In this document: positions 1 to 64,000 of the stretch, one piece after another
How positions within the stretch are numbered: the first letter of the stretch is position 1
Layout: each line of letters opens with the position of its first letter
IMG/VR virus record: IMGVR_UViG_3300022555_000004
Reading direction: 5' to 3' (one strand)
DNA: 64,000 bases
Source of the DNA: a virus
Taxonomy: Duplodnaviria; Caudoviricetes
Notes under the pieces: model-generated
The model's input: only the letters and a program-made list of their open reading frames with translations
What the model was told of the DNA's origin: nothing
Databases searched by the model: none
Position numbers and translations under genes: made by a program

Positions 1-9464: not shown

Positions 9465-10333
9465 TATCCAAATCCTAGATCTTTTATCGTAAAACCGCTG
9501 TAATATCCATTAGAACCATTAGATGGAAGTAATATTCCATAATAATAATTACATTTGAACATCATTTCATTTTTATTACCACCTTTTAAATAGGTATGTA
9601 AATTCCTATCTTGGTATGTTTCGACCACATTTTCTAATGAAGGATCACGTGAGTCCATCCATTCTTCTTCGGATACAACAGGCACCCATAAATATGTTTT
9701 ACTTATTTGCAAATCATCTTCATCTACATATATATCTATTTTCATTCCATTATAACTATATGTAGCATAATCAGAATTAGCATATGGAATATCATATTTT
9801 TCAGCAAACTTCTCATTTGTTTCCTGATCAATCCAATCACCAATATATGAAAAGGGATCATATTCATCATATAATGTTTTATTTTCAAAATAATCTGAAT
9901 ATAGATCTTCATAATTAGGCGACCAAACATATTTATAACCATTTACTGGGAAAAATACATATATTTTTCCATATGATTTTGCTACCGTTGAAGAAGATGA
10001 AACAAAAACTCCTTCTGATCTAGGACGCCATCCAAATATATCCTCAAAAAGATCATCAATACTTCTTTGATCAGATGGATCTGTGTCTTTAGGTTTTCTA
10101 TCATTTCTAGGAATTATTTTATATACATTATCAGAAATAGTTTCCCTTCTTGATGTTTTTGTTCCTCTATATAAAAGTTTGTTAGTCAAAGCATATTCTT
10201 TTACTATATCACTACATTCATGTTTTATTTTACTAATAACCTCTCTGTCCAATGAAAATTCAACATCACCATGTTTTACATTTATTTTCATATCTGGAAA
10301 TAATTCTTGTTGCATATGTTTATTCAATCTCAT
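9464..10333 (-). CDS. ADP-ribosyltransferase-like protein, paralog 4 (start MRLNKHMQQE)
   Basis: LYRG / FVSSS / KNEM; ATGA overlap with upstream stop. Confidence 0.55.
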   Translation of the reverse strand: MRLNKHMQQELFPDMKINVKHGDVEFSLDREVISKIKHECSDIVKEYALTNKLLYRGTKTSRRETISDNVYKIIPRNDRKPKDTDPSDQRSIDDLFEDIFGWRPRSEGVFVSSSSTVAKSYGKIYVFFPVNGYKYVWSPNYEDLYSDYFENKTLYDEYDPFSYIGDWIDQETNEKFAEKYDIPYANSDYATYSYNGMKIDIYVDEDDLQISKTYLWVPVVSEEEWMDSRDPSLENVVETYQDRNLHTYLKGGNKNEMMFKCNYYYGILLPSNGSNGYYSGFTIKDLGFG

Positions 10334-11079
10334 AATAGATTTGCCCCTACTTTTACTAATACACAAGGATCTGAAATCCAAATTTCACGATTTGGTGGTA
10401 TGTTATTTCCAGCCCTTACTAATGAAAAATCACAAGCATCTGGATCCATAAGATAATCAATAAAACCATAAAATGTTTTTCCACTACCCATATATGATAC
10501 AAAAAAGGGCATAGCATACTTATATCTAAAAGCCTTGATATCCATTTCTTTTATAATTAACTCTTTATTTTTATCTATTAGTTTGAATATTTTTACCATA
10601 TTAGGAAAATCATAATCTGCTCTAGTAACACATATATAATCTGATTCAACCACTATGCCGGTAATTTCTGAAATATCTTCAAATGAATATTGTAATCTTT
10701 TAGATCCCCAAATGTCCATATATGGGCATACCCCAACCTTTCCACCATTTATTGGGTATACATTATAAACATCCCCGAATCCATCGGAATATTCAGAATC
10801 GGTTGAACATATAATAGATTTACTTCTTTTTGGATATTTTGACCATTTTGATGAATTATCCATCATCAATGTATAATAATTAGATGTACTGGCTGACCTT
10901 CTAAGATCTTTAGATTTTGATGGATCAATATAAGCAAAATCACCATATCCACCAACACCACGATATATTTGAACTTTACTAACAAAGGCATCAGCATGGT
11001 CAGTTCGTAATAATTCACGGGCTTCTTCTTTGGTAATTGGTTTGCCTCTTTGTTTTTCTACGTATTCATTTAATCTCAT
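10330..11079 (-). CDS. ADP-ribosyltransferase-like protein, paralog 5
   Basis: IYRG / ICST / REIW; WSKYPKRSKS. Confidence 0.6.
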   Translation of the reverse strand: MRLNEYVEKQRGKPITKEEARELLRTDHADAFVSKVQIYRGVGGYGDFAYIDPSKSKDLRRSASTSNYYTLMMDNSSKWSKYPKRSKSIICSTDSEYSDGFGDVYNVYPINGGKVGVCPYMDIWGSKRLQYSFEDISEITGIVVESDYICVTRADYDFPNMVKIFKLIDKNKELIIKEMDIKAFRYKYAMPFFVSYMGSGKTFYGFIDYLMDPDACDFSLVRAGNNIPPNREIWISDPCVLVKVGANLL

Positions 11080-11083
11080 TATT

Positions 11084-11245
11084 TTATAATCCAGAGTCTT
11101 TGAGTAATTGTGGAATCATTTTTTTAATCTTATTATCTAGTATAGTTCTATGATAGTTCTTCAATGAACACTTTTCATCCTTAAATATTTCACACTTGTC
11201 ACATTCTAATTTTTTAACTATACAATATATTGGTTTGTTACTCAT
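11084..11245 (-). CDS. Small Cys-rich hypothetical protein (MSNKPIYC...)
   Basis: ATG overlaps the end of the upstream Zn-ribbon ORF. Confidence 0.5.
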   Translation of the reverse strand: MSNKPIYCIVKKLECDKCEIFKDEKCSLKNYHRTILDNKIKKMIPQLLKDSGL

Positions 11246-11411
11246 TGATTTTACCAATACCAATTGTTCCAAAAGGGGTTTCAACGAATATTGTAGTATC
11301 GGGGAACACATCTATTAATTCCTGGCAAAAAGGACAAACCATATCGTATCCATATTTTTTTACATTAAATTCTTTCTCGCAATAAGGACAAATTCCTTTA
11401 TCGTTTATCAT
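11238..11411 (-). CDS. 57-aa zinc-ribbon protein (CPYC...CPFC), not in the ORF track
   Basis: Hand translation MINDKGICPYCEKEF...VCPFCQE; ATGA overlap. Confidence 0.65.
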   Translation of the reverse strand: MINDKGICPYCEKEFNVKKYGYDMVCPFCQELIDVFPDTTIFVETPFGTIGIGKINE

Positions 11412-11710
11412 TTTTTATAAACTACCAAGTATATGAAAAAAATCAATAATTGCAGTAACGCTAATACGGCAGAAATTGCATACTGTGTTTTTGTGACTCG
11501 GCTGAGATGATCTTTGGATGCAAAACTTTCTGCTTGTTTATCCATTTTGTGTTGCAAATTATTAACGGAATCAAAGTGTTGATCGGTGGTTTGTTTGAAT
11601 AATTTATGCTCGGCCAAAATCAATTCTCTAGCTAAAACTAAAGCCTTCTCTTCCAATTCCATTTTAGTTTCAATGATGACTATTCTGTCATGATCACTAT
11701 GTTCAGTCAT
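11408..11710 (-). CDS. Coiled-coil protein with C-terminal TM helix (holin-like)
   Basis: Hydrophobic C-terminus AISAVLALLQLLIFFIYLVV. Confidence 0.6.
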   Translation of the reverse strand: MTEHSDHDRIVIIETKMELEEKALVLARELILAEHKLFKQTTDQHFDSVNNLQHKMDKQAESFASKDHLSRVTKTQYAISAVLALLQLLIFFIYLVVYKK

Positions 11711-11729
11711 ATTATCCTCTCATTAAATT

Positions 11730-12173
11730 TTATTCAATTGATTTATCATCTTTTCTACCATAGTATCTTCTGTTAGTAATATCTTCTATAATGGATAAAT
11801 AACAATCTGTTCCTTTTATGGTTATAATTTTTGTTGTAACTTCCGTATGAACTAATCTTGTTTTTACCTGATATGTAATTTTTATCTTAGAAGCAATTCC
11901 ATTTTTTTTGATCTCATTAACTATTTTTTGTCTATCATCATCATTAACATACATTCCAACATCAACTAATTTTTTGCCTAAAAGTTCGTATTCAGAATAA
12001 CCAGATATTTCTTCAAAGGCATGGTTGATTTTTACAACTTCACCTGTAAGTTTAGTAATAGACATAGGTGTTGGGTTCATACAAAATGCTAGTCGAAACA
12101 TTGTTTCAGATTCTTTCAATGCAATGTCACGTTCGATTAATTTCTTTGTTAATTCAGATAATGTCAATTCCAT
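11730..12173 (-). CDS. Stand-alone PAS-domain protein
   Basis: NPTPMSIT...INHAFEEISGYSEYELLGK...IIEDIT. Confidence 0.85.
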   Translation of the reverse strand: MELTLSELTKKLIERDIALKESETMFRLAFCMNPTPMSITKLTGEVVKINHAFEEISGYSEYELLGKKLVDVGMYVNDDDRQKIVNEIKKNGIASKIKITYQVKTRLVHTEVTTKIITIKGTDCYLSIIEDITNRRYYGRKDDKSIE

Positions 12174-12184
12174 AATTCACCTCG

Positions 12185-12439
12185 TTATCGAATAAGGTAC
12201 TTTAGTCCGAGCATAATCAAACCACAAAATATGCCAACACCAATTCCAGAAATTATACCCCATTTTCTACCAGCTCGTTCTCCGGCTTCCTTAGCAATAT
12301 GTGTAAGTTCATTATCAAATACAGCAAGTCTTCTTAGAATTAGTTCTACTTTTTCACCATATTTCTCTTTCCATTTTTTATCGTCTTCTATATAAGTCAA
12401 TACGGCCTTCGCCCATTCACTCCAATCTTCTGATGCCAT
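12185..12439 (-). CDS. Small coiled-coil protein with C-terminal TM helix
   Basis: WGIISGIGVGIFCGLIMLGL. Confidence 0.6.
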   Translation of the reverse strand: MASEDWSEWAKAVLTYIEDDKKWKEKYGEKVELILRRLAVFDNELTHIAKEAGERAGRKWGIISGIGVGIFCGLIMLGLKYLIR

Positions 12440-12940
12440 TTAAGCCCCCTTACGTTGGTTATCGGTAATATTTCTTCCACTTCCAACCGTTCCTATCAAT
12501 GTATTATTTAGAAAAATAGGTGATTTATTGACTTCCAAACATAAATATTTTCCTTTAACATTTCCATCCTCAATAAATGTACCAGACTTTTTGGTTTTCA
12601 ATATTATTGCATCAGAATCAACACATACTTCACCAAAGGTATGCCATAGCGGATCATTAGGATGTAATTCTCTAGCACGGTTTACAAAAAACATATCATT
12701 TTTTCCAATCGGCTCATCAAAATCTGATGTACATAACAAATTTTCACACATGGATTTGTTTACATGTGTAAACACACCATTTACATCCTTTGCCCATATC
12801 AAATCTGGATTTGAATTACATATTAATTTTAATGTTTCATATAGAATTTGAAAATGATGTTCATTTTCTTGTATTTGAAGTTCATTGTTTAATAATCGTT
12901 CCGTTAATTCTCTAAGAGACAAATTATTTATCACACTCAT
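12440..12940 (-). CDS. Stand-alone PAS-domain (PAS_4-like) protein
   Basis: NPDLIWAKDVNGVFTHVNK...VNKSPI...IGTVGSGRNIT. Confidence 0.85.
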   Translation of the reverse strand: MSVINNLSLRELTERLLNNELQIQENEHHFQILYETLKLICNSNPDLIWAKDVNGVFTHVNKSMCENLLCTSDFDEPIGKNDMFFVNRARELHPNDPLWHTFGEVCVDSDAIILKTKKSGTFIEDGNVKGKYLCLEVNKSPIFLNNTLIGTVGSGRNITDNQRKGA

Positions 12941-13000
12941 TACTCCCCCCGTATTTGTAATCTTTTATTTTGATATTCAAAAATAAATAGTCGTTTAATC

Positions 13001-14329
13001 TCATGGTTTTATATTCAACATTCTCATAAATTCTTCCTCTTTTTTACTAAGTTTTGGTAAGAATTGTAGTCGCCTTTCTAATTTTTTTAAATATTGAGCA
13101 TTTACCTTATTTGAATATAATGATTCTTTTTTATCGGATCTATAAGATCTTTTTGGTTCATATAGTATCGGATCAGTTTTACTTTTTACCTTATCAATCT
13201 CTTGCATAATAAGATATACTTCTAGTTTTGATAGGATACGACTGCATTTGGCTATGTATTCTTTTTTCTTATAATTCGGGTCACGTGATATCTTTAAGGC
13301 GTATACATATTGTGCAATAACTACTTTGATTTTATCCCATTTCAAATGATATCCACTACCGCCAATATATCTAAATTCGATATAAGGGCTTTCTTCATCC
13401 ATATGTTCTATGTTTATGCCATGATAATGTTGTGAACTATATTTTATATCTAAATCTTTTGTTCTAATCATATTACGCAATTGATGAACTCTTGTCACAC
13501 CTTCACTACCAAACTGTTTTGTACTATCAGAATACATTTCTTGTCTAATTTTTTCTTTCATACTAATAACATACATATTCGCTTCTCTACCATCAAAGAA
13601 CTTCCATAAATAATCTTCATCAACAAATAAACATAATTTCACCGTATCAATTTTATCCATTCCATTTTTCAATGAAATGTTTATATGTAACCCACAGTCA
13701 TTGTCCGTATCACCAATTTTCTTGATCATATCAAAAACATTAGGGCAAATTTTTAAAAATTTAGGTAATGACATAGGCGGACTAACAAGTTCAATGCCAT
13801 ATCCGCCCCCTAACGAACAATCTTCATTTATATCCCATCCTCTTGATGATTCCAATATTTGTGGATTAGCGTCCAAATAATCCTGAAGCGAATTTCTCAT
13901 ATGGTCAAAATCATTTTCAAACTCATTCCTATTCCATGAACTAATATAATCATTTGGTTGATCTGGTTCTTCTGGTGCAGGATGTTCGTCTTCCCATTTT
14001 TCGGTTGCTTCTTCTACAATGCCATCTTCTTCATCTGTAAGGTCTGAATGATCTCTGTCAGGAAATGTTTCTTCTAAAAAATCCGATACGAATCTTGACC
14101 GTTCATTTCGCCATGAACGGTCAAAGTCGTAAAGAGCGTCATCATAATTTATAGAATTTTCTATTGCATTTTCATAATCTTCTTTTTCAGCTGATCTGTA
14201 ATTATCTAAAAAAGATTCATTCATTTTAAATTCAAATTCGGCCCCAACGAGGATATCATCAGACCCAAGTATGGCATCTATTTCCTTCTTATTAACTTTT
14301 TCATTCAAATCATTATAAAATCTGGACAT
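13001..14329 (-). CDS. Putative amidoligase (COOH-NH2 ligase type 2) family protein
   Basis: VGAEFEF, DCSL...GIELVSP, CGLHINIS, IEFR. Confidence 0.75.
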   Translation of the reverse strand: MSRFYNDLNEKVNKKEIDAILGSDDILVGAEFEFKMNESFLDNYRSAEKEDYENAIENSINYDDALYDFDRSWRNERSRFVSDFLEETFPDRDHSDLTDEEDGIVEEATEKWEDEHPAPEEPDQPNDYISSWNRNEFENDFDHMRNSLQDYLDANPQILESSRGWDINEDCSLGGGYGIELVSPPMSLPKFLKICPNVFDMIKKIGDTDNDCGLHINISLKNGMDKIDTVKLCLFVDEDYLWKFFDGREANMYVISMKEKIRQEMYSDSTKQFGSEGVTRVHQLRNMIRTKDLDIKYSSQHYHGINIEHMDEESPYIEFRYIGGSGYHLKWDKIKVVIAQYVYALKISRDPNYKKKEYIAKCSRILSKLEVYLIMQEIDKVKSKTDPILYEPKRSYRSDKKESLYSNKVNAQYLKKLERRLQFLPKLSKKEEEFMRMLNIKP

Positions 14330-14331
14330 CG

Positions 14332-14742
14332 TTACCTCACGAAAATTTCAAATATAATTCTGCTCGTATCTTCTTGAACGCCTGATGTAAATGGCCAGCC
14401 CATCTGGTCGCACAATTCTACAATAAAATCAGATATTTCTTCCAATTCTTCAAATAATACAACAAGAACCATGTTTCCACTTTTTCTTGAAAAAACTATG
14501 GTTCTATCGACATCTTCATATGTGTCACTATATGTTGCCAACGTATATTGGGCATTACATGGATGTTCAATATAATGATATATCATTTCTTTGTCATTAC
14601 TCTTGACCGCAACGGCTTCATTGAGAAGATTTTGTATTGGTTTGGCTTTCTTTTCTTCTTTTATAATAACCTTTGCCGGTATTTTATTCAAGAATTTTTT
14701 CATTTTATCTGACATACTAATACTCCTTATTTGCCATACCAT
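14332..14742 (-). CDS. Hypothetical protein
   Basis: ORF in operon. Confidence 0.55.
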   Translation of the reverse strand: MVWQIRSISMSDKMKKFLNKIPAKVIIKEEKKAKPIQNLLNEAVAVKSNDKEMIYHYIEHPCNAQYTLATYSDTYEDVDRTIVFSRKSGNMVLVVLFEELEEISDFIVELCDQMGWPFTSGVQEDTSRIIFEIFVR

Positions 14743-15443
14743 GTGCTGGCTATTCTTTTTATATCTTCAATATCCATTATATTCGGTGATAAATATTTCC
14801 ACCCATTCACTAACATTTTATCATATCGTTCAACACCAATAGGATTTTCAATCGGAGCATCATAAAAATATGAAATTCGTTTGAATGCTTTTTTGATAAC
14901 ATCATCAGTCAGTTCATTGTCATCATTATTTATCTCCATATTAAAATTAAAATACCCTTTTACATCATTTTTTAATTTTTGTAGTTTTTTATGATAATCA
15001 ACTATAACGGATTGGTCAACTTTACGTTGTCTATTATTAGCACGTTGTAATGCTGTATCTAATGATGTATTGACAAATATCATGGCATAATCATATCCTA
15101 TTTCATCTAATACATTCAATCTTGCCCTCAATCTATTTGGATTTGCTGCCGTTGTATCAATAAATAATGGTAGAATACCATTAAAATATTGAACCAATTG
15201 ATTTTTAGATATTATTTTAGAACGGTCATATACTGCCGGTATGTTTTCTATGTCAAGAAATTCAGTAAACTTATCAACATTTACAATTCTAGGTTCAACG
15301 GTTCCTGATTTGATTTTTGTTAATATATAACTTTTTCCTGAACCGGCTGTTCCGGCCATGAATATAGCTTTGAATCGCCCGGCATCATTCACACTTTCGG
15401 TTAATAATGATGTTGTTTCATTCATATACGATAAAAAGCCCAT
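14727..15443 (-). CDS. P-loop kinase (zeta-toxin/AAA_33-like)
   Basis: AIFMAGTAGSGKS, IDTTA, FVNTSLDTALQRANNRQR. Confidence 0.75.
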   Translation of the reverse strand: MGFLSYMNETTSLLTESVNDAGRFKAIFMAGTAGSGKSYILTKIKSGTVEPRIVNVDKFTEFLDIENIPAVYDRSKIISKNQLVQYFNGILPLFIDTTAANPNRLRARLNVLDEIGYDYAMIFVNTSLDTALQRANNRQRKVDQSVIVDYHKKLQKLKNDVKGYFNFNMEINNDDNELTDDVIKKAFKRISYFYDAPIENPIGVERYDKMLVNGWKYLSPNIMDIEDIKRIASTWYGK

Positions 15444-15670
15444 TAATATTCTCCTTTAGTTATCTTTTTAACAGCATAATAAGATACATTTAAAGCATCC
15501 ATTATTTATTGAAATGTATTACCAGCATCACGCAATAATAAAATATTATCTATATATTTTTTATATTTTCTTTTACCAAACTTTCCATTTTTTTCACCTG
15601 TTGTTCCGATATGAGATTGGCTATTTTTTAATATTCTTTCTGTCAAATATTTTTCTTCAATATTAATCAT
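15443..15670 (-). pseudogene. NUMOD3-like plus HTH remnant with an in-frame TAA
   Basis: Hand translation ...GEKNGKFGKRKY...GNTFQ*IMDALNVSYYAVKKI. Confidence 0.4.
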
Positions 15671-16221
15671 TACTTGCCTCCAACCTTCATCTTACTTATA
15701 AATTTCTTATCCAATTTTTCTAAAAACATATCAAATTCAAAGAAAACTATACTAGGCAATTCATCATCGTATGATAAGATGACATGTTGTTTGATATTTG
15801 TTTTCATCAATTTCGATAATGATGTGTCATCTTCAATGCCTACTAATATTGGCATTCCCTTTTTTCTGAATATCAACATCCCTTGTTTATCAGCAGTTCT
15901 AGCATCCTTGATACATTGTGCCCAGAAATCTTGTATTGTATCATTCTTATTATTCTTGAATAATTTCATGAAATCAGCATCAGGATACCCATCTTTACAT
16001 TCAATAGAGAATTTTGATGTCAAAACTCTAGCTTCTGGTTTTATGGCTATTATATCGCCTGTTATTTCACCGTTTTGTTCGTTCATTGTGGCCACAGCAC
16101 CTGAACTTGGGCTTCTGTAGAAATAATATTCTTTATCCTGTCCTGTAAGCCACAAACTAAGTTTATGTGATATCAATCGTTCAAAAGCACTGCCTTTCGA
16201 TTTTCCCTTGCCTGGTTTCAT
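15670..16221 (-). CDS. Holliday junction resolvase (Hjc-type PD-(D/E)XK)
   Basis: KSKGSAFER, GDI, IECK, W.Q motifs. Confidence 0.8.
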   Translation of the reverse strand: MKPGKGKSKGSAFERLISHKLSLWLTGQDKEYYFYRSPSSGAVATMNEQNGEITGDIIAIKPEARVLTSKFSIECKDGYPDADFMKLFKNNKNDTIQDFWAQCIKDARTADKQGMLIFRKKGMPILVGIEDDTSLSKLMKTNIKQHVILSYDDELPSIVFFEFDMFLEKLDKKFISKMKVGGK

Positions 16222-16223
16222 TA

Positions 16224-16433
16224 TTAAACAACCTCCCTCAATATAAATCCATTATATCCTCTATATCTCAACATTTTAAATTCATCAGATATTTCCTTGA
16301 TTGCTTGTTTTATCTCTTTGAATATTGTAGGTATAAGATTAGTCAATGATTCAGATACATTATAGTTATCTAAAAAATGAATATAATCTTCATAGGTTAT
16401 ACTTTCTTCTTGAACATAAGTATTCAATCTCAT
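16224..16433 (-). CDS. Hypothetical protein with MRLxxY..E N-terminus
   Basis: MRLNTYVQEE. Confidence 0.5.
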   Translation of the reverse strand: MRLNTYVQEESITYEDYIHFLDNYNVSESLTNLIPTIFKEIKQAIKEISDEFKMLRYRGYNGFILREVV

Positions 16434-16443
16434 TGACGTTTTC

Positions 16444-16713
16444 CTATTTTGTATCAGTTGGAGTAGTTGTTTTTGCCGATGTTAATGCCGTTTCTATTAC
16501 TGATTTACCAGCCCATAGACCAAAAGATATACCAAAAAAACTGATTATAAATCCTTGTAGTTCTTTCAGATTTTGAATCATTTCTTTTGAACTGAAACAT
16601 ATAGCAATTGTAAGCATACAAAATATCATAACTGTTATGACTAAATTGACAAATGATCCTTTGATTGATTTTTTTTCATCATCCCAAAATATATTACTAT
16701 TCATGTTTATCAC
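16444..16713 (-). CDS. Two-TM membrane protein (holin-like)
   Basis: Two hydrophobic helices; lysis neighbourhood. Confidence 0.55.
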   Translation of the reverse strand: MINMNSNIFWDDEKKSIKGSFVNLVITVMIFCMLTIAICFSSKEMIQNLKELQGFIISFFGISFGLWAGKSVIETALTSAKTTTPTDTK

Positions 16714-17030
16714 CTCTTGATATTATCTATTTTATTTTTGACATCAATTCGTTCTTGTTCTATTTTTTGAAAATCCTCTTTTAATTCAACATCTTTAGGG
16801 TTCTTTTTTGTAAGTGCCTTATATTGATAATATTGGTCTGTTAGATTTATATATCTCTGTTCCAATCTATCTTTTACCATATCACTTTGAAATGATTTTA
16901 ATGTTTGAACAAGTTGTATTTCAGATTTCTTCAAGTCATCTGATGTGGCATATCGGCTATCAATAGCTAATACGCCTGTTATCAAGGATATACCTAATAC
17001 AATACTTCCTATAATTGTTTTTATTTCCAT
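16710..17030 (-). CDS. N-terminal TM coiled-coil protein
   Basis: Hydrophobic N-terminus, helical tail. Confidence 0.55.
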   Translation of the reverse strand: MEIKTIIGSIVLGISLITGVLAIDSRYATSDDLKKSEIQLVQTLKSFQSDMVKDRLEQRYINLTDQYYQYKALTKKNPKDVELKEDFQKIEQERIDVKNKIDNIKR

Positions 17031-17055
17031 TATACACCTCTCACATTCAAAAGTA

Positions 17056-17505
17056 TTACAACAATAATACTAATACTGCGCCTGCAAGTATACCTATACC
17101 AATACCACCAACAGCAATAAACACTTTATCCCATATATTGCCTTTGTCTTTTTCATATACTTTGATCTTATCTTCATATACTTTCTTTTGATTTTCAAGT
17201 TCCTTTGCTGATAAGTCTAATTGGTCTTGTTTTAACTTTACTTGTTCTTTTAGAATAATATTTTGTTCCATCAATAAAGTGTTTTGATCCACTAATTGAC
17301 TATTCGCCTTTTCAATCAAAACCACCTGACGTTCATATAAACTAGACCTTTCCAATTCAACAACCATTTTTTTAGCATCAGCAATTGGAATAACAATATC
17401 TTCTGCAAACGATATGAGTGGTGTACATAATATGAATATACTACTTAACAGTATACCCAAGGGTTTTAAGCCTTGCTTTAATTTCTTTAACATCTTTAGG
17501 TTCAT
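17056..17505 (-). CDS. Membrane/secreted coiled-coil protein (spanin-like)
   Basis: Signal-like N-terminus, coiled coil, C-terminal TM. Confidence 0.5.
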   Translation of the reverse strand: MNLKMLKKLKQGLKPLGILLSSIFILCTPLISFAEDIVIPIADAKKMVVELERSSLYERQVVLIEKANSQLVDQNTLLMEQNIILKEQVKLKQDQLDLSAKELENQKKVYEDKIKVYEKDKGNIWDKVFIAVGGIGIGILAGAVLVLLL

Positions 17506-17812
17506 TTATATCAGTGACCTCCTTTTTTAATATATCCAATTCTTTCTTTGTTGCTACATATGCTAGTTGTGATGTTCGTAATTGAATAGTCAATGCGCTC
17601 AATTGTTTTTCTTTTTCTTGTAATTCTTTATTTTTTATTTCCATATTATTTACATACTCAATACGGTATTTTTCAATATAACTATCTAATACACTTTGGA
17701 AATATTTTGATGATGGCCCTTTCAGACCATAAAATAATAACACAAGGCATATGATAACAATACCTATTGCAATCACATATTTTCCAACAACATCCCATAC
17801 TTCCTTAAACAT
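17441..17812 (-). CDS. N-terminal TM coiled-coil protein (i-spanin-like)
   Basis: TM followed by long coiled coil. Confidence 0.5.
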   Translation of the reverse strand: MFKEVWDVVGKYVIAIGIVIICLVLLFYGLKGPSSKYFQSVLDSYIEKYRIEYVNNMEIKNKELQEKEKQLSALTIQLRTSQLAYVATKKELDILKKEVTDINEPKDVKEIKARLKTLGYTVK

Positions 17813-17823
17813 TTTGATACCTC

Positions 17824-18474
17824 CTAAATTGTACCTTCATAATATCCAACTACATCAGATGGATTCCAAATATTTTCATTACTTTTTATTTGATTTACAT
17901 ATCTCAATTTACCACAAAGGCAAGCATCGAATCCAGTGGTTGCTTCTTTGTTTATTTGTCCGCCCCAACCACCGCCAAATTGAAAATATCTATATTTACC
18001 AATTCGTATATTCATTGAAAAATATGGTATTGGTATATAGTGCCAAAATGAAGCAGCAAATTGAATAAAGAACATACTATTACAATATTTTGTATACCAT
18101 TTATTCCAAATACGAAGATCAGCAATTACATATTTTTTTCCTTTCCACATAAGTTTTCTATCACCCATAGGGACAGACCAACAATTATTTATAGGTTCCT
18201 TTTCATCATAAGGAAGATATCCCATTCTCAAATTCAATAATGAATATGGTTTTACATTTTTGAATACAAACGGCGGAACTGTATCTCGTAATACCTCTGC
18301 CGGATTACGGACAAAATCTTCAAGATTACTTGATTTACCATAAATGTAGGTGTCAAACCATTTCCATTTTCTACAAAAAGTAATCAACGATTGAAACCAT
18401 TTCATTTCCCAAATATGCATTTTAATCCCCTCCATCAACTTCATCTTCATCATAGTCATTTTCAACAAAATCAC
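17824..18474 (-). CDS. Hypothetical aromatic-rich protein
   Basis: ORF; true start probably MHIWE. Confidence 0.55.
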   Translation of the reverse strand: MILLKMTMMKMKLMEGIKMHIWEMKWFQSLITFCRKWKWFDTYIYGKSSNLEDFVRNPAEVLRDTVPPFVFKNVKPYSLLNLRMGYLPYDEKEPINNCWSVPMGDRKLMWKGKKYVIADLRIWNKWYTKYCNSMFFIQFAASFWHYIPIPYFSMNIRIGKYRYFQFGGGWGGQINKEATTGFDACLCGKLRYVNQIKSNENIWNPSDVVGYYEGTI

Positions 18475-19243
18475 TGGTTGTAATTCTATACTTTTCTAAT
18501 AAACACGGGCTTTCTGTCCATACCTCTTTATTTCCAGGCAATTTATCGCCAATCTTTTTTATCATAAATCTATTTGCTGGTAATACATTTCTAAATGCTT
18601 CAAGAACAGGCACACCTTTCTTAATTTTTATCAATATGTCATCAACTTGTTTAGGACACCAAATATGTTCATCACGAAATTTAATAATATCTATATGTTC
18701 TTTATCTGCTTTATTAATCTTATCAAACATTTCTTTTAATACATTTGGTTTAGTTTCATTTGATTCTATCGAAATATCAAAAACATTGAGTATCATTCTA
18801 ATCATTTGATTCATTTCTGGCATACTATAATCAAACGACCCCCAAAAATGATTTGCTGGTGTTACACCAAGTATGGCGCCATCATACGGATATACTTGAT
18901 ATAGTGATCCCCAATCAGACCCACCACTTTTGCTTGTCGAACATATAACAGATTTGGAGAATTTAGGATATTTCTTCCATTGAGATAAAAGTTCCATCAA
19001 TAACATATACCAATTTTGTGTATATTCAGATACTCTTGTATGTTGAGATGGATCAATGAATAAATATGGAACATTTTCCATTTTACTAATACCACGATAT
19101 AATGGTGAATGCATAGAATGTTTACAATGTTTTTCTTTCAATTCTAAAAACATATCTTCTGTTATAGGAACTGAACGATGTTTTTTTCCTTCTAATCTAT
19201 CATTATTACCATATTCAAGTAAGAAATTATTTAATCTGCTCAT
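18422..19243 (-). CDS. ADP-ribosyltransferase-like protein, paralog 6
   Basis: LYRG / WKKYPK / ICSTS / KEVW; MSRLNNFLLE. Confidence 0.6.
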   Translation of the reverse strand: MSRLNNFLLEYGNNDRLEGKKHRSVPITEDMFLELKEKHCKHSMHSPLYRGISKMENVPYLFIDPSQHTRVSEYTQNWYMLLMELLSQWKKYPKFSKSVICSTSKSGGSDWGSLYQVYPYDGAILGVTPANHFWGSFDYSMPEMNQMIRMILNVFDISIESNETKPNVLKEMFDKINKADKEHIDIIKFRDEHIWCPKQVDDILIKIKKGVPVLEAFRNVLPANRFMIKKIGDKLPGNKEVWTESPCLLEKYRITTSDFVENDYDEDEVDGGD

Positions 19244-20040
19244 TTTACTCCAAGGATATGTTCATTAGGATTTATAAAATTATACCAATGCATCGGGTCA
19301 ATAGTTTTCTCAAAAAATAATGGAACATATGTTTTTGGTTTTATAATCTCTATTGGTTCTATTGTTTTAGTTGATTTCACATACCAAAATCGTTGACCGT
19401 CCGGCCCTAATCTATATTGTTGTGAATACTTATAAACCTTTTCCCCATATGAATAATTTACATCACAAAAGGATAACCATTTTGTTTTAGCTTTATCAGT
19501 ATATACACCACCACGAACACAATATTTTTTCATCTCTGTGTTGTCGCATACAGTTCCACCACGTTCACTTTCATAAAAGAACCAATATCCACCATTATAA
19601 AATCTGTATACATCGGCTAAATTTTCACCACATATATCTTTATACTTAGAAGGATATCCTTTATTCTTGTTCTTACCTACTGTAATTGATTGTTGATTAA
19701 ACTTTTGTGTTCTAATCAACATGATATAATACGACTGAGCACGTATAGAACTTTGTACATTATATGGGTCAATGGTAATATATTTTCTTATTTCGGCCGT
19801 TACTCCTGTTGATGGTGTGAATTGAAATAATCCAATGCCCCCATCAAATGATACTAAATCACCACGGCAGGATGTTTCAGTTATAGCACATCCGATATTA
19901 TACCACCAAGGAAAACTAGGGCCATTATATTGTATACCATATGCCCGTATATCTGGCAAATAATCTTGACATCTATCCTTAGCAACGGATGAAAAAGGCA
20001 ATAGTGCCATAAGTAGTATAAGTAACCATTTTTTAATCAT
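19240..20040 (-). CDS. Lytic transglycosylase (SLT) with signal peptide, probable endolysin
   Basis: ITETSCR catalytic Glu, GIGLFQFTPST, YNGG. Confidence 0.8.
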   Translation of the reverse strand: MIKKWLLILLMALLPFSSVAKDRCQDYLPDIRAYGIQYNGPSFPWWYNIGCAITETSCRGDLVSFDGGIGLFQFTPSTGVTAEIRKYITIDPYNVQSSIRAQSYYIMLIRTQKFNQQSITVGKNKNKGYPSKYKDICGENLADVYRFYNGGYWFFYESERGGTVCDNTEMKKYCVRGGVYTDKAKTKWLSFCDVNYSYGEKVYKYSQQYRLGPDGQRFWYVKSTKTIEPIEIIKPKTYVPLFFEKTIDPMHWYNFINPNEHILGVK

Positions 20041-20543
20041 TAGTTCTCCAATACCATAAGTTGAACATCTGTTACTATGCCCTTATACGGCGTTCCAAGT
20101 GGGACAAATCCTAATTTTTTATTGACAATCAACGATGCTTTGTTCGTTACTCTTATTGTAGCATATATGCCTTGATTGTTTACCTTAACAAACAATTTCT
20201 TTTTCAATAATGTATTATATCCTTTTCCTCTGCTCGATGGATCAGTAAATGAGAATCCAACTTCATATGGATAGTCATCAGCGTAATCTTCAACACCGGC
20301 TTTTCTGAAAATGTCAAAATCACCCTCTTTTAGTGAAGTGACTGCCTTGATTGCCGACCCTTCAAATAGAAATCCTACCCAAATCAATTCTTTGAATGAA
20401 TTTTTGACGTGGGCAGGCGTGTTCTGATCACCTGATACTACGAGGTCAATAAATTTTTGACGGTCTTCTAGGGAACATTCAGACGGTTTTTGTATAACAA
20501 TTTTTACATTGCTTTGTTCTGTTATATATTGTTGTAATCTCAA
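20040..20543 (-). CDS. GNAT acetyltransferase (TTG start, MRLQQYITE)
   Basis: TDPSSRGKGY, NKAS...KKLGF. Confidence 0.75.
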   Translation of the reverse strand: MRLQQYITEQSNVKIVIQKPSECSLEDRQKFIDLVVSGDQNTPAHVKNSFKELIWVGFLFEGSAIKAVTSLKEGDFDIFRKAGVEDYADDYPYEVGFSFTDPSSRGKGYNTLLKKKLFVKVNNQGIYATIRVTNKASLIVNKKLGFVPLGTPYKGIVTDVQLMVLEN

Positions 20544-20547
20544 TGGT

Positions 20548-20871
20548 TTATCCGCCTCTTGCCCACGCAAAGATTATTGTTACATACCAAGCAATAATCA
20601 ATAGATTGTTTGACCAATCCTTTTCTAATGCAAAATTGATATATGGGAATATGATTTTTCGTGATATATGAGCATGAATGATACCAGCAGATACAAATAC
20701 TAATTTACTAAAGAAGATACTGATTAGTCCTAGTTTTGCTGTAGCGGGTAATATAACATCAGGAGCAAAAAATGCTATCAAGAATACACCTAATAACATC
20801 AAGGCATCAATTGATATTCGTTTTATAAAATCAAATTTAGATATTTTTGCTTCATCTTTTTTATCTGACAT
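20548..20871 (-). CDS. Putative 3-TM holin
   Basis: Three hydrophobic segments, HISRKIIFPYI; near the SLT; TATAAATA at 20907..20914. Confidence 0.6.
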   Translation of the reverse strand: MSDKKDEAKISKFDFIKRISIDALMLLGVFLIAFFAPDVILPATAKLGLISIFFSKLVFVSAGIIHAHISRKIIFPYINFALEKDWSNNLLIIAWYVTIIFAWARGG

Positions 20872-20974
20872 AACACACCTCTTTACACTAATTTATTTCA
20901 TATCTTTATTTATAAAAAAAAACACTAAAGAAACGAAACTTCCTTAGTGTTTTTATATATGATATGTGTTTATT

Positions 20975-21185
20975 CTATTTCGTTGCCTGCTTATATAATC
21001 TAATAATCGAAACTCCTACACATAATAGTAACCAACCAATCATGAACATAGGCGATGTTCCAAACCAACTATCCATCTTCAATCCAACAAAGGTGAATAA
21101 CATTGTGCTTAATACCATTATAAACGACCAAGCACTCAACGAATATACTTTCTGCATTATGTTTCTTTGTGTGTTATTCATAATA
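20975..21185 (-). CDS. AtpZ/AtpI-family (ATPase_gene1-like) membrane protein; start uncertain
   Basis: MVLSTMLFTFVGLKMDSWFGTSPMFMIGWLLL pattern. Confidence 0.65.
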
Positions 21186-22028
21186 TCCTCCGATATTTTT
21201 ATGTACTTCACACATTTTCTTTTTTGTTTCTTCGTTATGTTTTTTACCATACATACCATTTTTACACCCTCTACAGGATTCACTAATCTTTCTTTTTGTT
21301 TCTTCTGTATGTGTTCTTCCTTTCATAATCTCACTATGATGTTTTCTTTGTTCTTCTGATATTATCTTTCCTTTATGTCTATCACTCATTTTCTTTTTTG
21401 ATTCGGTTGTATGTTTACGACCCTTACCAGACTTACTCATTTTCTGCTTTGTTTCTTCTGATACTTCTATACCTTTATGTGACTCACTCATTTTCTGCTT
21501 TGTTTCTTCTGAAGCAAAATGTTTTCCTTTATTGGATTCGCTTATTTTCTGTCGTGATTTTTCTGATAGTATCCGTTCTTTTGCGTATATACTAGCCGCT
21601 TGTTTTATCCTTAGTTTTATCTCATCCGTTCTATTTTTATACGCCTCTCTCATTTTTTGTTTTGCATCATCTGTATGACATATACCAGCCATTCCTCCAC
21701 TAATTGTGTCAACAAAATTACATAGAGGGCCTGTATTATTGTTTTGTCTACCAACAGCTCGGTTTATTTTTCCTTCTAAAACAAATGCATCATATTCATT
21801 TAAATGTTCTGTATGAAAAATAATTAAAGGCGTGCCTATCTCTTTTATTTTATTACTGAAATCTTTATTATAACATCTTTTCAAATGACTATGCGCCCGT
21901 CCATTACACCCTTTACCTACATAGAATGGTTCATAACCAAACTCATATTCACCATACACATAGTTACCAGGCTTACGTGGATCAAGATATACATAGACAT
22001 AAAAAATATTTTCTTCTGGGTTACACAT
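21174..22028 (-). CDS. GIY-YIG homing endonuclease with NUMOD3 repeats
   Basis: YVYVYLDP...FYVGKG; repeated SEETKQKMS. Confidence 0.85.
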   Translation of the reverse strand: MCNPEENIFYVYVYLDPRKPGNYVYGEYEFGYEPFYVGKGCNGRAHSHLKRCYNKDFSNKIKEIGTPLIIFHTEHLNEYDAFVLEGKINRAVGRQNNNTGPLCNFVDTISGGMAGICHTDDAKQKMREAYKNRTDEIKLRIKQAASIYAKERILSEKSRQKISESNKGKHFASEETKQKMSESHKGIEVSEETKQKMSKSGKGRKHTTESKKKMSDRHKGKIISEEQRKHHSEIMKGRTHTEETKRKISESCRGCKNGMYGKKHNEETKKKMCEVHKNIGGYYE

Positions 22029-22040
22029 AGATTACCTCAC

Positions 22041-22128
22041 TATAAATAGAATTGGAAGGGACAGCGGATACCTCACGCCGTTGCTTGTGTGGTCTCAACA
22101 CCAAGCTTACCTTCTATATCTATTTATA
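22041..22128 (-). ncRNA. Conserved structured leader, copy 1
   Basis: GAAGG-TAA-[hairpin]-AA-[hairpin]-TC-CCTTC, flanked by TATAAATA / TATTTATA. Confidence 0.7.
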
Positions 22129-22163
22129 AAATTGTATAATATGGTAAATCTAAAAACTTAATA

Positions 22164-22439
22164 TTAAGCAGAAACAAGAGTTTTGATGGCATCAATAACT
22201 GGATTAGTAAACAAAGATACCAATAAGGTATAAAGAGCAAATGTTCCAATAGCTTCACTTGTAAATATTCTTTTATACTTGTTCTTTAATCCTACAATAA
22301 CTAAACCACCCACCATCAAACATCCAAGTTGAAAATAAGGAAATGCTTCGATTGGTGCTGCTGTTGCCTGTGCAATTGCAAATGTGCCTGTCATCAATAC
22401 TACTGCCGCTGTCGTCAATAATGTCGTTAATTTTTTCAT
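22164..22439 (-). CDS. Host-type small membrane protein (precursor with signal-like N-terminus)
   Basis: FPYFQLGCLMVGGLVIVGLKNKY...LFTNPVI. Confidence 0.6.
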   Translation of the reverse strand: MKKLTTLLTTAAVVLMTGTFAIAQATAAPIEAFPYFQLGCLMVGGLVIVGLKNKYKRIFTSEAIGTFALYTLLVSLFTNPVIDAIKTLVSA

Positions 22440-22553
22440 ATCATTTCTCCTAAACTAAAGTATTTTTGTCACAATCATGCCTTATTAAGTAGAAATATCT
22501 ATACCAAAGTGACCTGTTTTTGAAAATATATTTTAAACTGACTGAATAAAGAC

Positions 22554-22582
22554 TTGACAAAAATAATAAGATAAGATATAAT
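22554..22582 (+). promoter_or_regulatory. Sigma70 promoter
   Basis: TTGACA-17nt-TATAAT. Confidence 0.75.
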
Positions 22583-22678
22583 GTTTACAAATGAAAAATT
22601 GAACATTATATCAAATGGTATTGAACGAAATGATTTAATGAAGTTACATACTTAACTAATGATTGAACGAGGTGATAA

Positions 22679-23209
22679 ATGAATGAAAATATATATTATG
22701 TCTATGTTTTTTTAGACCAAATGAAAGAAGGTATTTATAATTATGGTGGTGAATATATGTTCAACTATGAACCGTTTTATGTTGGTAAAGGAAAAAATGG
22801 TCGATATTCATCACATCTAAAAGGCAAATCACACAATAAAGAATTAAGAGCGAGAATAGATTATATAAAAGAAACAACAAAAACAGAACCAACTATTATG
22901 AAACTCTATTATCATTTGAGTAATTCTGATGCCATAATTGAAGAACGGCGAGCGATCAATATTATTGGAACCAAAACCAGTAAACGAATCAAAGGGCCAT
23001 TAGTCAATAAAGATTTTTCTAATGTATATGACAATTCTATACCTAATATAGACAAAGAAACTTACATTTTGGATCACCCTTATATTTCATCACAACAAGT
23101 ATTTATTGGTATATACAATTTTCTTGCTTTCTGTAAACGAAAACATTTGAATAGTCAATCGTTAATTGACGGTAAAATAATTGATGGATGGTCTTTAACT
23201 ATTGTATAA
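22679..23209 (+). CDS. GIY-YIG-type endonuclease (no NUMOD3 repeats)
   Basis: YYVYVFLD...EPFYVGKG; homologous to 21174..22028. Confidence 0.75.
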   Translation: MNENIYYVYVFLDQMKEGIYNYGGEYMFNYEPFYVGKGKNGRYSSHLKGKSHNKELRARIDYIKETTKTEPTIMKLYYHLSNSDAIIEERRAINIIGTKTSKRIKGPLVNKDFSNVYDNSIPNIDKETYILDHPYISSQQVFIGIYNFLAFCKRKHLNSQSLIDGKIIDGWSLTIV

Positions 23210-23210
23210 T

Positions 23211-23239
23211 AAAAAAGGGAGGCTCTATGGCCTCCCTTC
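23211..23239 (-). terminator. Rho-independent terminator after gp32
   Basis: GGGAGGC/GCCTCCC hairpin plus U-run. Confidence 0.75.
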
Positions 23240-23259
23240 AAAACTATTTTAATTCCGTA

Positions 23260-24231
23260 TTAACGCATGGCTCTAAGCTCGGCCATCAAATCTGCTTCAT
23301 CCAAATCACCTGTTTCAACGGCTTCTGCTTCCAATGTGGTTGCTGGTACTTCTTCACCTAATTCAGCGGGCACATCATCAACAACTTTTGATGCCTTAAT
23401 AGGAGCGCCGTTGTGTTTCTGCCATTCTACTTCAACCATATCCCACAACATTTCGTTTTTCAACATCTTGATTGTATCGTCTTTTGACATTTCAAGGCTT
23501 GTAAGATATTCATCAATAGAATATGTTGAACCCATAATTTCCTTAATCCTTGCATCATTGTCAGCCAATGGTGAAGATTTGCGTGAGAAAATAGAATCCG
23601 AATAATCAGGATATGTATTTCCCTTTGCATCTGGTTTGGTTGATTTGATTTTGATTATGATATTATGTCCATCTGCGCCTGGGTCAAATATGGCATAGCC
23701 TAATCCTTCCTTCTTATCCAAAACCTCATTCTTTAACTTAGATTCTAGTTTAGAAGGAAATTCATATAACTTCGTTTTACCTGATGCCTTCTTTGTTTCA
23801 TCATCTTGGTCTTTATCTCTTGGGTCATCAACAACATAAAAATTGCCGACATGACGTTCTTTCCTCTTTCTGGCAAAAGCAACCTTCTTGTCATCTGCTG
23901 TACCTGTATATAGTGAACTTACAACGGAACATACCGGACAAAAACATTCCATTCCATGTGTTTTAGGGCACATAAAGAATATCCACCGATCTCCAGATTT
24001 CCACATATGATAGAAATACTTGCGCGTGAAACATCCCTTCTGATCAGGAATAAATCTTCCTTCATATACTTTTGCTTTTTCAGCAGTTCCTGCTTGTGGT
24101 GATTGCCATACGAAATCTTGCCGCCTTATTGGGTTTTTTACTTCACTAATTTCCTTTTGTTTTTCGCCAACATAATTGTCGAAAAGTTTAGCATTGATCC
24201 ATTTTGATTGCCCCATTTCTATTACCTCCAT
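23260..24231 (-). CDS. Single-stranded DNA-binding protein (T4 gp32-like)
   Basis: NFYVVDDP, YEF..KL, IFDP..G, YPDYSDS, acidic tail. Confidence 0.8.
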   Translation of the reverse strand: MEVIEMGQSKWINAKLFDNYVGEKQKEISEVKNPIRRQDFVWQSPQAGTAEKAKVYEGRFIPDQKGCFTRKYFYHMWKSGDRWIFFMCPKTHGMECFCPVCSVVSSLYTGTADDKKVAFARKRKERHVGNFYVVDDPRDKDQDDETKKASGKTKLYEFPSKLESKLKNEVLDKKEGLGYAIFDPGADGHNIIIKIKSTKPDAKGNTYPDYSDSIFSRKSSPLADNDARIKEIMGSTYSIDEYLTSLEMSKDDTIKMLKNEMLWDMVEVEWQKHNGAPIKASKVVDDVPAELGEEVPATTLEAEAVETGDLDEADLMAELRAMR

Positions 24232-24308
24232 TCAATTTGCTTAGTTATTGCCTTAAGCGGCATTATTTTACCCTTGTGGGTATATTTTAATTAGTGTAAC
24301 ATTATTCA

Positions 24309-24560
24309 TTAGTATTGTAAACTATTTTTTATCCAATATTGAATTGTAGCTGTTGGAATAGACATCATATCTGATATTTGTTTTTGTGTTTTACCATTTA
24401 TTTTTAGTGATATGGCCTCTAAAATGATAGCATTAGAATATTTTTGATTCTTTCCTTTACCAGACTTGCTTATGTTTCTTTTGTGTTCTTCGGATTTATG
24501 TCTGCCTTTAGCTGATTTACTAATATTCTTCTTATGTTCTTCTGAAAATATTTTTTCCAT
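24309..24560 (-). CDS. NUMOD3 plus HTH mini-protein lacking a nuclease domain
   Basis: SEEHKKNISKS x2, then TQKQISDMMSIPTATIQYW. Confidence 0.6.
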   Translation of the reverse strand: MEKIFSEEHKKNISKSAKGRHKSEEHKRNISKSGKGKNQKYSNAIILEAISLKINGKTQKQISDMMSIPTATIQYWIKNSLQY

Positions 24561-24561
24561 T

Positions 24562-24831
24562 TCATATTAGATCCTTTATTTTATAAATTAGTTTCCAAAA
24601 CCATACTCGAAATTGTCTAATTGGGTGACCCTTTAAATAACGAGTATGTAGTATTTTAACAGCGTCTGTTTCTTTCATTCGTCTCATTCCTCCACAATAT
24701 TCTGGACTAGCACAATGAGATAATCCGATACTTCTACAATCTGGACAATATAGTCCAGATGGATTATCTGAAATTGGAGCATTTTTTGCTGGTTTCTTTT
24801 CCAGATATTCAAATGGTTTCATTTTGTTCAA
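24562..24831 (-). CDS. Hypothetical Cys-containing protein
   Basis: CPDC...HC...C. Confidence 0.5.
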   Translation of the reverse strand: MNKMKPFEYLEKKPAKNAPISDNPSGLYCPDCRSIGLSHCASPEYCGGMRRMKETDAVKILHTRYLKGHPIRQFRVWFWKLIYKIKDLI

Positions 24832-25051
24832 TTTGCTTATATTTTTCGATTTCCTCTATTAATATACTTGTTACAGAATATTGTATCAATTTTGTAATAT
24901 CATTCTCACTCAATGGTAAAGTATATTGTACCTCATTTGGTTCAAGTTGTAAACGACTCATTGCATATGTTAATAATTTTTCTATATCTAGTTCTGCCAA
25001 ATCAACGTCACAAACGAAATTCCCATCTGTATCTTCAATTCTTATAATCAT
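24809..25051 (-). CDS. Hypothetical protein
   Basis: ORF in operon. Confidence 0.55.
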   Translation of the reverse strand: MIIRIEDTDGNFVCDVDLAELDIEKLLTYAMSRLQLEPNEVQYTLPLSENDITKLIQYSVTSILIEEIEKYKQIEQNETI

Positions 25052-25223
25052 CTTTTCCTATTCCTATTCCTTCTTTTAATTTTTCAAGTTCATCGGCAAA
25101 TACAGCCCGAAATGCCATCAATGCCACTCGTCTACGTCTATCGTATTCGGATTCAGATTCAAATACTTCTAAACATTCATCTTTCAATTCATTAGTTGGC
25201 AATGATGTCATATTGGTTCCCAA
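25035..25223 (-). CDS. Hypothetical protein
   Basis: ORF in operon. Confidence 0.5.
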   Translation of the reverse strand: MGTNMTSLPTNELKDECLEVFESESEYDRRRRVALMAFRAVFADELEKLKEGIGIGKDDYKN

Positions 25224-25402
25224 TTTTTCTTATTACTTTCTATTTCTTGAAGTATCATATCATCACGAACGCTTTTCATATAAACTAAAGAAGATGTTGA
25301 CCATCCATCATAACAATCTAACCAATACCATAAAATCTTCCTTTGAATTTTATATTGTCCTGAAACTTTATTTTTAACAATTCTAAGTTTATTCATAACC
25401 AT
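25208..25402 (-). CDS. Hypothetical protein
   Basis: ORF in operon. Confidence 0.5.
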   Translation of the reverse strand: MVMNKLRIVKNKVSGQYKIQRKILWYWLDCYDGWSTSSLVYMKSVRDDMILQEIESNKKNWEPI

Positions 25403-25414
25403 TATTACCTTTTC

Positions 25415-26335
25415 TTATACATTACCACATGTTATAAAATCTGTAAACGTTTTTCTTTCAGTAAATCCAGCAGCATTTTTATGACCACCACCGCCATATT
25501 TTACGGCAATCCTTGATACATCAATCTTAACACTTCGTAATTGATTTATCTTTAATATTCCACCTGTTACTTCATCTAATTTGTGATAAAATATCCAAGC
25601 CAGGTCGTAATTACGTTCTTTATATATAATATGCCCTAATTGTGATGCCGACCTCAAATGTGTTGAATTAATCATTAAACATGAATACATTTTATCTTCC
25701 CACATAATAGGCAACGGAAATCCAATTTCATCAATCATCTGATTCAATTCCCTATATTTTATATCCTTTGCATCTTTACCTAATTTGAATAATGGTTTAA
25801 ATTCATCATCAGGTAATGACAACAAATAATCCCATATATTCCCTTTAATATCAGATAAATCTATACTTTGTGTGTATTCATAGAAATGTAATGTATTATC
25901 ACCATATCTCATTACCCATCTATCATAATCATCAACTAATGCTACAACACATGGAATACTCTTTTTTGGTTTGATAACATTATATGCATCAGGATGAAAA
26001 TATAACCAAGTCAACATAGCTCCAGAATAATCAATAGACCTCATTCCTTTCAAATCACTAAATTCTGTTAATCCTTCTATGACAGATTTGTGATGGTCAA
26101 TATGCACCACGTTCTCTCGTCCAACAATATCAATCAATTCATTAAACTTATCTCGTTTTAATGAATAATCTAAGATATAAACTTTATCCATATCTTTTGT
26201 AAATGTTGGTTGTTTCAAATTATAATCTGTTTCAATACATATGATTTCATCATATCTATTCTTCAATTCTCTATATGCTACAGCGGCCGCACACCTGCCA
26301 TCCAAATCATTGTGTGCACAGATGACTATTGACAA
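25415..26335 (-). CDS. DHH/DHHA1 phosphoesterase
   Basis: HNDLDG, IDHH, GGGGHKNAAGF. Confidence 0.9.
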   Translation of the reverse strand: MSIVICAHNDLDGRCAAAVAYRELKNRYDEIICIETDYNLKQPTFTKDMDKVYILDYSLKRDKFNELIDIVGRENVVHIDHHKSVIEGLTEFSDLKGMRSIDYSGAMLTWLYFHPDAYNVIKPKKSIPCVVALVDDYDRWVMRYGDNTLHFYEYTQSIDLSDIKGNIWDYLLSLPDDEFKPLFKLGKDAKDIKYRELNQMIDEIGFPLPIMWEDKMYSCLMINSTHLRSASQLGHIIYKERNYDLAWIFYHKLDEVTGGILKINQLRSVKIDVSRIAVKYGGGGHKNAAGFTERKTFTDFITCGNV

Positions 26336-26337
26336 TT

Positions 26338-26544
26338 TTAAATATCCTCACTTTCATTTATAATTTTTGATGCTCGTTTTCTTGCTTCAATCATTGCTCT
26401 TGGATGCCTATAAATGTCACGAAATTTCTCAACCATCATATCAATTGTTGTATGTTCGCCTTTATAATCAGTGTCATCAACAGTTATAGTATTTTTAGCA
26501 ATAATTTTATATCTTGATTCATTCATTGGGCTTGTATCTTTCAT
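26338..26544 (-). CDS. Hypothetical protein
   Basis: ORF in operon. Confidence 0.5.
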   Translation of the reverse strand: MKDTSPMNESRYKIIAKNTITVDDTDYKGEHTTIDMMVEKFRDIYRHPRAMIEARKRASKIINESEDI

Positions 26545-26546
26545 GA

Positions 26547-26882
26547 TTATAAATACTCCTTAAATGCTTGCCACCAACTCATTTCATATTCTTTATGCCT
26601 ATATATAATTCGTTCCATTGTTCTCAAATTAGATTCAATCCATATCTTTATACCATAACCAATACAACATAATAATATAGCTCCAGAAATACTTGTAAAT
26701 ATTAATAACATAATTTCAAGCATAACAATCAGTTTTATCAACATAACAATCAGTTCTATCAACATAGCCAATCCAACAACAATACCGATCCAAAGACCAA
26801 TCAATAAACACCATTTGATAATTTCATACAACTTCAATAACACAAACACAATTATTTTTTCTATCATTTTATTCACCAACAC
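26547..26882 (-). CDS. Membrane protein
   Basis: Long hydrophobic stretch. Confidence 0.55.
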   Translation of the reverse strand: MLVNKMIEKIIVFVLLKLYEIIKWCLLIGLWIGIVVGLAMLIELIVMLIKLIVMLEIMLLIFTSISGAILLCCIGYGIKIWIESNLRTMERIIYRHKEYEMSWWQAFKEYL

Positions 26883-27236
26883 TTTCGTCTTTAATCATTT
26901 TATATCCCTTTGCAATACTATTCCTGATACCAATTTCTAAATATCTGTCCTTATTTTCAATTATGACATATTGTAATATCTGTTCAAGATTCGTGAACCA
27001 TTGACTATCAGGCACAGTTTGTAAAAAATTAATCTCCATATTATTATCTCCTATTATTTTTTAATCATCATCTGGTAATATTCTTTCCATCATCTCTGTT
27101 AATTCATCATCCTTATATCTTTTCTTGATTTCATCACTTACTTCTTTATCATATAACATCTGTTGTCCTGCTGATAAACCGGGCGTTTTCGTATTCAATA
27201 ACTTGCCCTTCTTTTTAGTAATCATTCATTATCCTC

Positions 27237-27446
27237 CTAAACTTCATCGTGACATCTTTGTTCACATACACTACAACAATTACAAACAGTTGGATCATCA
27301 CCAAATACATCAAACAATGGGCATATATGTGGATTCTGACCAATTCTAATCTTACAACTCTGACACAGCATATCCTCTGATACTATATCTTTAAAATGGG
27401 GCATCTTCTTCTTCATATTCTTCCTCATATTTTTCATCATGTTCAT
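27237..27446 (-). CDS. Small Cys-rich protein
   Basis: CQSC, HICP, CNCC. Confidence 0.5.
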   Translation of the reverse strand: MNMMKNMRKNMKKKMPHFKDIVSEDMLCQSCKIRIGQNPHICPLFDVFGDDPTVCNCCSVCEQRCHDEV

Positions 27447-27702
27447 TCTTCCATGTTTCTTCGTGTTTTTCTACATATTTGTTATCAACCATATTTATGC
27501 CTTTGATTAGGCCACCTGTCAATGGGCATACACTTGGAAATGTAAAATCAACATTATGATACTTATTTGCCCTAATATTAAGACAAGGATTTATGCAACA
27601 ATATGGACTATAATCTGTTGACCGTTCATGATAATGACAAAATGGACAATCATTACAACCACTTATCTTGATAATGCCTTCTTCAAATACAATTCTATTC
27701 AT
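27391..27702 (-). CDS. Cys-rich protein with acidic DAPF tail
   Basis: CNDCPFC; C-terminus EEEDAPF. Confidence 0.55.
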   Translation of the reverse strand: MNRIVFEEGIIKISGCNDCPFCHYHERSTDYSPYCCINPCLNIRANKYHNVDFTFPSVCPLTGGLIKGINMVDNKYVEKHEETWKNEHDEKYEEEYEEEDAPF

Positions 27703-27716
27703 ATCAATTCCTTTTC

Positions 27717-28328
27717 TTATAATTTACTACTAAATATATTATTCACAACTCTATTGATTTCTTCCGATAATGTCCAATAATTCTTCATCACTAATGGAAT
27801 CAACGCTCGTTCATAATCCTCTAATATTAAAAACTTCTGACTAATTAAAAATGCTAATGTGTGTTTATCAATTCTATTCAATAAGAAATGTTTGATTGGC
27901 GCCTTCATACCATCTTCATTCATTCTACAATATTGTGAATATATATTCAAATCACTACGAAATTCATGTTTATCCATCCATTCCTTAATGTAATATATAC
28001 TATTATTGTAACATTCTAATACATTCCCATTTGTTCTCTTTAATTGCTTATCCTTCTCAATATATGATAACAATATCCGTCTATCATAAAATTTTGAATA
28101 TGAAAATGCCTTACCATGTAACTCAAAACCATAATCAAAATATCTATCCATGTCGATATTTTGCCATCGCGTGTTGAAGGCAATCGTGATTAGCTCTAAT
28201 TGTTTCACATTCTCTTTGGTCATTTTAGACCATACACTATCCCAATTCTTGGGTATACGAAATCCACGCCCTAAATATCTTGATTGTGCCCCACGAAATG
28301 ACAAATATGTATCTTGAATTTCAATCAT
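27717..28328 (-). CDS. Hypothetical protein (possibly helicase-loader-like)
   Basis: 203-aa ORF; function not established. Confidence 0.55.
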   Translation of the reverse strand: MIEIQDTYLSFRGAQSRYLGRGFRIPKNWDSVWSKMTKENVKQLELITIAFNTRWQNIDMDRYFDYGFELHGKAFSYSKFYDRRILLSYIEKDKQLKRTNGNVLECYNNSIYYIKEWMDKHEFRSDLNIYSQYCRMNEDGMKAPIKHFLLNRIDKHTLAFLISQKFLILEDYERALIPLVMKNYWTLSEEINRVVNNIFSSKL

Positions 28329-28329
28329 G

Positions 28330-28560
28330 TTATTTTTTCCTTATAATTAATGATACCATCTTATACAAACCCAATGACATAAGATATAATGTCCCTAATA
28401 TCCCTATGACCGGCCAAAATATACCATATCCTACAGCAAATAATAAATGAAGATTAAATTCTTCAAATGTCAATTTACCATTATGATTACTAATAAAACG
28501 TATAAATGATGCCACACCAACAACAAACAATCCAATAAAATATATTAATTCATAATTCAT
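28330..28560 (-). CDS. Small membrane protein (FWP motif family)
   Basis: GIFWPV. Confidence 0.55.
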   Translation of the reverse strand: MNYELIYFIGLFVVGVASFIRFISNHNGKLTFEEFNLHLLFAVGYGIFWPVIGILGTLYLMSLGLYKMVSLIIRKK

Positions 28561-28793
28561 TTAATCTTCCCTTTCAAATATATCTTATATGCTAAGGCCA
28601 ATATCAATTGACCAATCCACATACCAATTGTAATAGGCCAAAATAATCCCATCACAAAACTAACACCTAAATATAAACAAAAATATCCAAATGAAACAAC
28701 ACCAACAACATTATCATGTTTGAGTAAATATCTAAATGTACCACCCCAAACAAGTATCCATACAACTATATGAAAAATCATCCATAATTCCAT
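28557..28793 (-). CDS. Small membrane protein (FWP motif family)
   Basis: GLFWPI. Confidence 0.55.
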   Translation of the reverse strand: MELWMIFHIVVWILVWGGTFRYLLKHDNVVGVVSFGYFCLYLGVSFVMGLFWPITIGMWIGQLILALAYKIYLKGKIK

Positions 28794-28796
28794 ATC

Positions 28797-29060
28797 CTAT
28801 TTGCCTCTCTTATCAAGAACTAATTTCGTATATAATACCATCATTACTTTACGTAAAAGTAATATAACAATAACAATTGGCCAAAATATACCACCCCAAC
28901 TACTCAGGGCAAACCAAATACAAAAATCAGAGAAATCAATATAATCCAAATATACATTTTGTGATTTAACCCAATAAATAAATGTCCCAAACCAAAATAC
29001 AATCCCTATAATAATATAACTAATCCAAAATTCTAACATTTTATATAACCTCACTTTCAA
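28797..29060 (-). CDS. Small membrane protein (FWP motif family)
   Basis: GIFWPI. Confidence 0.55.
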   Translation of the reverse strand: MKVRLYKMLEFWISYIIIGIVFWFGTFIYWVKSQNVYLDYIDFSDFCIWFALSSWGGIFWPIVIVILLLRKVMMVLYTKLVLDKRGK

Positions 29061-29094
29061 ATAATACTATATCATATTATTTCAAATTCGGCAA

Positions 29095-30222
29095 TCACTT
29101 TATTCCCTTGCCGAATAAGGATAAATACGAACTCACATATGCCTTTAAATTCTTATAGCCATTATCTTCCCAAAACAATTGATCATGAACCTTACCATAA
29201 TCATTTTCAAAGGTAGCCACACGATAATCAATATCATTTGCCAATGATTCAATATGATTTATAATCCCATCTTCATCATTACTAATACATGACATATCCT
29301 TATATGGTTCAATATCACTATATACGCCGGGACAACCAATAACAGTATATTCTAAACATTTGATATTCGACTTACTCTCATTAAATATGCCAGGTGATAA
29401 CAAAGCCACACATATATCTAAATCTAATGATTTTAAATGTGCTGGATAATCAAATATGCTCTTCCATCCATGAAATTCAATTTTATCTTTTATATCCTCT
29501 AATTCAACAGGACAAGCCCCACTAAATACCCAACAATATTTGTCAACTGTTTTCTTAATAAAATTCAATATCTTATCACCAAAATCACCACCACGAATAC
29601 CATTTTTATATTCAGCCGAATTAATATTACAAAAATGATTCTCCGATCCAGCCCATCCAATTCGCGGTCGCTCACTAATAGAACGATGATGCCTATCTAT
29701 TCTAACATCACCCCAAATAAATTTAGGTAAATGATTAGGTATAACTACAATATTATTACAATATGCACTATATATCTCTTTTAATTTATTAGTGCTAACA
29801 GTCATACCATCAACTATCTCCATCATTTTATATATCGCCCCATTATTACTATTGTAAAATGATGATGCATAATTCCATGCAGGTATGTCCTGTAATAAAT
29901 CATCAATCTCATATATGATCGGAACCTTCACTAACTTCCTTATGTTCCTTATGTAATGCTGAAATATCCGTAAATGCTGATCTGTTGCTGAACGCTGAAA
30001 TTGAACAAATGTATATGATTTATAAAAATTAGGGTCATTTATAAAACTTGTGGTGTAATCTGCCTCAAATGCATAACCATTATCCTTATCACGATATAAA
30101 TTCAATAATAACGATGGATACATAATTCGTATATGAGCGCAACCTTGACGATCTCCCATATATGACATAAATCTAAATTTCGCAGGCCCATTTATAATAC
30201 TCAATTCTTTATCATTCACCAT
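29095..30222 (-). CDS. GT-B fold glycosyltransferase
   Basis: YEIDD, IGWAGS..H, NESKSNIKCLEY. Confidence 0.8.
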   Translation of the reverse strand: MVNDKELSIINGPAKFRFMSYMGDRQGCAHIRIMYPSLLLNLYRDKDNGYAFEADYTTSFINDPNFYKSYTFVQFQRSATDQHLRIFQHYIRNIRKLVKVPIIYEIDDLLQDIPAWNYASSFYNSNNGAIYKMMEIVDGMTVSTNKLKEIYSAYCNNIVVIPNHLPKFIWGDVRIDRHHRSISERPRIGWAGSENHFCNINSAEYKNGIRGGDFGDKILNFIKKTVDKYCWVFSGACPVELEDIKDKIEFHGWKSIFDYPAHLKSLDLDICVALLSPGIFNESKSNIKCLEYTVIGCPGVYSDIEPYKDMSCISNDEDGIINHIESLANDIDYRVATFENDYGKVHDQLFWEDNGYKNLKAYVSSYLSLFGKGIK

Positions 30223-30345
30223 TTATATCCTACCCTCTATTCTATATATTTTTGGTTCATTATTCGTTATGTTCGTATCATCTATCCCAATGCCACATAT
30301 CTCACATATATTCCTCTTTTTATCCAATATGTTCACTAAATCCTT

Positions 30346-30690
30346 CTAATCAACTATATCATATTTCGGTGGATTAATATTCGGATTAGGTTCGTTATCC
30401 TTGTGTCGTTCATTCTCTGGTTTATCTAAATCTAACCACATCATAGTGCCATGTGGTATGTCACGAATATCATCATGATTTGTACAATCCTGTATTCCAA
30501 TCAAATTCGCACCACTATCACCATCAATAAATTTATGTAAAATATATTTCTTATCCTTATGATCAATAACTATGCCTTCATCAACACGAAACATACAATA
30601 TAACGCCTTTACAAAAATGTTGAATCCTAATCTGTCCTCTGGATGCTCTAAATGGTCTGCCGGTACTAATATCTCATTCTCATTTATCAT
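30346..30690 (-). CDS. Hypothetical protein
   Basis: ORF with RBS. Confidence 0.55.
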   Translation of the reverse strand: MINENEILVPADHLEHPEDRLGFNIFVKALYCMFRVDEGIVIDHKDKKYILHKFIDGDSGANLIGIQDCTNHDDIRDIPHGTMMWLDLDKPENERHKDNEPNPNINPPKYDIVD

Positions 30691-30803
30691 ATATCTAAAT
30701 CCTCCTATAATTTTTCCTATTATGCCAGTATATAATTTTATATCTAATCTAACCTAGGACTGGCCTTGGATAATGAACCAATAATAATCCACAATAATCC
30801 ATT

Positions 30804-31526
30804 TTACTCTACCCTTTTTGCTTTATCAGGCTTCAAAACTTTTTCAACGGTCATACCCTTGTATTTCTTGCCATGCTGCAGTGCCCATAAAATACTCGAC
30901 TTGGCAAACTCTTTGTGTGTTTTACAAAACCCATTCAGGCTATCATTCTCGATTGTAATCACTTCACCATCAGGTTTCGTGAGGATGTAGTTCCATAACG
31001 CCCTATTGTTCTTAATTCCCATCTTGCTCTGTCGTTCTTTCTCTCTGGTTGCGGGATTGTCCATAGGATTCCATACTTCCATTCTTTTCTTGGCATGTTC
31101 TATCTTTGAGAGATTGCCTGTCAATTTTTTACTGATTTTTGCCTTAATTTCGTCAGATTTTTCTTTGCCATGGATTTCTTCTAATGTTCTGTGGTCGCCG
31201 TATCTGCCGGCATTTTCACCTGCCATATCCTCATTGATAACAAGATTATATCCCATTTCATCTGATTTGTATTCGCCGATGTAATATTTTAATAATTCTT
31301 TTGCCTCGTCCACATCCTGACATTCATCCAGTATTTCCCATTTGAAATATTGTGTGCCTAAGTGTTTGATTATTCTATGGATTTCATCTTTTGGATTTTC
31401 TAATTGGGAATGATACAAGTGGAAGTGTAATCTTTGTTTTAGTGGCATATGGGTCATTTCTATATAGACAGATGGGATGTCACGATTTGCCGTCATCATA
31501 TTGGTTGCCATGAGGATAATATACAT
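30804..31526 (-). CDS. Divergent GIY-YIG-derived protein
   Basis: YIIL.ATN...VYIEMT (altered motif), FKWEILDEC, GYNL, C-terminal DNA-binding module. Confidence 0.6.
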   Translation of the reverse strand: MYIILMATNMMTANRDIPSVYIEMTHMPLKQRLHFHLYHSQLENPKDEIHRIIKHLGTQYFKWEILDECQDVDEAKELLKYYIGEYKSDEMGYNLVINEDMAGENAGRYGDHRTLEEIHGKEKSDEIKAKISKKLTGNLSKIEHAKKRMEVWNPMDNPATREKERQSKMGIKNNRALWNYILTKPDGEVITIENDSLNGFCKTHKEFAKSSILWALQHGKKYKGMTVEKVLKPDKAKRVE

Positions 31527-31529
31527 AGA

Positions 31530-32200
31530 TGTTATAAGTCCTTGTTATGATTGGTATTAATACTGCTTGACTTTTTTACAATAATATGATATAATGAAGC
31601 ATGGAGTGTATATAATATAAGGGTTAACATTATGACCACATTTGATTTAGTATAACACATTATATAAAATATGTCAAGTTATTTATTTTATCTGCGGTCG
31701 AAAATAACGACCGCAAAATAAATAGATTGCCTTATATGACGTTTTGTGATATAATAGGAATGATATATATAATATTAATATTGGATTTTACGCATGCCGC
31801 TCTAAGGATATTATATCACATTATGGAAAATAAGGCAAGCGTTATTTTCATACTGGCAAAAGATAATGCTTGATTTCTCGATGATAATGTGATATAATGG
31901 GAGTGATGCGTAACTCGCCGAGGGTCTAATAATATCAAGTAGTTAGACAGAAACAATCATAATATCTACTTATATAAAATAGTAGTTTTTGTATTCCAAA
32001 ATGAAACAGAAAAACTAAGATATGACTTTTTATTAGAACAAAATTTAAGAAATCATGAAAACCAGACTATGCCTACATAAGAATGTATCATGTCCATATC
32101 AGGGACATGATATAAAAACGTGTCCAAATTATATCAAAATATGGACACGATAATAAAGCTTGACTTTTATTGAAAAAGGGTATATACTATAAGGGTATTT
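31530..32200. other. AT-rich non-coding region with clustered promoter-like motifs and hairpins; candidate replication origin
   Basis: No long ORF; repeated TTGA/C...GATATAAT on both strands; inverted repeats near 31681..31724 and 32085..32152. Confidence 0.5.
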
Positions 32201-32220
32201 TGGGAGGGTGGGATCAGCAA

Positions 32221-32434
32221 AACACATTTTCGTGATGCTATGCCACCGGAGCAAAAAGCGAACACATTTTCGTGATGCTATGCCACCGGGCGCAAAAAGC
32301 GAACACATTTTCGTGATGCTATGCCACCGGGCGCAAAAAGCGAACACATTTTCGTGATGCTATGCCACCGGGCGCAAAAAGCGAACACATTTTCGTGATG
32401 CTATGCCACCGGGCGCAAAAAGCGAACACATTTT
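32221..32434. repeat. 41-bp tandem repeat, five copies plus a partial sixth
   Basis: AACACATTTTCGTGATGCTATGCCACCGGGCGCAAAAAGCG starting at 32221, 32261, 32302, 32343, 32384, 32425. Confidence 0.95.
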
Positions 32435-32464
32435 TTAGCCGAACATATATGCGGACAAAATGTC

Positions 32465-32989
32465 CTATATCTTGATATTATTGAAATTGATGATTTCACC
32501 ATTACTGATGATGCACTCAATATATCGTCTGGCGGTTTCCTCGCCTCTATCTCTCAATAGGCGAGATACGTGTAATGGTAATTCTATCATATAGCCAGAC
32601 CCACAATTAGTCATATTCACCGAATGTTCTTTGAAGATTTTATCAACCAAATCGTATGCTTCTTTTGATGGATATGAATACCCACTATGTTCTCTCAATA
32701 TGCGTTTATTACAGATTTTACACTTACTGACCGTGTATTGTGATCCACTAAATTCATCTGTTTCGACCTTATAGGTTATGGTTGGTTCAAAGACATGAAT
32801 ACAATCAATATGCTTACACTTTTTACAATATCTAATGCCACCGTAGCCGGTGCCCCCATTCAGGGTTGAAATGTTCTTGTGCCGGTGATTCAAAATCAAT
32901 CGAATAGAACGACCCTTTTTCATTACACTTACTTGTCCAACATAATGACGCATTGATGTAATCATGCTTGAAGCAAAATTTTCTATCAT
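32465..32989 (-). CDS. Hypothetical protein with Cys motifs (true start probably downstream)
   Basis: YCKKCKHIDC, CKIC. Confidence 0.5.
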   Translation of the reverse strand: MIENFASSMITSMRHYVGQVSVMKKGRSIRLILNHRHKNISTLNGGTGYGGIRYCKKCKHIDCIHVFEPTITYKVETDEFSGSQYTVSKCKICNKRILREHSGYSYPSKEAYDLVDKIFKEHSVNMTNCGSGYMIELPLHVSRLLRDRGEETARRYIECIISNGEIINFNNIKI

Positions 32990-33062
32990 TGATGTTCATT
33001 AGCAATGCTTTCGATTTTTCATCATAGTAGTTTTTGATACTATCGGTTATTTTGATTTCCAT
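32832..33062 (-). CDS. Hypothetical protein
   Basis: GGAG RBS plus ATG. Confidence 0.55.
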   Translation of the reverse strand: MEIKITDSIKNYYDEKSKALLMNINDRKFCFKHDYINASLCWTSKCNEKGSFYSIDFESPAQEHFNPEWGHRLRWH

Positions 33063-33074
33063 AAATTCTCCAAT

Positions 33075-33660
33075 TTTTAGATTTTGATGCTCGCCGCCCG
33101 GAGCTCAAATGTCACTTTTATAAAATTTCAGTTGGTAAGGATTCCTTACATACTGACCAAGACGCAATAGCCATAGGGTGCCTAGGCGGGTTATGTAAAA
33201 GAGGGTATTACAGAGGGGATCGAGACCCTCATTTCCCCACAAATATGATGAGCAGGGATCTTCTATTAGATGATCCTGATATTCACATTCATTAGATATA
33301 AGAAAAAAGAGGAACGTATGTAAGGTCGCGGCCCGTGTATCCAACCTTCGGCTAATCTGGGCAGGGCTTACTTCATATCCCTCTTTTTGTATTTTCTACT
33401 TGTGTGAACACCCAAGGGCTCTAACACAAGTAATGTTTGGTTTGGTCAATGGAGTCGAACCATACCTTATACGTCACAGTATTCAAATCTTGCCCGATCG
33501 AGAGAAAATTTGATACCCTTGCAAGTTGTATAAGTCGCCGGATACCACATGTTTCATTATACGGTGGGTGTTTACACCACTTAGTGTTATTTCTTAACAA
33601 ACCGTATTTCGTGTAGGTGATAAGGGGTATCAAATTTAACCACTTGATTTGTTGATGTTC
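33075..33660 (-). ncRNA. Candidate large structured non-coding RNA
   Basis: Follows a sigma70 promoter; multiple long inverted repeats; GC-richer than flanks. Confidence 0.5.
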
Positions 33661-33678
33661 CCCTCACTCATTAAATAC

Positions 33679-33707
33679 ATTATACCTCATTTTATTCATT
33701 TTGTCAA
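33679..33707 (-). promoter_or_regulatory. Sigma70 promoter
   Basis: TTGACA-17nt-TATAAT. Confidence 0.8.
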
Positions 33708-34019
33708 GAAGTATTTTACGCAATAAAAAAGAGTGCCTTCTGACCAGCACTCTTTTCTACTCAACGAATAAATTTATCTTTTATTTTGAAGATGGTCGGT
33801 GTATTAATTATACGACTATGGGGGTGCTATATGTATTGACGAGATACCATTCACCCACTTATAGGTTGGATTACGTCATTTACCAACAGCACCGACACCA
33901 CTTCATTTGAACGAAAGAAACAATGAGGATGTAACCCCATATTGTCGGCTTGTAGGCCGCAGTTTTCCATCTTAAACTACATTTCCTTCATCCGTATCCA
34001 AACTGTTTTGTATATTAAT

Positions 34020-34532
34020 CTATAGACCTAAATCAGCCAAAGCATGATTCAAACCAGCATTTTTGATATGTAGTAACAAAAATTCATTTATAGTAGGTAC
34101 TATAGGCTTATGTTTAGGAAACATTTTAGCTTCAGCACAAGACTTGTTATCCTTTTTGTTGTTACATGGGATACATGCCATCACGCAGTTATCGAAAGAT
34201 GACATACCACCTTTTGATCTGGGCACGATATGGTCAATAGAGCTATCTTGTTTGATTTCTTTACCACAATATTGACAGGTAAAGTTATCCCTTATAAGCA
34301 AGTTACGTTTACTGAACGGAACCTTCTTGCGCCATATAGAACGCACGTATTTCAGCAATCTAATAACTTCTGGAACAAACAATTCGATTGTTTGTTCAAA
34401 GTTACGGATAATTTGTTTAGTTGCCTTGATGACTTCGATTTTACCTTTTGACCATAATTTTAGGGCCTTATGTAATGTGATTAGACCTAATGGACTGTAA
34501 TCAGCATTTATTAATAACACTTGTGATTTCAT
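34020..34532 (-). CDS. HNH endonuclease (McrA-like)
   Basis: RDNFTCQYCG, IDHIVPRSKGG, CIPCNNKK. Confidence 0.9.
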   Translation of the reverse strand: MKSQVLLINADYSPLGLITLHKALKLWSKGKIEVIKATKQIIRNFEQTIELFVPEVIRLLKYVRSIWRKKVPFSKRNLLIRDNFTCQYCGKEIKQDSSIDHIVPRSKGGMSSFDNCVMACIPCNNKKDNKSCAEAKMFPKHKPIVPTINEFLLLHIKNAGLNHALADLGL

Positions 34533-34547
34533 ATATAAACCTCTTTT

Positions 34548-34823
34548 CTAGTAAATGACTTTTTCTGCTCCTCTGATTAATTTATCCCCTTTAACACCAT
34601 CTTTCAATAAGGAATTATCCTCTTTGATTTGTTTTAAGAAGATGTCATATTCCTTTAGTATATCGTTTTTTGATACTTGTTTTCCATCACCGTATTTCAG
34701 GATTTTGATATTGTCTATACAGAAGATACATAGGGAACCGTTTAATGGTTCATTTGTTTTAGGGTTCTCTGTATGAACGAATCCCGGCGGTAAGAATTTT
34801 CTACATTTTTGACACATTGGCAT
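34548..34823 (-). CDS. Zn-binding hypothetical protein
   Basis: CQKC...CIFC. Confidence 0.6.
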   Translation of the reverse strand: MPMCQKCRKFLPPGFVHTENPKTNEPLNGSLCIFCIDNIKILKYGDGKQVSKNDILKEYDIFLKQIKEDNSLLKDGVKGDKLIRGAEKVIY

Positions 34824-34878
34824 TTGAGTATTGCTCCTTACTTTTTATTTTATATTACATATATGGTTATAAGTCAAG

Positions 34879-36195
34879 TTATTTCTTTTTACTTACAGGA
34901 AGCGTTTTAATTTTAGACCAATCCCATACTATATCCGTTTCTTTTACATCTAACATGGCACACATTCGTAAAAATCCTTTTCGACCATGTTCTGTATCTA
35001 TGTCAGCATCAACTGCCTCTTTGTATATTTTTAGAGCATTCCATGATGACCATAGAGCTTTCCATTCTTTTTGTATATCATCATAACCCCATACATCATG
35101 ATCCCACATTTTCTCTGTCCATATTTCTGTCATACGGACAACAACTGTGAATAATTCGATTTTATTCATCAATCTGGCCATTTTATGTTCATATTCTTTT
35201 TTCTTATATGTCGGATCACATGCTAGTGATAAGTCGAATACATAGTGTGCCATAATGGATTTGATACGATCCCATTTTCTATGATAATTTTCAGCACCTA
35301 TATACCTAAACTCAATATATTCATTGGCAGAATTTAGGTGTTCTATGTTGATCGCCATATAGTGGTCAGCGGGATATTCTTTTTTCAATCCGGTCACATC
35401 AATCAATTTTGTGGCTAATTTTGGGGCATTTAATCTTATCAAGGAACGATTAACTGTATCATGTGCTGACCTAGCATATGTATTAAATTCTCTTGCTGCA
35501 AAAAAATTATAGATATACCCTTCATCCATGAATAGAGATAACTTAGTAATATCAATTGCTTCACCGAGATTAGGAACATTTTTCAATGACATACTGATAT
35601 GGAAGCCACATGCATCGTCTATCTCGGCAGCAGGGCCCATGTTGTTTATATACTCAAACACTTTTGGGCAAATTTCCAAAAATTCTTTTAGGGGCAGGAT
35701 AGGTGACACAATTTCCAGACCGTGCAATCCTAGTGACCCATCGGGTTTGATGACCCATTTTTTAGCCGACTTAACATTATGGTCATGTGTAATAATCATG
35801 TTTTTGAACGGTAGTGTTTCTAAGTTCAAAAAGTCTTTTATCAATTTTCTGAATAGTTGATCCTTGTCTATTTTGAGATTAGGATATACTTCATCAGGTG
35901 GTGGTATTTCATCACCTATTTCATATCCTGCTTCAACTGCCCATTCAGGTAAATTTGGTAAAGGTTCTGTATTATTATCTATTGATGTCCATGCTTCTAG
36001 TTTATCATCATATTCTTCTTGTTCGATTGCCATGTCCTGCATTTTATCAAACATATCAACTTGCTTTTCATACTTGTCTATGAACGGCGGCACTTTAAAT
36101 TCAAATTCAGCACCGACATATACGTTTGGATTAGTCAGGGCTTGACTTATATCTTGCTTAGATACTTTTTCTAATAGAAGTTCTCTTAATGTCAT
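34879..36195 (-). CDS. Putative amidoligase family protein, second paralog
   Basis: VGAEFEF, DGSL...GLEIVSP, CGFHISMS, IEFR; MTLRELLLE. Confidence 0.75.
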   Translation of the reverse strand: MTLRELLLEKVSKQDISQALTNPNVYVGAEFEFKVPPFIDKYEKQVDMFDKMQDMAIEQEEYDDKLEAWTSIDNNTEPLPNLPEWAVEAGYEIGDEIPPPDEVYPNLKIDKDQLFRKLIKDFLNLETLPFKNMIITHDHNVKSAKKWVIKPDGSLGLHGLEIVSPILPLKEFLEICPKVFEYINNMGPAAEIDDACGFHISMSLKNVPNLGEAIDITKLSLFMDEGYIYNFFAAREFNTYARSAHDTVNRSLIRLNAPKLATKLIDVTGLKKEYPADHYMAINIEHLNSANEYIEFRYIGAENYHRKWDRIKSIMAHYVFDLSLACDPTYKKKEYEHKMARLMNKIELFTVVVRMTEIWTEKMWDHDVWGYDDIQKEWKALWSSWNALKIYKEAVDADIDTEHGRKGFLRMCAMLDVKETDIVWDWSKIKTLPVSKKK

Positions 36196-36257
36196 TTGTT
36201 ATACCTCTTGTTATTTTAATATTCTTATTTATGTCTTTACAATAGCTTTATGTTTTT

Positions 36258-36342
36258 CTAAATAATAGAAGGTAATCCAGATGTGTGGACATACTGGAAA
36301 CAGCGGAGCGAACAGCTGCTGTCCCTTCTCATTCTATTTATA
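36258..36342 (+). ncRNA. Conserved structured leader, copy 2
   Basis: GAAGG TAA TCCAG...CTGGA AA CAGC...GCTG TC CCTTC...TATTTATA. Confidence 0.7.
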
Positions 36343-36356
36343 AGGAGCGACTGTCT

Positions 36357-37053
36357 ATGTCAAACAAAATTTTTGGTGTAATCTATAAAGCAACTAATCT
36401 TATTAATGGTAAATGTTATATTGGACAAACAATACGATTTAAAAAACGAAAATATGACCATATATTCTGGTCTATAAATGAACTAGATAATTTCTATTTT
36501 CATAATTCCATAAGAAAGCACGGCGTTGGTAATTTCAGTTGGGAAATTATTTATGAATGTGATGATAAATTGTTACTAAATGTAATGGAAACATTTAAAA
36601 TTATGACACATCATAGCCATGTTAGTGAAGGCAAAGGATATAATCTAACTTGGGGCGGTGATGTTATATATGGCAGACCTTGTTCAGAAGAAACTAAGGA
36701 AAAAATAAGGCAAACACAATTAGGTAAACATATTACTGATGAAACACGAATAAAAAATGTGTATTGCTCAACAAAACAGGCCCACAATATCAGAAGAAAC
36801 AAGAATAAAGAAGAAAACGTTTCGTCATTCAATTGACACTAAAACAAAAATGCGTGAAAATACAATAGGTTCTCTTAATGGGTTTTATGGTAAAAAACAC
36901 ACAGATGAAACTAAAGCAAAATGGAAAAATAGACCTGTTTGGAATAAGGGCATACCAAGATCAGAAGAAACAAAACAAAAAATACGTGAAACTAAGTTAC
37001 GAAACAAACGTTTTAACCTTCAATGTACTCTGGATGAACAAGTTGTTTTATAA
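36357..37053 (+). pseudogene. GIY-YIG/NUMOD3 homing endonuclease with a +1 frameshift in an A6 run (36752..36757)
   Basis: VIYKATNLINGKCYIG; NUMOD3 repeats continue in the second frame. Confidence 0.75.
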
Positions 37054-37534
37054 TAGTATTGCAAAACAGATCCCATTCCGGTAATTTATGTCCAAGTCTT
37101 TGTTTGTATATGTTACGCAATGTCTTATAACTATAACAACAAATTCGTGTTTGTATAAAACTACTAGGCAACAATCTTCGTAGACCTATAAAATCTTTAC
37201 TTAATCTACATTTTTCCAGTTCATCTAATATAATATTAGGGATAGGAACTTCAAACATATCTTGTGATATTTGTTTTTTCATTAGAGTATGCATTGTTGA
37301 TGTTGATTGTTTAGTACCTATTCGATATGTATCTAATTGATTATACCAATATAGAGGCGCATCAATTTTTAACCATACCATTATGCTCTCCAAGAATTTA
37401 TTATGTCCACCATCTTTATTGTATAATGTTTGTGATACTTTTTGTAATTGGTCTTTATCGGTTATATTATAGGATAGGCCAAGACCTAATAGAGCTTCAT
37501 TATAACCAGATTCGTTTAAAATTGAAATTTTCAT
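37013..37534 (-). CDS. ThyX-like (flavin-dependent thymidylate synthase-related) protein
   Basis: KFLESI.VW..I.APLYW..Q.DTYR, STSTMH, NY-like KTLRNIY.QR..HKLPEW. Confidence 0.65.
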   Translation of the reverse strand: MKISILNESGYNEALLGLGLSYNITDKDQLQKVSQTLYNKDGGHNKFLESIMVWLKIDAPLYWYNQLDTYRIGTKQSTSTMHTLMKKQISQDMFEVPIPNIILDELEKCRLSKDFIGLRRLLPSSFIQTRICCYSYKTLRNIYKQRLGHKLPEWDLFCNTIIKQLVHPEYIEG

Positions 37535-37537
37535 AAA

Positions 37538-37756
37538 TTATCTAATCCTTTCTTTTAAATCATACACACTTTTATTATATACAAGGCCGCCTAACAGGAT
37601 AGCGTCATTCATTTGTGATTTTTGATACCAACTCATTAATGACCCACCTATAAAAATTCCTATCAGGATAATGAAAAAGAACCAAAATCCTGCTTTGTGA
37701 AACATGTTGACCGTCTTCGTATACACATCTTTGATATCTTGCTTAAAATCTTTCAT
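37538..37756 (-). CDS. Small membrane protein
   Basis: One TM segment. Confidence 0.55.
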   Translation of the reverse strand: MKDFKQDIKDVYTKTVNMFHKAGFWFFFIILIGIFIGGSLMSWYQKSQMNDAILLGGLVYNKSVYDLKERIR

Positions 37757-37768
37757 TTTCTTATTCTC

Positions 37769-38281
37769 CTATACAACAGTTTTTAATTTATGGTATAATG
37801 CAAACACTTTTTTAACTTGATCTCGTCCTCGATCTGAATCTAGTGGATATCCTTTATATAACATCAATGCTTTTATCATATCACCTTTAGCATAATCAAT
37901 TTTTTCTCGTAGGATGCGTGTGCCAATAAGGATATTGGCATCTGATTGATATACAGCGTGTGGAATTTGCATCAGACCTTTATAACCAGCACTTGAAACA
38001 GCATTTTGTTTAAACTGTGATTCCGTCCACGTCAAGGCTATGATTAGGTCAACCGAGATATTGTTTTGTTCGGATGCAAAACCTATAGCGTTGATTAGTT
38101 TTGGGTTACTAGATACACCGATATGGTTCAATTTTCGTTTTATTGGACTTTCGGTTGCAATAGATGCAGTGATAGATACAGGAACAAACGATTTTGCTTC
38201 TGTATGGTATTGATAAAATATTGTAGCCACAAGACACAAAATAATCAATGATTGTGTAAATTTTTTGATTATTATATTCAT
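37769..38281 (-). CDS. Membrane-anchored lytic transglycosylase (SLT)
   Basis: ALTWTESQF..NAVSSAGYKGLMQI. Confidence 0.85.
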   Translation of the reverse strand: MNIIIKKFTQSLIILCLVATIFYQYHTEAKSFVPVSITASIATESPIKRKLNHIGVSSNPKLINAIGFASEQNNISVDLIIALTWTESQFKQNAVSSAGYKGLMQIPHAVYQSDANILIGTRILREKIDYAKGDMIKALMLYKGYPLDSDRGRDQVKKVFALYHKLKTVV

Positions 38282-38315
38282 GGTTATATACCTCCTATGT
38301 AGTGCGCATAGAAAA

Positions 38316-38522
38316 TTAACGCACCAAGCTAGTGAAGAAATATCCCTGATGTTTGCCAAAGGCTTTCGATAACGTCATTAGTTGCCTCACATCTGGAAAA
38401 AGAGCTCCTGTTTCAATATTATTGATAACTTCTTCACTTAGTCCCGATTTTTGAGATAACATAAGAACAGACAAATTAACCTTCATCCGTTCCTGTTTTA
38501 TTTGTTCCCCAAAATAATTCAC
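38316..38522 (-). CDS. XRE-family HTH regulator
   Basis: LSQKSGLS...INNIETG. Confidence 0.8.
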   Translation of the reverse strand: MNYFGEQIKQERMKVNLSVLMLSQKSGLSEEVINNIETGALFPDVRQLMTLSKAFGKHQGYFFTSLVR

Positions 38523-38544
38523 TTTTGTTTTTATATCCTCCTGA

Positions 38545-38730
38545 TTATTTTACTTTTTCATTGACATATTTCCATACATCATCGCCATATACAGCGCGTA
38601 TAACATCTTCAAATATATAATGTTCAGTATCTTCACTGACATATCCTTCTTCTACTTGATCCATATAATTTTCAACACTATCAATAATAATGGCCAAGTC
38701 AATATTTTCTTTAATTTTTGGTCTGTTCAT
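38545..38730 (-). CDS. Hypothetical protein
   Basis: ORF in operon. Confidence 0.55.
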   Translation of the reverse strand: MNRPKIKENIDLAIIIDSVENYMDQVEEGYVSEDTEHYIFEDVIRAVYGDDVWKYVNEKVK

Positions 38731-38944
38731 TTTCAGTTCCTTTCTTTCCCCATGTTTTGTCTATATCTTTGATAGCTTCTTTGAGTTGTTTTAATACTTC
38801 ATTCCTGTCCCGCGTATCAATCATAACAATCTCAATGAATGAATCAGAATTATCATCATCCATTGTTATAGACCAATTAAACTTACCACTGCCACCGGAT
38901 CTCCCAAATGTTAGTCCCATATTATATCCTATCCCAATTATCAA
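38711..38944 (-). CDS. Hypothetical protein
   Basis: ORF in operon. Confidence 0.5.
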   Translation of the reverse strand: MIIGIGYNMGLTFGRSGGSGKFNWSITMDDDNSDSFIEIVMIDTRDRNEVLKQLKEAIKDIDKTWGKKGTENEQTKN

Positions 38945-39250
38945 TTGTGATTTTATTTCTTTTAGTGCGAATACGGTCTTTCAACGATTTATGGGTAACT
39001 CCCGCCGGCGCCATTGGTATCCTACGTTTAGCGGTGTTAGCATAAACCAAGACTTCTTTATTCCCAATCATTTCTTTCCTCAATAATTTCTTTTTCATCG
39101 CTCTTCATCTTTCCAAGATCTTTTATTTTCCATCTTTTAGCCCACCCCATCTTATGAGGTTTACACATGGCACAAGACCTCTTTTTTACTTTATATACTT
39201 TTCTCATTTTTATCCCTTATTATAACACAATTTTCATATATTGTCAATGT

Positions 39251-39532
39251 TTATAATTCAAACAATTCATCGTCTAGTGTAAAGCAATCAACTTCATACG
39301 GTATAACATGTGATTTATTGACCAACCATTTTTTTAGATTATCTGGATATAAGATACTATAATTAACTTCGGTTATCCTATAATCAATAATAAAATATGG
39401 AACATCAAATTTATTATTATATGCTTGTTCTCCACGGTCAAAACTAATACTAACCCAATGCCCTTTATGATAGTCAGGGTCATTTTTAAGTAGTTTTAAT
39501 ATTTCTGGTTTAAATTTTACTTTCTTATTCAT
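39251..39532 (-). CDS. Small protein, LDDELFEL-tail family
   Basis: Ends FTLDDELFEL. Confidence 0.65.
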   Translation of the reverse strand: MNKKVKFKPEILKLLKNDPDYHKGHWVSISFDRGEQAYNNKFDVPYFIIDYRITEVNYSILYPDNLKKWLVNKSHVIPYEVDCFTLDDELFEL

Positions 39533-39542
39533 TTATTCATCC

Positions 39543-39767
39543 TTATAATTCAAACAATCCATCATCTAATGTAATTTCATATTCCTGTATCTCAATCAAA
39601 TCGTTTACAAGTGAATATGAACACAAACTGATTTGTCCATTTTCATCTATCAGACGGCGGCGAGTATTGTTAGTTGGGTCAATATAAACATATGGTAGTG
39701 TACTAAAATGTACGCAATCTGGACATCCACAATATATTTCCTTTTTTAGTTTATATTTTTTCCTCAT
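39543..39767 (-). CDS. Small protein, LDDELFEL-tail family
   Basis: Ends ITLDDGLFEL. Confidence 0.65.
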   Translation of the reverse strand: MRKKYKLKKEIYCGCPDCVHFSTLPYVYIDPTNNTRRRLIDENGQISLCSYSLVNDLIEIQEYEITLDDGLFEL

Positions 39768-40060
39768 AATTCAAACAATTCATCGTCTAATGTAATTTCA
39801 TATTCGTTGTATGGCATAACATGTGCTTTGCTTATGGCATATGTTGATAATCCTCTTGGTTCTACAATTCTATAACTTGACTCTGAACTAAATCCGGTTA
39901 CTATAAAAAATGGAACATCAAATCTATGGTCATATGATTGATATCCATACGATATGTTTGAATCTTTTATCCTAACAAACGACCCACTTTTAAAGTCTGG
40001 ATTGCTTCTAAGTTGTTTCAATACTTCTGGTTTAAATTTTACTTTTAACGTCATACACAT
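39764..40060 (-). CDS. Small protein, LDDELFEL-tail family
   Basis: Ends ITLDDELFEL; paralog of 39251..39532. Confidence 0.65.
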   Translation of the reverse strand: MCMTLKVKFKPEVLKQLRSNPDFKSGSFVRIKDSNISYGYQSYDHRFDVPFFIVTGFSSESSYRIVEPRGLSTYAISKAHVMPYNEYEITLDDELFEL

Positions 40061-40063
40061 TCC

Positions 40064-40303
40064 TTATAATTCAAACAATTTATCATCTAATGATATCACA
40101 AAAGGAAAAACCTCTACGAATGGATTGTCATCTGGCTTATATGTTACCATACTTAGACGGCCTTTTGTGTCACTTATTTTTACCTGACCATAGCCAAATT
40201 TATCATCTTTTATTATTATAAAATATGTCAATGATTTGAAATATTGACACTCTGGACAATTACAATCCATACAATCTTCTTTAAATTTATAATATCGTTC
40301 CAT
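40064..40303 (-). CDS. Small protein, LDDELFEL-tail family
   Basis: Ends ISLDDKLFEL; CNCPEC like 39543..39767. Confidence 0.65.
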   Translation of the reverse strand: MERYYKFKEDCMDCNCPECQYFKSLTYFIIIKDDKFGYGQVKISDTKGRLSMVTYKPDDNPFVEVFPFVISLDDKLFEL

Positions 40304-41019
40304 TATTTTATCATTTCCATCAATGTATCAAAGTCAATAATGGTTACGCGCGACCTTTTCATTGATTCACTTATTTTTCTTTTATGTTCATCTGACATAG
40401 GGCCTCTTTTCATTCCTGTTCTACTTTTACTCATTTTTTCCTTTGTTTCTTTGGTCATTGGATGTTTATTTTTTGCTGATATTGACATTTTTTCTCTGGT
40501 TGTCAACGAAAATGTTTTATTGATAGCCGATTTACTCATTTTCTTTTTTGTTTCATCTGATTTTTTTCTGCCTAAAAGTGATATACTTATTTTTTTTCTT
40601 ACGTCCGATGGTATAGTTTTTCCAAACATGTAACTCAATTCACCAGTATATTTTCCTATCATTGATAATGACCGTTTTTCAATAATTTCTTTTGAAAATT
40701 TATATCCTTTAGGTATGCCATCTCCACCCCATGTAAGATTATACCCACCTTCTGTCCAATGAGAATGGTTTACAATAATTTTCATGGTTTCCATGACACC
40801 TAAAACTAAGGCATCATCACATTCATATAATATTTCCCATTTGAAATTACCAAGACCATACTTTTTAATAGCACGATGAAAATATGTATTGCTTTTACTT
40901 TCAACACTATCTTTATGCCCTTGTCTTCTTTTATGTAATGATTGTGTTGTTTTGCCAACATAACATTTACCGTTGATTAAATTTGTTGATTTATAAATAA
41001 TACACAATTGTTCTGACAT
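40303..41019 (-). CDS. GIY-YIG/NUMOD3 homing endonuclease (start MSEQLC)
   Basis: IIYKSTNLINGKCYVG, FKWEILYEC, GGYNLTWGG, NUMOD3 repeats. Confidence 0.88.
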   Translation of the reverse strand: MSEQLCIIYKSTNLINGKCYVGKTTQSLHKRRQGHKDSVESKSNTYFHRAIKKYGLGNFKWEILYECDDALVLGVMETMKIIVNHSHWTEGGYNLTWGGDGIPKGYKFSKEIIEKRSLSMIGKYTGELSYMFGKTIPSDVRKKISISLLGRKKSDETKKKMSKSAINKTFSLTTREKMSISAKNKHPMTKETKEKMSKSRTGMKRGPMSDEHKRKISESMKRSRVTIIDFDTLMEMIK

Positions 41020-41033
41020 AAGATATACCTCAC

Positions 41034-41121
41034 TATAAATAAGATGTGGAAGGGACAGCAGCAAACCTCACGCTGTTTTCGGTGTGTTGACGCACCCGAA
41101 TTACCTTCTACATGTATTTAG
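41034..41121 (-). ncRNA. Conserved structured leader, copy 3
   Basis: GAAGG TAA TTCG...CGAA AA CAGC...GCTG TC CCTTC...TATTTATA. Confidence 0.7.
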
Positions 41122-41124
41122 AGA

Positions 41125-42900
41125 TTACCTCAACATTTCTATAAGATCTTGAAAACTTATTATAGTAATATTCATGGTTTGCGCCTTTTTGTTTTTGATA
41201 CTGCCGCTATCGGAATCATCCGTCACCAAATAATCGGTGGATTTAGAAATACCTTTTACATATCCACCCTTGCTTGTTATCAATTGTGTAACTGCATCAC
41301 GTTTCATGGGCATTTTGCCAGTCAATGTGAATGTCAGTCCACTTATACTCGTTTTCTCTTTCATAATAAATTTCAATCCTTTCTCTTTCATAAAATTGTA
41401 AAGTTCGGCAAACTTATTTATATTTTCTACAAGGTTGTTAGAAAGAATATCTCCAACACCTTCTATACCATAGATGCCGTCTACGTTGAATAAATCATCA
41501 AAATTATATTTTTCTAAAATTGGTGTCGCCAATGTTTTACCAATACCACTTATACCAAAGGCTGCCAATAACTTATCAGGTGTAACCGATAGTGTTTTCT
41601 GGATTTCATAATAGACCTGTTCGGCCTTTTTGATACCAAATCCCCCAAGGGCAGACATTTCCAATTCATCCAATTCATACATTTCTTCAATAGAATTGAC
41701 ACCAAGATTTCTGACCGTTGTTTCGGTAATGTATTCAGACCCTAATGTTTTGAAAAAATGGGCAATCTGTCTTACCTTAGAATCATAACAATCCTCATTT
41801 TTACATACAAGGTCAACACCGATATGTTGTACACTACCACCACATGAAGGACAAACCTCCGGTGCGAAAATATCGAGAACTCGCTCGAAGACCTCTGTGA
41901 TGTAGGGTATCACACCACCACTACGGACAATACCAATTACGGCGCCCGTTCCAATTCCATTATCAAAAATGAAATCATAATTAAATCCGGTTGCTTTAGA
42001 GATTGTAACACCATCTAATTCAATCGGTTCAATATAAACCAAAGGTGTAATTTTGCCTGTACGTCCCAAATTCCATTCGACCTTATCAACAACTACTTTG
42101 ACTGCTTCTGTATTAACCTTGTATGCCACCTTATTTTCCGGTAACATAACATCTTCCCGTTCAGAATCATTATTCGTTAGAACAAGGCCATCAACATCAT
42201 AAGGCATGTATTTTGCGTTCATCAAAATCGTATTTAAGGTATCCACAATATCACTATCTTTTGAGTATTTTAATGTAGTGAACGGCGGAACTTGAAGACC
42301 AAGATTGACCATTGTGGACAATCGACTAATTTCGGTTGTAGGGATGCCCGTTTCACATTCCAATATTTCATAAAACATTGGATGTAACATTTCAACATGA
42401 TGAGCAAGTGCACCATTGACGCCGTTTCTACGATTTTTATAACCTAATTTGATATGGTCATCATTAAACAATAACAATTCACCCCTCAAAGAGATTCGAC
42501 TATCAATAACAAATTTGGGCATAATCTTTTTGATTTTATCCGTAATGTCCTGCCCTTCTTGACCATCGCCCCTTGTGGACGCAAATACAACTTCACCATT
42601 TTCAACAGTAACCATGAAGGATACACCATCAAGTTTATGGCTGACAACGATTTCCTTACCTTTTACAAACTTTTCAACTGTATCGGATTTTACCTTATCT
42701 AAGGAACCCAACACAAAGGGTAATTTGACCTTTTCGCCATCAACACTGGCACCGACTGTTTTGAAATATTGGTCATTAGGAAATTCGGACTTGGCCTGTT
42801 CCTTCAATAAATCATATTCAGTGTCAGTCAATGTCGTGACATCTTCATTGTAATATTCCTTATCATATTGTTTTAATTGTTCTAATATATTTTTTGTCAT
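41125..42900 (-). CDS. ligA: NAD-dependent DNA ligase
   Basis: KLDG, TRGDG, DGLV, OB fold, Zn finger, C-terminal BRCT. Confidence 0.93.
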   Translation of the reverse strand: MTKNILEQLKQYDKEYYNEDVTTLTDTEYDLLKEQAKSEFPNDQYFKTVGASVDGEKVKLPFVLGSLDKVKSDTVEKFVKGKEIVVSHKLDGVSFMVTVENGEVVFASTRGDGQEGQDITDKIKKIMPKFVIDSRISLRGELLLFNDDHIKLGYKNRRNGVNGALAHHVEMLHPMFYEILECETGIPTTEISRLSTMVNLGLQVPPFTTLKYSKDSDIVDTLNTILMNAKYMPYDVDGLVLTNNDSEREDVMLPENKVAYKVNTEAVKVVVDKVEWNLGRTGKITPLVYIEPIELDGVTISKATGFNYDFIFDNGIGTGAVIGIVRSGGVIPYITEVFERVLDIFAPEVCPSCGGSVQHIGVDLVCKNEDCYDSKVRQIAHFFKTLGSEYITETTVRNLGVNSIEEMYELDELEMSALGGFGIKKAEQVYYEIQKTLSVTPDKLLAAFGISGIGKTLATPILEKYNFDDLFNVDGIYGIEGVGDILSNNLVENINKFAELYNFMKEKGLKFIMKEKTSISGLTFTLTGKMPMKRDAVTQLITSKGGYVKGISKSTDYLVTDDSDSGSIKNKKAQTMNITIISFQDLIEMLR

Positions 42901-43000
42901 CTTTATATATCCTTAGTTTTTTCTCTTATTATAACACAAAAAGGGAATAATGTCAACCATTATTCCCTTTTGTAAGTATTGTAAATAGATAGCTTTTTTT

Positions 43001-43195
43001 AGGTTGCCGCCCGTCATAATACGGATGCGCTGGCACTATCTTCTGATTCCTGCTCGATATTTACAATTTTATTTATTTTTCTGATAGGATTCCCCACCCT
43101 ATTCCATATTCCCACATTTGGTTACTACAAGGTTCAACTGTCAGGCAGCCTTTTCATGCCATATGCTTTGGAATATTTTATCACTACGACAACCT
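43001..43195 (-). ncRNA. Candidate ~195-nt closed-end structured RNA
   Basis: Terminal AGGTTGTCG/CGGCAACCT pairing; internal hairpins; no ORF. Confidence 0.35.
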
Positions 43196-43220
43196 AGTGC
43201 TGACACACTACAGAAAAATT

Positions 43221-43445
43221 TTAATAAAACAACTTTACTTCATTTTCGTCCATAAACTGATAAAACTTATCATATACTGTTTCATAAATTTTACTTTGTT
43301 CAGGTGTAAGTGTAACATTGTATTTTATTTGACCCCTTAACCATCCATGAAAATCATCTAAGACATGATGAAATTTAGGCCCATTCACGGTCAAGTTATA
43401 ATCATATTCATCTTCTGGTAAATTAAATTCTAATACGTTTTTCAT
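43221..43445 (-). CDS. Hypothetical protein
   Basis: ORF with AGGAG RBS. Confidence 0.6.
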   Translation of the reverse strand: MKNVLEFNLPEDEYDYNLTVNGPKFHHVLDDFHGWLRGQIKYNVTLTPEQSKIYETVYDKFYQFMDENEVKLFY

Positions 43446-43808
43446 TTTTATCTCCTAATAACACGGAACCCGCCGGCACGCCATATCCGGCTTGGTTCCG
43501 TTCATATTTTACTTTGCTTGAAAATTAGCACAATCCTTCCCCGATTTCCGAGGAACGAATACATTATTGATAACACACAACCGGATTAATCCGGTTTGCA
43601 CAATCTTTACATTTCTGTTCGTTCATTGTATTTTCCTTTCTTTTTTATTTCCTTTTTAATTGTTTTGCTCTTGTTCTATCATCTTCTTTTTCGGCATCGC
43701 GTAACATTTCTTTGTCTAAATCCTTTTTAGAAAATTTGGCCAATACTGGCGGCCAAGCCGGTTTACTTCCTTTTTGTTTTTTCATAATATATACCTCAAT
43801 CTATAAAT

Positions 43809-43908
43809 CAGGTGTAGTAGGATTTCATACCTACATGAAAACTTTAATTATCCTCTGAATATTATGTTTTCACCAGAGTCCCGCGTCTTTGTGTTCCGCC
43901 ATACACCT
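43809..43908 (-). tRNA. tRNA-like gene with expanded 33-nt anticodon loop
   Basis: AGGTGTA/TACACCT acceptor, GTAGG/CCTAC T-arm, GCG/CGC D-stem. Confidence 0.5.
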
Positions 43909-43916
43909 TTTTAATT

Positions 43917-44474
43917 TTAATCCATTCTGGATCCGGTGTAAACCGTAATTCCATTATCACTCAACACCTGAGCAAAAGCACTTGCGAATGCGATTTTCCG
44001 TTCCATACTCTGGCCACCTTGACCAACCCAATAAGAATATCCACCTTGATAGGATTTGCCCCAATCAGAACCCTTTTCGCCAACCATACCGGCTTTTTTC
44101 AAACCAGCAAGGAATTTACGATTAGGTGTAGTGTTGGCTTTGAATTGAACCCAAGCGAACCCACAGACCCCACCATCAACAACCCACGATTTAGCCACGG
44201 GCGAATTATCATCAATCATATTTGTGTGTTGTTCAACAATCATTGGAGTCGGTTTGGCCGTATTGAGCGCCTTTATACCTGCTTCCAGAGCTAATGCCAT
44301 AATCTTTACGGCGCCATTTTCTTTTACAACAATCGTTTTTTTCGTATAGTTAGGATCACCAAGCGTTTTAATCATATCAGATGCCTGGTCATATGTCAAA
44401 TTTTCGTTTCGATAATCTTTTTTGGTGATGCAAAATAAAGCCCAACCTTGTCGTTTCGTCATAAGTTTAGTCAT
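43917..44474 (-). CDS. Phage hypothetical protein (GVCGFAWV motif)
   Basis: ORF behind an early promoter. Confidence 0.65.
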   Translation of the reverse strand: MTKLMTKRQGWALFCITKKDYRNENLTYDQASDMIKTLGDPNYTKKTIVVKENGAVKIMALALEAGIKALNTAKPTPMIVEQHTNMIDDNSPVAKSWVVDGGVCGFAWVQFKANTTPNRKFLAGLKKAGMVGEKGSDWGKSYQGGYSYWVGQGGQSMERKIAFASAFAQVLSDNGITVYTGSRMD

Positions 44475-44541
44475 CGTTTTACCACCTTTCTTTCACTGTT
44501 TTTTCTCTTATTATAACATAAAATGTTGGCCAAGGCAAGTC

Positions 44542-44979
44542 TTATTTTTGTTCAATATCAATAGTGTCTTTGTTCAACATATACCAATCGGGGTTATTCA
44601 ATGTATCCATCGTAAAGTTTAACGTGGCTGCATTCCACACCATTAGGCTGGCAATGTTCTTTGTTTTATCATAATTGTGAATAACATAGATATGTTTAAA
44701 AATACCATAGGCAAAACCAATCTCCCAAATCGTTCCAGAGTCATCATTCATACCATCTGTAACAACAGCAACTACGGCATTACAATTCTGAATGGCGGTT
44801 ATGTCTTCAAGAAAAACATTCTTTCCCCATTCTTTGTTAGTCAAATCCCAAGCGTTTGGAATGTCGTGTTCCATAGGAACATAGACCTCATGACCCTGTT
44901 TGCGAAGTTTATCGGCAAGGAACGAAATCGTTGCCCTGTCCTTTGTATTAAAAAATGCTCCTGCTAAATATATTTTCAT
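44542..44979 (-). CDS. Nucleoside 2-deoxyribosyltransferase-like protein
   Basis: KIYLAGAFF, D...I, DSGTIWEIGFAYG. Confidence 0.85.
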   Translation of the reverse strand: MKIYLAGAFFNTKDRATISFLADKLRKQGHEVYVPMEHDIPNAWDLTNKEWGKNVFLEDITAIQNCNAVVAVVTDGMNDDSGTIWEIGFAYGIFKHIYVIHNYDKTKNIASLMVWNAATLNFTMDTLNNPDWYMLNKDTIDIEQK

Positions 44980-45040
44980 AGTGTTATCTCACTTTTTTCT
45001 CTTATAATAACATAAAATCCTTTGTTTGTCAAGGCCTATG

Positions 45041-45241
45041 TTAGAACATTTTTCCGTCAAAATTCAATATGTTACGAATGGGTGCCAGTCTATTGAAGAT
45101 ATCTTGAACATTTACCATCTTATCGTTATGAAATTTTTCCAATTGTAAATACTTATATAATTCAACAATGACTTCATCTGCTTCCGTCATTTGTGTTTGT
45201 AAATTTTTTATATCTAATTCTAATTTATTGATATATCTCAT
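45041..45241 (-). CDS. Hypothetical protein
   Basis: ORF with RBS. Confidence 0.55.
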   Translation of the reverse strand: MRYINKLELDIKNLQTQMTEADEVIVELYKYLQLEKFHNDKMVNVQDIFNRLAPIRNILNFDGKMF

Positions 45242-45534
45242 ATACTTCCTTTCTTTTATGTCAATTCTATATCATTTTTAACGAACATAATGTCAGCCGT
45301 TTGATACATGTTTTCCCCAAAGATATTCATTATTTGCACAACTGAATTTCAAGAACATCAGTATTATGATCGAAATGATATCTCATGGCGTTTAGGTCAT
45401 TTTTCGCTAATACATCAACACCCTTTTTGGTCAATGTAACCCTTACTATATCGTTAATGTTTATTATGTTTTTCATATTTTTATCTCACTTTTTTCCTTT
45501 TATTATAACACAAAATTCTTTGTTTGTCAATATA

Positions 45535-45563
45535 AAAAAAGGATGGTCAAAACCATCCTTTTT
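45535..45563. terminator. Bidirectional Rho-independent terminator
   Basis: AAAAAAAGGATGG/CCATCCTTTTT. Confidence 0.7.
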
Positions 45564-45564
45564 A

Positions 45565-45702
45565 TTATTTCTTACCTTTTTTTCCTTTTGGTGCACGGAT
45601 ACCTTTGTTCAAACAGGATTTACACATTTTCTTAGTCACCATTTCGGAAGCGCGTTTTGGGGAATTACAAGCCCCACATACTACCATTCCTTTTGCTGCC
45701 AT
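45565..45702 (-). CDS. 45-aa basic Zn-ribbon protein (not in the ORF track)
   Basis: MAAKGMVVCGAC...MCKSC...KGKKGKK; GGGGG RBS. Confidence 0.6.
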   Translation of the reverse strand: MAAKGMVVCGACNSPKRASEMVTKKMCKSCLNKGIRAPKGKKGKK

Positions 45703-45947
45703 AATCGTATCCCCCTTTCATTTTATTTGATGTTGGATCCCTGTATGTAGTAGTGGGTGCAGTTACACTCTGTTTTAAACAGATATGCCACATTAGGACT
45801 AATACAGAATTCACTTCCCAAGAGCCATATAGTCGATTGTCACCAATCAAACATCACTCTTGCCTCCAACTAAAGTGCCCTCCAAGGCACACTCTTTGTT
45901 TCATTTATTAAAGAGAGTATAACAGATTTTTCTTTATTTGGCAAGGA

Positions 45948-46322
45948 TTATTTACTTTTTAAAACGCTCAAAATCTCATGTAATGCCCAGTATTCTGGAT
46001 TTACAAATGCTGTAACAGCACCGAATAAACCAATTATGGCAACCACAACCATCACACCAATGAATGTTGTTGGCAAAAACATTGCTGGCCCTAAATACTC
46101 TAATTTTTCATACCAATTACAACAAGCGCTGTTTGGATGTTTACCAGAGAATTTTTTGTGCAATTTATACAACACTGCAACACAAATTGATGTCAAAACA
46201 GCAAACATAATACTCAATATGCCATCAATAAATGCTTGCTTGACCAACACATCCCACAAATAACCAGATGTTACACCCAATTTTTCCGCTAATTTTTCTA
46301 ACACTGGAACCAATTCTTTCAT
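45948..46322 (-). CDS. Membrane protein
   Basis: Two TM segments; LAEKLGV..EYLW-like motif. Confidence 0.6.
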   Translation of the reverse strand: MKELVPVLEKLAEKLGVTSGYLWDVLVKQAFIDGILSIMFAVLTSICVAVLYKLHKKFSGKHPNSACCNWYEKLEYLGPAMFLPTTFIGVMVVVAIIGLFGAVTAFVNPEYWALHEILSVLKSK

Positions 46323-46331
46323 TTTATTCTC

Positions 46332-47339
46332 CTATTCTTTGTTCTTCAATAAAAAATCATTGTTGAGGCATTTAATACTCATTCTGCCATTCATTGCCCG
46401 TGAAACCATTTCTACGACTGGACGAATAACAATTCCTTCACGGAAATTATTAGTATCTTCATACACACCCTTTGCCATTTCTAACAATTCATCAACTGAA
46501 TTATTGAAATACCATATATCAATAATAGGCACCATTTCAAGTTGCAAATCTCGACAAACTTGTTTTAGTTCTTCAAAGTTTGCATATCGTTGTTCATCAA
46601 TAAACCATACATTGAATACAAACAATTTATGTCCTTTCAATTTCAGATGGTTCTTTTGTATTCCTTCGCCACACAACTCTGCCTGTATAGCAATATTCTT
46701 ACCATATTTCAAAAGTTTGTCTTGTAAGTCATACTTATACATCATTTTGATATAGATGTTGTCATCATTACCTTCTAATTTCAAGGCATTGTTGCGAGAA
46801 CAAACATTGATTTCATCGTTCAAACATCCAATCGTCCAACTTGTGCCATCACACTTTACGGTACTATAGACCTTCACGCCCCGTAACTCATTGATTACAT
46901 CAGGGTAGTTTTGTATCCTATCTTCATCTGTCTTAGGAATATAAGGCGGAAAATTACCTTTGATTAGCCCACGCATTTCAGGTGGTATTGGTTTTTCATA
47001 ATGAGTAACACCCAAAACATTAGAAATATCCAAATCTTCTTCAATAAGAAACGGAAATGGATAATCGGCCAAAATTGTAATTGGAAATACAATGCCTTGG
47101 GACAAAGCGCCACGTAATCTTTTGGTTTTGATACGGAATTTTTCTTTTCGTAAAAATTCAAAAATCATTGATTCACGTACAATAGAATCAAGGGCAATAT
47201 AAACACATAAATCACCAACTCTAAAGTCGCCACGCTTAGTCACAACCTGCCAACCCAAGACTTTTACTACATCTAAAAAGTCTGAATTTTCAACAGGCTG
47301 AACATCAATTATTCTTTGGATGGTTGCTTCTCTGGACAT
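46332..47339 (-). CDS. RNA ligase (Rnl2/DRB0094 family) with N-terminal OB domain
   Basis: TVKCDGTS, CSRN, QAELCG, REGIVIR, IK. Confidence 0.9.
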   Translation of the reverse strand: MSREATIQRIIDVQPVENSDFLDVVKVLGWQVVTKRGDFRVGDLCVYIALDSIVRESMIFEFLRKEKFRIKTKRLRGALSQGIVFPITILADYPFPFLIEEDLDISNVLGVTHYEKPIPPEMRGLIKGNFPPYIPKTDEDRIQNYPDVINELRGVKVYSTVKCDGTSWTIGCLNDEINVCSRNNALKLEGNDDNIYIKMMYKYDLQDKLLKYGKNIAIQAELCGEGIQKNHLKLKGHKLFVFNVWFIDEQRYANFEELKQVCRDLQLEMVPIIDIWYFNNSVDELLEMAKGVYEDTNNFREGIVIRPVVEMVSRAMNGRMSIKCLNNDFLLKNKE

Positions 47340-47342
47340 TAC

Positions 47343-47549
47343 TTATTTCCTTTCCCTTTTAATTTTTAATTTTTCTAATTTTGCTCGTAAATCATCAATA
47401 GTTATAATATCACTACCTCTTGATAATTTTTTTATATCTTCCCACATAAAGGGGCTACCTTCTGTTTTCCAGAATGCCAATAATTCTTTTCTATTAGTAA
47501 TGTTGTTCATAATAAAAACCCCTTTCATAGTATGTAAGTATAATACCAT
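47343..47549 (-). CDS. Hypothetical protein (true start probably downstream)
   Basis: ORF. Confidence 0.45.
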   Translation of the reverse strand: MVLYLHTMKGVFIMNNITNRKELLAFWKTEGSPFMWEDIKKLSRGSDIITIDDLRAKLEKLKIKRERK

Positions 47550-47586
47550 AAAAGGGGTGATTTGTCAAGGAAAATATATCCCTTAT

Positions 47587-47916
47587 TTAATCGTATTCAT
47601 AATCGTGTCCGTGTCTGCCTTTCCAGTTTTGTATCAACAAGTCTTTTGCTTTATCATTCAGATTATCCAAAGCACCAAAATCCGCATCCTCCTCACCAGA
47701 CACGCCTCGAGCATGTTGCCGTTCATGTTGTAAGATAATATCCTTTTCATTTTTAGTCAAAGACGGATCGTTACAGATAACAATAATAGTTTTAGATTTT
47801 GATGTTATAGTCAATGCGTATTGTTCGGTCGAATCAAAATCATCATTCACAGATAACAATGTTTTCTTGAACGTGTCGAAATCTGATTTAGATAAGTATC
47901 GTATTATAGTTTTCAT
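47587..47916 (-). CDS. Small HExxH metallopeptidase-like protein
   Basis: ILQHERQHA...EEDAD. Confidence 0.6.
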   Translation of the reverse strand: MKTIIRYLSKSDFDTFKKTLLSVNDDFDSTEQYALTITSKSKTIIVICNDPSLTKNEKDIILQHERQHARGVSGEEDADFGALDNLNDKAKDLLIQNWKGRHGHDYEYD

Positions 47917-48383
47917 TCTTTCCTCAAATAATCTATCAATTTACACATAGCATCGTAAACAGGTGTAAATACATCCAATTTGCTTTGTGCATTACCAGCA
48001 ATATTTATGATTTTGAAATCGTTTTCAATAATCCAATCGCCTACTTCTTTTATCATTGTGTATGTAATTGGATAACCAAGGTCTATATCTGTATGAGGTT
48101 TATCATATTCTTTGATGGCATTGAATGTGCATTTTTCGCCGGCGGAATTGAAGTTGAAGGCAAATCGTAATGTGCAATCAGAATTTTGAACATTCATATA
48201 TGTTCGTTTTTTGTAACCACCTTGAACTTCAACAAGGCCAAATTTATCACGGAGGGAAAAATCACTTCCATCTAATGTCATAAACTTAGAAGGAGCAAAC
48301 CCACCTGTTTCTATGCCTTTATAAAATGCTGCATAGAGTCCGGCTTGATCTGCCCCTGTTTGTCCGCCCGATATAATTTTCAT
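47913..48383 (-). CDS. SLOG-family (putative molybdenum-carrier-like) protein
   Basis: KIISGGQTGADQAGL, RT..NV..SD.TL, INIAGN. Confidence 0.85.
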   Translation of the reverse strand: MKIISGGQTGADQAGLYAAFYKGIETGGFAPSKFMTLDGSDFSLRDKFGLVEVQGGYKKRTYMNVQNSDCTLRFAFNFNSAGEKCTFNAIKEYDKPHTDIDLGYPITYTMIKEVGDWIIENDFKIINIAGNAQSKLDVFTPVYDAMCKLIDYLRKE

Positions 48384-48574
48384 AATTCAAACAATTCATC
48401 AGGTATTGTAATTTCATATACTGGAACACACATCGTATTACGGTTGGCCGCGCCACATGCTCCTAAATTACAATAGGTTGATAGGTCATGTTTAAATTGA
48501 TGTTCACAATCAGGTGTTGTCTTAAATTCATATCCACATATTTTATCTCTTATCAATTCACAAATTACATGCAT
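48380..48574 (-). CDS. Small Cys-rich protein, ELFEL-tail family
   Basis: Ends ITIPDELFEL. Confidence 0.6.
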   Translation of the reverse strand: MHVICELIRDKICGYEFKTTPDCEHQFKHDLSTYCNLGACGAANRNTMCVPVYEITIPDELFEL

Positions 48575-48816
48575 TATGTCAACAATCTTTCTTTTATTTC
48601 ACGAACCTTTTCAACTGTTACATTTTGTATAGTCCATGAAATATTTCGTCCTGTAATAAACCATGCTCCGACTCTATAGGCATAAAACAACATATCATCA
48701 ATTATTCGTACATCGCCTTGTTTTACGCCACGTTCATAACTTCTTATGATTGACCCTAGACCACCCATCCATTCATATTTTCTACCGTCAATTGTTACAA
48801 CGATTTTATCTGACAT
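48574..48816 (-). CDS. Hypothetical protein
   Basis: ORF with RBS. Confidence 0.55.
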   Translation of the reverse strand: MSDKIVVTIDGRKYEWMGGLGSIIRSYERGVKQGDVRIIDDMLFYAYRVGAWFITGRNISWTIQNVTVEKVREIKERLLT

Positions 48817-48846
48817 TTTATTTTCCTTTCTAACAGATTTTTAAAT

Positions 48847-48923
48847 TGGCAGGCCTTGTAGGTTATGCTCCCACTACTTTTGTTTTGGAGACAAATGTGA
48901 TAATCTGATTTCACCAAAGACCC
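48847..48923 (-). tRNA. tRNA-Trp(CCA)
   Basis: Loop CT-CCA-AA; atypical T-loop AGCATAA; CCA end. Confidence 0.8.
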
Positions 48924-48932
48924 ATATTTTAT

Positions 48933-49005
48933 TGGAGCCCCTATTCGGATACGAGCCGAATCCTTCCATTTTACGAGAATGGTGCTCTCACTAAGCTATA
49001 GAGGC
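48933..49005 (-). tRNA. tRNA-Thr(CGU)
   Basis: Loop CT-CGT-AA; CCA end. Confidence 0.8.
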
Positions 49006-49015
49006 AGTATATTTT

Positions 49016-49089
49016 TGGATCTTGTGGGTAACGATCCCACCGATTTCACATTGCAAGTGTGATGACCGCCCCGTGCAGTCCCAAGACCC
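49016..49089 (-). tRNA. tRNA-Ala(UGC)
   Basis: Loop CT-TGC-AA; G3:U70 pair. Confidence 0.85.
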
Positions 49090-49092
49090 TTA

Positions 49093-49284
49093 TTATTTTA
49101 CTATTTTTCTTATAAATCGTTCTGTTATTCTGTATGCAAAAGAACAAATAGCAACACCAACACATATCAAAACTATGATAACTGCAAAAATTCCTGTTAA
49201 ACAACCGATTAACAGGAATATACTTAGTAATACTATGTATATGAATGGATGTTCTAATAGTTTTATTTTATATTCCTTTTTCAT
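49093..49284 (-). CDS. Small membrane protein
   Basis: Hydrophobic core. Confidence 0.55.
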   Translation of the reverse strand: MKKEYKIKLLEHPFIYIVLLSIFLLIGCLTGIFAVIIVLICVGVAICSFAYRITERFIRKIVK

Positions 49285-49994
49285 ACAATTTCCTTATACA
49301 TATTTTTTTTACTATTTTTTTTACTATTTTTTCTGCCTTTGAACCACCCTTGTTTCAAATAATAATCAAGGTCGCTTTTTATGATTTTTTTATTTTCAAT
49401 GATGTTATATATCCAACATGTTCCGAATTGTGAATTTTTTTGCCCTTCATGTAATCCTGTATGTTTTTCACTCATTTTTCTCTTAGTTTCTTCTGAATGA
49501 CGTTTGCCTTTAAAAACATTCCCTGCGATTTCACTTCTTTTTTGTTTTATATCAGGAGAACCATTATGCGCCCATGATTCTAATCGTTTGTCTATTCCCA
49601 ACATACTAATTATTGATTTATAATTTTCACCATATTTTTCTTTCAATTTTATATCAGCGGTTATTCTTCCTTTTTTACATCGTTCAATATGATCTTTTGA
49701 ACCATCGTTTAAATAATCCCAACCACCTTCGTCACCTCGTTTGAGATTATACGTATTACCGGACTTCAAATATTCGTCTGTAACCAATTCTGATTCTTTG
49801 TCATCCATGTCCTTTTTGTTATCAAACACATGAAGAACCGTTTTCTCAAAACAATCTTTGCCATACTTGTTTATGGCACGTTTCAAATATTTTCCTGAAC
49901 CTAAGTAATTATCATAGATATTGTCTGTTTGATGTTTACCTATATATATTTTACCGTTCGCCTTGTTTCTAACTTCATATACGATATAGTTCAT
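49281..49994 (-). CDS. Seg-like GIY-YIG homing endonuclease inside the tRNA cluster
   Basis: YIVYEVRNKANGKIYIGKHQT, YLGSG, YNL; TATAAATA at 50014..50021. Confidence 0.88.
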   Translation of the reverse strand: MNYIVYEVRNKANGKIYIGKHQTDNIYDNYLGSGKYLKRAINKYGKDCFEKTVLHVFDNKKDMDDKESELVTDEYLKSGNTYNLKRGDEGGWDYLNDGSKDHIERCKKGRITADIKLKEKYGENYKSIISMLGIDKRLESWAHNGSPDIKQKRSEIAGNVFKGKRHSEETKRKMSEKHTGLHEGQKNSQFGTCWIYNIIENKKIIKSDLDYYLKQGWFKGRKNSKKNSKKNMYKEIV

Positions 49995-50048
49995 AATTTT
50001 TATCTCCTATATCTATTTATATAAAATTAAAAATTTGTAAATGAAATG

Positions 50049-50119
50049 AGCGGAAAATAGGATTTGAACCTATACAAACTGCCGGGTAGGCAGTCATGCT
50101 ACTTTTACATCATTTCCGC
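50049..50119 (-). tRNA. tRNA-Gly-like with ACC anticodon
   Basis: GCGGAAA/TTTCCGC, U73; stem ACTGC/GCAGT with loop CTACCCG. Confidence 0.7.
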
Positions 50120-50131
50120 TTATGTTTAGCG

Positions 50132-50203
50132 AGCGGGATAGGGGAATTGCACCCCTGATTTCCACGTTGGCGACGTAGTTCCATGCTACTTGGATAATCC
50201 CGC
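50132..50203 (-). tRNA. tRNA-Gly(GCC)
   Basis: Loop TC-GCC-AA; U73. Confidence 0.8.
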
Positions 50204-50211
50204 ATATGTTC

Positions 50212-50287
50212 TGGCAATAACGAGCAGATTTGAACTGCCATAATCTTGATTGACAATCAAGTGCACTTGCCATTGTGCTACGTTACC
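50212..50287 (-). tRNA. tRNA-Asp(GUC)
   Basis: Loop TT-GTC-AA; GCCA end. Confidence 0.85.
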
Positions 50288-50293
50288 ATGTTT

Positions 50294-50419
50294 TGGCGGC
50301 GTGTTCGCTCTATCAGTAAGAGATCGATCGATTTTTTCACTCCATCATGTATTGTAAGTCTATCTTTATAAGCGCTATTTTGATTCCTCTGCTTTACACA
50401 ACTTCCCTGAAAACACACC
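50294..50419 (-). ncRNA. 126-nt tRNA-like element
   Basis: GGTGTGTT/AACACGCC stem plus GCCA end; spaced like a tRNA within the array. Confidence 0.45.
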
Positions 50420-50431
50420 ATATTATATTTT

Positions 50432-50506
50432 TGGAGCCCAATACCCGATTTGAACGGGTGTCTCAACTTTACAAGAGTCATATTCTGCCAACTAAACTAA
50501 TCGGGC
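50432..50506 (-). tRNA. tRNA-Thr(UGU)
   Basis: Loop CT-TGT-AA; CCA end. Confidence 0.85.
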
Positions 50507-50565
50507 GTATAATTATTCCTTACTTCTGTTCTTATACTACACTATTTATAATAGTTTGTCAAGTA

Positions 50566-50880
50566 TTATTTTTTTGTTGTTGCTTTGGCTGCCTTTCTTG
50601 CCTTAGCTGCTTTCTTAGACGCCTTCAAAGGATTCAGTTTCTTTTCATCCTTCTGAACAATAACGATCTTGACGGTACATAATGGGCATCGACCATCAAT
50701 CCATTTTGCTTCCGGTTTCATATATGCCCTGCAATATGTAATGTTATCATAAACATCAACATTTTTACATCCTTCGCATTTATCAATAACCGGACTACAA
50801 AAACCGTCTGGAAAATTACATTTTCCATTTTGCATAAACGGACAACGAACGCCCTTTCTGATTGTATCACATTTTTTCAT
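50566..50880 (-). CDS. PxxKW-family Cys-rich protein
   Basis: VIDKCEGC...YCRAYMKPEAKW...CPL; LNPLKASK. Confidence 0.8.
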   Translation of the reverse strand: MKKCDTIRKGVRCPFMQNGKCNFPDGFCSPVIDKCEGCKNVDVYDNITYCRAYMKPEAKWIDGRCPLCTVKIVIVQKDEKKLNPLKASKKAAKARKAAKATTKK

Positions 50881-50909
50881 TTCATATTTCTCCTAATGAA
50901 ACAGATGAC

Positions 50910-51368
50910 TTATTTATCAATTTTTTTATATAATTCATCTAAACCCTTACAAAAATCATCGTTCATTCTTGTAATATCTCTGTCTAATGTGTCATATGAA
51001 TCATCCATTTTATCGTTCAAATTATTCTCAACTAATTCAAGTTGACGATGTATTGCATCAGCATTATCATTGATTTGACGATTTAATATATCAACATTAT
51101 CATTGATTTTACGATTTAATATATCAATATCATCATTGATTTTACGATAAACTTTTTCATCATTCGACTCAATTTGAGTATACATGTCATAAATTCGTCT
51201 GCCAATATCGGTATTATCATTAGCAATATCAGTGCGCATTTGCTGTATCTGTTCTTTCAATTTGGTTATTTTATTGAATAGTTTATAGATACCAAGTATC
51301 GCAAACACAATAAACACCAACACAACCATTACAAAACCTAAACCTAACATAAATTCATACATTTTCAA
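50910..51368 (-). CDS. TM-anchored coiled-coil protein with 11-aa (33-bp) repeats
   Basis: KINDDIDILNR / KINDNVDILNR / QINDNADAIHR. Confidence 0.65.
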   Translation of the reverse strand: MKMYEFMLGLGFVMVVLVFIVFAILGIYKLFNKITKLKEQIQQMRTDIANDNTDIGRRIYDMYTQIESNDEKVYRKINDDIDILNRKINDNVDILNRQINDNADAIHRQLELVENNLNDKMDDSYDTLDRDITRMNDDFCKGLDELYKKIDK

Positions 51369-51391
51369 ATCCTCCTATACATTTTATTTTT

Positions 51392-51465
51392 TGGAGCAGA
51401 TAGCCGGACTCGCACCGGCCTCTTTGGCTTGGAAGGCCAAGGCACAACTTCTATACCATACCTGC
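51392..51465 (-). tRNA. tRNA-Gly(UCC)
   Basis: Loop CT-TCC-AA; TCCA end. Confidence 0.85.
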
Positions 51466-51472
51466 ATATTTC

Positions 51473-51547
51473 TGGTAGGACGTAGTGGAATCGAACCACT
51501 TCGTTATAGGGTGTAAACCTATCGCTTTCCCATTGAGCTAACATCCC
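51473..51547 (-). tRNA. tRNA-Val(UAC)
   Basis: Loop TT-TAC-AC; canonical T-arm. Confidence 0.9.
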
Positions 51548-51556
51548 ATATATTTT

Positions 51557-51636
51557 TGGTACGCCTGGAGGGAGTTGAACTCTCATGTTTCCAGTTAACC
51601 TTTCAATTCGTTCGTAGCGAAAGGGTATACAGGCGC
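51557..51636 (-). tRNA. Non-canonical tRNA-Arg(ACG) lacking a D-arm
   Basis: Acceptor GCGCCTG/CAGGCGT, loop CT-ACG-AA, long variable region, CCA end. Confidence 0.65.
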
Positions 51637-51753
51637 ATATTTATTATTTTAACCACATCCACCATTTGTTCATTTGATCTCGGTTCTCACTCAATCGAAA
51701 CCATAACAATAATTGTATTTTATATCAATCTACCACTGAAATATGGCGGAATA

Positions 51754-51981
51754 TTATTCGTCTTCATCCTCTGGATAACCGTCTTTCATAACTGATAATT
51801 CATCAATTCGATCTGTAACCATATCAAGTAATTGTTCAATATATTCAATTATTTCTGGTGTAATAATTTCTGTGTCAATATCTTTGAGAAATTTATCAAC
51901 ATCCTTTTCTGAATATAGGTCATACAAATTTTCTAAGATTGTATCCTCAACAACCCCTCTCACATTTTCAACAAAATCCAT
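51754..51981 (-). CDS. Acidic hypothetical protein
   Basis: ORF with GGAGG RBS. Confidence 0.6.
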   Translation of the reverse strand: MDFVENVRGVVEDTILENLYDLYSEKDVDKFLKDIDTEIITPEIIEYIEQLLDMVTDRIDELSVMKDGYPEDEDE

Positions 51982-52010
51982 TATTATCCCTCCAACATTA
52001 TTTTATATTT

Positions 52011-52085
52011 TGGCAGCCGTGTTTTGAATCGAACAAAATTCTCTTGGGTCAAAGCCAAGCATAATAGCCATTATACGACACAGCC
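52011..52085 (-). tRNA. tRNA-Gln(UUG)
   Basis: Loop CT-TTG-AC. Confidence 0.85.
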
Positions 52086-52091
52086 TTATTT

Positions 52092-52167
52092 TGGTGCTGC
52101 TTCAGGGAGTTGCACCCCATTCTCATGTTCTTCAAACATACGCTATCACTGGACTAGCTCAAGCAGC
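52092..52167 (-). tRNA. tRNA-Phe(GAA)
   Basis: Loop TT-GAA-GA. Confidence 0.85.
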
Positions 52168-52176
52168 ATATATTTT

Positions 52177-52252
52177 TGGCACCCCTAGTAGGACTCGAAC
52201 CTACATATGAACTGTTTAGAAGACAGTTGCCTATCCATTAGGCTATAGGGGC
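52177..52252 (-). tRNA. tRNA-Arg(UCU)
   Basis: Loop CT-TCT-AA; canonical cloverleaf. Confidence 0.92.
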
Positions 52253-52258
52253 ATATTT

Positions 52259-52492
52259 TTAAAATATAGAATCATCCAATTCAATTATGAAAACAGGCGA
52301 CACTGTAAACCCATATGCTCGTAACTGACTGACTTGTAACAATTCTAAATCTATTTTGACACTTTTATCTGATCGCATATTATCACATATATCTTTTGTT
52401 TCTCTAAGACCCCATCCTGTAACGGCCCGCATGTCTTTTATGGATTGAATAAAGATATGGTCAATATCATTTTTTGATATATTATATAACAT
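52259..52492 (-). CDS. Ribosomal protein L7/L12 C-terminal-domain-like protein
   Basis: IQSIKDMRAVTGWGLRETKDICD. Confidence 0.6.
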   Translation of the reverse strand: MLYNISKNDIDHIFIQSIKDMRAVTGWGLRETKDICDNMRSDKSVKIDLELLQVSQLRAYGFTVSPVFIIELDDSIF

Positions 52493-52493
52493 A

Positions 52494-52817
52494 TTACTTT
52501 CCCATATATTTAGTTGATGTCCAAAATCTTTTAGCACTTTTCATTGCTTGTTCTATGTTTCTGCGACCAACCGGATTTGATGAATGAACATCCCAAGTCA
52601 TCGGTTCAATATCACCATCATGCGCCCATTTTTCAATGACACGAGCAATGTCATATCCTGTGTCCATACCATTGTTACTTTCAGAACCTAAATCATGGTC
52701 AAATGAAATATGGGTAATTTTTTCAGTGTTCAAAATAGTAATTGCATCATCATATGATTTAGCCCAAACATCATAATCATGAGGCATTTTCCTTATGTCA
52801 TCAATCCAAAGTTTCAC
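52494..52817 (-). CDS. Cyclic-phosphate-processing receiver domain protein
   Basis: KLWIDDIR, ISFDHDLG, TGYD, VHSSNPVG. Confidence 0.8.
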   Translation of the reverse strand: MKLWIDDIRKMPHDYDVWAKSYDDAITILNTEKITHISFDHDLGSESNNGMDTGYDIARVIEKWAHDGDIEPMTWDVHSSNPVGRRNIEQAMKSAKRFWTSTKYMGK

Positions 52818-52849
52818 TTTTATCCTTTTTTATTTATACTATCATATTT

Positions 52850-53965
52850 TTAAGGAATAGTCAATACGTCTTTTATTTTATTTATAACCATTTCAGGTGT
52901 TATGTTCAATGAACATTCTGGAACATCAATCCAATTTGGCGCCCAATCAACTCTATGTTTTTTATCACAAGAACCACTTTCTTGTTTTTTCCAAGTGTAA
53001 CAACCGAAACACGTTCCTTCCGTGTGATTATATACAAAATGTAATGGAAAATCTGTATCCATCCATGTATTAGTTGAAATACATATTGTAGGTGTGTTTG
53101 TTGCTGTACCTACACATATTGCTGCCGTTGCGGCGCCGACCATACAATCGGCATATTTGATGTATCTAGCCATTTCAGAAATAGATAATCCGGTTCTATC
53201 AATAATACCATCACCGACAAGATTTGTCGGTTCATTGGAAATAGGTATAACCTTATACCCATTTTCCATAAGGAAATTGGCAACCGTTTGCCATCCCATT
53301 GGATACAACCAATTCTTTTCAAAATTTGACAAACCATATTCAGTCAGACAAACATATTTACCATCAACATCTGGCCGTGTATCATCATAATCAATTCTCA
53401 ATTGTTGTGGTTGATATTTCAATCCAAGACATTGCAACACTGCTTGTTGTGGTGTTGTATATCGTGGATATTTACCATCCCAAAATACAGAATCATATAT
53501 TTGTAATGAAGGTTCATAAACAGCATACACACCTTCATTTATAAGTTTTGCATATTCCGTTGTAAAAAATATGTTAGGATATGATTTACACACTGCATTT
53601 ATATATTCTATCCGTGAACACTGAACAATCAATCGACAGTTATGTTTTACTCTAAACATTTCAAAAACTGGCATCCAACATAGAAAATCGCCAAGTGTTG
53701 TATATGGATACGCAATAATAACACGTTGACCTGATAGGTCTAACGTATGTTGCCATAAAATAGAATTATCTAAAGTTGTTATCTTGATATACCATTTTAT
53801 AAACTGTTTTTGATCGGCAGAAGCCCATGTACTAGGAGTAAGAGTTGTTTCATATCGAACACCATTTGTATCCAAATCAATAAACTGAACCTTTACAGGT
53901 GGATCATCTTTAGTACCAATATATTCTAAACACGCTCCTAAATGAAAATTATACCTGAATTTCAC
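52850..53965 (-). CDS. GT9-like glycosyltransferase resembling autotransporter heptosyltransferases
   Basis: FIKWYIKI, TLGD..CW.P....FR.KHNC, KNW....WQ.V. Confidence 0.7.
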   Translation of the reverse strand: MKFRYNFHLGACLEYIGTKDDPPVKVQFIDLDTNGVRYETTLTPSTWASADQKQFIKWYIKITTLDNSILWQHTLDLSGQRVIIAYPYTTLGDFLCWMPVFEMFRVKHNCRLIVQCSRIEYINAVCKSYPNIFFTTEYAKLINEGVYAVYEPSLQIYDSVFWDGKYPRYTTPQQAVLQCLGLKYQPQQLRIDYDDTRPDVDGKYVCLTEYGLSNFEKNWLYPMGWQTVANFLMENGYKVIPISNEPTNLVGDGIIDRTGLSISEMARYIKYADCMVGAATAAICVGTATNTPTICISTNTWMDTDFPLHFVYNHTEGTCFGCYTWKKQESGSCDKKHRVDWAPNWIDVPECSLNITPEMVINKIKDVLTIP

Positions 53966-53975
53966 TACTTCACCG

Positions 53976-54239
53976 TTATTCGATACCCAAATATTTTAAT
54001 AATTGTTTTCCTAAAAATTTTCTTCGTGCTAATGTAACACGGTCATTGGTATGCCGTAATGCTTTATGTGATTCGACAAGCAATTCCAATAAAATTTCAT
54101 CGGGATATTTGTCATCACCGATACCTAACGACCTAATATATTTTCTAACCAATAACATTTTCATCATCCTTCCAATCATCGTTTTCATTACACATTTTAC
54201 ACATATCCCACAATAACGACATTTCAAATCCAATTTCAT
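53976..54239 (-). CDS. Hypothetical protein (start uncertain)
   Basis: ORF. Confidence 0.45.
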   Translation of the reverse strand: MKLDLKCRYCGICVKCVMKTMIGRMMKMLLVRKYIRSLGIGDDKYPDEILLELLVESHKALRHTNDRVTLARRKFLGKQLLKYLGIE

Positions 54240-54513
54240 CAGCTGTCATAGGAACATCATAATCAGGATGGTCTTTTGGATGCGTAAGAATATATGTATC
54301 TTCGTGATTTATTTCAATATCACCCTTACCTAGATACAAACAATAACCATAATTCTGATCATTGACTTCTTTATCATCAATTTCTTTTCTGTTTTTCCAA
54401 TATGGGCATTTACCAATTACTTCAAGGCGCCCGTTATCTTTCATTTTTAGTGATTCATAACAATACATTCCTTTTGGTATTAACGATTTATCCATACTGT
54501 TCCTTTCTATCAA
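54145..54513 (-). CDS. Cys-rich hypothetical protein
   Basis: IPKGMYCY, CPYW, GYCLYL, LLWDMCKMC. Confidence 0.6.
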   Translation of the reverse strand: MIERNSMDKSLIPKGMYCYESLKMKDNGRLEVIGKCPYWKNRKEIDDKEVNDQNYGYCLYLGKGDIEINHEDTYILTHPKDHPDYDVPMTADEIGFEMSLLWDMCKMCNENDDWKDDENVIG

Positions 54514-54514
54514 T

Positions 54515-55213
54515 TTAAAATAATTTAACTATACGACAAATAGTTGATTTTGCCACATTTAGTTGTTTTCTTATTTCATGTTGTTTCATACCATTGTCTA
54601 TCATTTGTTTTACGAGATTGATATCAACAGGTTTTGATGTTTTTCGTATTTCTTTAGTGTAAATCATATCCTTATTTTTTTCAAACTTTTCAATATCTAC
54701 ATGTTGTAATTGATGACAATTTGAACATAGAACCGAACATTTATTTAATTCATTTTTTATACTTTTTTCAATATCATCAATGGTATCCCATCGTTTTATA
54801 TTAGTTACATCGCCAATGTTAAATAATTTATCATCTTTATGATGAAATTCCAACGCCTTGTTGCATTTATTATATCCGCATATTTCGCATTTAAAAATAT
54901 CTTTAAATATCAGACAGATTATTTTATTTGTTCTGTCACGATTTTGTATTTCATAATTATAATGTTCTTCTATATGACAGTTTCCACATAATAATATACA
55001 TTTTTTGGCTTCTTTTTTTATGTTAGATAAACTCAAAGAAAATCTAATTCCGTGTGTGCCCATTTTGGTATCTTTGTCATTTTTATTGACATGATGAAAT
55101 TCTAATAGGTGAATATTTGTTTCACCACAAACGGTGCATTTTCCACCAAGTTCGTTAATTACTTCAATCCTTTTTACCCATCTATTAATATATTCATTTT
55201 CACGTTTTGTCAT
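54515..55213 (-). CDS. Double-HNH endonuclease with C-terminal HTH
   Basis: Two LEFHH...CxLLCxNCH units. Confidence 0.85.
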   Translation of the reverse strand: MTKRENEYINRWVKRIEVINELGGKCTVCGETNIHLLEFHHVNKNDKDTKMGTHGIRFSLSLSNIKKEAKKCILLCGNCHIEEHYNYEIQNRDRTNKIICLIFKDIFKCEICGYNKCNKALEFHHKDDKLFNIGDVTNIKRWDTIDDIEKSIKNELNKCSVLCSNCHQLQHVDIEKFEKNKDMIYTKEIRKTSKPVDINLVKQMIDNGMKQHEIRKQLNVAKSTICRIVKLF

Positions 55214-55290
55214 AAGTTCAAATCCTCTAATAATATTATTTATTAAAATGCTTGAACTTTGTATTCATTAGTTATGATAATATTATAAAA

Positions 55291-55380
55291 TGCGGAAGAA
55301 CGGGGAATCGAACCCCGACTGCTGTTTAGACAGTTTTGTTTAGCAAACAAACGTAACAAACCAATATTTACCTTTCTTCC
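55291..55380 (-). tRNA. tRNA-Ser(GCU)
   Basis: Loop TT-GCT-AA; long variable arm; G73. Confidence 0.88.
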
Positions 55381-55386
55381 ATATTT

Positions 55387-55475
55387 TGGCGGCAGGAACA
55401 GGTTTCGCACCTGCATCCGTGATTAGCGGCGACACTTTTCAAGAGTGCTTGGCCCTCTATACTGCCCATCCTGCC
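55387..55475 (-). tRNA. tRNA-Ser(UGA)
   Basis: Loop CT-TGA-AA; long variable arm; GCCA end. Confidence 0.85.
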
Positions 55476-55740
55476 ATATATTTTATACTTCACGATAATT
55501 GAAAACTAATCCTTCCCCTCTAAGGAATTTGCTATATTGCCTTGCGGGGCCCAAATCAATGTGTGAAGTCGTTTTCTTTCCATGTTTGCTCTGTATCTTG
55601 TTAGGCAAACCGATTTTTGTATATTTGTCCATAAATTCAGCATTTCCTAATGCTCTCTCTCTTTCAACGTTACAACTTTTGCCTTAACTGCCTTAGCAGG
55701 TGCTTGGATAATTCTTTCCATTATTTATATTTCCTTTCAA

Positions 55741-55935
55741 TTATTCTGTCATGTGTTCAACAACTTTTGTGATAATACCCACAACCAATGCCACTGGAAG
55801 ATAAATCCAGAACAAAAACATCATCAATTCAGTAGCTTGTACCCTAACTAAAATTTGATAAAGTAAATAAAACCAAATAGGCATAGTTACTAAAAATCCT
55901 AAGATAGAGCTAACCACTTTCAATTTATTTTTCAT
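55741..55935 (-). CDS. Small two-TM membrane protein
   Basis: Hydrophobic. Confidence 0.6.
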   Translation of the reverse strand: MKNKLKVVSSILGFLVTMPIWFYLLYQILVRVQATELMMFLFWIYLPVALVVGIITKVVEHMTE

Positions 55936-55995
55936 ACGCTTCCTTTCATCTTTTTATAATATACCAGACTTTTCATATTTTGTCAAATAAAATAT

Positions 55996-56070
55996 TGGTA
56001 GGGATGGCCGGACTTGCACCGGCACTGTACACGGTTTAAGCGTGTTGACTCTGCATTGGCCTACATCCCC
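55996..56070 (-). tRNA. tRNA-Leu(UAA), short variable arm
   Basis: Loop CT-TAA-AC; ACCA end. Confidence 0.8.
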
Positions 56071-56078
56071 ATTTATTT

Positions 56079-56156
56079 TGGTAGCCGAAGAAGGATTTGC
56101 ACCTTCAAAAATCTTAATTTTGAGTTAAGAATGTCTGCTAGTTGCATCATTCGGCC
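56079..56156 (-). tRNA. tRNA-Leu(CAA), short variable arm
   Basis: Loop CT-CAA-AA; ACCA end. Confidence 0.75.
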
Positions 56157-56304
56157 TTATATTCAATCAATTTCGGTTGTTCATTATACTCAGCATTACA
56201 AACCATTGATATTCTTTGTAATAATTTGTAATAATCGTCCGGTTTCAATTGTTTTTTCAACTCATGTATATGTAGTATAATTTTCTTAATTTGTAAATCA
56301 ATCA

Positions 56305-57036
56305 TTATACCTCGGAACCCGCCGGCAACGCTTTGTCAAACAGGGTATCTAAATCCAATTCAACCAATTCTGCCGTTCCATCCTCAATAGATTTCATTTG
56401 TTCGTTCATTTCGTTCATTTCTCTATCACGATCTTCTGGTGTGCCAACAAAGGAAAGTTCCCAAATAATACTACGAATAAAATCATATAAATTCAAATAG
56501 CCCTGTTCCATACCATTGTAAGTTTTTTCGTCAATAATTTTATATTTGTCAAATGTTGTAATTCTAGTCACATCTGGCTCAATGATTAGTGGAACATCAA
56601 GTAATTTGCCCAATGGTGTAAATTCAATAGCATACCGAACAACCCCTTTTTCATCAGAACCAACACCATCAAATTCAATGTAATTATCGTATTCAGTTAC
56701 TTTTCCGTTTGTATCTAATTCAATGTTATTTATTCGTCCTACACAAAGATGTGTCAGTCCACAAATACATTCATCTGTTTTTGTTTGATAATATTCATCA
56801 ATAAAAAATGGGAAAAAGTTATCAAGACGGATAAAGTCAGGATTATTTATAATCATAAGAAAATAATCTCTCAATTTATATCCAACTTCTAATTCAATAA
56901 TATTATACTGTAATGCGTGAAAAATATTATTGGTAACAATAGGGGCAATAACAATCACACCACTATCAGTTTTGTCATCATATACCCATTTTCTAGTATA
57001 TATTTTACCACCTTTTTTTAAAATTAATCCATCCAT
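56305..57036 (-). CDS. Hypothetical protein
   Basis: 243-aa ORF. Confidence 0.65.
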   Translation of the reverse strand: MDGLILKKGGKIYTRKWVYDDKTDSGVIVIAPIVTNNIFHALQYNIIELEVGYKLRDYFLMIINNPDFIRLDNFFPFFIDEYYQTKTDECICGLTHLCVGRINNIELDTNGKVTEYDNYIEFDGVGSDEKGVVRYAIEFTPLGKLLDVPLIIEPDVTRITTFDKYKIIDEKTYNGMEQGYLNLYDFIRSIIWELSFVGTPEDRDREMNEMNEQMKSIEDGTAELVELDLDTLFDKALPAGSEV

Positions 57037-57046
57037 ATTTTACCCC

Positions 57047-57430
57047 TTATTTTAGTATAATTCCTTTGTCTAATATCAAATTACATTCTTCCATAGCAGT
57101 CATAGAGTTCATATCCCATACGGCGACAGCACGATAGTAATCAAATCCTGATAGTCTATTTTTCAACCATACAAAACCACCTACACATGAATATAATTCT
57201 ATATCTTCTCTGGTGCTGACGACCCAATAAAGATCATCTTCATATTGGTCTGTCCATCCTAAAAGTTTTACAACTTTAAAGGGCGAATCATACACCAATT
57301 CGTTTCGATGTTTATTTACATCACGTTGAATTGTCTTGTCGTTATCCCATCCAAGGGCTTTATTTATATAGTGTTCCATTCTTCTCTTTGGCTGTTCAAT
57401 ACACTTCCAATAAAAATCTAATTTATCCAT
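57047..57430 (-). CDS. Hypothetical protein
   Basis: ORF in operon. Confidence 0.6.
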   Translation of the reverse strand: MDKLDFYWKCIEQPKRRMEHYINKALGWDNDKTIQRDVNKHRNELVYDSPFKVVKLLGWTDQYEDDLYWVVSTREDIELYSCVGGFVWLKNRLSGFDYYRAVAVWDMNSMTAMEECNLILDKGIILK

Positions 57431-58134
57431 TATACTTTACCTCTGAAAGATGTTTTCAAATCAAAGCCATGCCCCATGATTTTATACTTATCGTCAATCT
57501 TTATTTCAGGCATCATATCAGGTGATTCCTTCATTACATTACCCACGAAATAAGACAAGTGTTGATACATTTCATTTGCTGATATAAATGAAGCAACCCC
57601 GATTTCACCAAGTTTTGGTGTCATATCGTGTATTATGATACTGTTTCTATATGTATTGAACATGAATACAGGGGATCCAACTATTCGGCATAAAGCTATA
57701 AGTGTTTCATCTTTATGATTTATATAATCAGAATATTGTGGCCCTTTTCCCCACCAACTATATTTTGGTTCTTTGATGTCAGATTTTTTGACAAGTCTAT
57801 ATGGTTCATCTGATTTCATTTTTATTTGTGTGAAAAAAATATCACCAACAACTATACCTCTTACTTCTGGATTATAATCATTACGACCATCAAAATATGA
57901 ACCATAGAGGTCATAAGCATTTCCAACACTGTCACATCTTGTTTTCCATTGATCATCTAAAGTTGTATAGTATCGGTGTCCTTGTTGAGCATAACGTATA
58001 AATTCACGTCTAATATCAATTTGGTCAGCGATATTTTGTTTATAAGGTCTTACATAAACAATTTTTGGATCACCGCCACCGTATATATGGGCAATGTGGT
58101 CGTAATAATCGCGAAAGTTGCTTTTAATTATCAT
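57430..58134 (-). CDS. Phage hypothetical protein (FRDYYD...HGFD.KTSFR)
   Basis: ORF in operon. Confidence 0.65.
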   Translation of the reverse strand: MIIKSNFRDYYDHIAHIYGGGDPKIVYVRPYKQNIADQIDIRREFIRYAQQGHRYYTTLDDQWKTRCDSVGNAYDLYGSYFDGRNDYNPEVRGIVVGDIFFTQIKMKSDEPYRLVKKSDIKEPKYSWWGKGPQYSDYINHKDETLIALCRIVGSPVFMFNTYRNSIIIHDMTPKLGEIGVASFISANEMYQHLSYFVGNVMKESPDMMPEIKIDDKYKIMGHGFDLKTSFRGKV

Positions 58135-58683
58135 GTTTGTTTCCCTTCTAAATATCGTTTTTTAGCATCACGCATTTTTTGTTTGGCTTCTTCTGTATGT
58201 TTTTTTCCTGTCATACCAACACGATTTTTACACATATTTTCTATATGTTTTTTTGATAAATGTCTGCCTTCTAAGCTTTTGCTTATATTATTTTTTTGCG
58301 CTGGTGTTCTTTTTTTCCCTGTTATTGCTTTTACTCTTTTTTCTACCCAACTATCGGTTTGTTTTTTGCCAATTTGTCTAATACTTTTCTTTTTATTTTG
58401 TTCATCAGAAAATTTATACCCATATGTTCCGTCACCACCCCATGTCAAGTTATACCCATTGCCTTCACTAACATGGCTATGATTTACAATAATTTTGAAT
58501 GTTTCCATCACATTCAAAACTAAAATATCATCACATTCATAAATAATTTCCCATTTAAAATTGTCGTGGCCATATTTGTTTAGAGCATTATAAAAATAGA
58601 TCGATATGCCCTCTTTATGTGTACAACATAGGTGTTGATTTTTTCTTTTCTTTAATGTTCCTGTAGTTAGTTTTTATAATCAT
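58131..58683 (-). pseudogene. GIY-YIG/NUMOD3 endonuclease with N-terminal catalytic motif deleted
   Basis: Frame open back to TTGTLKKRKNQH...FKWEIIYEC but the GIY/YIG segment is missing. Confidence 0.7.
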
Positions 58684-58875
58684 TTACATCATCGCTTTCT
58701 TGTTCGCTATTCCCGAATACCGAATATCTAATCGTTTTACGGTTTTTGTTTTTATATTTGTCCGGTTTTGGATGTTTACTAGCATTGTCCATGCCACCAT
58801 GCCATGGACAACGTGTACATTTACCTGTTTCATTACATACTTTTTCTTTGTAAATTCGTCTGAATGCTTTTGAAT

Positions 58876-59022
58876 TTACACATTCATCATCAAAACAAAA
58901 CCATAAACCATTGAGTGATCAACCAATGCACACCAATCTTTACTCTTATTGATTGCCATTTTATCTGTTTGACATAGAAAATCAGCAACCCAATGTATAA
59001 ACAAAATCCAATACATCAACAT
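58876..59022 (-). pseudogene. Truncated DUF3307-like membrane protein (48 aa)
   Basis: IHWVADFLCQTDKMA..K motif, then early stop. Confidence 0.5.
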
Positions 59023-59041
59023 GATATACTACCTTTCTATT

Positions 59042-59422
59042 TTAATTCATGTTCCGTTCAATCAAACCGAACAGGACTTTTTCAAATACCGTCAAGTCAG
59101 GCATATATTCAGATTTATAATCAACGTTGATTAATGCTTTATCACGAACATTTAGTTCATCAATAACAAGAACATCAAAACAAACCGTATTGATTGCCAA
59201 ATCATTAACTTTGTTAAAAATGGCCTTTAACGCCCGACCACGAGCGATATCCCTTCCCGTTTTCTTTACAGGCATGTCCTCATATGAACAAATCGAAATA
59301 CCACGAGCATATTCATCCCCTTTTCTAACAACACAAATCGTAACATACGGTACATTTTCACGATTCCTCAAATGATAGTAATAAATCTGGTCAACATTAT
59401 AGTTATTCGCTTTCTTCAACAT
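59042..59422 (-). CDS. Hypothetical protein
   Basis: ARGISICS.ED...GR.IARGRA. Confidence 0.6.
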   Translation of the reverse strand: MLKKANNYNVDQIYYYHLRNRENVPYVTICVVRKGDEYARGISICSYEDMPVKKTGRDIARGRALKAIFNKVNDLAINTVCFDVLVIDELNVRDKALINVDYKSEYMPDLTVFEKVLFGLIERNMN

Positions 59423-59494
59423 TTTAATTTCCTTTCTTTTTTCTCTTTATTGTATCCTAAAATTGTGTAATTGTCAACATATATTTTGAATAAA

Positions 59495-59527
59495 GGAATG
59501 CCCTAGTTCAGACCAACTAGGGCATTC
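59495..59527. terminator. Hairpin terminator
   Basis: GAATGCCCTAGTT/AACTAGGGCATTC. Confidence 0.7.
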
Positions 59528-59531
59528 AATT

Positions 59532-59834
59532 TTATTTTTTAATGAAAAACATTTTATTCAGTCTTCGTTTGAACATTTTTCTAATAGACTTTGTTGTAGT
59601 CAAATATGTTCCAACACCACAACCAACCACATAACAAGCAAATCCAATATAGTCTTCATTCTTAATAATAAGCCAAGTTGAAGCCATACTAACCGTAGTC
59701 AACAGAATTGTATATACAGTTGCTTGTACATTTTTGAAAGCGTTTGTGGCCTGTATTTGTAAGCATAAAAGAATATCTATTACAAATCCAAATCCGAATA
59801 AACCCAAACACATCAATATTGTATTCTTTACCAT
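59532..59834 (-). CDS. Three-TM membrane protein (DUF5698-like)
   Basis: Hydrophobic; YVVGCGVGTYL. Confidence 0.6.
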   Translation of the reverse strand: MVKNTILMCLGLFGFGFVIDILLCLQIQATNAFKNVQATVYTILLTTVSMASTWLIIKNEDYIGFACYVVGCGVGTYLTTTKSIRKMFKRRLNKMFFIKK

Positions 59835-60002
59835 AAAAATTCCCCTCTCTATATATTACCCACACATTATCCTCACTGTGAGGTTACTTGTGGCTACATA
59901 GTTGGATTGGTGTATGCCTCCATTGACATATCTGCCGTTATCCTTGACTTTTTCTCTTATTATACAACACTTTTTGGAAAAAGTCAAGGATTATTATTTA
60001 CT

Positions 60003-60047
60003 TGGAACCCTTGTCGGGACTCGAACCCGCCGGCAAGACAGGCCCTC
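60003..60047 (-). other. tRNA 3-prime-half fragment (T-arm plus acceptor strand plus CCA)
   Basis: CGGG TTCGAGT CCCG ACAAGGGT TCCA; no D or anticodon arm upstream. Confidence 0.55.
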
Positions 60048-60076
60048 ATTACTTCTTTTTCCAAGACCGTTCCTCT

Positions 60077-60310
60077 TTAACTCCGTTTTATTTCATATTT
60101 TTCACAAGCATCAATTGCCTCTTGTAGAGTATCAAAACCACTATACACAATTGAACCATTAATTCTTTTACCGTCATGATATGCCCAGTAACCATCTTTT
60201 TGTGTTTTTTCCCAGCCACCGCCATAAGTATAATGGAATAGATGGATACTATACAAACCGCTTTTCCATACCATGTAACAGGAATCACTATCAACTTTTT
60301 GAAATTTCAT
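60077..60310 (-). CDS. Hypothetical protein
   Basis: ORF; F.TL.EA..AC motif. Confidence 0.6.
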   Translation of the reverse strand: MKFQKVDSDSCYMVWKSGLYSIHLFHYTYGGGWEKTQKDGYWAYHDGKRINGSIVYSGFDTLQEAIDACEKYEIKRS

Positions 60311-60479
60311 TATTTTTTTCCTTTAGTAATTTATTCATACAGATTAAAGCATCCATATCTTGCTTCATACCACGCAATAATAATTCGGATACAAAATCAA
60401 CGCCTTCAAAACGTCCGAAAAACAATTGTTCACGGAACCGTTTTAACAACATTTTGTTATTCAATTCTTTTAAATCCAT
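60291..60479 (-). CDS. Hypothetical protein
   Basis: ORF behind an early promoter cassette. Confidence 0.55.
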   Translation of the reverse strand: MDLKELNNKMLLKRFREQLFFGRFEGVDFVSELLLRGMKQDMDALICMNKLLKEKNNEISKS

Positions 60480-60555
60480 ATCACTATCTCACTTTTTCCT
60501 TTGATTATAACACAAATCCTTGGATTTGTCAAGTGAAATTATTTACCTGTATGCT

Positions 60556-61704
60556 CTATTTTTTTATCAATCTAAATTTTGAATCCTTACCAAATGCTGT
60601 AGCATTTGATATAAATTCTTCTTCTGTTTGGCCAATCCATCGAAATATATTATGTGTTTTTGTTGTTGGCAAAAATCCGTGCATAAAGGTATACATCCTT
60701 GTTACACCTTTCACCAATTCATCCGTCCACTTATCACCGATATAAGAATTTCTTTTTAATGCAGTCAATGGTTCATATCTTTGTGGAAACAAAAAAATTG
60801 TTCTCCCAACATCATCTGTCATTTGTTGTGCTTTGATAATTCTTTTCCAAAAATCACTAGGACTATCCTTCCAATTAAATAACATATAACAAAAGAAACC
60901 TGCTTTTACTTTATATTTTTCGACATATTCTAACGCACGTCTGATATGCTTTTCGTATCCAATGAAATCAAAACTAAACCTCAAATATGCTGTTCCTTTT
61001 TCCTTTTGCGCCCCCCATTTCAATTCGCTAAATCTTTTTGCTTGATGTTCAGTAAATGACGATACATGAAGGCCATGTATGTCAACAGGTAAACCAAATT
61101 CAATCAGTTCATCTACTATATTATCAAAATATTCGTGTTCAGTGAAGTTATTATCATATAGAACAACACTTGTAGCATCAGGAATTTCCAATATGCCTTT
61201 TTGTAAAATGTTCTTTATAGATTTAAATGATTTCATACATCCTTCTAATGTAGGAACGGCACAATAACCACATTTATTTACACATCCTCTTGATGCATAT
61301 AAAACAATTTTTTTCGAGTCTGGACATACTGAATATTTTGGTGTCAAATTTTCTATTTCTTCACACATCCCACTAACAACCGTCACTTTACCTCTTGATA
61401 AAAATGGATTGGATGGAAATGTAGTATTGAACCACTCTGGATTTAAAGTAGGAAACGAACCACCTACAATTATTTCCGCCTGTGGATATTTTGTTCTATA
61501 AAAATTAATTGTATCCTTATATATTTCTGAATAAAACGAAAAAATGCACGAAATAAGTATCTTATCAGGTATAAACATTTCAGGGCTTTTACCGATAACA
61601 TACTTATATTCATGTTTATTTTGTTCGCACCATTCTGCCCATTTCATCAAGGCTATATTAGGTGCTATTGATTTAACCGATGGTTCAACTATAAGATATT
61701 TCAT
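60556..61704 (-). CDS. Radical SAM protein with B12-binding-like N-terminus
   Basis: SRGCVNKCGYC (CxxxCxxC), YDNNF, RFSFD. Confidence 0.9.
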   Translation of the reverse strand: MKYLIVEPSVKSIAPNIALMKWAEWCEQNKHEYKYVIGKSPEMFIPDKILISCIFSFYSEIYKDTINFYRTKYPQAEIIVGGSFPTLNPEWFNTTFPSNPFLSRGKVTVVSGMCEEIENLTPKYSVCPDSKKIVLYASRGCVNKCGYCAVPTLEGCMKSFKSIKNILQKGILEIPDATSVVLYDNNFTEHEYFDNIVDELIEFGLPVDIHGLHVSSFTEHQAKRFSELKWGAQKEKGTAYLRFSFDFIGYEKHIRRALEYVEKYKVKAGFFCYMLFNWKDSPSDFWKRIIKAQQMTDDVGRTIFLFPQRYEPLTALKRNSYIGDKWTDELVKGVTRMYTFMHGFLPTTKTHNIFRWIGQTEEEFISNATAFGKDSKFRLIKK

Positions 61705-61705
61705 A

Positions 61706-62272
61706 TTATATCAATCTCTCCGTTCCCTCTGGCCATTCGCCATCATTTGTTTTTTTCCAATGAAAAAGGTCATTATGAATCATCCATTGTTCAGGCTTTG
61801 AACCATATAATTGTTGTAATTTCTCTCTTTTTGTTTTTCCACCAGCAATAATAACTTCATCCATATGGTTTATAATATACTTTGTAAAATCTTCTTTTGA
61901 AATGATAAAAACTTGTATATCATTTGGTTCTACCGTTAAAAAAGACAGATAATCATATTTTTGTTCTTGCCTAATTTGAAAGAATGTATATGTATTTGCT
62001 TTTAAACTAAGGCACGATCCTTTTAATTCAACTTTTGAACCATTAGTTAGGTTGTCTATGCGATAATCATAGTCGCTTTCTTTTTTATTTCTAATTTGAA
62101 GTTTCCATCCAGCATCAATAAGAAGCAACTTGACAAATTCTTCCATATCTGCTCCCTTTGTTTTTGGTGATTGTCTGAATATCCATTCGTTTCTGGAATC
62201 AATCCATGCACCAACCTTTTTCAATCTTTTTTCTTTTACTTTATCAACTATTGCCCATTGTCGTTTATTCAT
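61706..62272 (-). CDS. PD-(D/E)XK restriction-endonuclease-like protein (start MNKRQW)
   Basis: KGADME, DY....VELKGS, FQIR. Confidence 0.6.
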   Translation of the reverse strand: MNKRQWAIVDKVKEKRLKKVGAWIDSRNEWIFRQSPKTKGADMEEFVKLLLIDAGWKLQIRNKKESDYDYRIDNLTNGSKVELKGSCLSLKANTYTFFQIRQEQKYDYLSFLTVEPNDIQVFIISKEDFTKYIINHMDEVIIAGGKTKREKLQQLYGSKPEQWMIHNDLFHWKKTNDGEWPEGTERLI

Positions 62273-62333
62273 ATATATCTCACTTTTTCCTTTGATTATA
62301 ACATAAATCCAAGGATTTGTCAACATAAAATAA

Positions 62334-62357
62334 AACCCCATGATATCATGGGGTTTC
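62334..62357. terminator. Hairpin after the tRNA cluster
   Basis: AAACCCCATGA/TCATGGGGTTT. Confidence 0.6.
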
Positions 62358-62364
62358 CTTATTT

Positions 62365-62438
62365 TGGTGCAACCGGCGGGAGTCGAACCCGCCTTTACTG
62401 GTTAAAGCCAGTTACTAAACCAGATCAGTTACGGCTGC
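62365..62438 (-). tRNA. tRNA with 6-nt anticodon loop CTTTAA (Lys-like, or UUA-reading)
   Basis: Perfect ACTGG/CCAGT stem; canonical T-arm; ACCA end. Confidence 0.7.
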
Positions 62439-62443
62439 ATGTT

Positions 62444-62572
62444 TGGTAGGGTGTGCTTGGAATTGAACCAAGCGGCCACGTCATTATCAGTGAAGTAACT
62501 CTTATCTACACCACCGAATGGGGAACAAACGACAAAAGAAATTATCGTGCTCTAACACTGAGCTAACACCCT
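62444..62572 (-). tRNA. tRNA-Ile(GAU) with a 52-nt insertion in the anticodon stem
   Basis: AGGGTGT/ACACCCT acceptor, GCTC/GAGC D-stem, loop CT-GAT-AA; insert 62494..62545. Confidence 0.7.
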
Positions 62573-62581
62573 ATATTGTTT

Positions 62582-62655
62582 TGGTCTGCGATCAAGGAGT
62601 TGAACCTTGTACATACGGGCCCAGGCCGTAGATGTCACCCATACACCAATCGCAG
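62582..62655 (-). tRNA. tRNA-Pro(UGG)
   Basis: C1-G72, A73, loop CC-TGG-GC. Confidence 0.82.
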
Positions 62656-62712
62656 ATTATTTGAAATTTTTTCTAAATTTTTAATTACGTTTTTTGCTTT
62701 TATTCTATAAAC

Positions 62713-62741
62713 ACTATACCATACTTTTCTTTGCCTGTCAA
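62713..62741 (-). promoter_or_regulatory. Sigma70 promoter for the tRNA cluster
   Basis: TTGACA-17nt-TATAGT. Confidence 0.7.
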
Positions 62742-62904
62742 GGAATTTTCTAATAAAAATGGGTTATAGAACACAAGTTTTAAATATCCTTATTTCCATT
62801 CTTTATCAGTAAACCACTGGATATTACTTATGATTTACTAACAAGGCGTTCTCTATAAGATTTCGTATAACTGGATGCCGAAGCATCATAACCCATTTTT
62901 GACA

Positions 62905-63051
62905 ATAAAAAACGCCCAAACTTTTTAGGAGCATGGGCGGTTTTTGTGTACCTGTGTTGGAACTCGGCTAAAACACAAACCTCCACGCTTCCCTATAATA
63001 ATTTTTAGGTTCTTCTATGAGTATCGGTTTTGGCCCTAGTTCATTAAACAT
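62905..63051 (-). promoter_or_regulatory. Attenuator-like leader: 27-aa peptide ending in UAG, then KPP overlapping an intrinsic terminator
   Basis: MFNELG...WRFVF*PSSNTGTQKPP; hairpin CCGCCCA/TGGGCGT plus U-run. Confidence 0.55.
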
Positions 63052-63178
63052 TTTTCTTCTTTCCTTTTCAATTAAAATTGCATAGAGGACTCATTTAATA
63101 TAATTTCTATGATTTGAGGCGGAGTCCTCTAGGTATGAATAATATTCTACCCTATTAATTTGCCTCACTGATTATTAT

Positions 63179-63772
63179 TTATAACATATTATTTTTCTTT
63201 GTCAACACTTTATTTTCTTTTATTCTATAATGTTTATTTATGAATGTTGTAATATTATTTGACCATAAAAGAGGCGCTTCCCCTTTGATTTTATTAGTAT
63301 CCTGTGGCCAATCCCACCAAGCAATATCTAATAATTTTTCAATAATATCCAGTTCAAATCTATACTTTACAACTCTTGCTGGATTACCAACTACTATAGA
63401 ATACGCAGGAATGTCTTTTGTGACCACAGAACCCGCCCCAACGACAGCCCCACTATGGATTGTGACGCCTGATAAAATTATAGATTTTGCTCCTATCCAA
63501 ACATCATTTTCAATTTGAATATTTCCTTTACATGCTGGATGACCTATATCCATATGCATTTTAGCAATTTCTGGTGTAACAGGCCCCCATAATTGAGAGG
63601 ACGTTGTAATCCAATCTGGCCTATGGTCTGCATGTAAAAAAAATGATGTTCCTCTACCTATGGAACAATATTTTCCAACTAATATTTTATATTGGTCAGA
63701 CCAACTTATGATTTCAATTTCTCTATCATAATATGACCCGATATTCATATGTAATAAATGTTCGTTTTCCAT
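63179..63772 (-). CDS. CatB/Vat-related hexapeptide-repeat O-acetyltransferase
   Basis: [35 protein letters not shown]. Confidence 0.9.
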
Positions 63773-63789
63773 ATTTCCTTATGCACAAT

Positions 63790-63935
63790 AAAAAAATGAC
63801 ATGTCCTGACGGGCGTGCCAGGTTCTATCGGTGTGTCATGTCACCGAGCAAATTTGTTTCCGAAGACCAATTCGGTTCCATATCGTCAGAGTTTGCTTAG
63901 CTCCTGATTAGCCAGAAGTCAACCGGCGTGTATCA
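63790..63935 (-). ncRNA. Candidate structured RNA ending in a terminator-like helix
   Basis: Five GC-rich hairpins; TGACATG/CATGTCA plus U6. Confidence 0.4.
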
Positions 63936-63941
63936 AATATT

Positions 63942-63998
63942 CTATATTTTAATTTTTCGTCCTTTATGCCACCCTTTTTGTAAATATTCATCAATGTT
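63942..63998 (-). CDS. 3-prime end of a probable Seg-like GIY-YIG endonuclease (partial, window edge)
   Basis: EYLQKGWHKGRK resembles YYLKQGWFKGRK of 49281..49994. Confidence 0.5.
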   Translation of the reverse strand, partial: NIDEYLQKGWHKGRKIKI

Positions 63999-64000
63999 GT

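What the first reader, a model, noticed from the sequence alone, without database searches (positions are those of the whole stretch)
22041..22128. Conserved three-way-junction RNA leader on GIY-YIG homing endonuclease genes (copy 1 of 3)
Seen: the same architecture sits before 21174..22028, 36357.. and 40303..41019: (T/C)TAAATA, N3-6, GAAGG, TAA, P2 hairpin, AA, C(A/G)GCG...(C/T)GCTG, TC, CCTTC, N6-7, TATTTATA, RBS, ATG. P2 differs in sequence but pairs in every copy (GCTT/AAGC, TCCAG/CTGGA, TTCG/CGAA), which is true covariation. G-U pairs favour the mRNA-sense fold. TATTTATA is also a perfect antisense T4 late promoter in all three copies. The other GIY-YIG genes (22679, 49281) lack the element. 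Inference: a cis-regulatory or nuclease-associated RNA that travels with this endonuclease subfamily.
Basis: partly seen in the sequence, partly recalled or inferred. Interest (0 to 1): 0.8.

Follow-up and report, generated by a model that had tools for sequence, protein, structure and literature searches.

The report
Structured leader on phage endonuclease genes
A roughly 90-base cassette that folds into a three-armed RNA sits in front of selfish nuclease genes in many uncultured T4-like phages; two late-promoter boxes facing each other frame it and one loop copies the gene's own ribosome-binding site, which points to an undescribed, possibly antisense-based brake on these genes.

Summary
The window holds exactly three copies (22041-22128 minus, 36257-36342 plus, 41034-41122 minus), and about 90 further distinct copies occur in viral and metagenome contigs. 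Rfam has no match, INPHARED phages have none, and I found no paper describing it. The three-way junction shows strong covariation: 94% of cells are paired against 75% in shuffles, and 344 double changes occur against 107 expected. The element precedes GIY-YIG, HNH, CapR-like and one TnpB-like gene, so it is not tied to one GIY-YIG subfamily. (1) The upstream (T/C)TAAATA box is the sense T4-type late promoter, placed so that the mRNA starts at helix P1. (2) TATTTAT lies at mirror spacing; its variants match those of the sense box and do not compensate them. (3) The P3 loop is identical, not complementary, to each gene's own SD and spacer (7.8 nt against 4.8 nt in cross pairs; 0 of 5000 permutations), with at least 30 variants. 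I found no complementary partner in cis. My best reading, at about 40%, is a portable two-promoter governor. A late antisense RNA would carry the complement of the loop and pair with the ribosome-binding site, as in the par locus of pAD1 or IS10 RNA-OUT. No transcript data exist, so the mechanism remains inferred.

The parts
22121..22128 (-). Copy 1: sense late-promoter box TATAAATA, 6 nt upstream of P1
22055..22114 (-). Copy 1: three-way-junction core. P1 22110-22114 pairs with 22055-22059; J1/2 UAA; P2 22083-22106; J2/3 AA; P3 22065-22080; J3/1 CUGUC 22060-22064
   Evidence: 68.2 bits, E 6e-16
22069..22076 (-). Copy 1: P3-loop copy of the ribosome-binding region (GTGAGGTA)
22041..22048 (+). 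Copy 1: inverted box (TATTTATA on the gene strand, TATAAATA on the + strand), 6 nt from P1'
22026..22040 (-). Copy 1: real SD and spacer (GTGAGGTA at 22033-22040) and ATG (22026-22028)
21174..22028 (-). Copy 1: GIY-YIG/NUMOD3 homing-endonuclease gene (284 aa)
36257..36264 (+). Copy 2: sense box TCTAAATA, 3 nt upstream of P1
36268..36328 (+). Copy 2: three-way-junction core. P1 36268-36272 pairs with 36324-36328; P2 36276-36298; P3 36301-36318; CUGUC 36319-36323
   Evidence: 65.7 bits, E 3e-15
36305..36311 (+). Copy 2: P3-loop copy of the ribosome-binding region (GGAGCGA)
36335..36342 (-). Copy 2: inverted box (TATAAATA on the minus strand). It points toward the amidoligase-like gene 34879-36195
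36343..36359 (+). Copy 2: real SD and spacer (GGAGCGA 36344-36350, then CTGTC as in J3/1) and ATG 36357-36359
36357..36836 (+). Copy 2: short GIY-YIG-like gene (159 aa). The N-terminal motif is seen by eye; there is no Pfam hit
41115..41122 (-). Copy 3: sense box TCTAAATA, 6 nt upstream of P1
41049..41108 (-). Copy 3: three-way-junction core. P1 41104-41108 pairs with 41049-41053; P2 41078-41100; P3 41059-41075; CUGUC 41054-41058
   Evidence: 69.8 bits, E 2e-16
41065..41071 (-). Copy 3: P3-loop copy of the ribosome-binding region (GTGAGGT)
41034..41041 (+). Copy 3: inverted box (TATAAATA on the + strand), 7 nt from P1'
41017..41033 (-). Copy 3: real SD and spacer (GTGAGGT 41027-41033) and ATG 41017-41019
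40303..41019 (-). Copy 3: GIY-YIG-like/NUMOD3 homing-endonuclease gene (238 aa)

Best explanation
The element is a portable regulatory cassette of about 110 bp that supplies the promoter, leader and ribosome-binding site of free-standing homing-endonuclease genes in T4-like phages. Shown: a T4-type late-promoter box lies 5-6 nt before helix P1, so the late mRNA should begin flush with a conserved, covarying three-way junction of about 63 nt. A second late-promoter box lies on the opposite strand at mirror spacing, 5-7 nt beyond P1'. The P3 loop repeats the gene's own SD plus spacer, which lies just beyond that second box. Inferred: late in infection both boxes fire. The antisense transcript starts at P1' and folds into the mirror junction, which is possible because the helices are almost purely Watson-Crick. 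It then presents in its P3' loop the exact complement of the gene's ribosome-binding site. It pairs with the endonuclease mRNA at that site and also along the leader. Together with head-on transcription, this keeps translation of the selfish nuclease low. In this reading the copy of the ribosome-binding site inside the antisense gene is what aims the brake. That would explain why loop and ribosome-binding site change together. The logic matches DNA direct repeats read in opposite directions in the par locus of pAD1.
For: The family is real and structured. Searches give about 90 distinct copies. One search gives 94% of cells paired against 75% in shuffles and about 44% in slid controls, 344 double-change cells against 107, and a covariation score of 0.576 against 0.219 (0 of 500 shuffles). 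P1 switches between GAAGG/CCTTC and GAGAG/CTCTC, with TAAGG/CCTTA in copies found without bias. Sense box: TATAAATA in 64 of 84 copies, with a 5-6 nt spacer to P1 in 67 of 84; three copies found by the model alone also have it. In the window TATAAATA is biased toward the coding strand, 18 to 4. Inverted box: present in 73 of 84 copies at 5-7 nt from P1'. Its variants (CATAAATA, TCTAAATA, GATAAATA, AATAAATA on the antisense strand) are the same kinds seen in sense boxes. They never compensate sense-box variants, and the adjacent spacer positions show no covariation. Loop and ribosome-binding site: the longest common substring averages 7.8 nt within a copy against 4.8 nt in cross pairs (n=83, 0 of 5000 permutations). 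There are at least 30 variants, and six variants occur with both P1 types although P1' lies between the two copies. No cis complement exists in 300 nt upstream, 900 nt downstream or the P2 loop, so the opposite strand is the only source of a partner found here. The predicted duplex of antisense P3 with the ribosome-binding site is -14.2 kcal/mol within a copy against -7.9 in cross pairs. Helices: 1351 WC, 19 G-U, 8 A-C. The antisense folds of the three window copies score at least as well as the sense folds (z -5.0, -2.5, -3.8 against -3.5, -1.7, -1.9). Internal loop-versus-site mismatches lean toward those an antisense RNA would tolerate as G-U (6 against 2; weak). Precedents: par of pAD1 (PMC7472228) and the antisense RNA CfrI over a homing-endonuclease gene in a T4-like cyanophage (PMC2984593). 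T4 late promoters need only the -10-like box (PMC7892883).
Against: There is no transcript evidence of any kind, so neither the sense nor the antisense start is shown. The loop-to-site identity persists in several divergent copies that lack a recognisable inverted box (L148, L152, L164, L167, and the second copies in L170 and L167). In 28 copies the inverted box reads CATAAATA, a variant of unknown strength. The conserved unpaired residues are A-rich on the gene strand (UAA, AA, bulged A, frequent G-A at the inner P3 pair). That is more typical of a folded sense RNA than of its U-rich mirror. No terminator for an antisense RNA was found. An antisense RNA would already be fully complementary to the leader, so the extra loop match is needed only to reach the ribosome-binding site. 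The transition asymmetry rests on 8 events.
Confidence: 0.4

Rival explanations
1. Sense-only leader. The three-way junction sits at the 5' end of the late mRNA, where it would protect the transcript. Its P3 loop would display a copy of the ribosome-binding site that acts in cis as a 30S standby or loading site, or as a decoy that lowers initiation. The TATTTAT stretch would be only an A/U-rich enhancer.
For: The sense-box spacing puts the predicted 5' end flush with P1. The conserved A-rich junctions and the bulged A lie on the gene strand. The identity persists in copies without an inverted box. The leader raises the predicted opening cost of the ribosome-binding site only slightly, 5.3 against 4.4 kcal/mol.
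Against: A ribosome reads the SD core, not the 3-7 variable bases behind it, so a standby site or decoy does not explain exact co-variation in at least 30 variants. It also does not explain the precise conservation and fixed spacing of TATTTAT, nor the near absence of G-U pairs.
Confidence: 0.25
2. I-TevI-type timing switch. On read-through early or middle transcripts the promoter box pairs with its inverted copy (helix P0), stacked on P1. This would dampen translation or create an RNase III site. Late transcripts start inside P0 and escape.
For: The inverted boxes pair in the minimum-energy folds of copies 1 and 3. Late promoters placed inside inhibitory hairpins are the known rule for I-TevI, I-TevII, I-TevIII, segB and mobE, and seg43(25) has a hairpin just upstream of its RBS (PMC2988022). 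The opening cost of the ribosome-binding site is higher on read-through RNA (6.2 against 5.3 kcal/mol, p about 0.01).
Against: The SD lies outside the helix and the predicted effect is under 1 kcal/mol. Box variants on the two sides never compensate (15 mismatching cases, 0 compensated), and the adjacent spacers do not covary. This reading explains neither the conserved junction nor the loop copy.
Confidence: 0.15
3. DNA-level element. A shared recombination or mobility cassette in the manner of PeSLs, or a set of protein-binding repeats or palindromes, with the RNA fold incidental.
For: The helices are Watson-Crick only. Many genomes carry several copies (L147, L154, L182, L143, L167, L170, L264, this window). 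The same leader precedes unrelated nuclease families. Repeated promoter cassettes that mediate shuffling are known in T4-like phages (PMC2839356, PMC4122927).
Against: Compensatory change in 5-bp and 3-bp arms with a conserved bulge and invariant single-stranded junctions is what RNA folding predicts. It is not what homology-driven recombination predicts, since that needs sequence identity rather than pairing. Repeat variants are shared across nuclease families, so they are not operators of the encoded protein. No deletion derivatives between the direct repeats were found.
Confidence: 0.1
4. A small catalytic or ligand- or protein-binding RNA (a new self-cleaving ribozyme or aptamer) that processes or gates the endonuclease mRNA.
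For: A compact three-way junction with invariant junction nucleotides (UAA, AA, CUGUC) and a conserved bulged A. A distant gut-metagenome variant keeps the core without the loop copy and without a gene directly downstream (L138, L149, L179).
Against: There is no match to any Rfam ribozyme or riboswitch, even at E up to 10. The junction does not carry the hammerhead core. This reading does not explain the loop copy or the inverted box.
Confidence: 0.05

Closest known systems
Late-promoter/hairpin translational control of T4-family homing endonucleases (I-TevI, I-TevII, I-TevIII, segB, mobE of Aeh1; seg43(25) of Aeromonas phage 25). PMC2988022
   Same: A late promoter lies directly upstream of a homing-endonuclease gene, with a conserved RNA structure between promoter and RBS. 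In seg43(25) the hairpin ends just before an unsequestered RBS, as here.
   Different: The known cases are simple hairpins whose 5' arm lies upstream of the late start and which bury the RBS. Here the main structure is a three-way junction downstream of the predicted start. The RBS is not buried, an inverted second promoter box is conserved, and a loop copies the RBS.
par locus of pAD1 (fst RNA I / RNA II), a type I toxin-antitoxin system. PMC7472228
   Same: Convergent promoters and DNA direct repeats read in opposite directions, so the regulator is complementary to the translation initiation site of a harmful gene that it does not overlap there. The repeats vary between loci and so give specificity.
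   Different: par has a shared bidirectional terminator, and the target is a small membrane peptide in bacteria or plasmids. Here no terminator was found, the promoters are phage late promoters, the target is a nuclease, and antisense transcription is not shown.
IS10/Tn10 RNA-IN / RNA-OUT antisense control of transposase (from my own knowledge, not checked here)
   Same: A mobile-element nuclease or transposase gene is held down by a structured antisense RNA made from a promoter inside its own leader region, and the RNA pairs with the ribosome-binding region.
   Different: RNA-OUT overlaps the ribosome-binding site directly. Here the inverted box lies upstream of the site, and the match is supplied by a separate copy in a loop.
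CfrI antisense RNA of cyanophage S-PM2 (Millard et al. 2010, as cited in PMC2984593)
   Same: An antisense RNA associated with a homing-endonuclease gene in a T4-like phage.
   Different: CfrI is about 225 nt and overlaps the endonuclease gene and psbA. It has no three-way junction, no copy of the ribosome-binding site and no sequence relation to this element.
PeSL cassettes (promoter-early stem-loop) of T4-like phages. PMC2839356, PMC4122927
   Same: Short repeated promoter-plus-structure cassettes in intergenic regions of T4-like genomes that move between unrelated genes.
   Different: PeSLs combine a terminator hairpin with an early promoter. This element has late-promoter boxes and a covarying three-way junction, and it is specific to nuclease genes.

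Membership tests
Any Rfam 15 family | Score at or above the family's gathering threshold | tested here: not met
   One search found only tRNAs in the window. One search (E up to 10 on 21950-22250) gave only a chance mir-1 hit of 14 bits.
I-TevI-type RBS-sequestering hairpin | Late promoter immediately upstream of the endonuclease ORF | tested here: met
   The box TATAAATA or NCTAAATA lies 5-6 nt before P1 in 67 of 84 copies. Promoter activity is inferred from sequence only.
I-TevI-type RBS-sequestering hairpin | The inhibitory structure needs sequence upstream of the late start, so late transcripts cannot form it | tested here: not met
   The conserved junction lies wholly downstream of the predicted start. 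Only the 8-bp box-to-box pairing would be lost, and it shows no covariation.
I-TevI-type RBS-sequestering hairpin | The SD and start codon are buried in the helix | tested here: not met
   The SD starts after the last paired base. The opening cost is 5.3 (late), 6.2 (read-through) and 4.4 (no leader) kcal/mol.
par-like type I antisense control | Convergent promoters flanking the regulator | tested here: inconclusive
   Two facing late-promoter boxes are present in 73 of 84 copies. No transcript data could be obtained.
par-like type I antisense control | DNA direct repeats, one at the target's translation initiation site, read in opposite directions | tested here: met
   The loop copy and the ribosome-binding site are identical over 7-12 nt and lie on either side of the inverted box.
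par-like type I antisense control | Shared bidirectional intrinsic terminator and a small toxic peptide | tested here: not met
   No terminator-like site lies next to the three copies. The downstream genes are nucleases of 160-390 aa.
PeSL cassette | Early (sigma-70-type) promoter joined to a terminator stem-loop | tested here: not met
   The boxes are late type, and the structure is a branched junction without a U tract at its base.
Hammerhead or other known self-cleaving ribozymes | Conserved catalytic core in the junction | tested here: not met
   The junctions are UAA, AA and CUGUC, and no Rfam ribozyme model matches. Catalysis itself cannot be tested with these tools.
CsrA-type dual GGA sites (hairpin-loop GGA plus SD GGA) | A GGA motif in both sites | tested here: not met
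   Many variants have no GGA (for example the GAGGTGA type, which is the commonest, and ACAGATT, CACGTTA, ACACAAA). The co-varying bases lie outside the GGA.

The most novel reading that the evidence does not exclude
Selfish nuclease genes of T4-like phages carry a self-contained governor that can be re-aimed. Two facing late promoters would transcribe a small three-way junction in both directions. One loop stores a copy of the gene's ribosome-binding site, so that the antisense RNA is aimed at whatever gene the cassette is joined to. This would be a new class of phage regulatory RNA, and a natural design in which a loop copy sets the target.
Probability: 0.35. Interest if true: 0.8.

Novelty: new variant of a known kind. 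Interest (0 to 1): 0.68.

Why it matters
Homing endonucleases are the main selfish elements of large phages, and how they are kept harmless to their carrier is known for only a few T4 examples. This element is a widespread, strongly covarying and uncatalogued RNA/DNA module shared by several nuclease families. Its internal rule, that one loop must equal the gene's own ribosome-binding site, is rare and directly testable. If the antisense reading holds, it extends type-I-toxin-like and IS10-like control to phage late transcription. It would also give a compact natural part for tuning the expression of toxic genes. Even if that reading fails, the family deserves a covariance-model entry in RNA databases, and the loop-copy rule still needs an explanation.

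Tried and rejected
- A common cis partner (anti-SD) for the loop copy and the ribosome-binding site: the reverse complement is not enriched in 300 nt upstream or 900 nt downstream, and there is no P2-loop to P3-loop complementarity.
- Translation from the conserved CUG of J3/1: its frame relative to the ATG is 33/21/19, and 10 of the 33 in-frame cases contain stops. A CUG aligned with the ATG at the same SD spacing was not consistent either.
- A GTC before the ATG as a second shared block: found in only 26 of 73 copies. It is not general to the phage's other genes, so I did not build on it.
- Deletion between the two direct repeats as a genetic switch: a 5'-half-only pattern in IMG/VR returned only complete elements.
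- Covariation in the spacers next to the two boxes: none.
- RNA evidence: no RNA holder was listed for the window. DNA contigs of four lake runs laid on 21900-41200 showed no strain variants inside the loop copies or ribosome-binding sites. They showed only pieces of paralogous cassettes and one low-depth 1-nt deletion at 36314.
- Cultured phages: megablast and blastn of copy 1 and two consensus-like members against INPHARED gave only chance hits of 20-30 nt.
- My first, loose pattern scan of IMG/VR returned only chance matches.
- The terminator scan gave nothing next to the copies.
- The gut-metagenome variant (L149): its loop does not match the neighbouring gene's ribosome-binding site in either sense.

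Full report
**1. The observation**

On the strand of the downstream gene all three sites read in the same order: late-type box, 3-6 nt, GAAGG, TAA, hairpin P2, AA, hairpin P3, CTGTC, CCTTC, 6-7 nt, TATTTATA, SD, ATG.
- A pattern for the two P1 arms hits three times in the window against none in 100 shuffles.
- Rfam has no match at gathering thresholds, or at E up to 10 around copy 1.
- The coordinates 22041-22128 run exactly from the inverted box to the upstream box of copy 1.

**2. A large family**

Patterns taken from the conserved 3' half and from the whole core retrieved true relatives from IMG/VR, JGI/ENA metagenomes and binned genomes.
- After removing duplicates and chance matches, 84 copies had the full architecture.
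- An alignment of 81 cores (A3) supports three helices. Of all cells, 94.0% are paired, against 75.1% when partners are shuffled and 43-57% when they are slid. There are 344 cells changed on both sides against 107 expected, and the covariation score is 0.576 against 0.219 (0 of 500 shuffles).
- P1 switches as a unit between GAAGG/CCTTC (44) and GAGAG/CTCTC (37).
- P2 is 5 bp plus 3 bp around a conserved bulged A, and every one of its pairs covaries.
- P1 complementarity and minimal P2/P3 pairing were my filters for membership, so P1 covariation is partly by construction. P2 and P3 were not constrained by the search patterns.
- A covariance model (R1) finds only the three known sites in the window, and the next hit has E 1.6. 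It finds 127 hits in the fetched loci.
- Three of those hits had not been found by any pattern. They still carry TATAAATA upstream, a new compensated P1 variant (TAAGG/CCTTA in two of them) and the loop rule described below.
- INPHARED phages have no copy, and I found no paper that describes the motif.

**3. What it precedes**

Of 70 distinct downstream ORFs, 35 have NUMOD3. GIY-YIG-type models hit 19, 16 and 3 members (overlapping). Seven have a CapR-homology domain, five have DUF4379, two have HNH, and one is TnpB-like with Cas12f-TNB and OrfB_IS605 domains. The cassette therefore belongs to mobile-nuclease genes in general, not to one GIY-YIG subfamily.

The window's phage has T4-type replication genes: a gp41-like helicase, a gp32-like SSB, an RNA ligase, a Dda-like helicase and an NAD ligase. 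Earlier notes of this scan also call the genome T4-like.

**4. The two boxes**

The upstream box is TATAAATA in 64 of 84 copies. The rest read N(A/C)TAAATA. The spacer to P1 is 5-6 nt in 67 of 84. T4 late promoters consist only of such a -10-like box (PMC7892883), so the predicted late mRNA starts at or one base before P1.
- In the window TATAAATA is strongly biased toward the coding strand (18 to 4), and several copies lie 25-45 nt before start codons.
- The GIY-YIG gene at 49281-49994 has the same box and the same spacer, joined directly to an SD without the junction.
- The downstream TATTTAT is present in 73 of 84 copies, 5-7 nt after P1'. Read on the other strand it is TATAAATA (36), CATAAATA (28), TCTAAATA (5), GATAAATA (2) or AATAAATA (2).
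- These are the same kinds of variant as in the sense boxes. They never compensate a variant on the other side, and the flanking spacer positions do not covary.
- The inverted box therefore behaves like a second, independently constrained promoter box rather than a pairing partner.
- Of the four plus-strand TATAAATA in the window, two are these boxes. The box of copy 2 is a third box lying opposite to its own gene.

**5. The loop rule**

In nearly every copy the 5' part of the P3 loop, often with the last one or two bases of the stem, is identical to the gene's own SD plus the following 3-7 bases.
- The longest common substring between P3 and its own downstream 45 nt averages 7.8 nt, against 4.8 nt for P3 of one copy and the downstream region of another (n=83; 0 of 5000 permutations).
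- There are at least 30 variants.
- In four SD-less copies the shared block sits at or just after the ATG, so what is copied is the initiation region, not the SD as such.
- Six variants occur with both P1 types although P1' lies between the two copies of the block. Both couplings have therefore been kept through repeated change.
- Identity, as opposed to complementarity, normally means that both segments pair with one and the same third sequence. I found no such sequence on the same strand.

**6. Strand**

The helices are almost purely Watson-Crick: 1351 WC cells, 19 G-U and 8 A-C, with 11 of the G-U cells at the innermost P3 pair. Either strand can therefore fold.
- The antisense folds of the three window copies are at least as good as the sense folds.
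- Against that, the conserved unpaired bases are A-rich on the gene strand.

**7. Mechanism**

- The known T4 scheme, in which the RBS is buried on read-through RNA and freed on late RNA (PMC2988022), is not met. The SD lies outside all helices, and its predicted opening cost differs by only 0.9 kcal/mol between late and read-through RNA.
- The simplest account of the loop rule, the inverted box and the Watson-Crick-only helices together is convergent late transcription. An antisense RNA starting at P1' would fold into the mirror junction and expose the complement of the ribosome-binding site in its P3' loop. The predicted duplex is -14.2 kcal/mol with its own site against -7.9 in cross pairs.
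- This is the logic of par on pAD1, where direct repeats read in opposite directions sequester the toxin's initiation site (PMC7472228). It is also the logic of IS10 RNA-OUT. An antisense RNA over a homing-endonuclease gene is known in one T4-like cyanophage.
- I put this reading at about 0.4. No transcript data exist. Several divergent copies keep the loop rule without a recognisable inverted box. The sense strand also looks like a properly folded RNA.
- The rivals are a sense-only standby site or decoy, box-to-box pairing on read-through RNA, a DNA-level cassette, and a ribozyme or aptamer. They are scored separately. The first two may act alongside the antisense route.

**8. Novelty**

Regulatory structures and late promoters in front of T4 homing-endonuclease genes are known, and so is antisense control of selfish genes. 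This conserved junction family, its mirror-image promoter frame and its loop copy of the ribosome-binding site appear in neither Rfam nor the papers I could search. I rate it a new variant of a known kind. The structure and family are secure. The mechanism is inferred.

Noticed in passing
window 49281-50021 (minus): A third GIY-YIG gene has the same late box and the same 6-nt spacer (TATAAATA gatata) joined directly to GGAG and the ATG. It looks like the cassette without the junction and the inverted box.
   Followed up: partly
window 22554-23209 (plus): The small GIY-YIG-like gene 22679-23209 lies on the opposite strand. It has a perfect sigma-70 promoter (TTGACA, 17 nt, TATAAT) at 22554-22582, so it is wired as an early gene. 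It lies downstream of the inverted box of copy 1.
   Followed up: no
window 42901-42945, 44475-44519, 44980-45024 (minus): Three genes, including the NAD-dependent ligase, share a repeated upstream block (a TATAAT-like hexamer followed by AAGAGAAAAAA). It resembles an early-promoter cassette of the PeSL kind.
   Followed up: no
window 40992-40999 (plus): Copy 3 has a second perfect antisense TATAAATA inside the first codons of its endonuclease gene (the codons of the I-I-Y-K motif). A transcript from it would overlap the ribosome-binding site directly.
   Followed up: no
L147:5106-6284 (plus): One copy of the leader precedes a TnpB-like gene of 365 aa (Cas12f-like TNB domain E 5e-22, OrfB_IS605). 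A second copy on the same contig precedes a GIY-YIG gene.
   Followed up: partly
L149:5157-5210 (minus); also L138, L179: A distant gut-metagenome variant (35-36 bits) keeps the junction core and the upstream box but has no loop copy of a ribosome-binding site. It lies in an intergenic gap in the opposite orientation to both flanking genes, so there the junction RNA would itself be the antisense transcript of the next gene's leader.
   Followed up: partly
window 22004 joined to 41042 in lake-metagenome contigs: Contigs from three lake runs join an endonuclease 5' end like that of copy 1 to a junction like that of copy 3, through a ribosome-binding site of the GAGGTGAA type. This indicates at least one more paralogous cassette in the same population. 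An earlier scan note reports two further copies upstream of this window.
   Followed up: no
window 4230-4302 and 48850-62438 (minus): Sixteen tRNA genes, most in clusters at 48.8-52.3 kb and 55.3-56.2 kb.
   Followed up: no

Follow-up and report, generated by a model that had tools for sequence, protein, structure and literature searches.

Why should the loop of a folded leader repeat, letter for letter, the ribosome-binding site (RBS) of the gene that follows it? This question is raised by the region at 36258-36359 of the window, by which we mean the whole 64,000-nt stretch of viral DNA that was analysed. The same arrangement recurs in two further places of the window, here called copies 1 and 3, and the region at 36258-36359 is accordingly copy 2. 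We describe its layout, follow the leader family into other viral and metagenome contigs, and weigh the explanations that can be offered for the repeated word.

Layout of the leader in copies 1, 2 and 3

Read on the + strand, copy 2 opens with a late-promoter-like box, TCTAAATA, which direct reading places at 36257-36264. This sense box is off-consensus, and its gap to P1 is 3 nt, against a family mode of 6 nt. A three-way junction follows at 36268-36328 (fold and covariance model, 79.6 bits, E 2.9e-16). Going round the junction, P1 (GAAGG/CCTTC, 36268-36272 / 36324-36328) is joined to P2 (36276-36298) by J1/2, which reads TAA; P2 is joined to P3 (36301-36318) by J2/3, which reads AA; and P3 is joined to the 3' strand of P1 by J3/1, which reads CTGTC. 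The stem of P3 pairs CAGC (36301-36304) with GCTG (36315-36318), and its loop, GGAGCGAACA (36305-36314), begins with the letters GGAGCGA, so that this loop copy of the ribosome-site word occupies 36305-36311. After a 6-nt spacer behind P1 comes TATTTATA (36335-36342), which is the T4-type late promoter TATAAATA read in reverse complement. On the - strand, positions 36335-36342 therefore hold a perfect TATAAATA, 6 nt from GAAGGGACAG, and this reverse box points across the junction toward a divergent amidoligase-like gene (36195-34879). The translation initiation region (36343-36359, + strand) consists of AGGAGCGA at 36343-36350, a 6-nt spacer and an ATG at 36357; GGAGCGA here lies at 36344-36350. 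On both strands of the 64-kb window, GGAGCGA occurs only twice, at 36305 and 36344.

The ATG at 36357 starts an ORF of 159 aa (36357-36836, + strand) that encodes the N-terminal part of a GIY-YIG homing endonuclease, including the catalytic domain, and is 55% identical to the copy-3 enzyme. The NUMOD3 DNA-binding part of the copy-2 endonuclease is found in a different, overlapping reading frame (36757-37053, + strand), and the gene thus appears to have been broken into two by a frameshift. Given this frameshift and the off-consensus sense promoter, copy 2 looks like a partly decayed cassette, which has nevertheless retained its matched 7-nt word.

Copies 1 and 3 lie on the - strand. In copy 1 (22026-22128; covariance model, 96.6 bits), the sense promoter TATAAATA at 22128-22121 is followed by the junction (22114-22055), with the loop word at 22076-22069; the reverse box is at 22041-22048 (+ strand), and the RBS word at 22040-22033 precedes an ATG at 22028. 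In copy 3 (41017-41122; covariance model, 87.6 bits), the sense promoter reads TCTAAATA (41122-41115), the junction spans 41108-41049, the loop word lies at 41071-41065, the reverse box at 41034-41041 (+ strand), and the RBS word at 41033-41026 precedes an ATG at 41019. In copy 1 both the loop and the ribosome site read GTGAGGTA; in copy 3 the ribosome site also reads GTGAGGTA, but the loop reads GTGAGGTT. The sequence-only reading had given these same words for copies 1 and 3, and its reading of GGAGCGA at both positions of copy 2 was confirmed directly. One three-way-junction fold is predicted to be common to all three copies, and the covariance model of the family detects only these three in the window, at 80-97 bits. 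A second TATAAATA lies antisense to copy 3 (40992-40999, + strand), within the first codons of the copy-3 endonuclease gene; if it is active, its transcript would cross the copy-3 ribosome site directly.

Copy 2 is the sole + strand copy, situated inside a minus-strand early/replication region, and has no co-directional gene upstream. The region around it encodes helicases, SSB, RNA ligase, NAD-dependent DNA ligase and many tRNAs, and T4-type replication genes are present in the window. Several other features of the surroundings were recorded. An HNH endonuclease ORF (34020-34532, - strand; Pfam HNH, E 7.6e-14) lies 1.7 kb from copy 2, and the covariance model detects no three-way-junction leader at this ORF. 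About six near-identical tandem copies of a 41-nt unit, GGCGCAAAAAGCGAACACATTTTCGTGATGCTATGCCACCG, occupy 32207-32452 in otherwise gene-dense surroundings. A family of ~57-nt repeats on the minus strand, with TTGACA and TATAAT-like hexamers, has members at 107-163, 39200-39256 and 42908-42964, with further ones at 44491-45539 and 59939-62332; these repeats are probably early promoters of the phage. Sixteen tRNA genes are found on the minus strand, most of them in a cluster at 48.8-56.2 kb (48850-56156), the others at 4230-4302 and 62368-62438.

A family of structured leaders

Pattern scans of viral and metagenome contigs yielded about 45 distinct and genuine homologous leaders, to which a covariance-model search added divergent ones. 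In the family alignment, both sides of P2 change at 8 of 8 pairs, and covariation of P1 is seen among the divergent members (L101, GAGAG/CTCTC; L051b, TAAGG/CCTTA; L099, AGAGG/CCTCT). P3 is a stem of 3-7 bp that occurs in 22 different sequences and stands immediately 5' of an invariant CTGTCCCTTC. The junction nucleotides TAA, AA and CTGTC are strongly conserved, the P2 loop varies freely, and P1 is placed exactly where transcription from the sense late promoter is predicted to start.

With Rfam 15, only tRNAs reach the gathering score in the window, and nothing matches 36150-36450 up to E = 10. Searches of cultured phages with megablast and blastn returned no homolog; short matches in Campylobacter phage CP21 and Synechococcus phage S-SZBM1 were rejected, the one being an ordinary coding region and the other an ordinary late promoter plus Shine-Dalgarno (SD) sequence. 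Among the matches listed, a scan of genome contigs for the leader gave chance matches only, and a looser pattern on viral contigs gave no further leaders; a pattern with the TAAGG-type P1 likewise produced no additional ones. When nine whole viral contigs and the window were searched with the covariance model, one new divergent solo copy (L099) was found beyond the known members. A search of the literature on antisense RNA or RNA motifs at homing-endonuclease genes found no description that matches the element. We rate the leader as an undescribed structured RNA family, and as a variant form of antisense or leader control.

Two members of the family lack an intact ribosome site. The solo junction L099 (1501-1640) has the covarying P1 given above, a P3 reduced to a bare GGCC tetraloop and no downstream ribosome site; lacking the site, it also lacks the word. 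It is followed by the TATTTATA box and then by a strong bidirectional terminator-like hairpin, and its reverse box faces a divergent gene. In L071 (1175-1270, minus strand), the leader is intact, the ribosome-site word ends after GAGA and no ATG lies behind it. This leader is apparently a remnant left after loss of the endonuclease gene, with L087 as its intact counterpart.

The loop and the ribosome site change together

In nearly every leader, the same word of 7-12 nt is found in the P3 loop and at the RBS. Across the ~45 homologs, the longest word common to the P3 region and the ribosome site has a mean length of 7.9 nt when the site is the leader's own and of 5.0 nt when it is taken from other leaders. 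The words fall into at least 16 families; examples are GGAGAAC, GGAGTTAC, GGAGTGAA, GGAGCAAA, GGAGCTAA, GAGGTGAA, GAGAGGT, GTGAGGTA, GGATAAGT, GGATTAGT, GGATGGA and GGAGCGA. When each word family is represented once, the own site matches best, without a tie, in 11/16 cases and ties for best in another 4/16, and the match sum observed for these 16 representatives was attained by 0 of 100,000 permutations. From the three copies in the window it had been proposed that the two positions change together. The proposal extends to the whole family, since loop and RBS co-vary across the word families in this permutation test; a check of further homologs for loops and sites that vary independently did not refute it, the ~45 leaders being matched.

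The identity is not confined to the SD core but reaches 3-5 nt past it. Over the 4 nt that lie 3' of the core, the agreement is 3.35/4 with the own site and 1.46/4 with the sites of other leaders. The ribosome, through its 16S rRNA, reads the SD core only; hence, the agreement beyond the SD would not be maintained by ribosome binding alone. Furthermore, 230 of the 270 identical nucleotides (85%) are in the P3 loop and not in the stem, which indicates a pairing partner outside the leader rather than an intramolecular switch, and points to readout of the loop by base pairing as the probable mode of recognition. A three-element SD sequestor, with anti-anti-SD, anti-SD and SD segments, was rejected for the same reason, as the identical nucleotides do not form a paired strand. 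Within 2.5 kb, the same strand contains no reverse complement of the word, nor, for the word of copy 2, does the window, and no partner was found for the P2 loop. The only encoded complement of the word is the opposite DNA strand of P3. We also considered an upstream ORF or N-terminal extension that would begin at the CTG of CTGTCCC; this was rejected, as the ATG is in frame in 24/47 leaders and out of frame in 23/47, with stops inconsistently placed.

The word belongs to the leader and not to the gene

The genes behind the leaders are diverse. Among the nucleases are two GIY-YIG types (with NUMOD3), a LAGLIDADG enzyme (L059) and a weak match to His-Me finger nucleases (L080); a treble-clef zinc-ribbon family (L068 type) is also represented, and several downstream genes have no Pfam match. 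The word GGAGTTAC is found ahead of four kinds of gene and GGAGTGAA ahead of both LAGLIDADG and GIY-YIG genes, while one nuclease family is found after many different words. Since unrelated nucleases share a word and a single family is associated with many, the matched pair is part of the leader module, behind which ORFs have been swapped. The sequence-only reading had described the loop as a copy of each gene's own RBS. The match to the own site stands; its attribution to the gene does not, because the word travels with the leader and not with the gene family. Several leader-bearing GIY-YIG genes of other contigs that are cut by stops or frameshifts have also kept their matched words (L021, 3830-3961; L082, 8781-8843; L091, 563-730).

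A late-promoter box facing backwards

The reversed late-promoter box (NNTAAATA) lies at a modal distance of 6 nt from the junction, as a mirror of the sense promoter. Among 44 leaders, it reads TATAAATA in 26, CATAAATA in 10, TCTAAATA in 5 and GATAAATA in 1, and was not found in 2. Sense promoter and reverse box alike have an invariant TAAATA core with variable first two positions, and each is at a modal 6 nt from its end of P1; with this equal spacing, transcripts of either strand would be expected to begin with (A/G)GAAGG. The promoter itself is 5' of the junction, whereas its reverse complement abuts the SD at a distance of 0-2 nt. In the window, TATAAATA occurs 18 times on the coding strand versus 4 times on the opposite one, and copies 1 and 3 account for 2 of these 4 with their reverse boxes; on the coding strand, several of the boxes lie at normal distances ahead of genes.

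A minority of leaders depart from this arrangement. In the L051 lineage (two copies), which has the longest matches of all (12 nt; 13/14), there is no TATTTA box, and in L034 a reversed TATAAT replaces the box, together with a 7-nt match that contains one A/G difference. An outer helix formed between the sense promoter and the reverse box was considered but gained no support. The predicted duplex of own boxes (-4.96 kcal/mol) hardly differs from that of cross pairs (-4.84 kcal/mol, p 0.30), the complementarity of the spacers gives p 0.10, and the variable first two positions show no compensation.

A possible antisense brake on endonuclease translation

We give about an even chance to an explanation in which the reverse promoter gives rise to an antisense RNA that exposes an anti-ribosome-site loop and limits translation of the endonuclease. 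Copy 2 is taken here as one instance of a portable cassette that expresses free-standing homing-endonuclease genes in uncultured T4-like phages, made up of a late promoter, a three-way junction of ~60 nt, a reversed late promoter, an RBS and an ATG. The reversed TATAAATA would initiate the antisense RNA at the base of P1, and this RNA would fold as a mirror three-way junction whose P3' loop is exactly complementary to the SD plus the following 3-5 nt. By pairing with this site in the endonuclease mRNA, such a loop could hinder binding of the 30S subunit, with the outcome that the selfish nuclease would be produced in small amounts only. The "copy" of the word on the sense strand would be merely the other DNA strand of the anti-ribosome-site loop. 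Its matched diversity may have arisen when non-SD bases of the RBS drifted neutrally and the loop then changed to compensate. The matched words, their joint variation, their place in the loop and the conserved, symmetric boxes are observed; firing of the reverse box, the existence of the antisense RNA, its pairing with the RBS and the repression of translation are steps that we infer from the sequence.

Predicted energies are consistent with such pairing. The complement of the word is predicted to be unpaired with a probability of 0.77 in the antisense RNA, versus 0.60 for the word in the sense RNA, and the predicted duplex between it and the ribosome site has an energy of -12.1 kcal/mol with the own site and of -5.5 kcal/mol with the sites of other leaders. 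The folding energies of the sense (-20.3 kcal/mol) and antisense (-19.3 kcal/mol) RNAs do not tell the strands apart. The asymmetry between G-U and A-C wobbles, used as a strand test, offers few informative mismatches, most of which are transversions. No terminator is found after the antisense unit.

It had been suggested at the outset that the loop is either a decoy SD in the sense RNA, an anti-RBS loop in an antisense RNA, or a guide-like element. The antisense option appears to fit best, because the identity in the loop includes non-SD bases, no complement is encoded on the same strand, and the reverse box is conserved and equally spaced; the other two rank lower. We consider it unlikely that the P3 loop acts within the mRNA itself, showing a copy of the initiation region that competes with the true site for 30S subunits, or for a factor that binds initiation regions, or else feeds that site, as a decoy or standby site would. 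The start of the junction at the +1 that is predicted for the sense late promoter, the high conservation of the junction nucleotides and the match that the L051 lineage retains without a canonical reverse box would all be accommodated by such a mimic; in addition, the word is mostly unpaired in the sense fold (0.60), and this fold is slightly the more stable. On the other hand, a ribosome that reads the SD core only would leave nothing to hold the next 3-5 nt identical, several leaders have the initial Gs of the SD base-paired within P3, and we know of no protein that reads arbitrary words of 8-12 nt. It is hardly credible that the two words are a non-functional direct repeat derived from a duplication or insertion, for example a target-site duplication. 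They are indeed direct repeats, 36-44 nt apart, but there are at least 16 different matched words, the sequence flanking both words is conserved, and the repeats are too short to be homogenised by recombination. Very improbable, too, is that the element is only a timing switch, in which TATAAATA pairs with TATTTATA beside the SD in early read-through RNA, the late RNA lacks the 5' arm, and the word is incidental. The inverted 8-mers that flank the junction, with the SD 0-2 nt from the 3' member, recall the design known for I-TevI, I-TevII, I-TevIII, segB and mobE (PMC2988022), and in L101 the flanks pair across 12 bp. However, with about -5 kcal/mol the helix is weak, and it leaves the SD outside; its spacers and outer box positions do not covary, copy 2 has no upstream gene in the same direction, and the identity of loop and ribosome site would be left wholly unexplained.

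The junction could instead be the handle for a dedicated protein, with the P3 loop guiding the resulting ribonucleoprotein to its own ribosome site, as RNA or DNA and on either strand. A loop that is programmable and matched to its target, set in a frame of invariant junction nucleotides with a freely variable P2 loop, would suit a guide, and the wordless solo junction L099 implies that the scaffold has an independent existence. We nonetheless find this distinctly improbable, as the leaders showed no conserved partner gene, unrelated nuclease families lie behind them, and the guide would be just 7-12 nt long. It is also rather unlikely, though worth stating, that the junction is the protein scaffold of a natural programmable RNA-guided repressor, whose P3 would be a short guide retargeted to the RBS of each cassette and shared across unrelated endonuclease families as a self-limiting plug-in.

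The antisense explanation, for its part, does not account for everything in the leader. The conserved junction nucleotides, together with the position of P1 at the start of the sense RNA, are left unexplained by a simple antisense loop, and the invariance of these nucleotides suggests that the junction scaffold itself binds something. An antisense RNA would moreover be fully complementary to the ~60-nt sense junction, which would be a far better target than a ribosome site of 7-12 nt. In the L051 lineage, where the TATTTA box is absent, the antisense RNA would need a different promoter.

Comparison with known systems

Homing endonucleases have to be expressed enough to spread, but not enough to harm the phage that carries them. 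In T-even phages, the known solutions to this dosage problem are hairpins that sequester the RBS, and autorepression. The leader cassette would be a third and portable solution, common to at least four unrelated nuclease families. If the antisense explanation is true, the leader would be a compact brake on translation, re-programmable by natural means, and its family would be a new kind of structured RNA that is abundant in the phage metagenomes of freshwater and sludge. If it is false, an identity of loop and RBS that holds base for base would be without known explanation, which would be more interesting still.

For the homing endonucleases of T-even phages (I-TevI, I-TevII, I-TevIII, segB and Aeh1 mobE), a stable hairpin is known to sequester the RBS in early or middle transcripts, with the late promoter situated within the 5' arm of this hairpin, so that the inhibiting arm is missing from late transcripts (PMC2988022). 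The leader resembles these systems in that it serves homing-endonuclease genes in T4-like phages and has TATAAATA immediately ahead of a structured leader, and the purpose of keeping the nuclease low or late is probably common to both. Nevertheless, RBS sequestration, the defining feature of the T-even control, is not seen in the leader. In the predicted folds, none of its helices includes the SD, and its promoter is ahead of the whole fold; its structure is a three-way junction accompanied by a second, reversed promoter, and one of its loops repeats the RBS and does not pair with it.

Closer parallels may be found among antisense RNAs. In IS10/Tn10, a cis-encoded antisense RNA, RNA-OUT, reportedly limits the transposase, the loop of its hairpin making the first contact with the initiation region of RNA-IN; RNA-OUT is said to overlap the very initiation region that it blocks. 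The leader is likewise part of a mobile element, and the complement of its loop matches its own RBS (predicted energies of -12.1 for own and -5.5 kcal/mol for cross pairs). In contrast to RNA-OUT, transcription of the putative antisense RNA would begin upstream of the RBS and proceed away from it, without overlap, and this RNA would act via a separate, co-evolving loop. A small RNA of phages P1 and P7, the c4 antisense RNA (immI), is reported to be structured and to have loops that match a ribosome-binding region lying outside the segment that encodes it; the matched sequences differ among related phages, and c4 and its targets are said to be on the same transcript and complementary to each other. 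In the leader, too, a loop is matched to the RBS and the matched sequences vary between relatives. Its words are, unlike those of c4, identical on the same strand, and the pairing RNA must therefore come from the other strand. By analogy, then, the leader may work most like RNA-OUT and RNA-IN or like the c4 RNA of P1.

What the first reader, a model, noticed from the sequence alone, without database searches (positions are those of the whole stretch)
62444..62572. tRNA-Ile(GAU) interrupted by a 52-nt hairpin insert at position 28/29
Seen: removing 62494..62545 restores CGTCA-CTGATAA-TGACG and a 77-nt tRNA. The insert ends pair with each other (TAATTTCTT/AAGAGTTA). It is too short to be a group I or II intron. 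Inference: protein-dependent (archaeal-style) splicing in a bacterial virus, or an extra arm tolerated in the mature tRNA. Together with 43809 and 50294 this suggests a pattern.
Basis: partly seen in the sequence, partly recalled or inferred. Interest (0 to 1): 0.6.

Follow-up and report, generated by a model that had tools for sequence, protein, structure and literature searches.

The report
tRNA-shaped Y RNA, not an intron
The "interrupted tRNA-Ile" of this lake phage is most likely not a tRNA awaiting splicing: it is a complete tRNA shape that permanently carries the docking arm for the RNA-surveillance protein Ro60, a rearranged form of the known bacterial and phage "Y RNAs" that I did not find described in the papers I could search.

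Summary
The 129-nt minus-strand gene is real. Deleting 62494-62545 does give an ARAGORN tRNA-Ile(GAU).

The 52-nt "insert" is not private to this genome. It is the loop-closed form of the terminal stem of phage YrlA-type Y RNAs, the partner RNAs of Ro60 (TROVE).
- Its right half (GGUGGU-GUAGAUAAGAGUUACUUC) and left half (CUUUUGUCGUUUGUUCCCC) recur in tRNA-like RNAs on seven unrelated IMG/VR phage contigs. There they stand in the opposite order, about 100 nt apart.
- All seven contigs encode TROVE, six within about 1 kb on the same strand.
- The two halves pair, and the pairs covary.
- A profile built only from those RNAs hits the window element twice (E 7e-10 and 8e-9), in circularly permuted order.
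- After permutation the element is about 75% identical to one of them.

So this is a tRNA-order relative of YrlA, with an open acceptor end carrying CCA and a capped Y stem. It most likely works unspliced as a Ro60-docking tRNA-Ile look-alike.

A second phage lineage keeps 126 of 129 bases despite 19-45% silent-site divergence. I found no BHB, ribozyme or intron signature.

This scan has reported tRNA-shaped Y RNAs before, on other DNA.

The parts
62444..62572 (-). Whole 129-nt tRNA-order Y RNA gene, from 5' A1 at 62572 to 3' ACCA at 62447-62444
   Evidence: Identical in independent assemblies L010 and L011; 126/129 identical in L006/L007. Family profile hits at E 6.9e-10 and 7.7e-9.
62566..62572 (-). 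Acceptor 5' strand AGGGUGU, which pairs 7/7 with 62448-62454
   Evidence: pair probabilities 0.87-1.0.
62549..62563 (-). D arm GCUC-AGUGUUA-GAGC (no G18G19)
   Evidence: Aligns to the D arm of the canonical units.
62546..62548 (-). A-C-G. C and G form the two outer pairs of the anticodon-like stem with 62480-62479 (tRNA 27:43 and 28:42)
   Evidence: The same 'GAGC-ACG' precedes the left block in L019.
62520..62538 (-). Left block (L) of the Y arm: CUUUUGUC (upper-helix strand), GUUUGUU (conserved internal loop), CCCC (lower-helix strand)
   Evidence: Consensus CUCUUAUCGCUUGUUNCCCC in seven Ro60 phages.
62516..62519 (-). AUUC tetraloop that caps the Y arm where canonical Y RNAs have their 5' and 3' ends
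   Evidence: L lies 29 nt upstream of R only in the window and L006.
62494..62515 (-). Right block (R) of the Y arm: GGUGGU (lower helix), GUA, GAUAAGAG (upper-helix strand), UUACU
   Evidence: GUAGAUAAGAGUUAC(UUC) is identical in seven IMG/VR contigs. R8:L8 covariation.
62481..62493 (-). Anticodon-like hairpin UCA-CUGAUAA-UGA, with GAU at 62488-62486
   Evidence: Canonical relatives carry comparable 7-nt loops (CUACGAA, UUGCAAA, AUGUCAA, CAUUUAA).
62455..62478 (-). Variable region UGGCC and T arm (G)CUUGG-UUCAAUU-CCAAG(C)
62444..62454 (-). Acceptor 3' strand ACACCCU, discriminator A, encoded CCA
62582..62655 (-). tRNA-Pro(UGG), co-transcribed upstream neighbour (10-nt spacer)
62365..62438 (-). 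tRNA-Lys(UUU)-like gene with a 6-nt anticodon loop, downstream neighbour (5-nt spacer)
62713..62741 (-). Sigma-70-like promoter TTGACA-17-TATAGT (11/12, TG) in front of the three RNA genes
62332..62357 (-). Intrinsic terminator closing the three-gene RNA operon

Best explanation
The gene encodes a 129-nt stable RNA that stays unspliced. It is a circularly permuted ('tRNA-order') member of the phage YrlA-type Y RNA family. It is transcribed from an early-type promoter together with tRNA-Pro and a tRNA-Lys-like gene. It is presumably released by RNase P and 3' trimming, like a tRNA. It folds as a tRNA L-shape with a 7-bp acceptor stem ending in ACCA, a D arm and a T arm. Its anticodon stem is a three-way junction. 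Two outer pairs (C-G, G-C) and an inner 3-bp stem with the loop CUGAUAA flank a side arm of about 45 nt that leaves the 5' strand between tRNA positions 28 and 29. The arm has an 8-bp upper helix (CUUUUGUC/GAUAAGAG), a conserved asymmetric internal loop (GUUUGUU opposite UGUA), and a short G-C lower helix with a U mismatch, capped by AUUC. In canonical relatives the same two strands form the terminal 5'/3' stem, which in Y RNAs is the Ro60 (Rsr) binding site. Shown here: the homology, the permutation, the helix, the conservation, and the family's tight link to TROVE genes. Inferred: that the phage's own Ro60 docks on this arm; and that the tRNA-Ile-like body with its CCA end is the effector part, as bait or decoy for tRNA-recognising enzymes (anticodon nucleases, repair or modification enzymes, IleRS) or as a tether that brings Ro60 and a host exonuclease to them.
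For: (1) A scan of IMG/VR with 14 nt of the insert plus a T-loop consensus gave 7 contigs, where far fewer than 1 was expected. All 7 carry tRNA-like RNAs with the same R and L blocks. (2) TROVE/Ro60 (PF05731, above the curated cut-off) is present in 7 of 7 of these contigs, and within about 1 kb on the same strand in 6 of 7. It is absent from 4 of 4 IMG/VR relatives of the window phage, none of which has the tRNA-embedded module, and from the 1 contig with a chance pattern hit. About 0.7% of GenBank phages match a Ro60 query. (3) Rfam YrlA aligns full length to these units at E 4e-9 to 3e-3. (4) An nhmmer profile built only from the 8 canonical units finds the window element as its two best hits: model 1-65 at 62515-62451 (E 6.9e-10) and model 46-129 at 62607-62520 (E 7.7e-9). 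The two halves are in swapped order. Ordinary tRNAs score E >= 0.0025. (5) After in-silico permutation the element shares 93 identical positions with L019:9149-9268 (element 125 nt, unit 120 nt). (6) The R8:L8 helix covaries: GAUAACAA/UUGUUAUC, GAACAGUG/CACUGUUC, GAUUGCAG/CUGCGAUC, GAGAACAG/CUGUUUUC. RNAalifold finds 22 pairs, 12 with compensatory changes. The one window-versus-L006 change inside the helix turns G.U into A-U. (7) There are 0 changes in the 77 tRNA-body positions and 3 in the 52 arm positions, against 19-45% four-fold-site divergence in the flanking genes. (8) L019 has the same split of the anticodon-like stem (ACG ... UCC-loop-GGA-CG).
Against: No Ro60 gene lies in the 64-kb window (tblastn). 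The published Rsr-contact motif GNCGAAN0-1G (PMC4201824) is not matched exactly: the window has GGUGUAG and several relatives have GCCGUAG. Rfam YrlA does not score the element itself (13 bits on a neighbouring stretch), as expected for a permutation. ViennaRNA prefers another fold by about 10 kcal/mol (-41.6 against -31.4), with a hairpin ACGAUAA/UUGUCGU that is not conserved in relatives. Only two lineages (window and L006) show the tRNA order, and strict pattern scans found no further permuted copy in IMG/VR.
Confidence: 0.72

Rival explanations
1. Intron-containing tRNA-Ile(GAU). The 52 nt are cut out by proteins (host or phage nucleases) and the halves are rejoined by the phage RNA ligase, giving a working 77-nt tRNA. 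The conserved arm is the recognition handle for that machinery, possibly with Ro60 as chaperone.
For: Exact removal gives a perfect anticodon stem and an ARAGORN tRNA-Ile with A73 and encoded CCA. The phage encodes an RNA ligase at 46332-47339, and relatives carry RtcB plus RNA ligase near the tRNA cluster. Short unexplained tRNA 'introns' are reported in Lak megaphages (10.1101/356790).
Against: There is no BHB at the junctions and no ribozyme or intron family. The same L and R blocks form the terminal stem of permuted, acceptor-capped RNAs, where excision cannot yield a tRNA. The arm is conserved across unrelated phages at the level of a protein-binding site (R block 15/15 identical). An intact, different tRNA-Ile(GAU) exists about 1 kb beyond the window end (L010:1387-1459). 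The spliced product would have an extra nucleotide in the acceptor/T helix and no G18G19. No insert-free version was found.
Confidence: 0.1
2. The same conserved module, but its partner is not Ro60. The arm binds some other protein or RNA, and the co-occurrence with TROVE genes in other phages is indirect.
For: The Rsr motif GNCGAAG is only approximated. In the window phage and in G005 the RNA lies tens of kb from the TROVE gene. G001/G002 have a free-standing RNA with the R motif but no TROVE on their incomplete contigs.
Against: TROVE is present in 7 of 7 contigs and adjacent on the same strand in 6 of 7, which is the criterion used to define YrlA (PMC4201824). Rfam YrlA gives full-length matches.
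Confidence: 0.08
3. A decoding tRNA-Ile that keeps the extra arm. It is charged by IleRS and used on the ribosome.
For: It has an open 7-bp acceptor stem, A73, encoded CCA, U12-A23 and a GAU anticodon with A37 A38 in a 7-nt loop.
Against: An arm of about 45 nt leaving the anticodon stem at 28/29 should clash in the ribosomal A and P sites (inference from tRNA-ribosome geometry). G18G19 are absent and the acceptor/T stack is 13 bp or bulged. A normal tRNA-Ile(GAU) is already encoded. In relatives the equivalent loops show varied, partly unnatural 'anticodons' on RNAs without a free CCA end.
Confidence: 0.06
4. A decayed or chimeric tRNA pseudogene, for example a fusion of two neighbouring tRNA genes, with no function.
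For: The insert contains a weak second 5'-half (GGUGGUG-UA...) that Rfam aligns as a tRNA at 23 bits. This genome holds other aberrant tRNA-like genes.
Against: 126/129 identity against 19-45% silent divergence. The arm is homologous to a structured, covarying family.
Confidence: 0.04

Closest known systems
YrlA (Y RNA-like A; Rfam RF02553; Chen et al. 2014, PMC4201824; structure in Wang et al. 2018, 10.1101/312249)
   Same: Both have a tRNA-like body with conserved T and D arms, plus a long stem that in this family is the Ro60/Rsr site. Both occur in phages that encode Ro60. The seven canonical relatives found here match RF02553 full length, and the window element matches their profile.
   Different: The topology is circularly permuted. 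Here the acceptor stem is open, 7 bp long and ends in ACCA, and the Ro60 stem is closed by a tetraloop. In YrlA the ends lie in the Ro60 stem and the acceptor stem is a closed loop. [quoted passage not shown] The motif reads GGUGUAG rather than GNCGAAG. The gene sits in a tRNA operon, not next to the Ro60 gene.
Phage Ro60 with Y-RNA-like Yrl1/Yrl2 of Thermus phage phiLo (PMC12135203)
   Same: A phage-encoded Ro60 with phage-encoded partner RNAs built as stem, internal loop, stem. A role in hijacking host PNPase has been proposed.
   Different: Those RNAs are canonical 5'/3'-stem Y RNAs next to the Ro60 gene with a CGAA motif. No tRNA-order form is described.
'Enigmatic' tRNA introns of Lak megaphages (Devoto et al., 10.1101/356790)
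   Same: Oversized phage tRNA genes in which removing a short, highly conserved insert restores a cloverleaf. No known splicing mechanism.
   Different: I did not compare sequences. Some Lak inserts are tRNA-shaped and lie in other positions. No link to Ro60 was reported.
Archaeal non-canonical BHB introns and permuted or split tRNA genes (Nanoarchaeum, Cyanidioschyzon)
   Same: Extra sequence at a non-37/38 position of a tRNA gene. A relationship by circular permutation exists between family members.
   Different: There is no bulge-helix-bulge at the junctions, no known splicing endonuclease in bacteria or their phages, and the insert is a conserved protein-site-like module.
Stable RNAs co-transcribed in the T4 tRNA cluster (species 1 and 2; recalled from memory)
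   Same: Non-tRNA stable RNAs embedded in a T4-like phage tRNA operon and released by tRNA-processing enzymes.
   Different: No sequence comparison was made. No Ro60 link is known.

Membership tests
YrlA-type Y RNA (RF02553) | tRNA-like domain with conserved T arm and D arm | tested here: met
   Cloverleaf arms. The profile of canonical units aligns T arm, D arm and linkers. 93 identical positions to L019:9149-9268 after permutation.
YrlA-type Y RNA (RF02553) | Bipartite stem (Ro60 site) made of one strand leading into the variable/T-arm side and one strand following the D arm | tested here: met
   The R and L blocks are present in exactly those positions. The 8-bp helix covaries in the family and pairs as 6 Watson-Crick plus 2 G.U in the window.
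YrlA-type Y RNA (RF02553) | RNA termini in the Ro60 stem; acceptor-like stem closed by a loop; no free CCA | tested here: not met
   In the window and L006, L lies 29 nt upstream of R with an AUUC cap, and the acceptor stem is open with ACCA. This is the permutation that makes it a variant rather than a plain member.
YrlA-type Y RNA (RF02553) | Motif GNCGAAN0-1G on the 5' strand of the stem (PMC4201824) | tested here: inconclusive
   The window has GGUGUAG (two differences). Relatives have GCCGUAG (one difference). L012 has an exact CGAAG directly before the R motif.
YrlA-type Y RNA (RF02553) | Gene within about 4 kb of a Ro60/TROVE gene on the same strand | tested here: not met
No TROVE in the 64-kb window. 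The criterion is met by 6 of the 7 canonical relatives.
YrlA-type Y RNA (RF02553) | Rfam score at or above gathering (69 bits) | tested here: not met
   No YrlA hit on the element. Canonical relatives score 32-44 bits.
YrlA-type Y RNA (RF02553) | Binds Ro60/Rsr | not testable with these tools
   Needs EMSA or RIP with the phage Ro60.
Archaeal/eukaryal protein-spliced tRNA intron | Bulge-helix-bulge (3-nt bulges separated by 4 bp) carrying both splice sites | tested here: not met
   An exhaustive search of the 129 nt found no BHB with bulges at nt 26-28 and 78-80.
Archaeal/eukaryal protein-spliced tRNA intron | Splicing endonuclease (EndA/Sen) encoded by the organism | not tested
   Only 64 kb of a genome of about 229 kb is visible. 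None was seen among the ORFs scanned.
Group I / group II intron or small self-cleaving ribozyme | Catalytic core recognisable by covariance model; sufficient size | tested here: not met
   The insert is 52 nt. No intron or ribozyme family at E <= 10 in 62300-62700.
Elongator tRNA-Ile(GAU) | Continuous cloverleaf recognised by tRNA finders; G18G19; 12-bp acceptor/T stack | tested here: not met
   Not called by ARAGORN or Rfam unless 52 nt are removed. The D loop AGUGUUA lacks GG. There is an extra C, or a 6-bp T stem.

The most novel reading that the evidence does not exclude
This is a natural 'tRNA with a Ro60 handle'. It is processed, CCA-ended and possibly chargeable by IleRS, with the Ro60-binding stem as a fifth arm. 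It would be the unpermuted counterpart that the YrlA literature only speculated about. It would show how Y RNAs arose from tRNAs, because tandem copies convert one topology into the other. It would also physically couple Ro60 to the tRNA world, for example as bait for anticodon nucleases or as a Ro60-escorted tRNA-Ile mimic during infection.
Probability: 0.3. Interest if true: 0.8.

Novelty: new variant of a known kind. Interest (0 to 1): 0.6.

Why it matters
Y RNAs are the obligatory partners of Ro60 from bacteria to humans, and what the tRNA-like half of bacterial YrlA does is an open question. A family member that keeps the true tRNA order, with a free CCA end and a real-looking anticodon loop, has two consequences.
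- It gives a concrete intermediate for the proposed origin of YrlA from tRNA.
- It offers a testable substrate. Can it be charged? Which tRNA-binding enzymes see it? Does Ro60 binding change that?

For phage biology it points to Ro60 plus tRNA mimics as an RNA-level counter-defence or RNA-repair module in T4-like phages.

For annotation, it warns that "phage tRNAs with short introns in the anticodon stem" may be Y RNAs and not split tRNA genes.

Tried and rejected
**Searches that found nothing**
- ARAGORN intron mode does not see the gene.
- Exact-pattern scans of IMG/VR with exon or insert stretches found nothing. A 20-mer scan of JGI metagenomes found nothing.
- Blast against GenBank phages found no homologue.
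- Four IMG/VR relatives of the phage have no copy of the element and no TROVE.
- Sub-threshold Rfam hits in relatives' tRNA clusters showed no interrupted tRNAs of this kind.
- Strict scans for further permuted (L-loop-R) copies in IMG/VR gave only a tandem canonical array, one chance hit in a coding region without TROVE, and nothing.

**Tools or data that were not available**
- Several ENA contigs of close relatives had no DNA on file. L016 was too short.
- I tried to find this phage's own Ro60 through a homologue search. It returned 8000 TROVE proteins, and none in the top 120 came from the 229-kb contig.
- Bxz1 YrlA was not found at gathering score. The supplement of PMC4201824 is not held.

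**Ideas rejected**
- Shared motif with the tRNA-like genes at 43809 and 50294: not significant.
- Recent duplication of the intact tRNA-Ile: the two genes are dissimilar.
- The thermodynamically favoured hairpin ACGAUAA/UUGUCGU as a real element: it is not conserved in relatives.
- BHB splicing.
- A hammerhead-type core in CUGAUAA: wrong consensus and no Rfam hit.

Full report
**1. What is in the sequence.** On the minus strand, 62572-62444 reads as follows:
- acceptor strand AGGGUGU, then UA;
- D arm GCUC-AGUGUUA-GAGC, then ACG;
- 52 extra nucleotides;
- UCA-CUGAUAA-UGA-CG, then UGGCC;
- a T arm with the loop UUCAAUU;
- ACACCCU, discriminator A, and an encoded CCA.

ARAGORN, with or without intron mode, and Rfam at gathering score do not call it. 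Removing 62494-62545 gives a 77-nt sequence that ARAGORN calls tRNA-Ile(gat).
- ARAGORN still called a tRNA in 140 of the roughly 8,000 deletion variants tried, so it does not fix the junction.
- The product has one nucleotide too many between T stem and acceptor strand, or a 6-bp T stem.
- The D loop lacks G18G19.

**2. Context.** The window comes from an uncultured T4-like phage with UvsW, gp32, DnaB with an intein, NAD ligase, RNA ligase and seg-like GIY-YIG genes. The gene sits in a compact RNA operon:
- a sigma-70-like promoter (62741-62713);
- tRNA-Pro;
- the element;
- a tRNA-Lys-like gene;
- a terminator (62357-62332).

The spacers are 10 and 5 nt, so the RNA should be released by the usual tRNA end-processing enzymes (inference).

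**3. Conservation.** Independent assemblies of the same phage are identical (L010, L011). A second lineage (L006/L007, Logan) has neighbouring proteins about 90% identical, yet keeps 126 of 129 bases. All three changes lie in the insert. Four-fold degenerate sites of the two flanking genes differ by 19% and 45%. The flanking tRNAs are only about 62-65% alike. Both the tRNA body (0/77 changes) and the insert (3/52 changes) are therefore under constraint, which argues against a pseudogene. An intact but quite different tRNA-Ile(GAU) lies about 1 kb beyond the window end (L010:1387-1459), so the phage does not depend on this gene for decoding.

**4. Tests of the intron reading.** There is no group I/II intron or small ribozyme at E <= 10. 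There is no bulge-helix-bulge whose bulges coincide with the junctions. ViennaRNA does not favour the cloverleaf-plus-arm fold (-31.4 against -41.6 kcal/mol). The competing hairpin is not conserved in relatives, so I treat it as fortuitous.

**5. The turn.**
- A 14-nt piece of the insert (GUAGAUAAGAGUUA) also occurs in a structured RNA after tRNA-Pro in two IMG/VR relatives.
- Scanning IMG/VR for that 14-mer followed 15-45 nt later by a T-loop consensus gave seven contigs from unrelated phages, where far fewer than one is expected by chance (UvsW shows they are not relatives).
- In all of them the motif is the start of a tRNA-like RNA. The order is: R block (GGUGSY-GUAGAUAAGAGUUACUUC), an anticodon-like hairpin, a variable region, a T arm, an acceptor-like stem capped by a UNCG-type loop, UA, a D arm, a linker, then the L block (CUCUUAUCGCUUGUUNCCCC).
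- The window insert consists of exactly these two blocks in the opposite order, L then R, joined by AUUC.

**6. What that family is.**
- Rfam YrlA (RF02553) aligns full length to these units at 32-44 bits (E 4e-9 to 3e-3). That is below gathering, but the alignment shows the T arm, acceptor-like hairpin and D arm order typical of YrlA (Bxz1 control).
- TROVE/Ro60 (PF05731) is present above the curated cut-off in 7 of 7 contigs. From the coordinates, the RNAs lie within about 1 kb of it on the same strand in six.
- By contrast, 0 of 4 relatives of the window phage and 0 of 1 chance-hit contig have TROVE. About 0.7% of GenBank phages match a Ro60 query.
- This is the criterion by which YrlA RNAs were defined (PMC4201824).

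**7. Structure of the arm.**
- The 8 nt GAUAAGAG of R pair with CUCUUAUC of L.
- Across units the pair covaries: GAUAACAA/UUGUUAUC, GAACAGUG/CACUGUUC, GAUUGCAG/CUGCGAUC, GAGAACAG/CUGUUUUC, and GAGGAGAG/CUUUUUUC through G.U.
- RNAalifold on eight units recovers this helix plus the T, acceptor-like and D helices: 22 pairs, 12 with compensatory changes.
- In the window the helix is CUUUUGUC/GAUAAGAG (6 Watson-Crick plus 2 G.U). The L006 change makes one G.U an A-U.
- Below the helix lie a conserved asymmetric loop (GYUUGUU opposite GUA) and a short GG.GG/CCCC helix.
- The strand GYCGUAG or GGUGUAG resembles the published Rsr-contact motif GNCGAAN0-1G but does not equal it.

**8. Membership of the window element.**
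- An nhmmer profile built only from the eight canonical IMG/VR units finds the element as its two best hits in the 64-kb window. Model 1-65 (R to T arm) matches 62515-62451 at E 6.9e-10. Model 46-129 (acceptor region, D arm, L) matches 62607-62520 at E 7.7e-9. The two halves are in swapped order. Ordinary tRNAs reach only E >= 0.0025.
- After cutting the element at the AUUC loop and joining its ends, it shares 93 identical positions with L019:9149-9268 (element 125 nt, unit 120 nt). The shared stretches include 'UAGCUCAGUG..AGAGCACG' and the same split of the anticodon-like stem.
- In all 14 IMG/VR units the partner L lies downstream of R: 82-118 nt with a tRNA-like body, or 33-43 nt in 'mini' stem-loops. 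Only in the window and L006 does L lie 29 nt upstream.
- The element is thus a circular permutation of a YrlA-like RNA. The ends have moved from the Ro60 stem to the acceptor stem.

**9. Interpretation.** The L/R stem forms the termini of the canonical relatives, so it cannot be an intron there. The R block is identical in phages that share nothing else. The simplest reading is that the arm is a protein-binding handle that stays in the mature RNA. Ro60 is the obvious partner, given the genomic linkage and the YrlA homology.
I could not reach that DNA. No TROVE lies in the window.
- What the tRNA-Ile-like body does is inferred only. [quoted passage not shown] It could therefore be seen by IleRS, modification enzymes, anticodon nucleases or the phage RNA ligase.
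- Relatives show other anticodon-like loops: CUACGAA, UUGCAAA, AUGUCAA, CAUUUAA.

**10. Relation to earlier work.**
- Phage Ro60 and Y RNAs are known (PMC4201824, PMC12135203, PMC7824862).
- Wang et al. describe YrlA as resembling circularly permuted tRNAs and speculate about tRNA-dimer origins.
- I found no paper describing the unpermuted, CCA-ended form.
- Lak-phage 'enigmatic tRNA introns' (10.1101/356790) are the closest published description of the symptom.
- Other agents of this scan reported tRNA-shaped Y RNAs on other genomes. Those notes gave me the lead. The tests above are my own and agree with them.

**11. Verdict.** The intron reading is not supported, and the extra-arm reading is supported and sharpened. 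The feature is a new topological variant of a known RNA family, most likely working as a Ro60-docking tRNA mimic.

Noticed in passing
window 62365-62438 (-): The downstream neighbour is a tRNA-Lys(UUU)-like gene whose anticodon loop has only 6 nt (CUUUAA). It is identical in independent assemblies L010 and L011. The related phage L006 has an ordinary tRNA-Lys(UUU) in the same slot, only about 64% identical.
   Followed up: partly
L012:1417-1560 and L013 (IMG/VR relatives G002/G001): A free-standing, strongly structured RNA of about 140 nt directly after tRNA-Pro contains ...UACGAAG-UAGAUAAGAGUUAG. That is an exact CGAAG (Rsr-type motif) fused to the R motif, predicted single-stranded in a multiloop. 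No TROVE was found on these incomplete contigs. The same loci also carry a phage tmRNA gene with tag ADYSYSYAMAA.
   Followed up: partly
L022:2227-2290, L019:9070-9130, L018 near 10776 (-), L021 near 326 (+): These are 'mini' Y RNAs: the R and L blocks are joined by only 33-43 nt with no tRNA-like body, and stand in the same arrays as the full units. The family therefore exists in three topologies.
   Followed up: partly
L017-L023, hairpin after the R block: The small hairpin between the Ro60 stem and the T arm often looks like a true anticodon loop with U33 and A37 but with varied triplets (ACG, GCA, GUC, UUU, AUU, ACC). The point where the Y stem leaves the anticodon-like stem also varies (26/27, 28/29, about 29/30).
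   Followed up: partly
L010:1387-1459 and L006:186-259: The intact phage tRNA-Ile(GAU) genes have unusual T loops (AUCGAUA, AGCGUUA) in place of UUCRANN.
   Followed up: no
window 50294-50431 (-) and 43809-43908 (-): Two further aberrant tRNA-like genes. One has a paired acceptor-type end plus GCCA but no recognisable T loop. The other has Leu-type acceptor, D and T arms and a replaced anticodon region. Neither carries the Y module.
   Followed up: partly
window 52095-52167 (-): A tRNA found by Rfam (42.5 bits) but not by ARAGORN.
   Followed up: no
window 46332-47339 (-) and 49281-49994 (-): An RNA ligase (PF09414 plus the PHA02142 OB fold) and a seg-like GIY-YIG/NUMOD3 endonuclease lie inside the tRNA region. 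Relatives (L007 and the contig that encodes P0004) carry RtcB, NADAR and RNA ligase next to the radical-SAM-like gene.
   Followed up: no
protein search with L028:955-2253: Short TROVE proteins of about 435 aa are extremely common in metagenomes. All 8000 scored candidates reached E <= 1e-10, many on small phage-like contigs.
   Followed up: no
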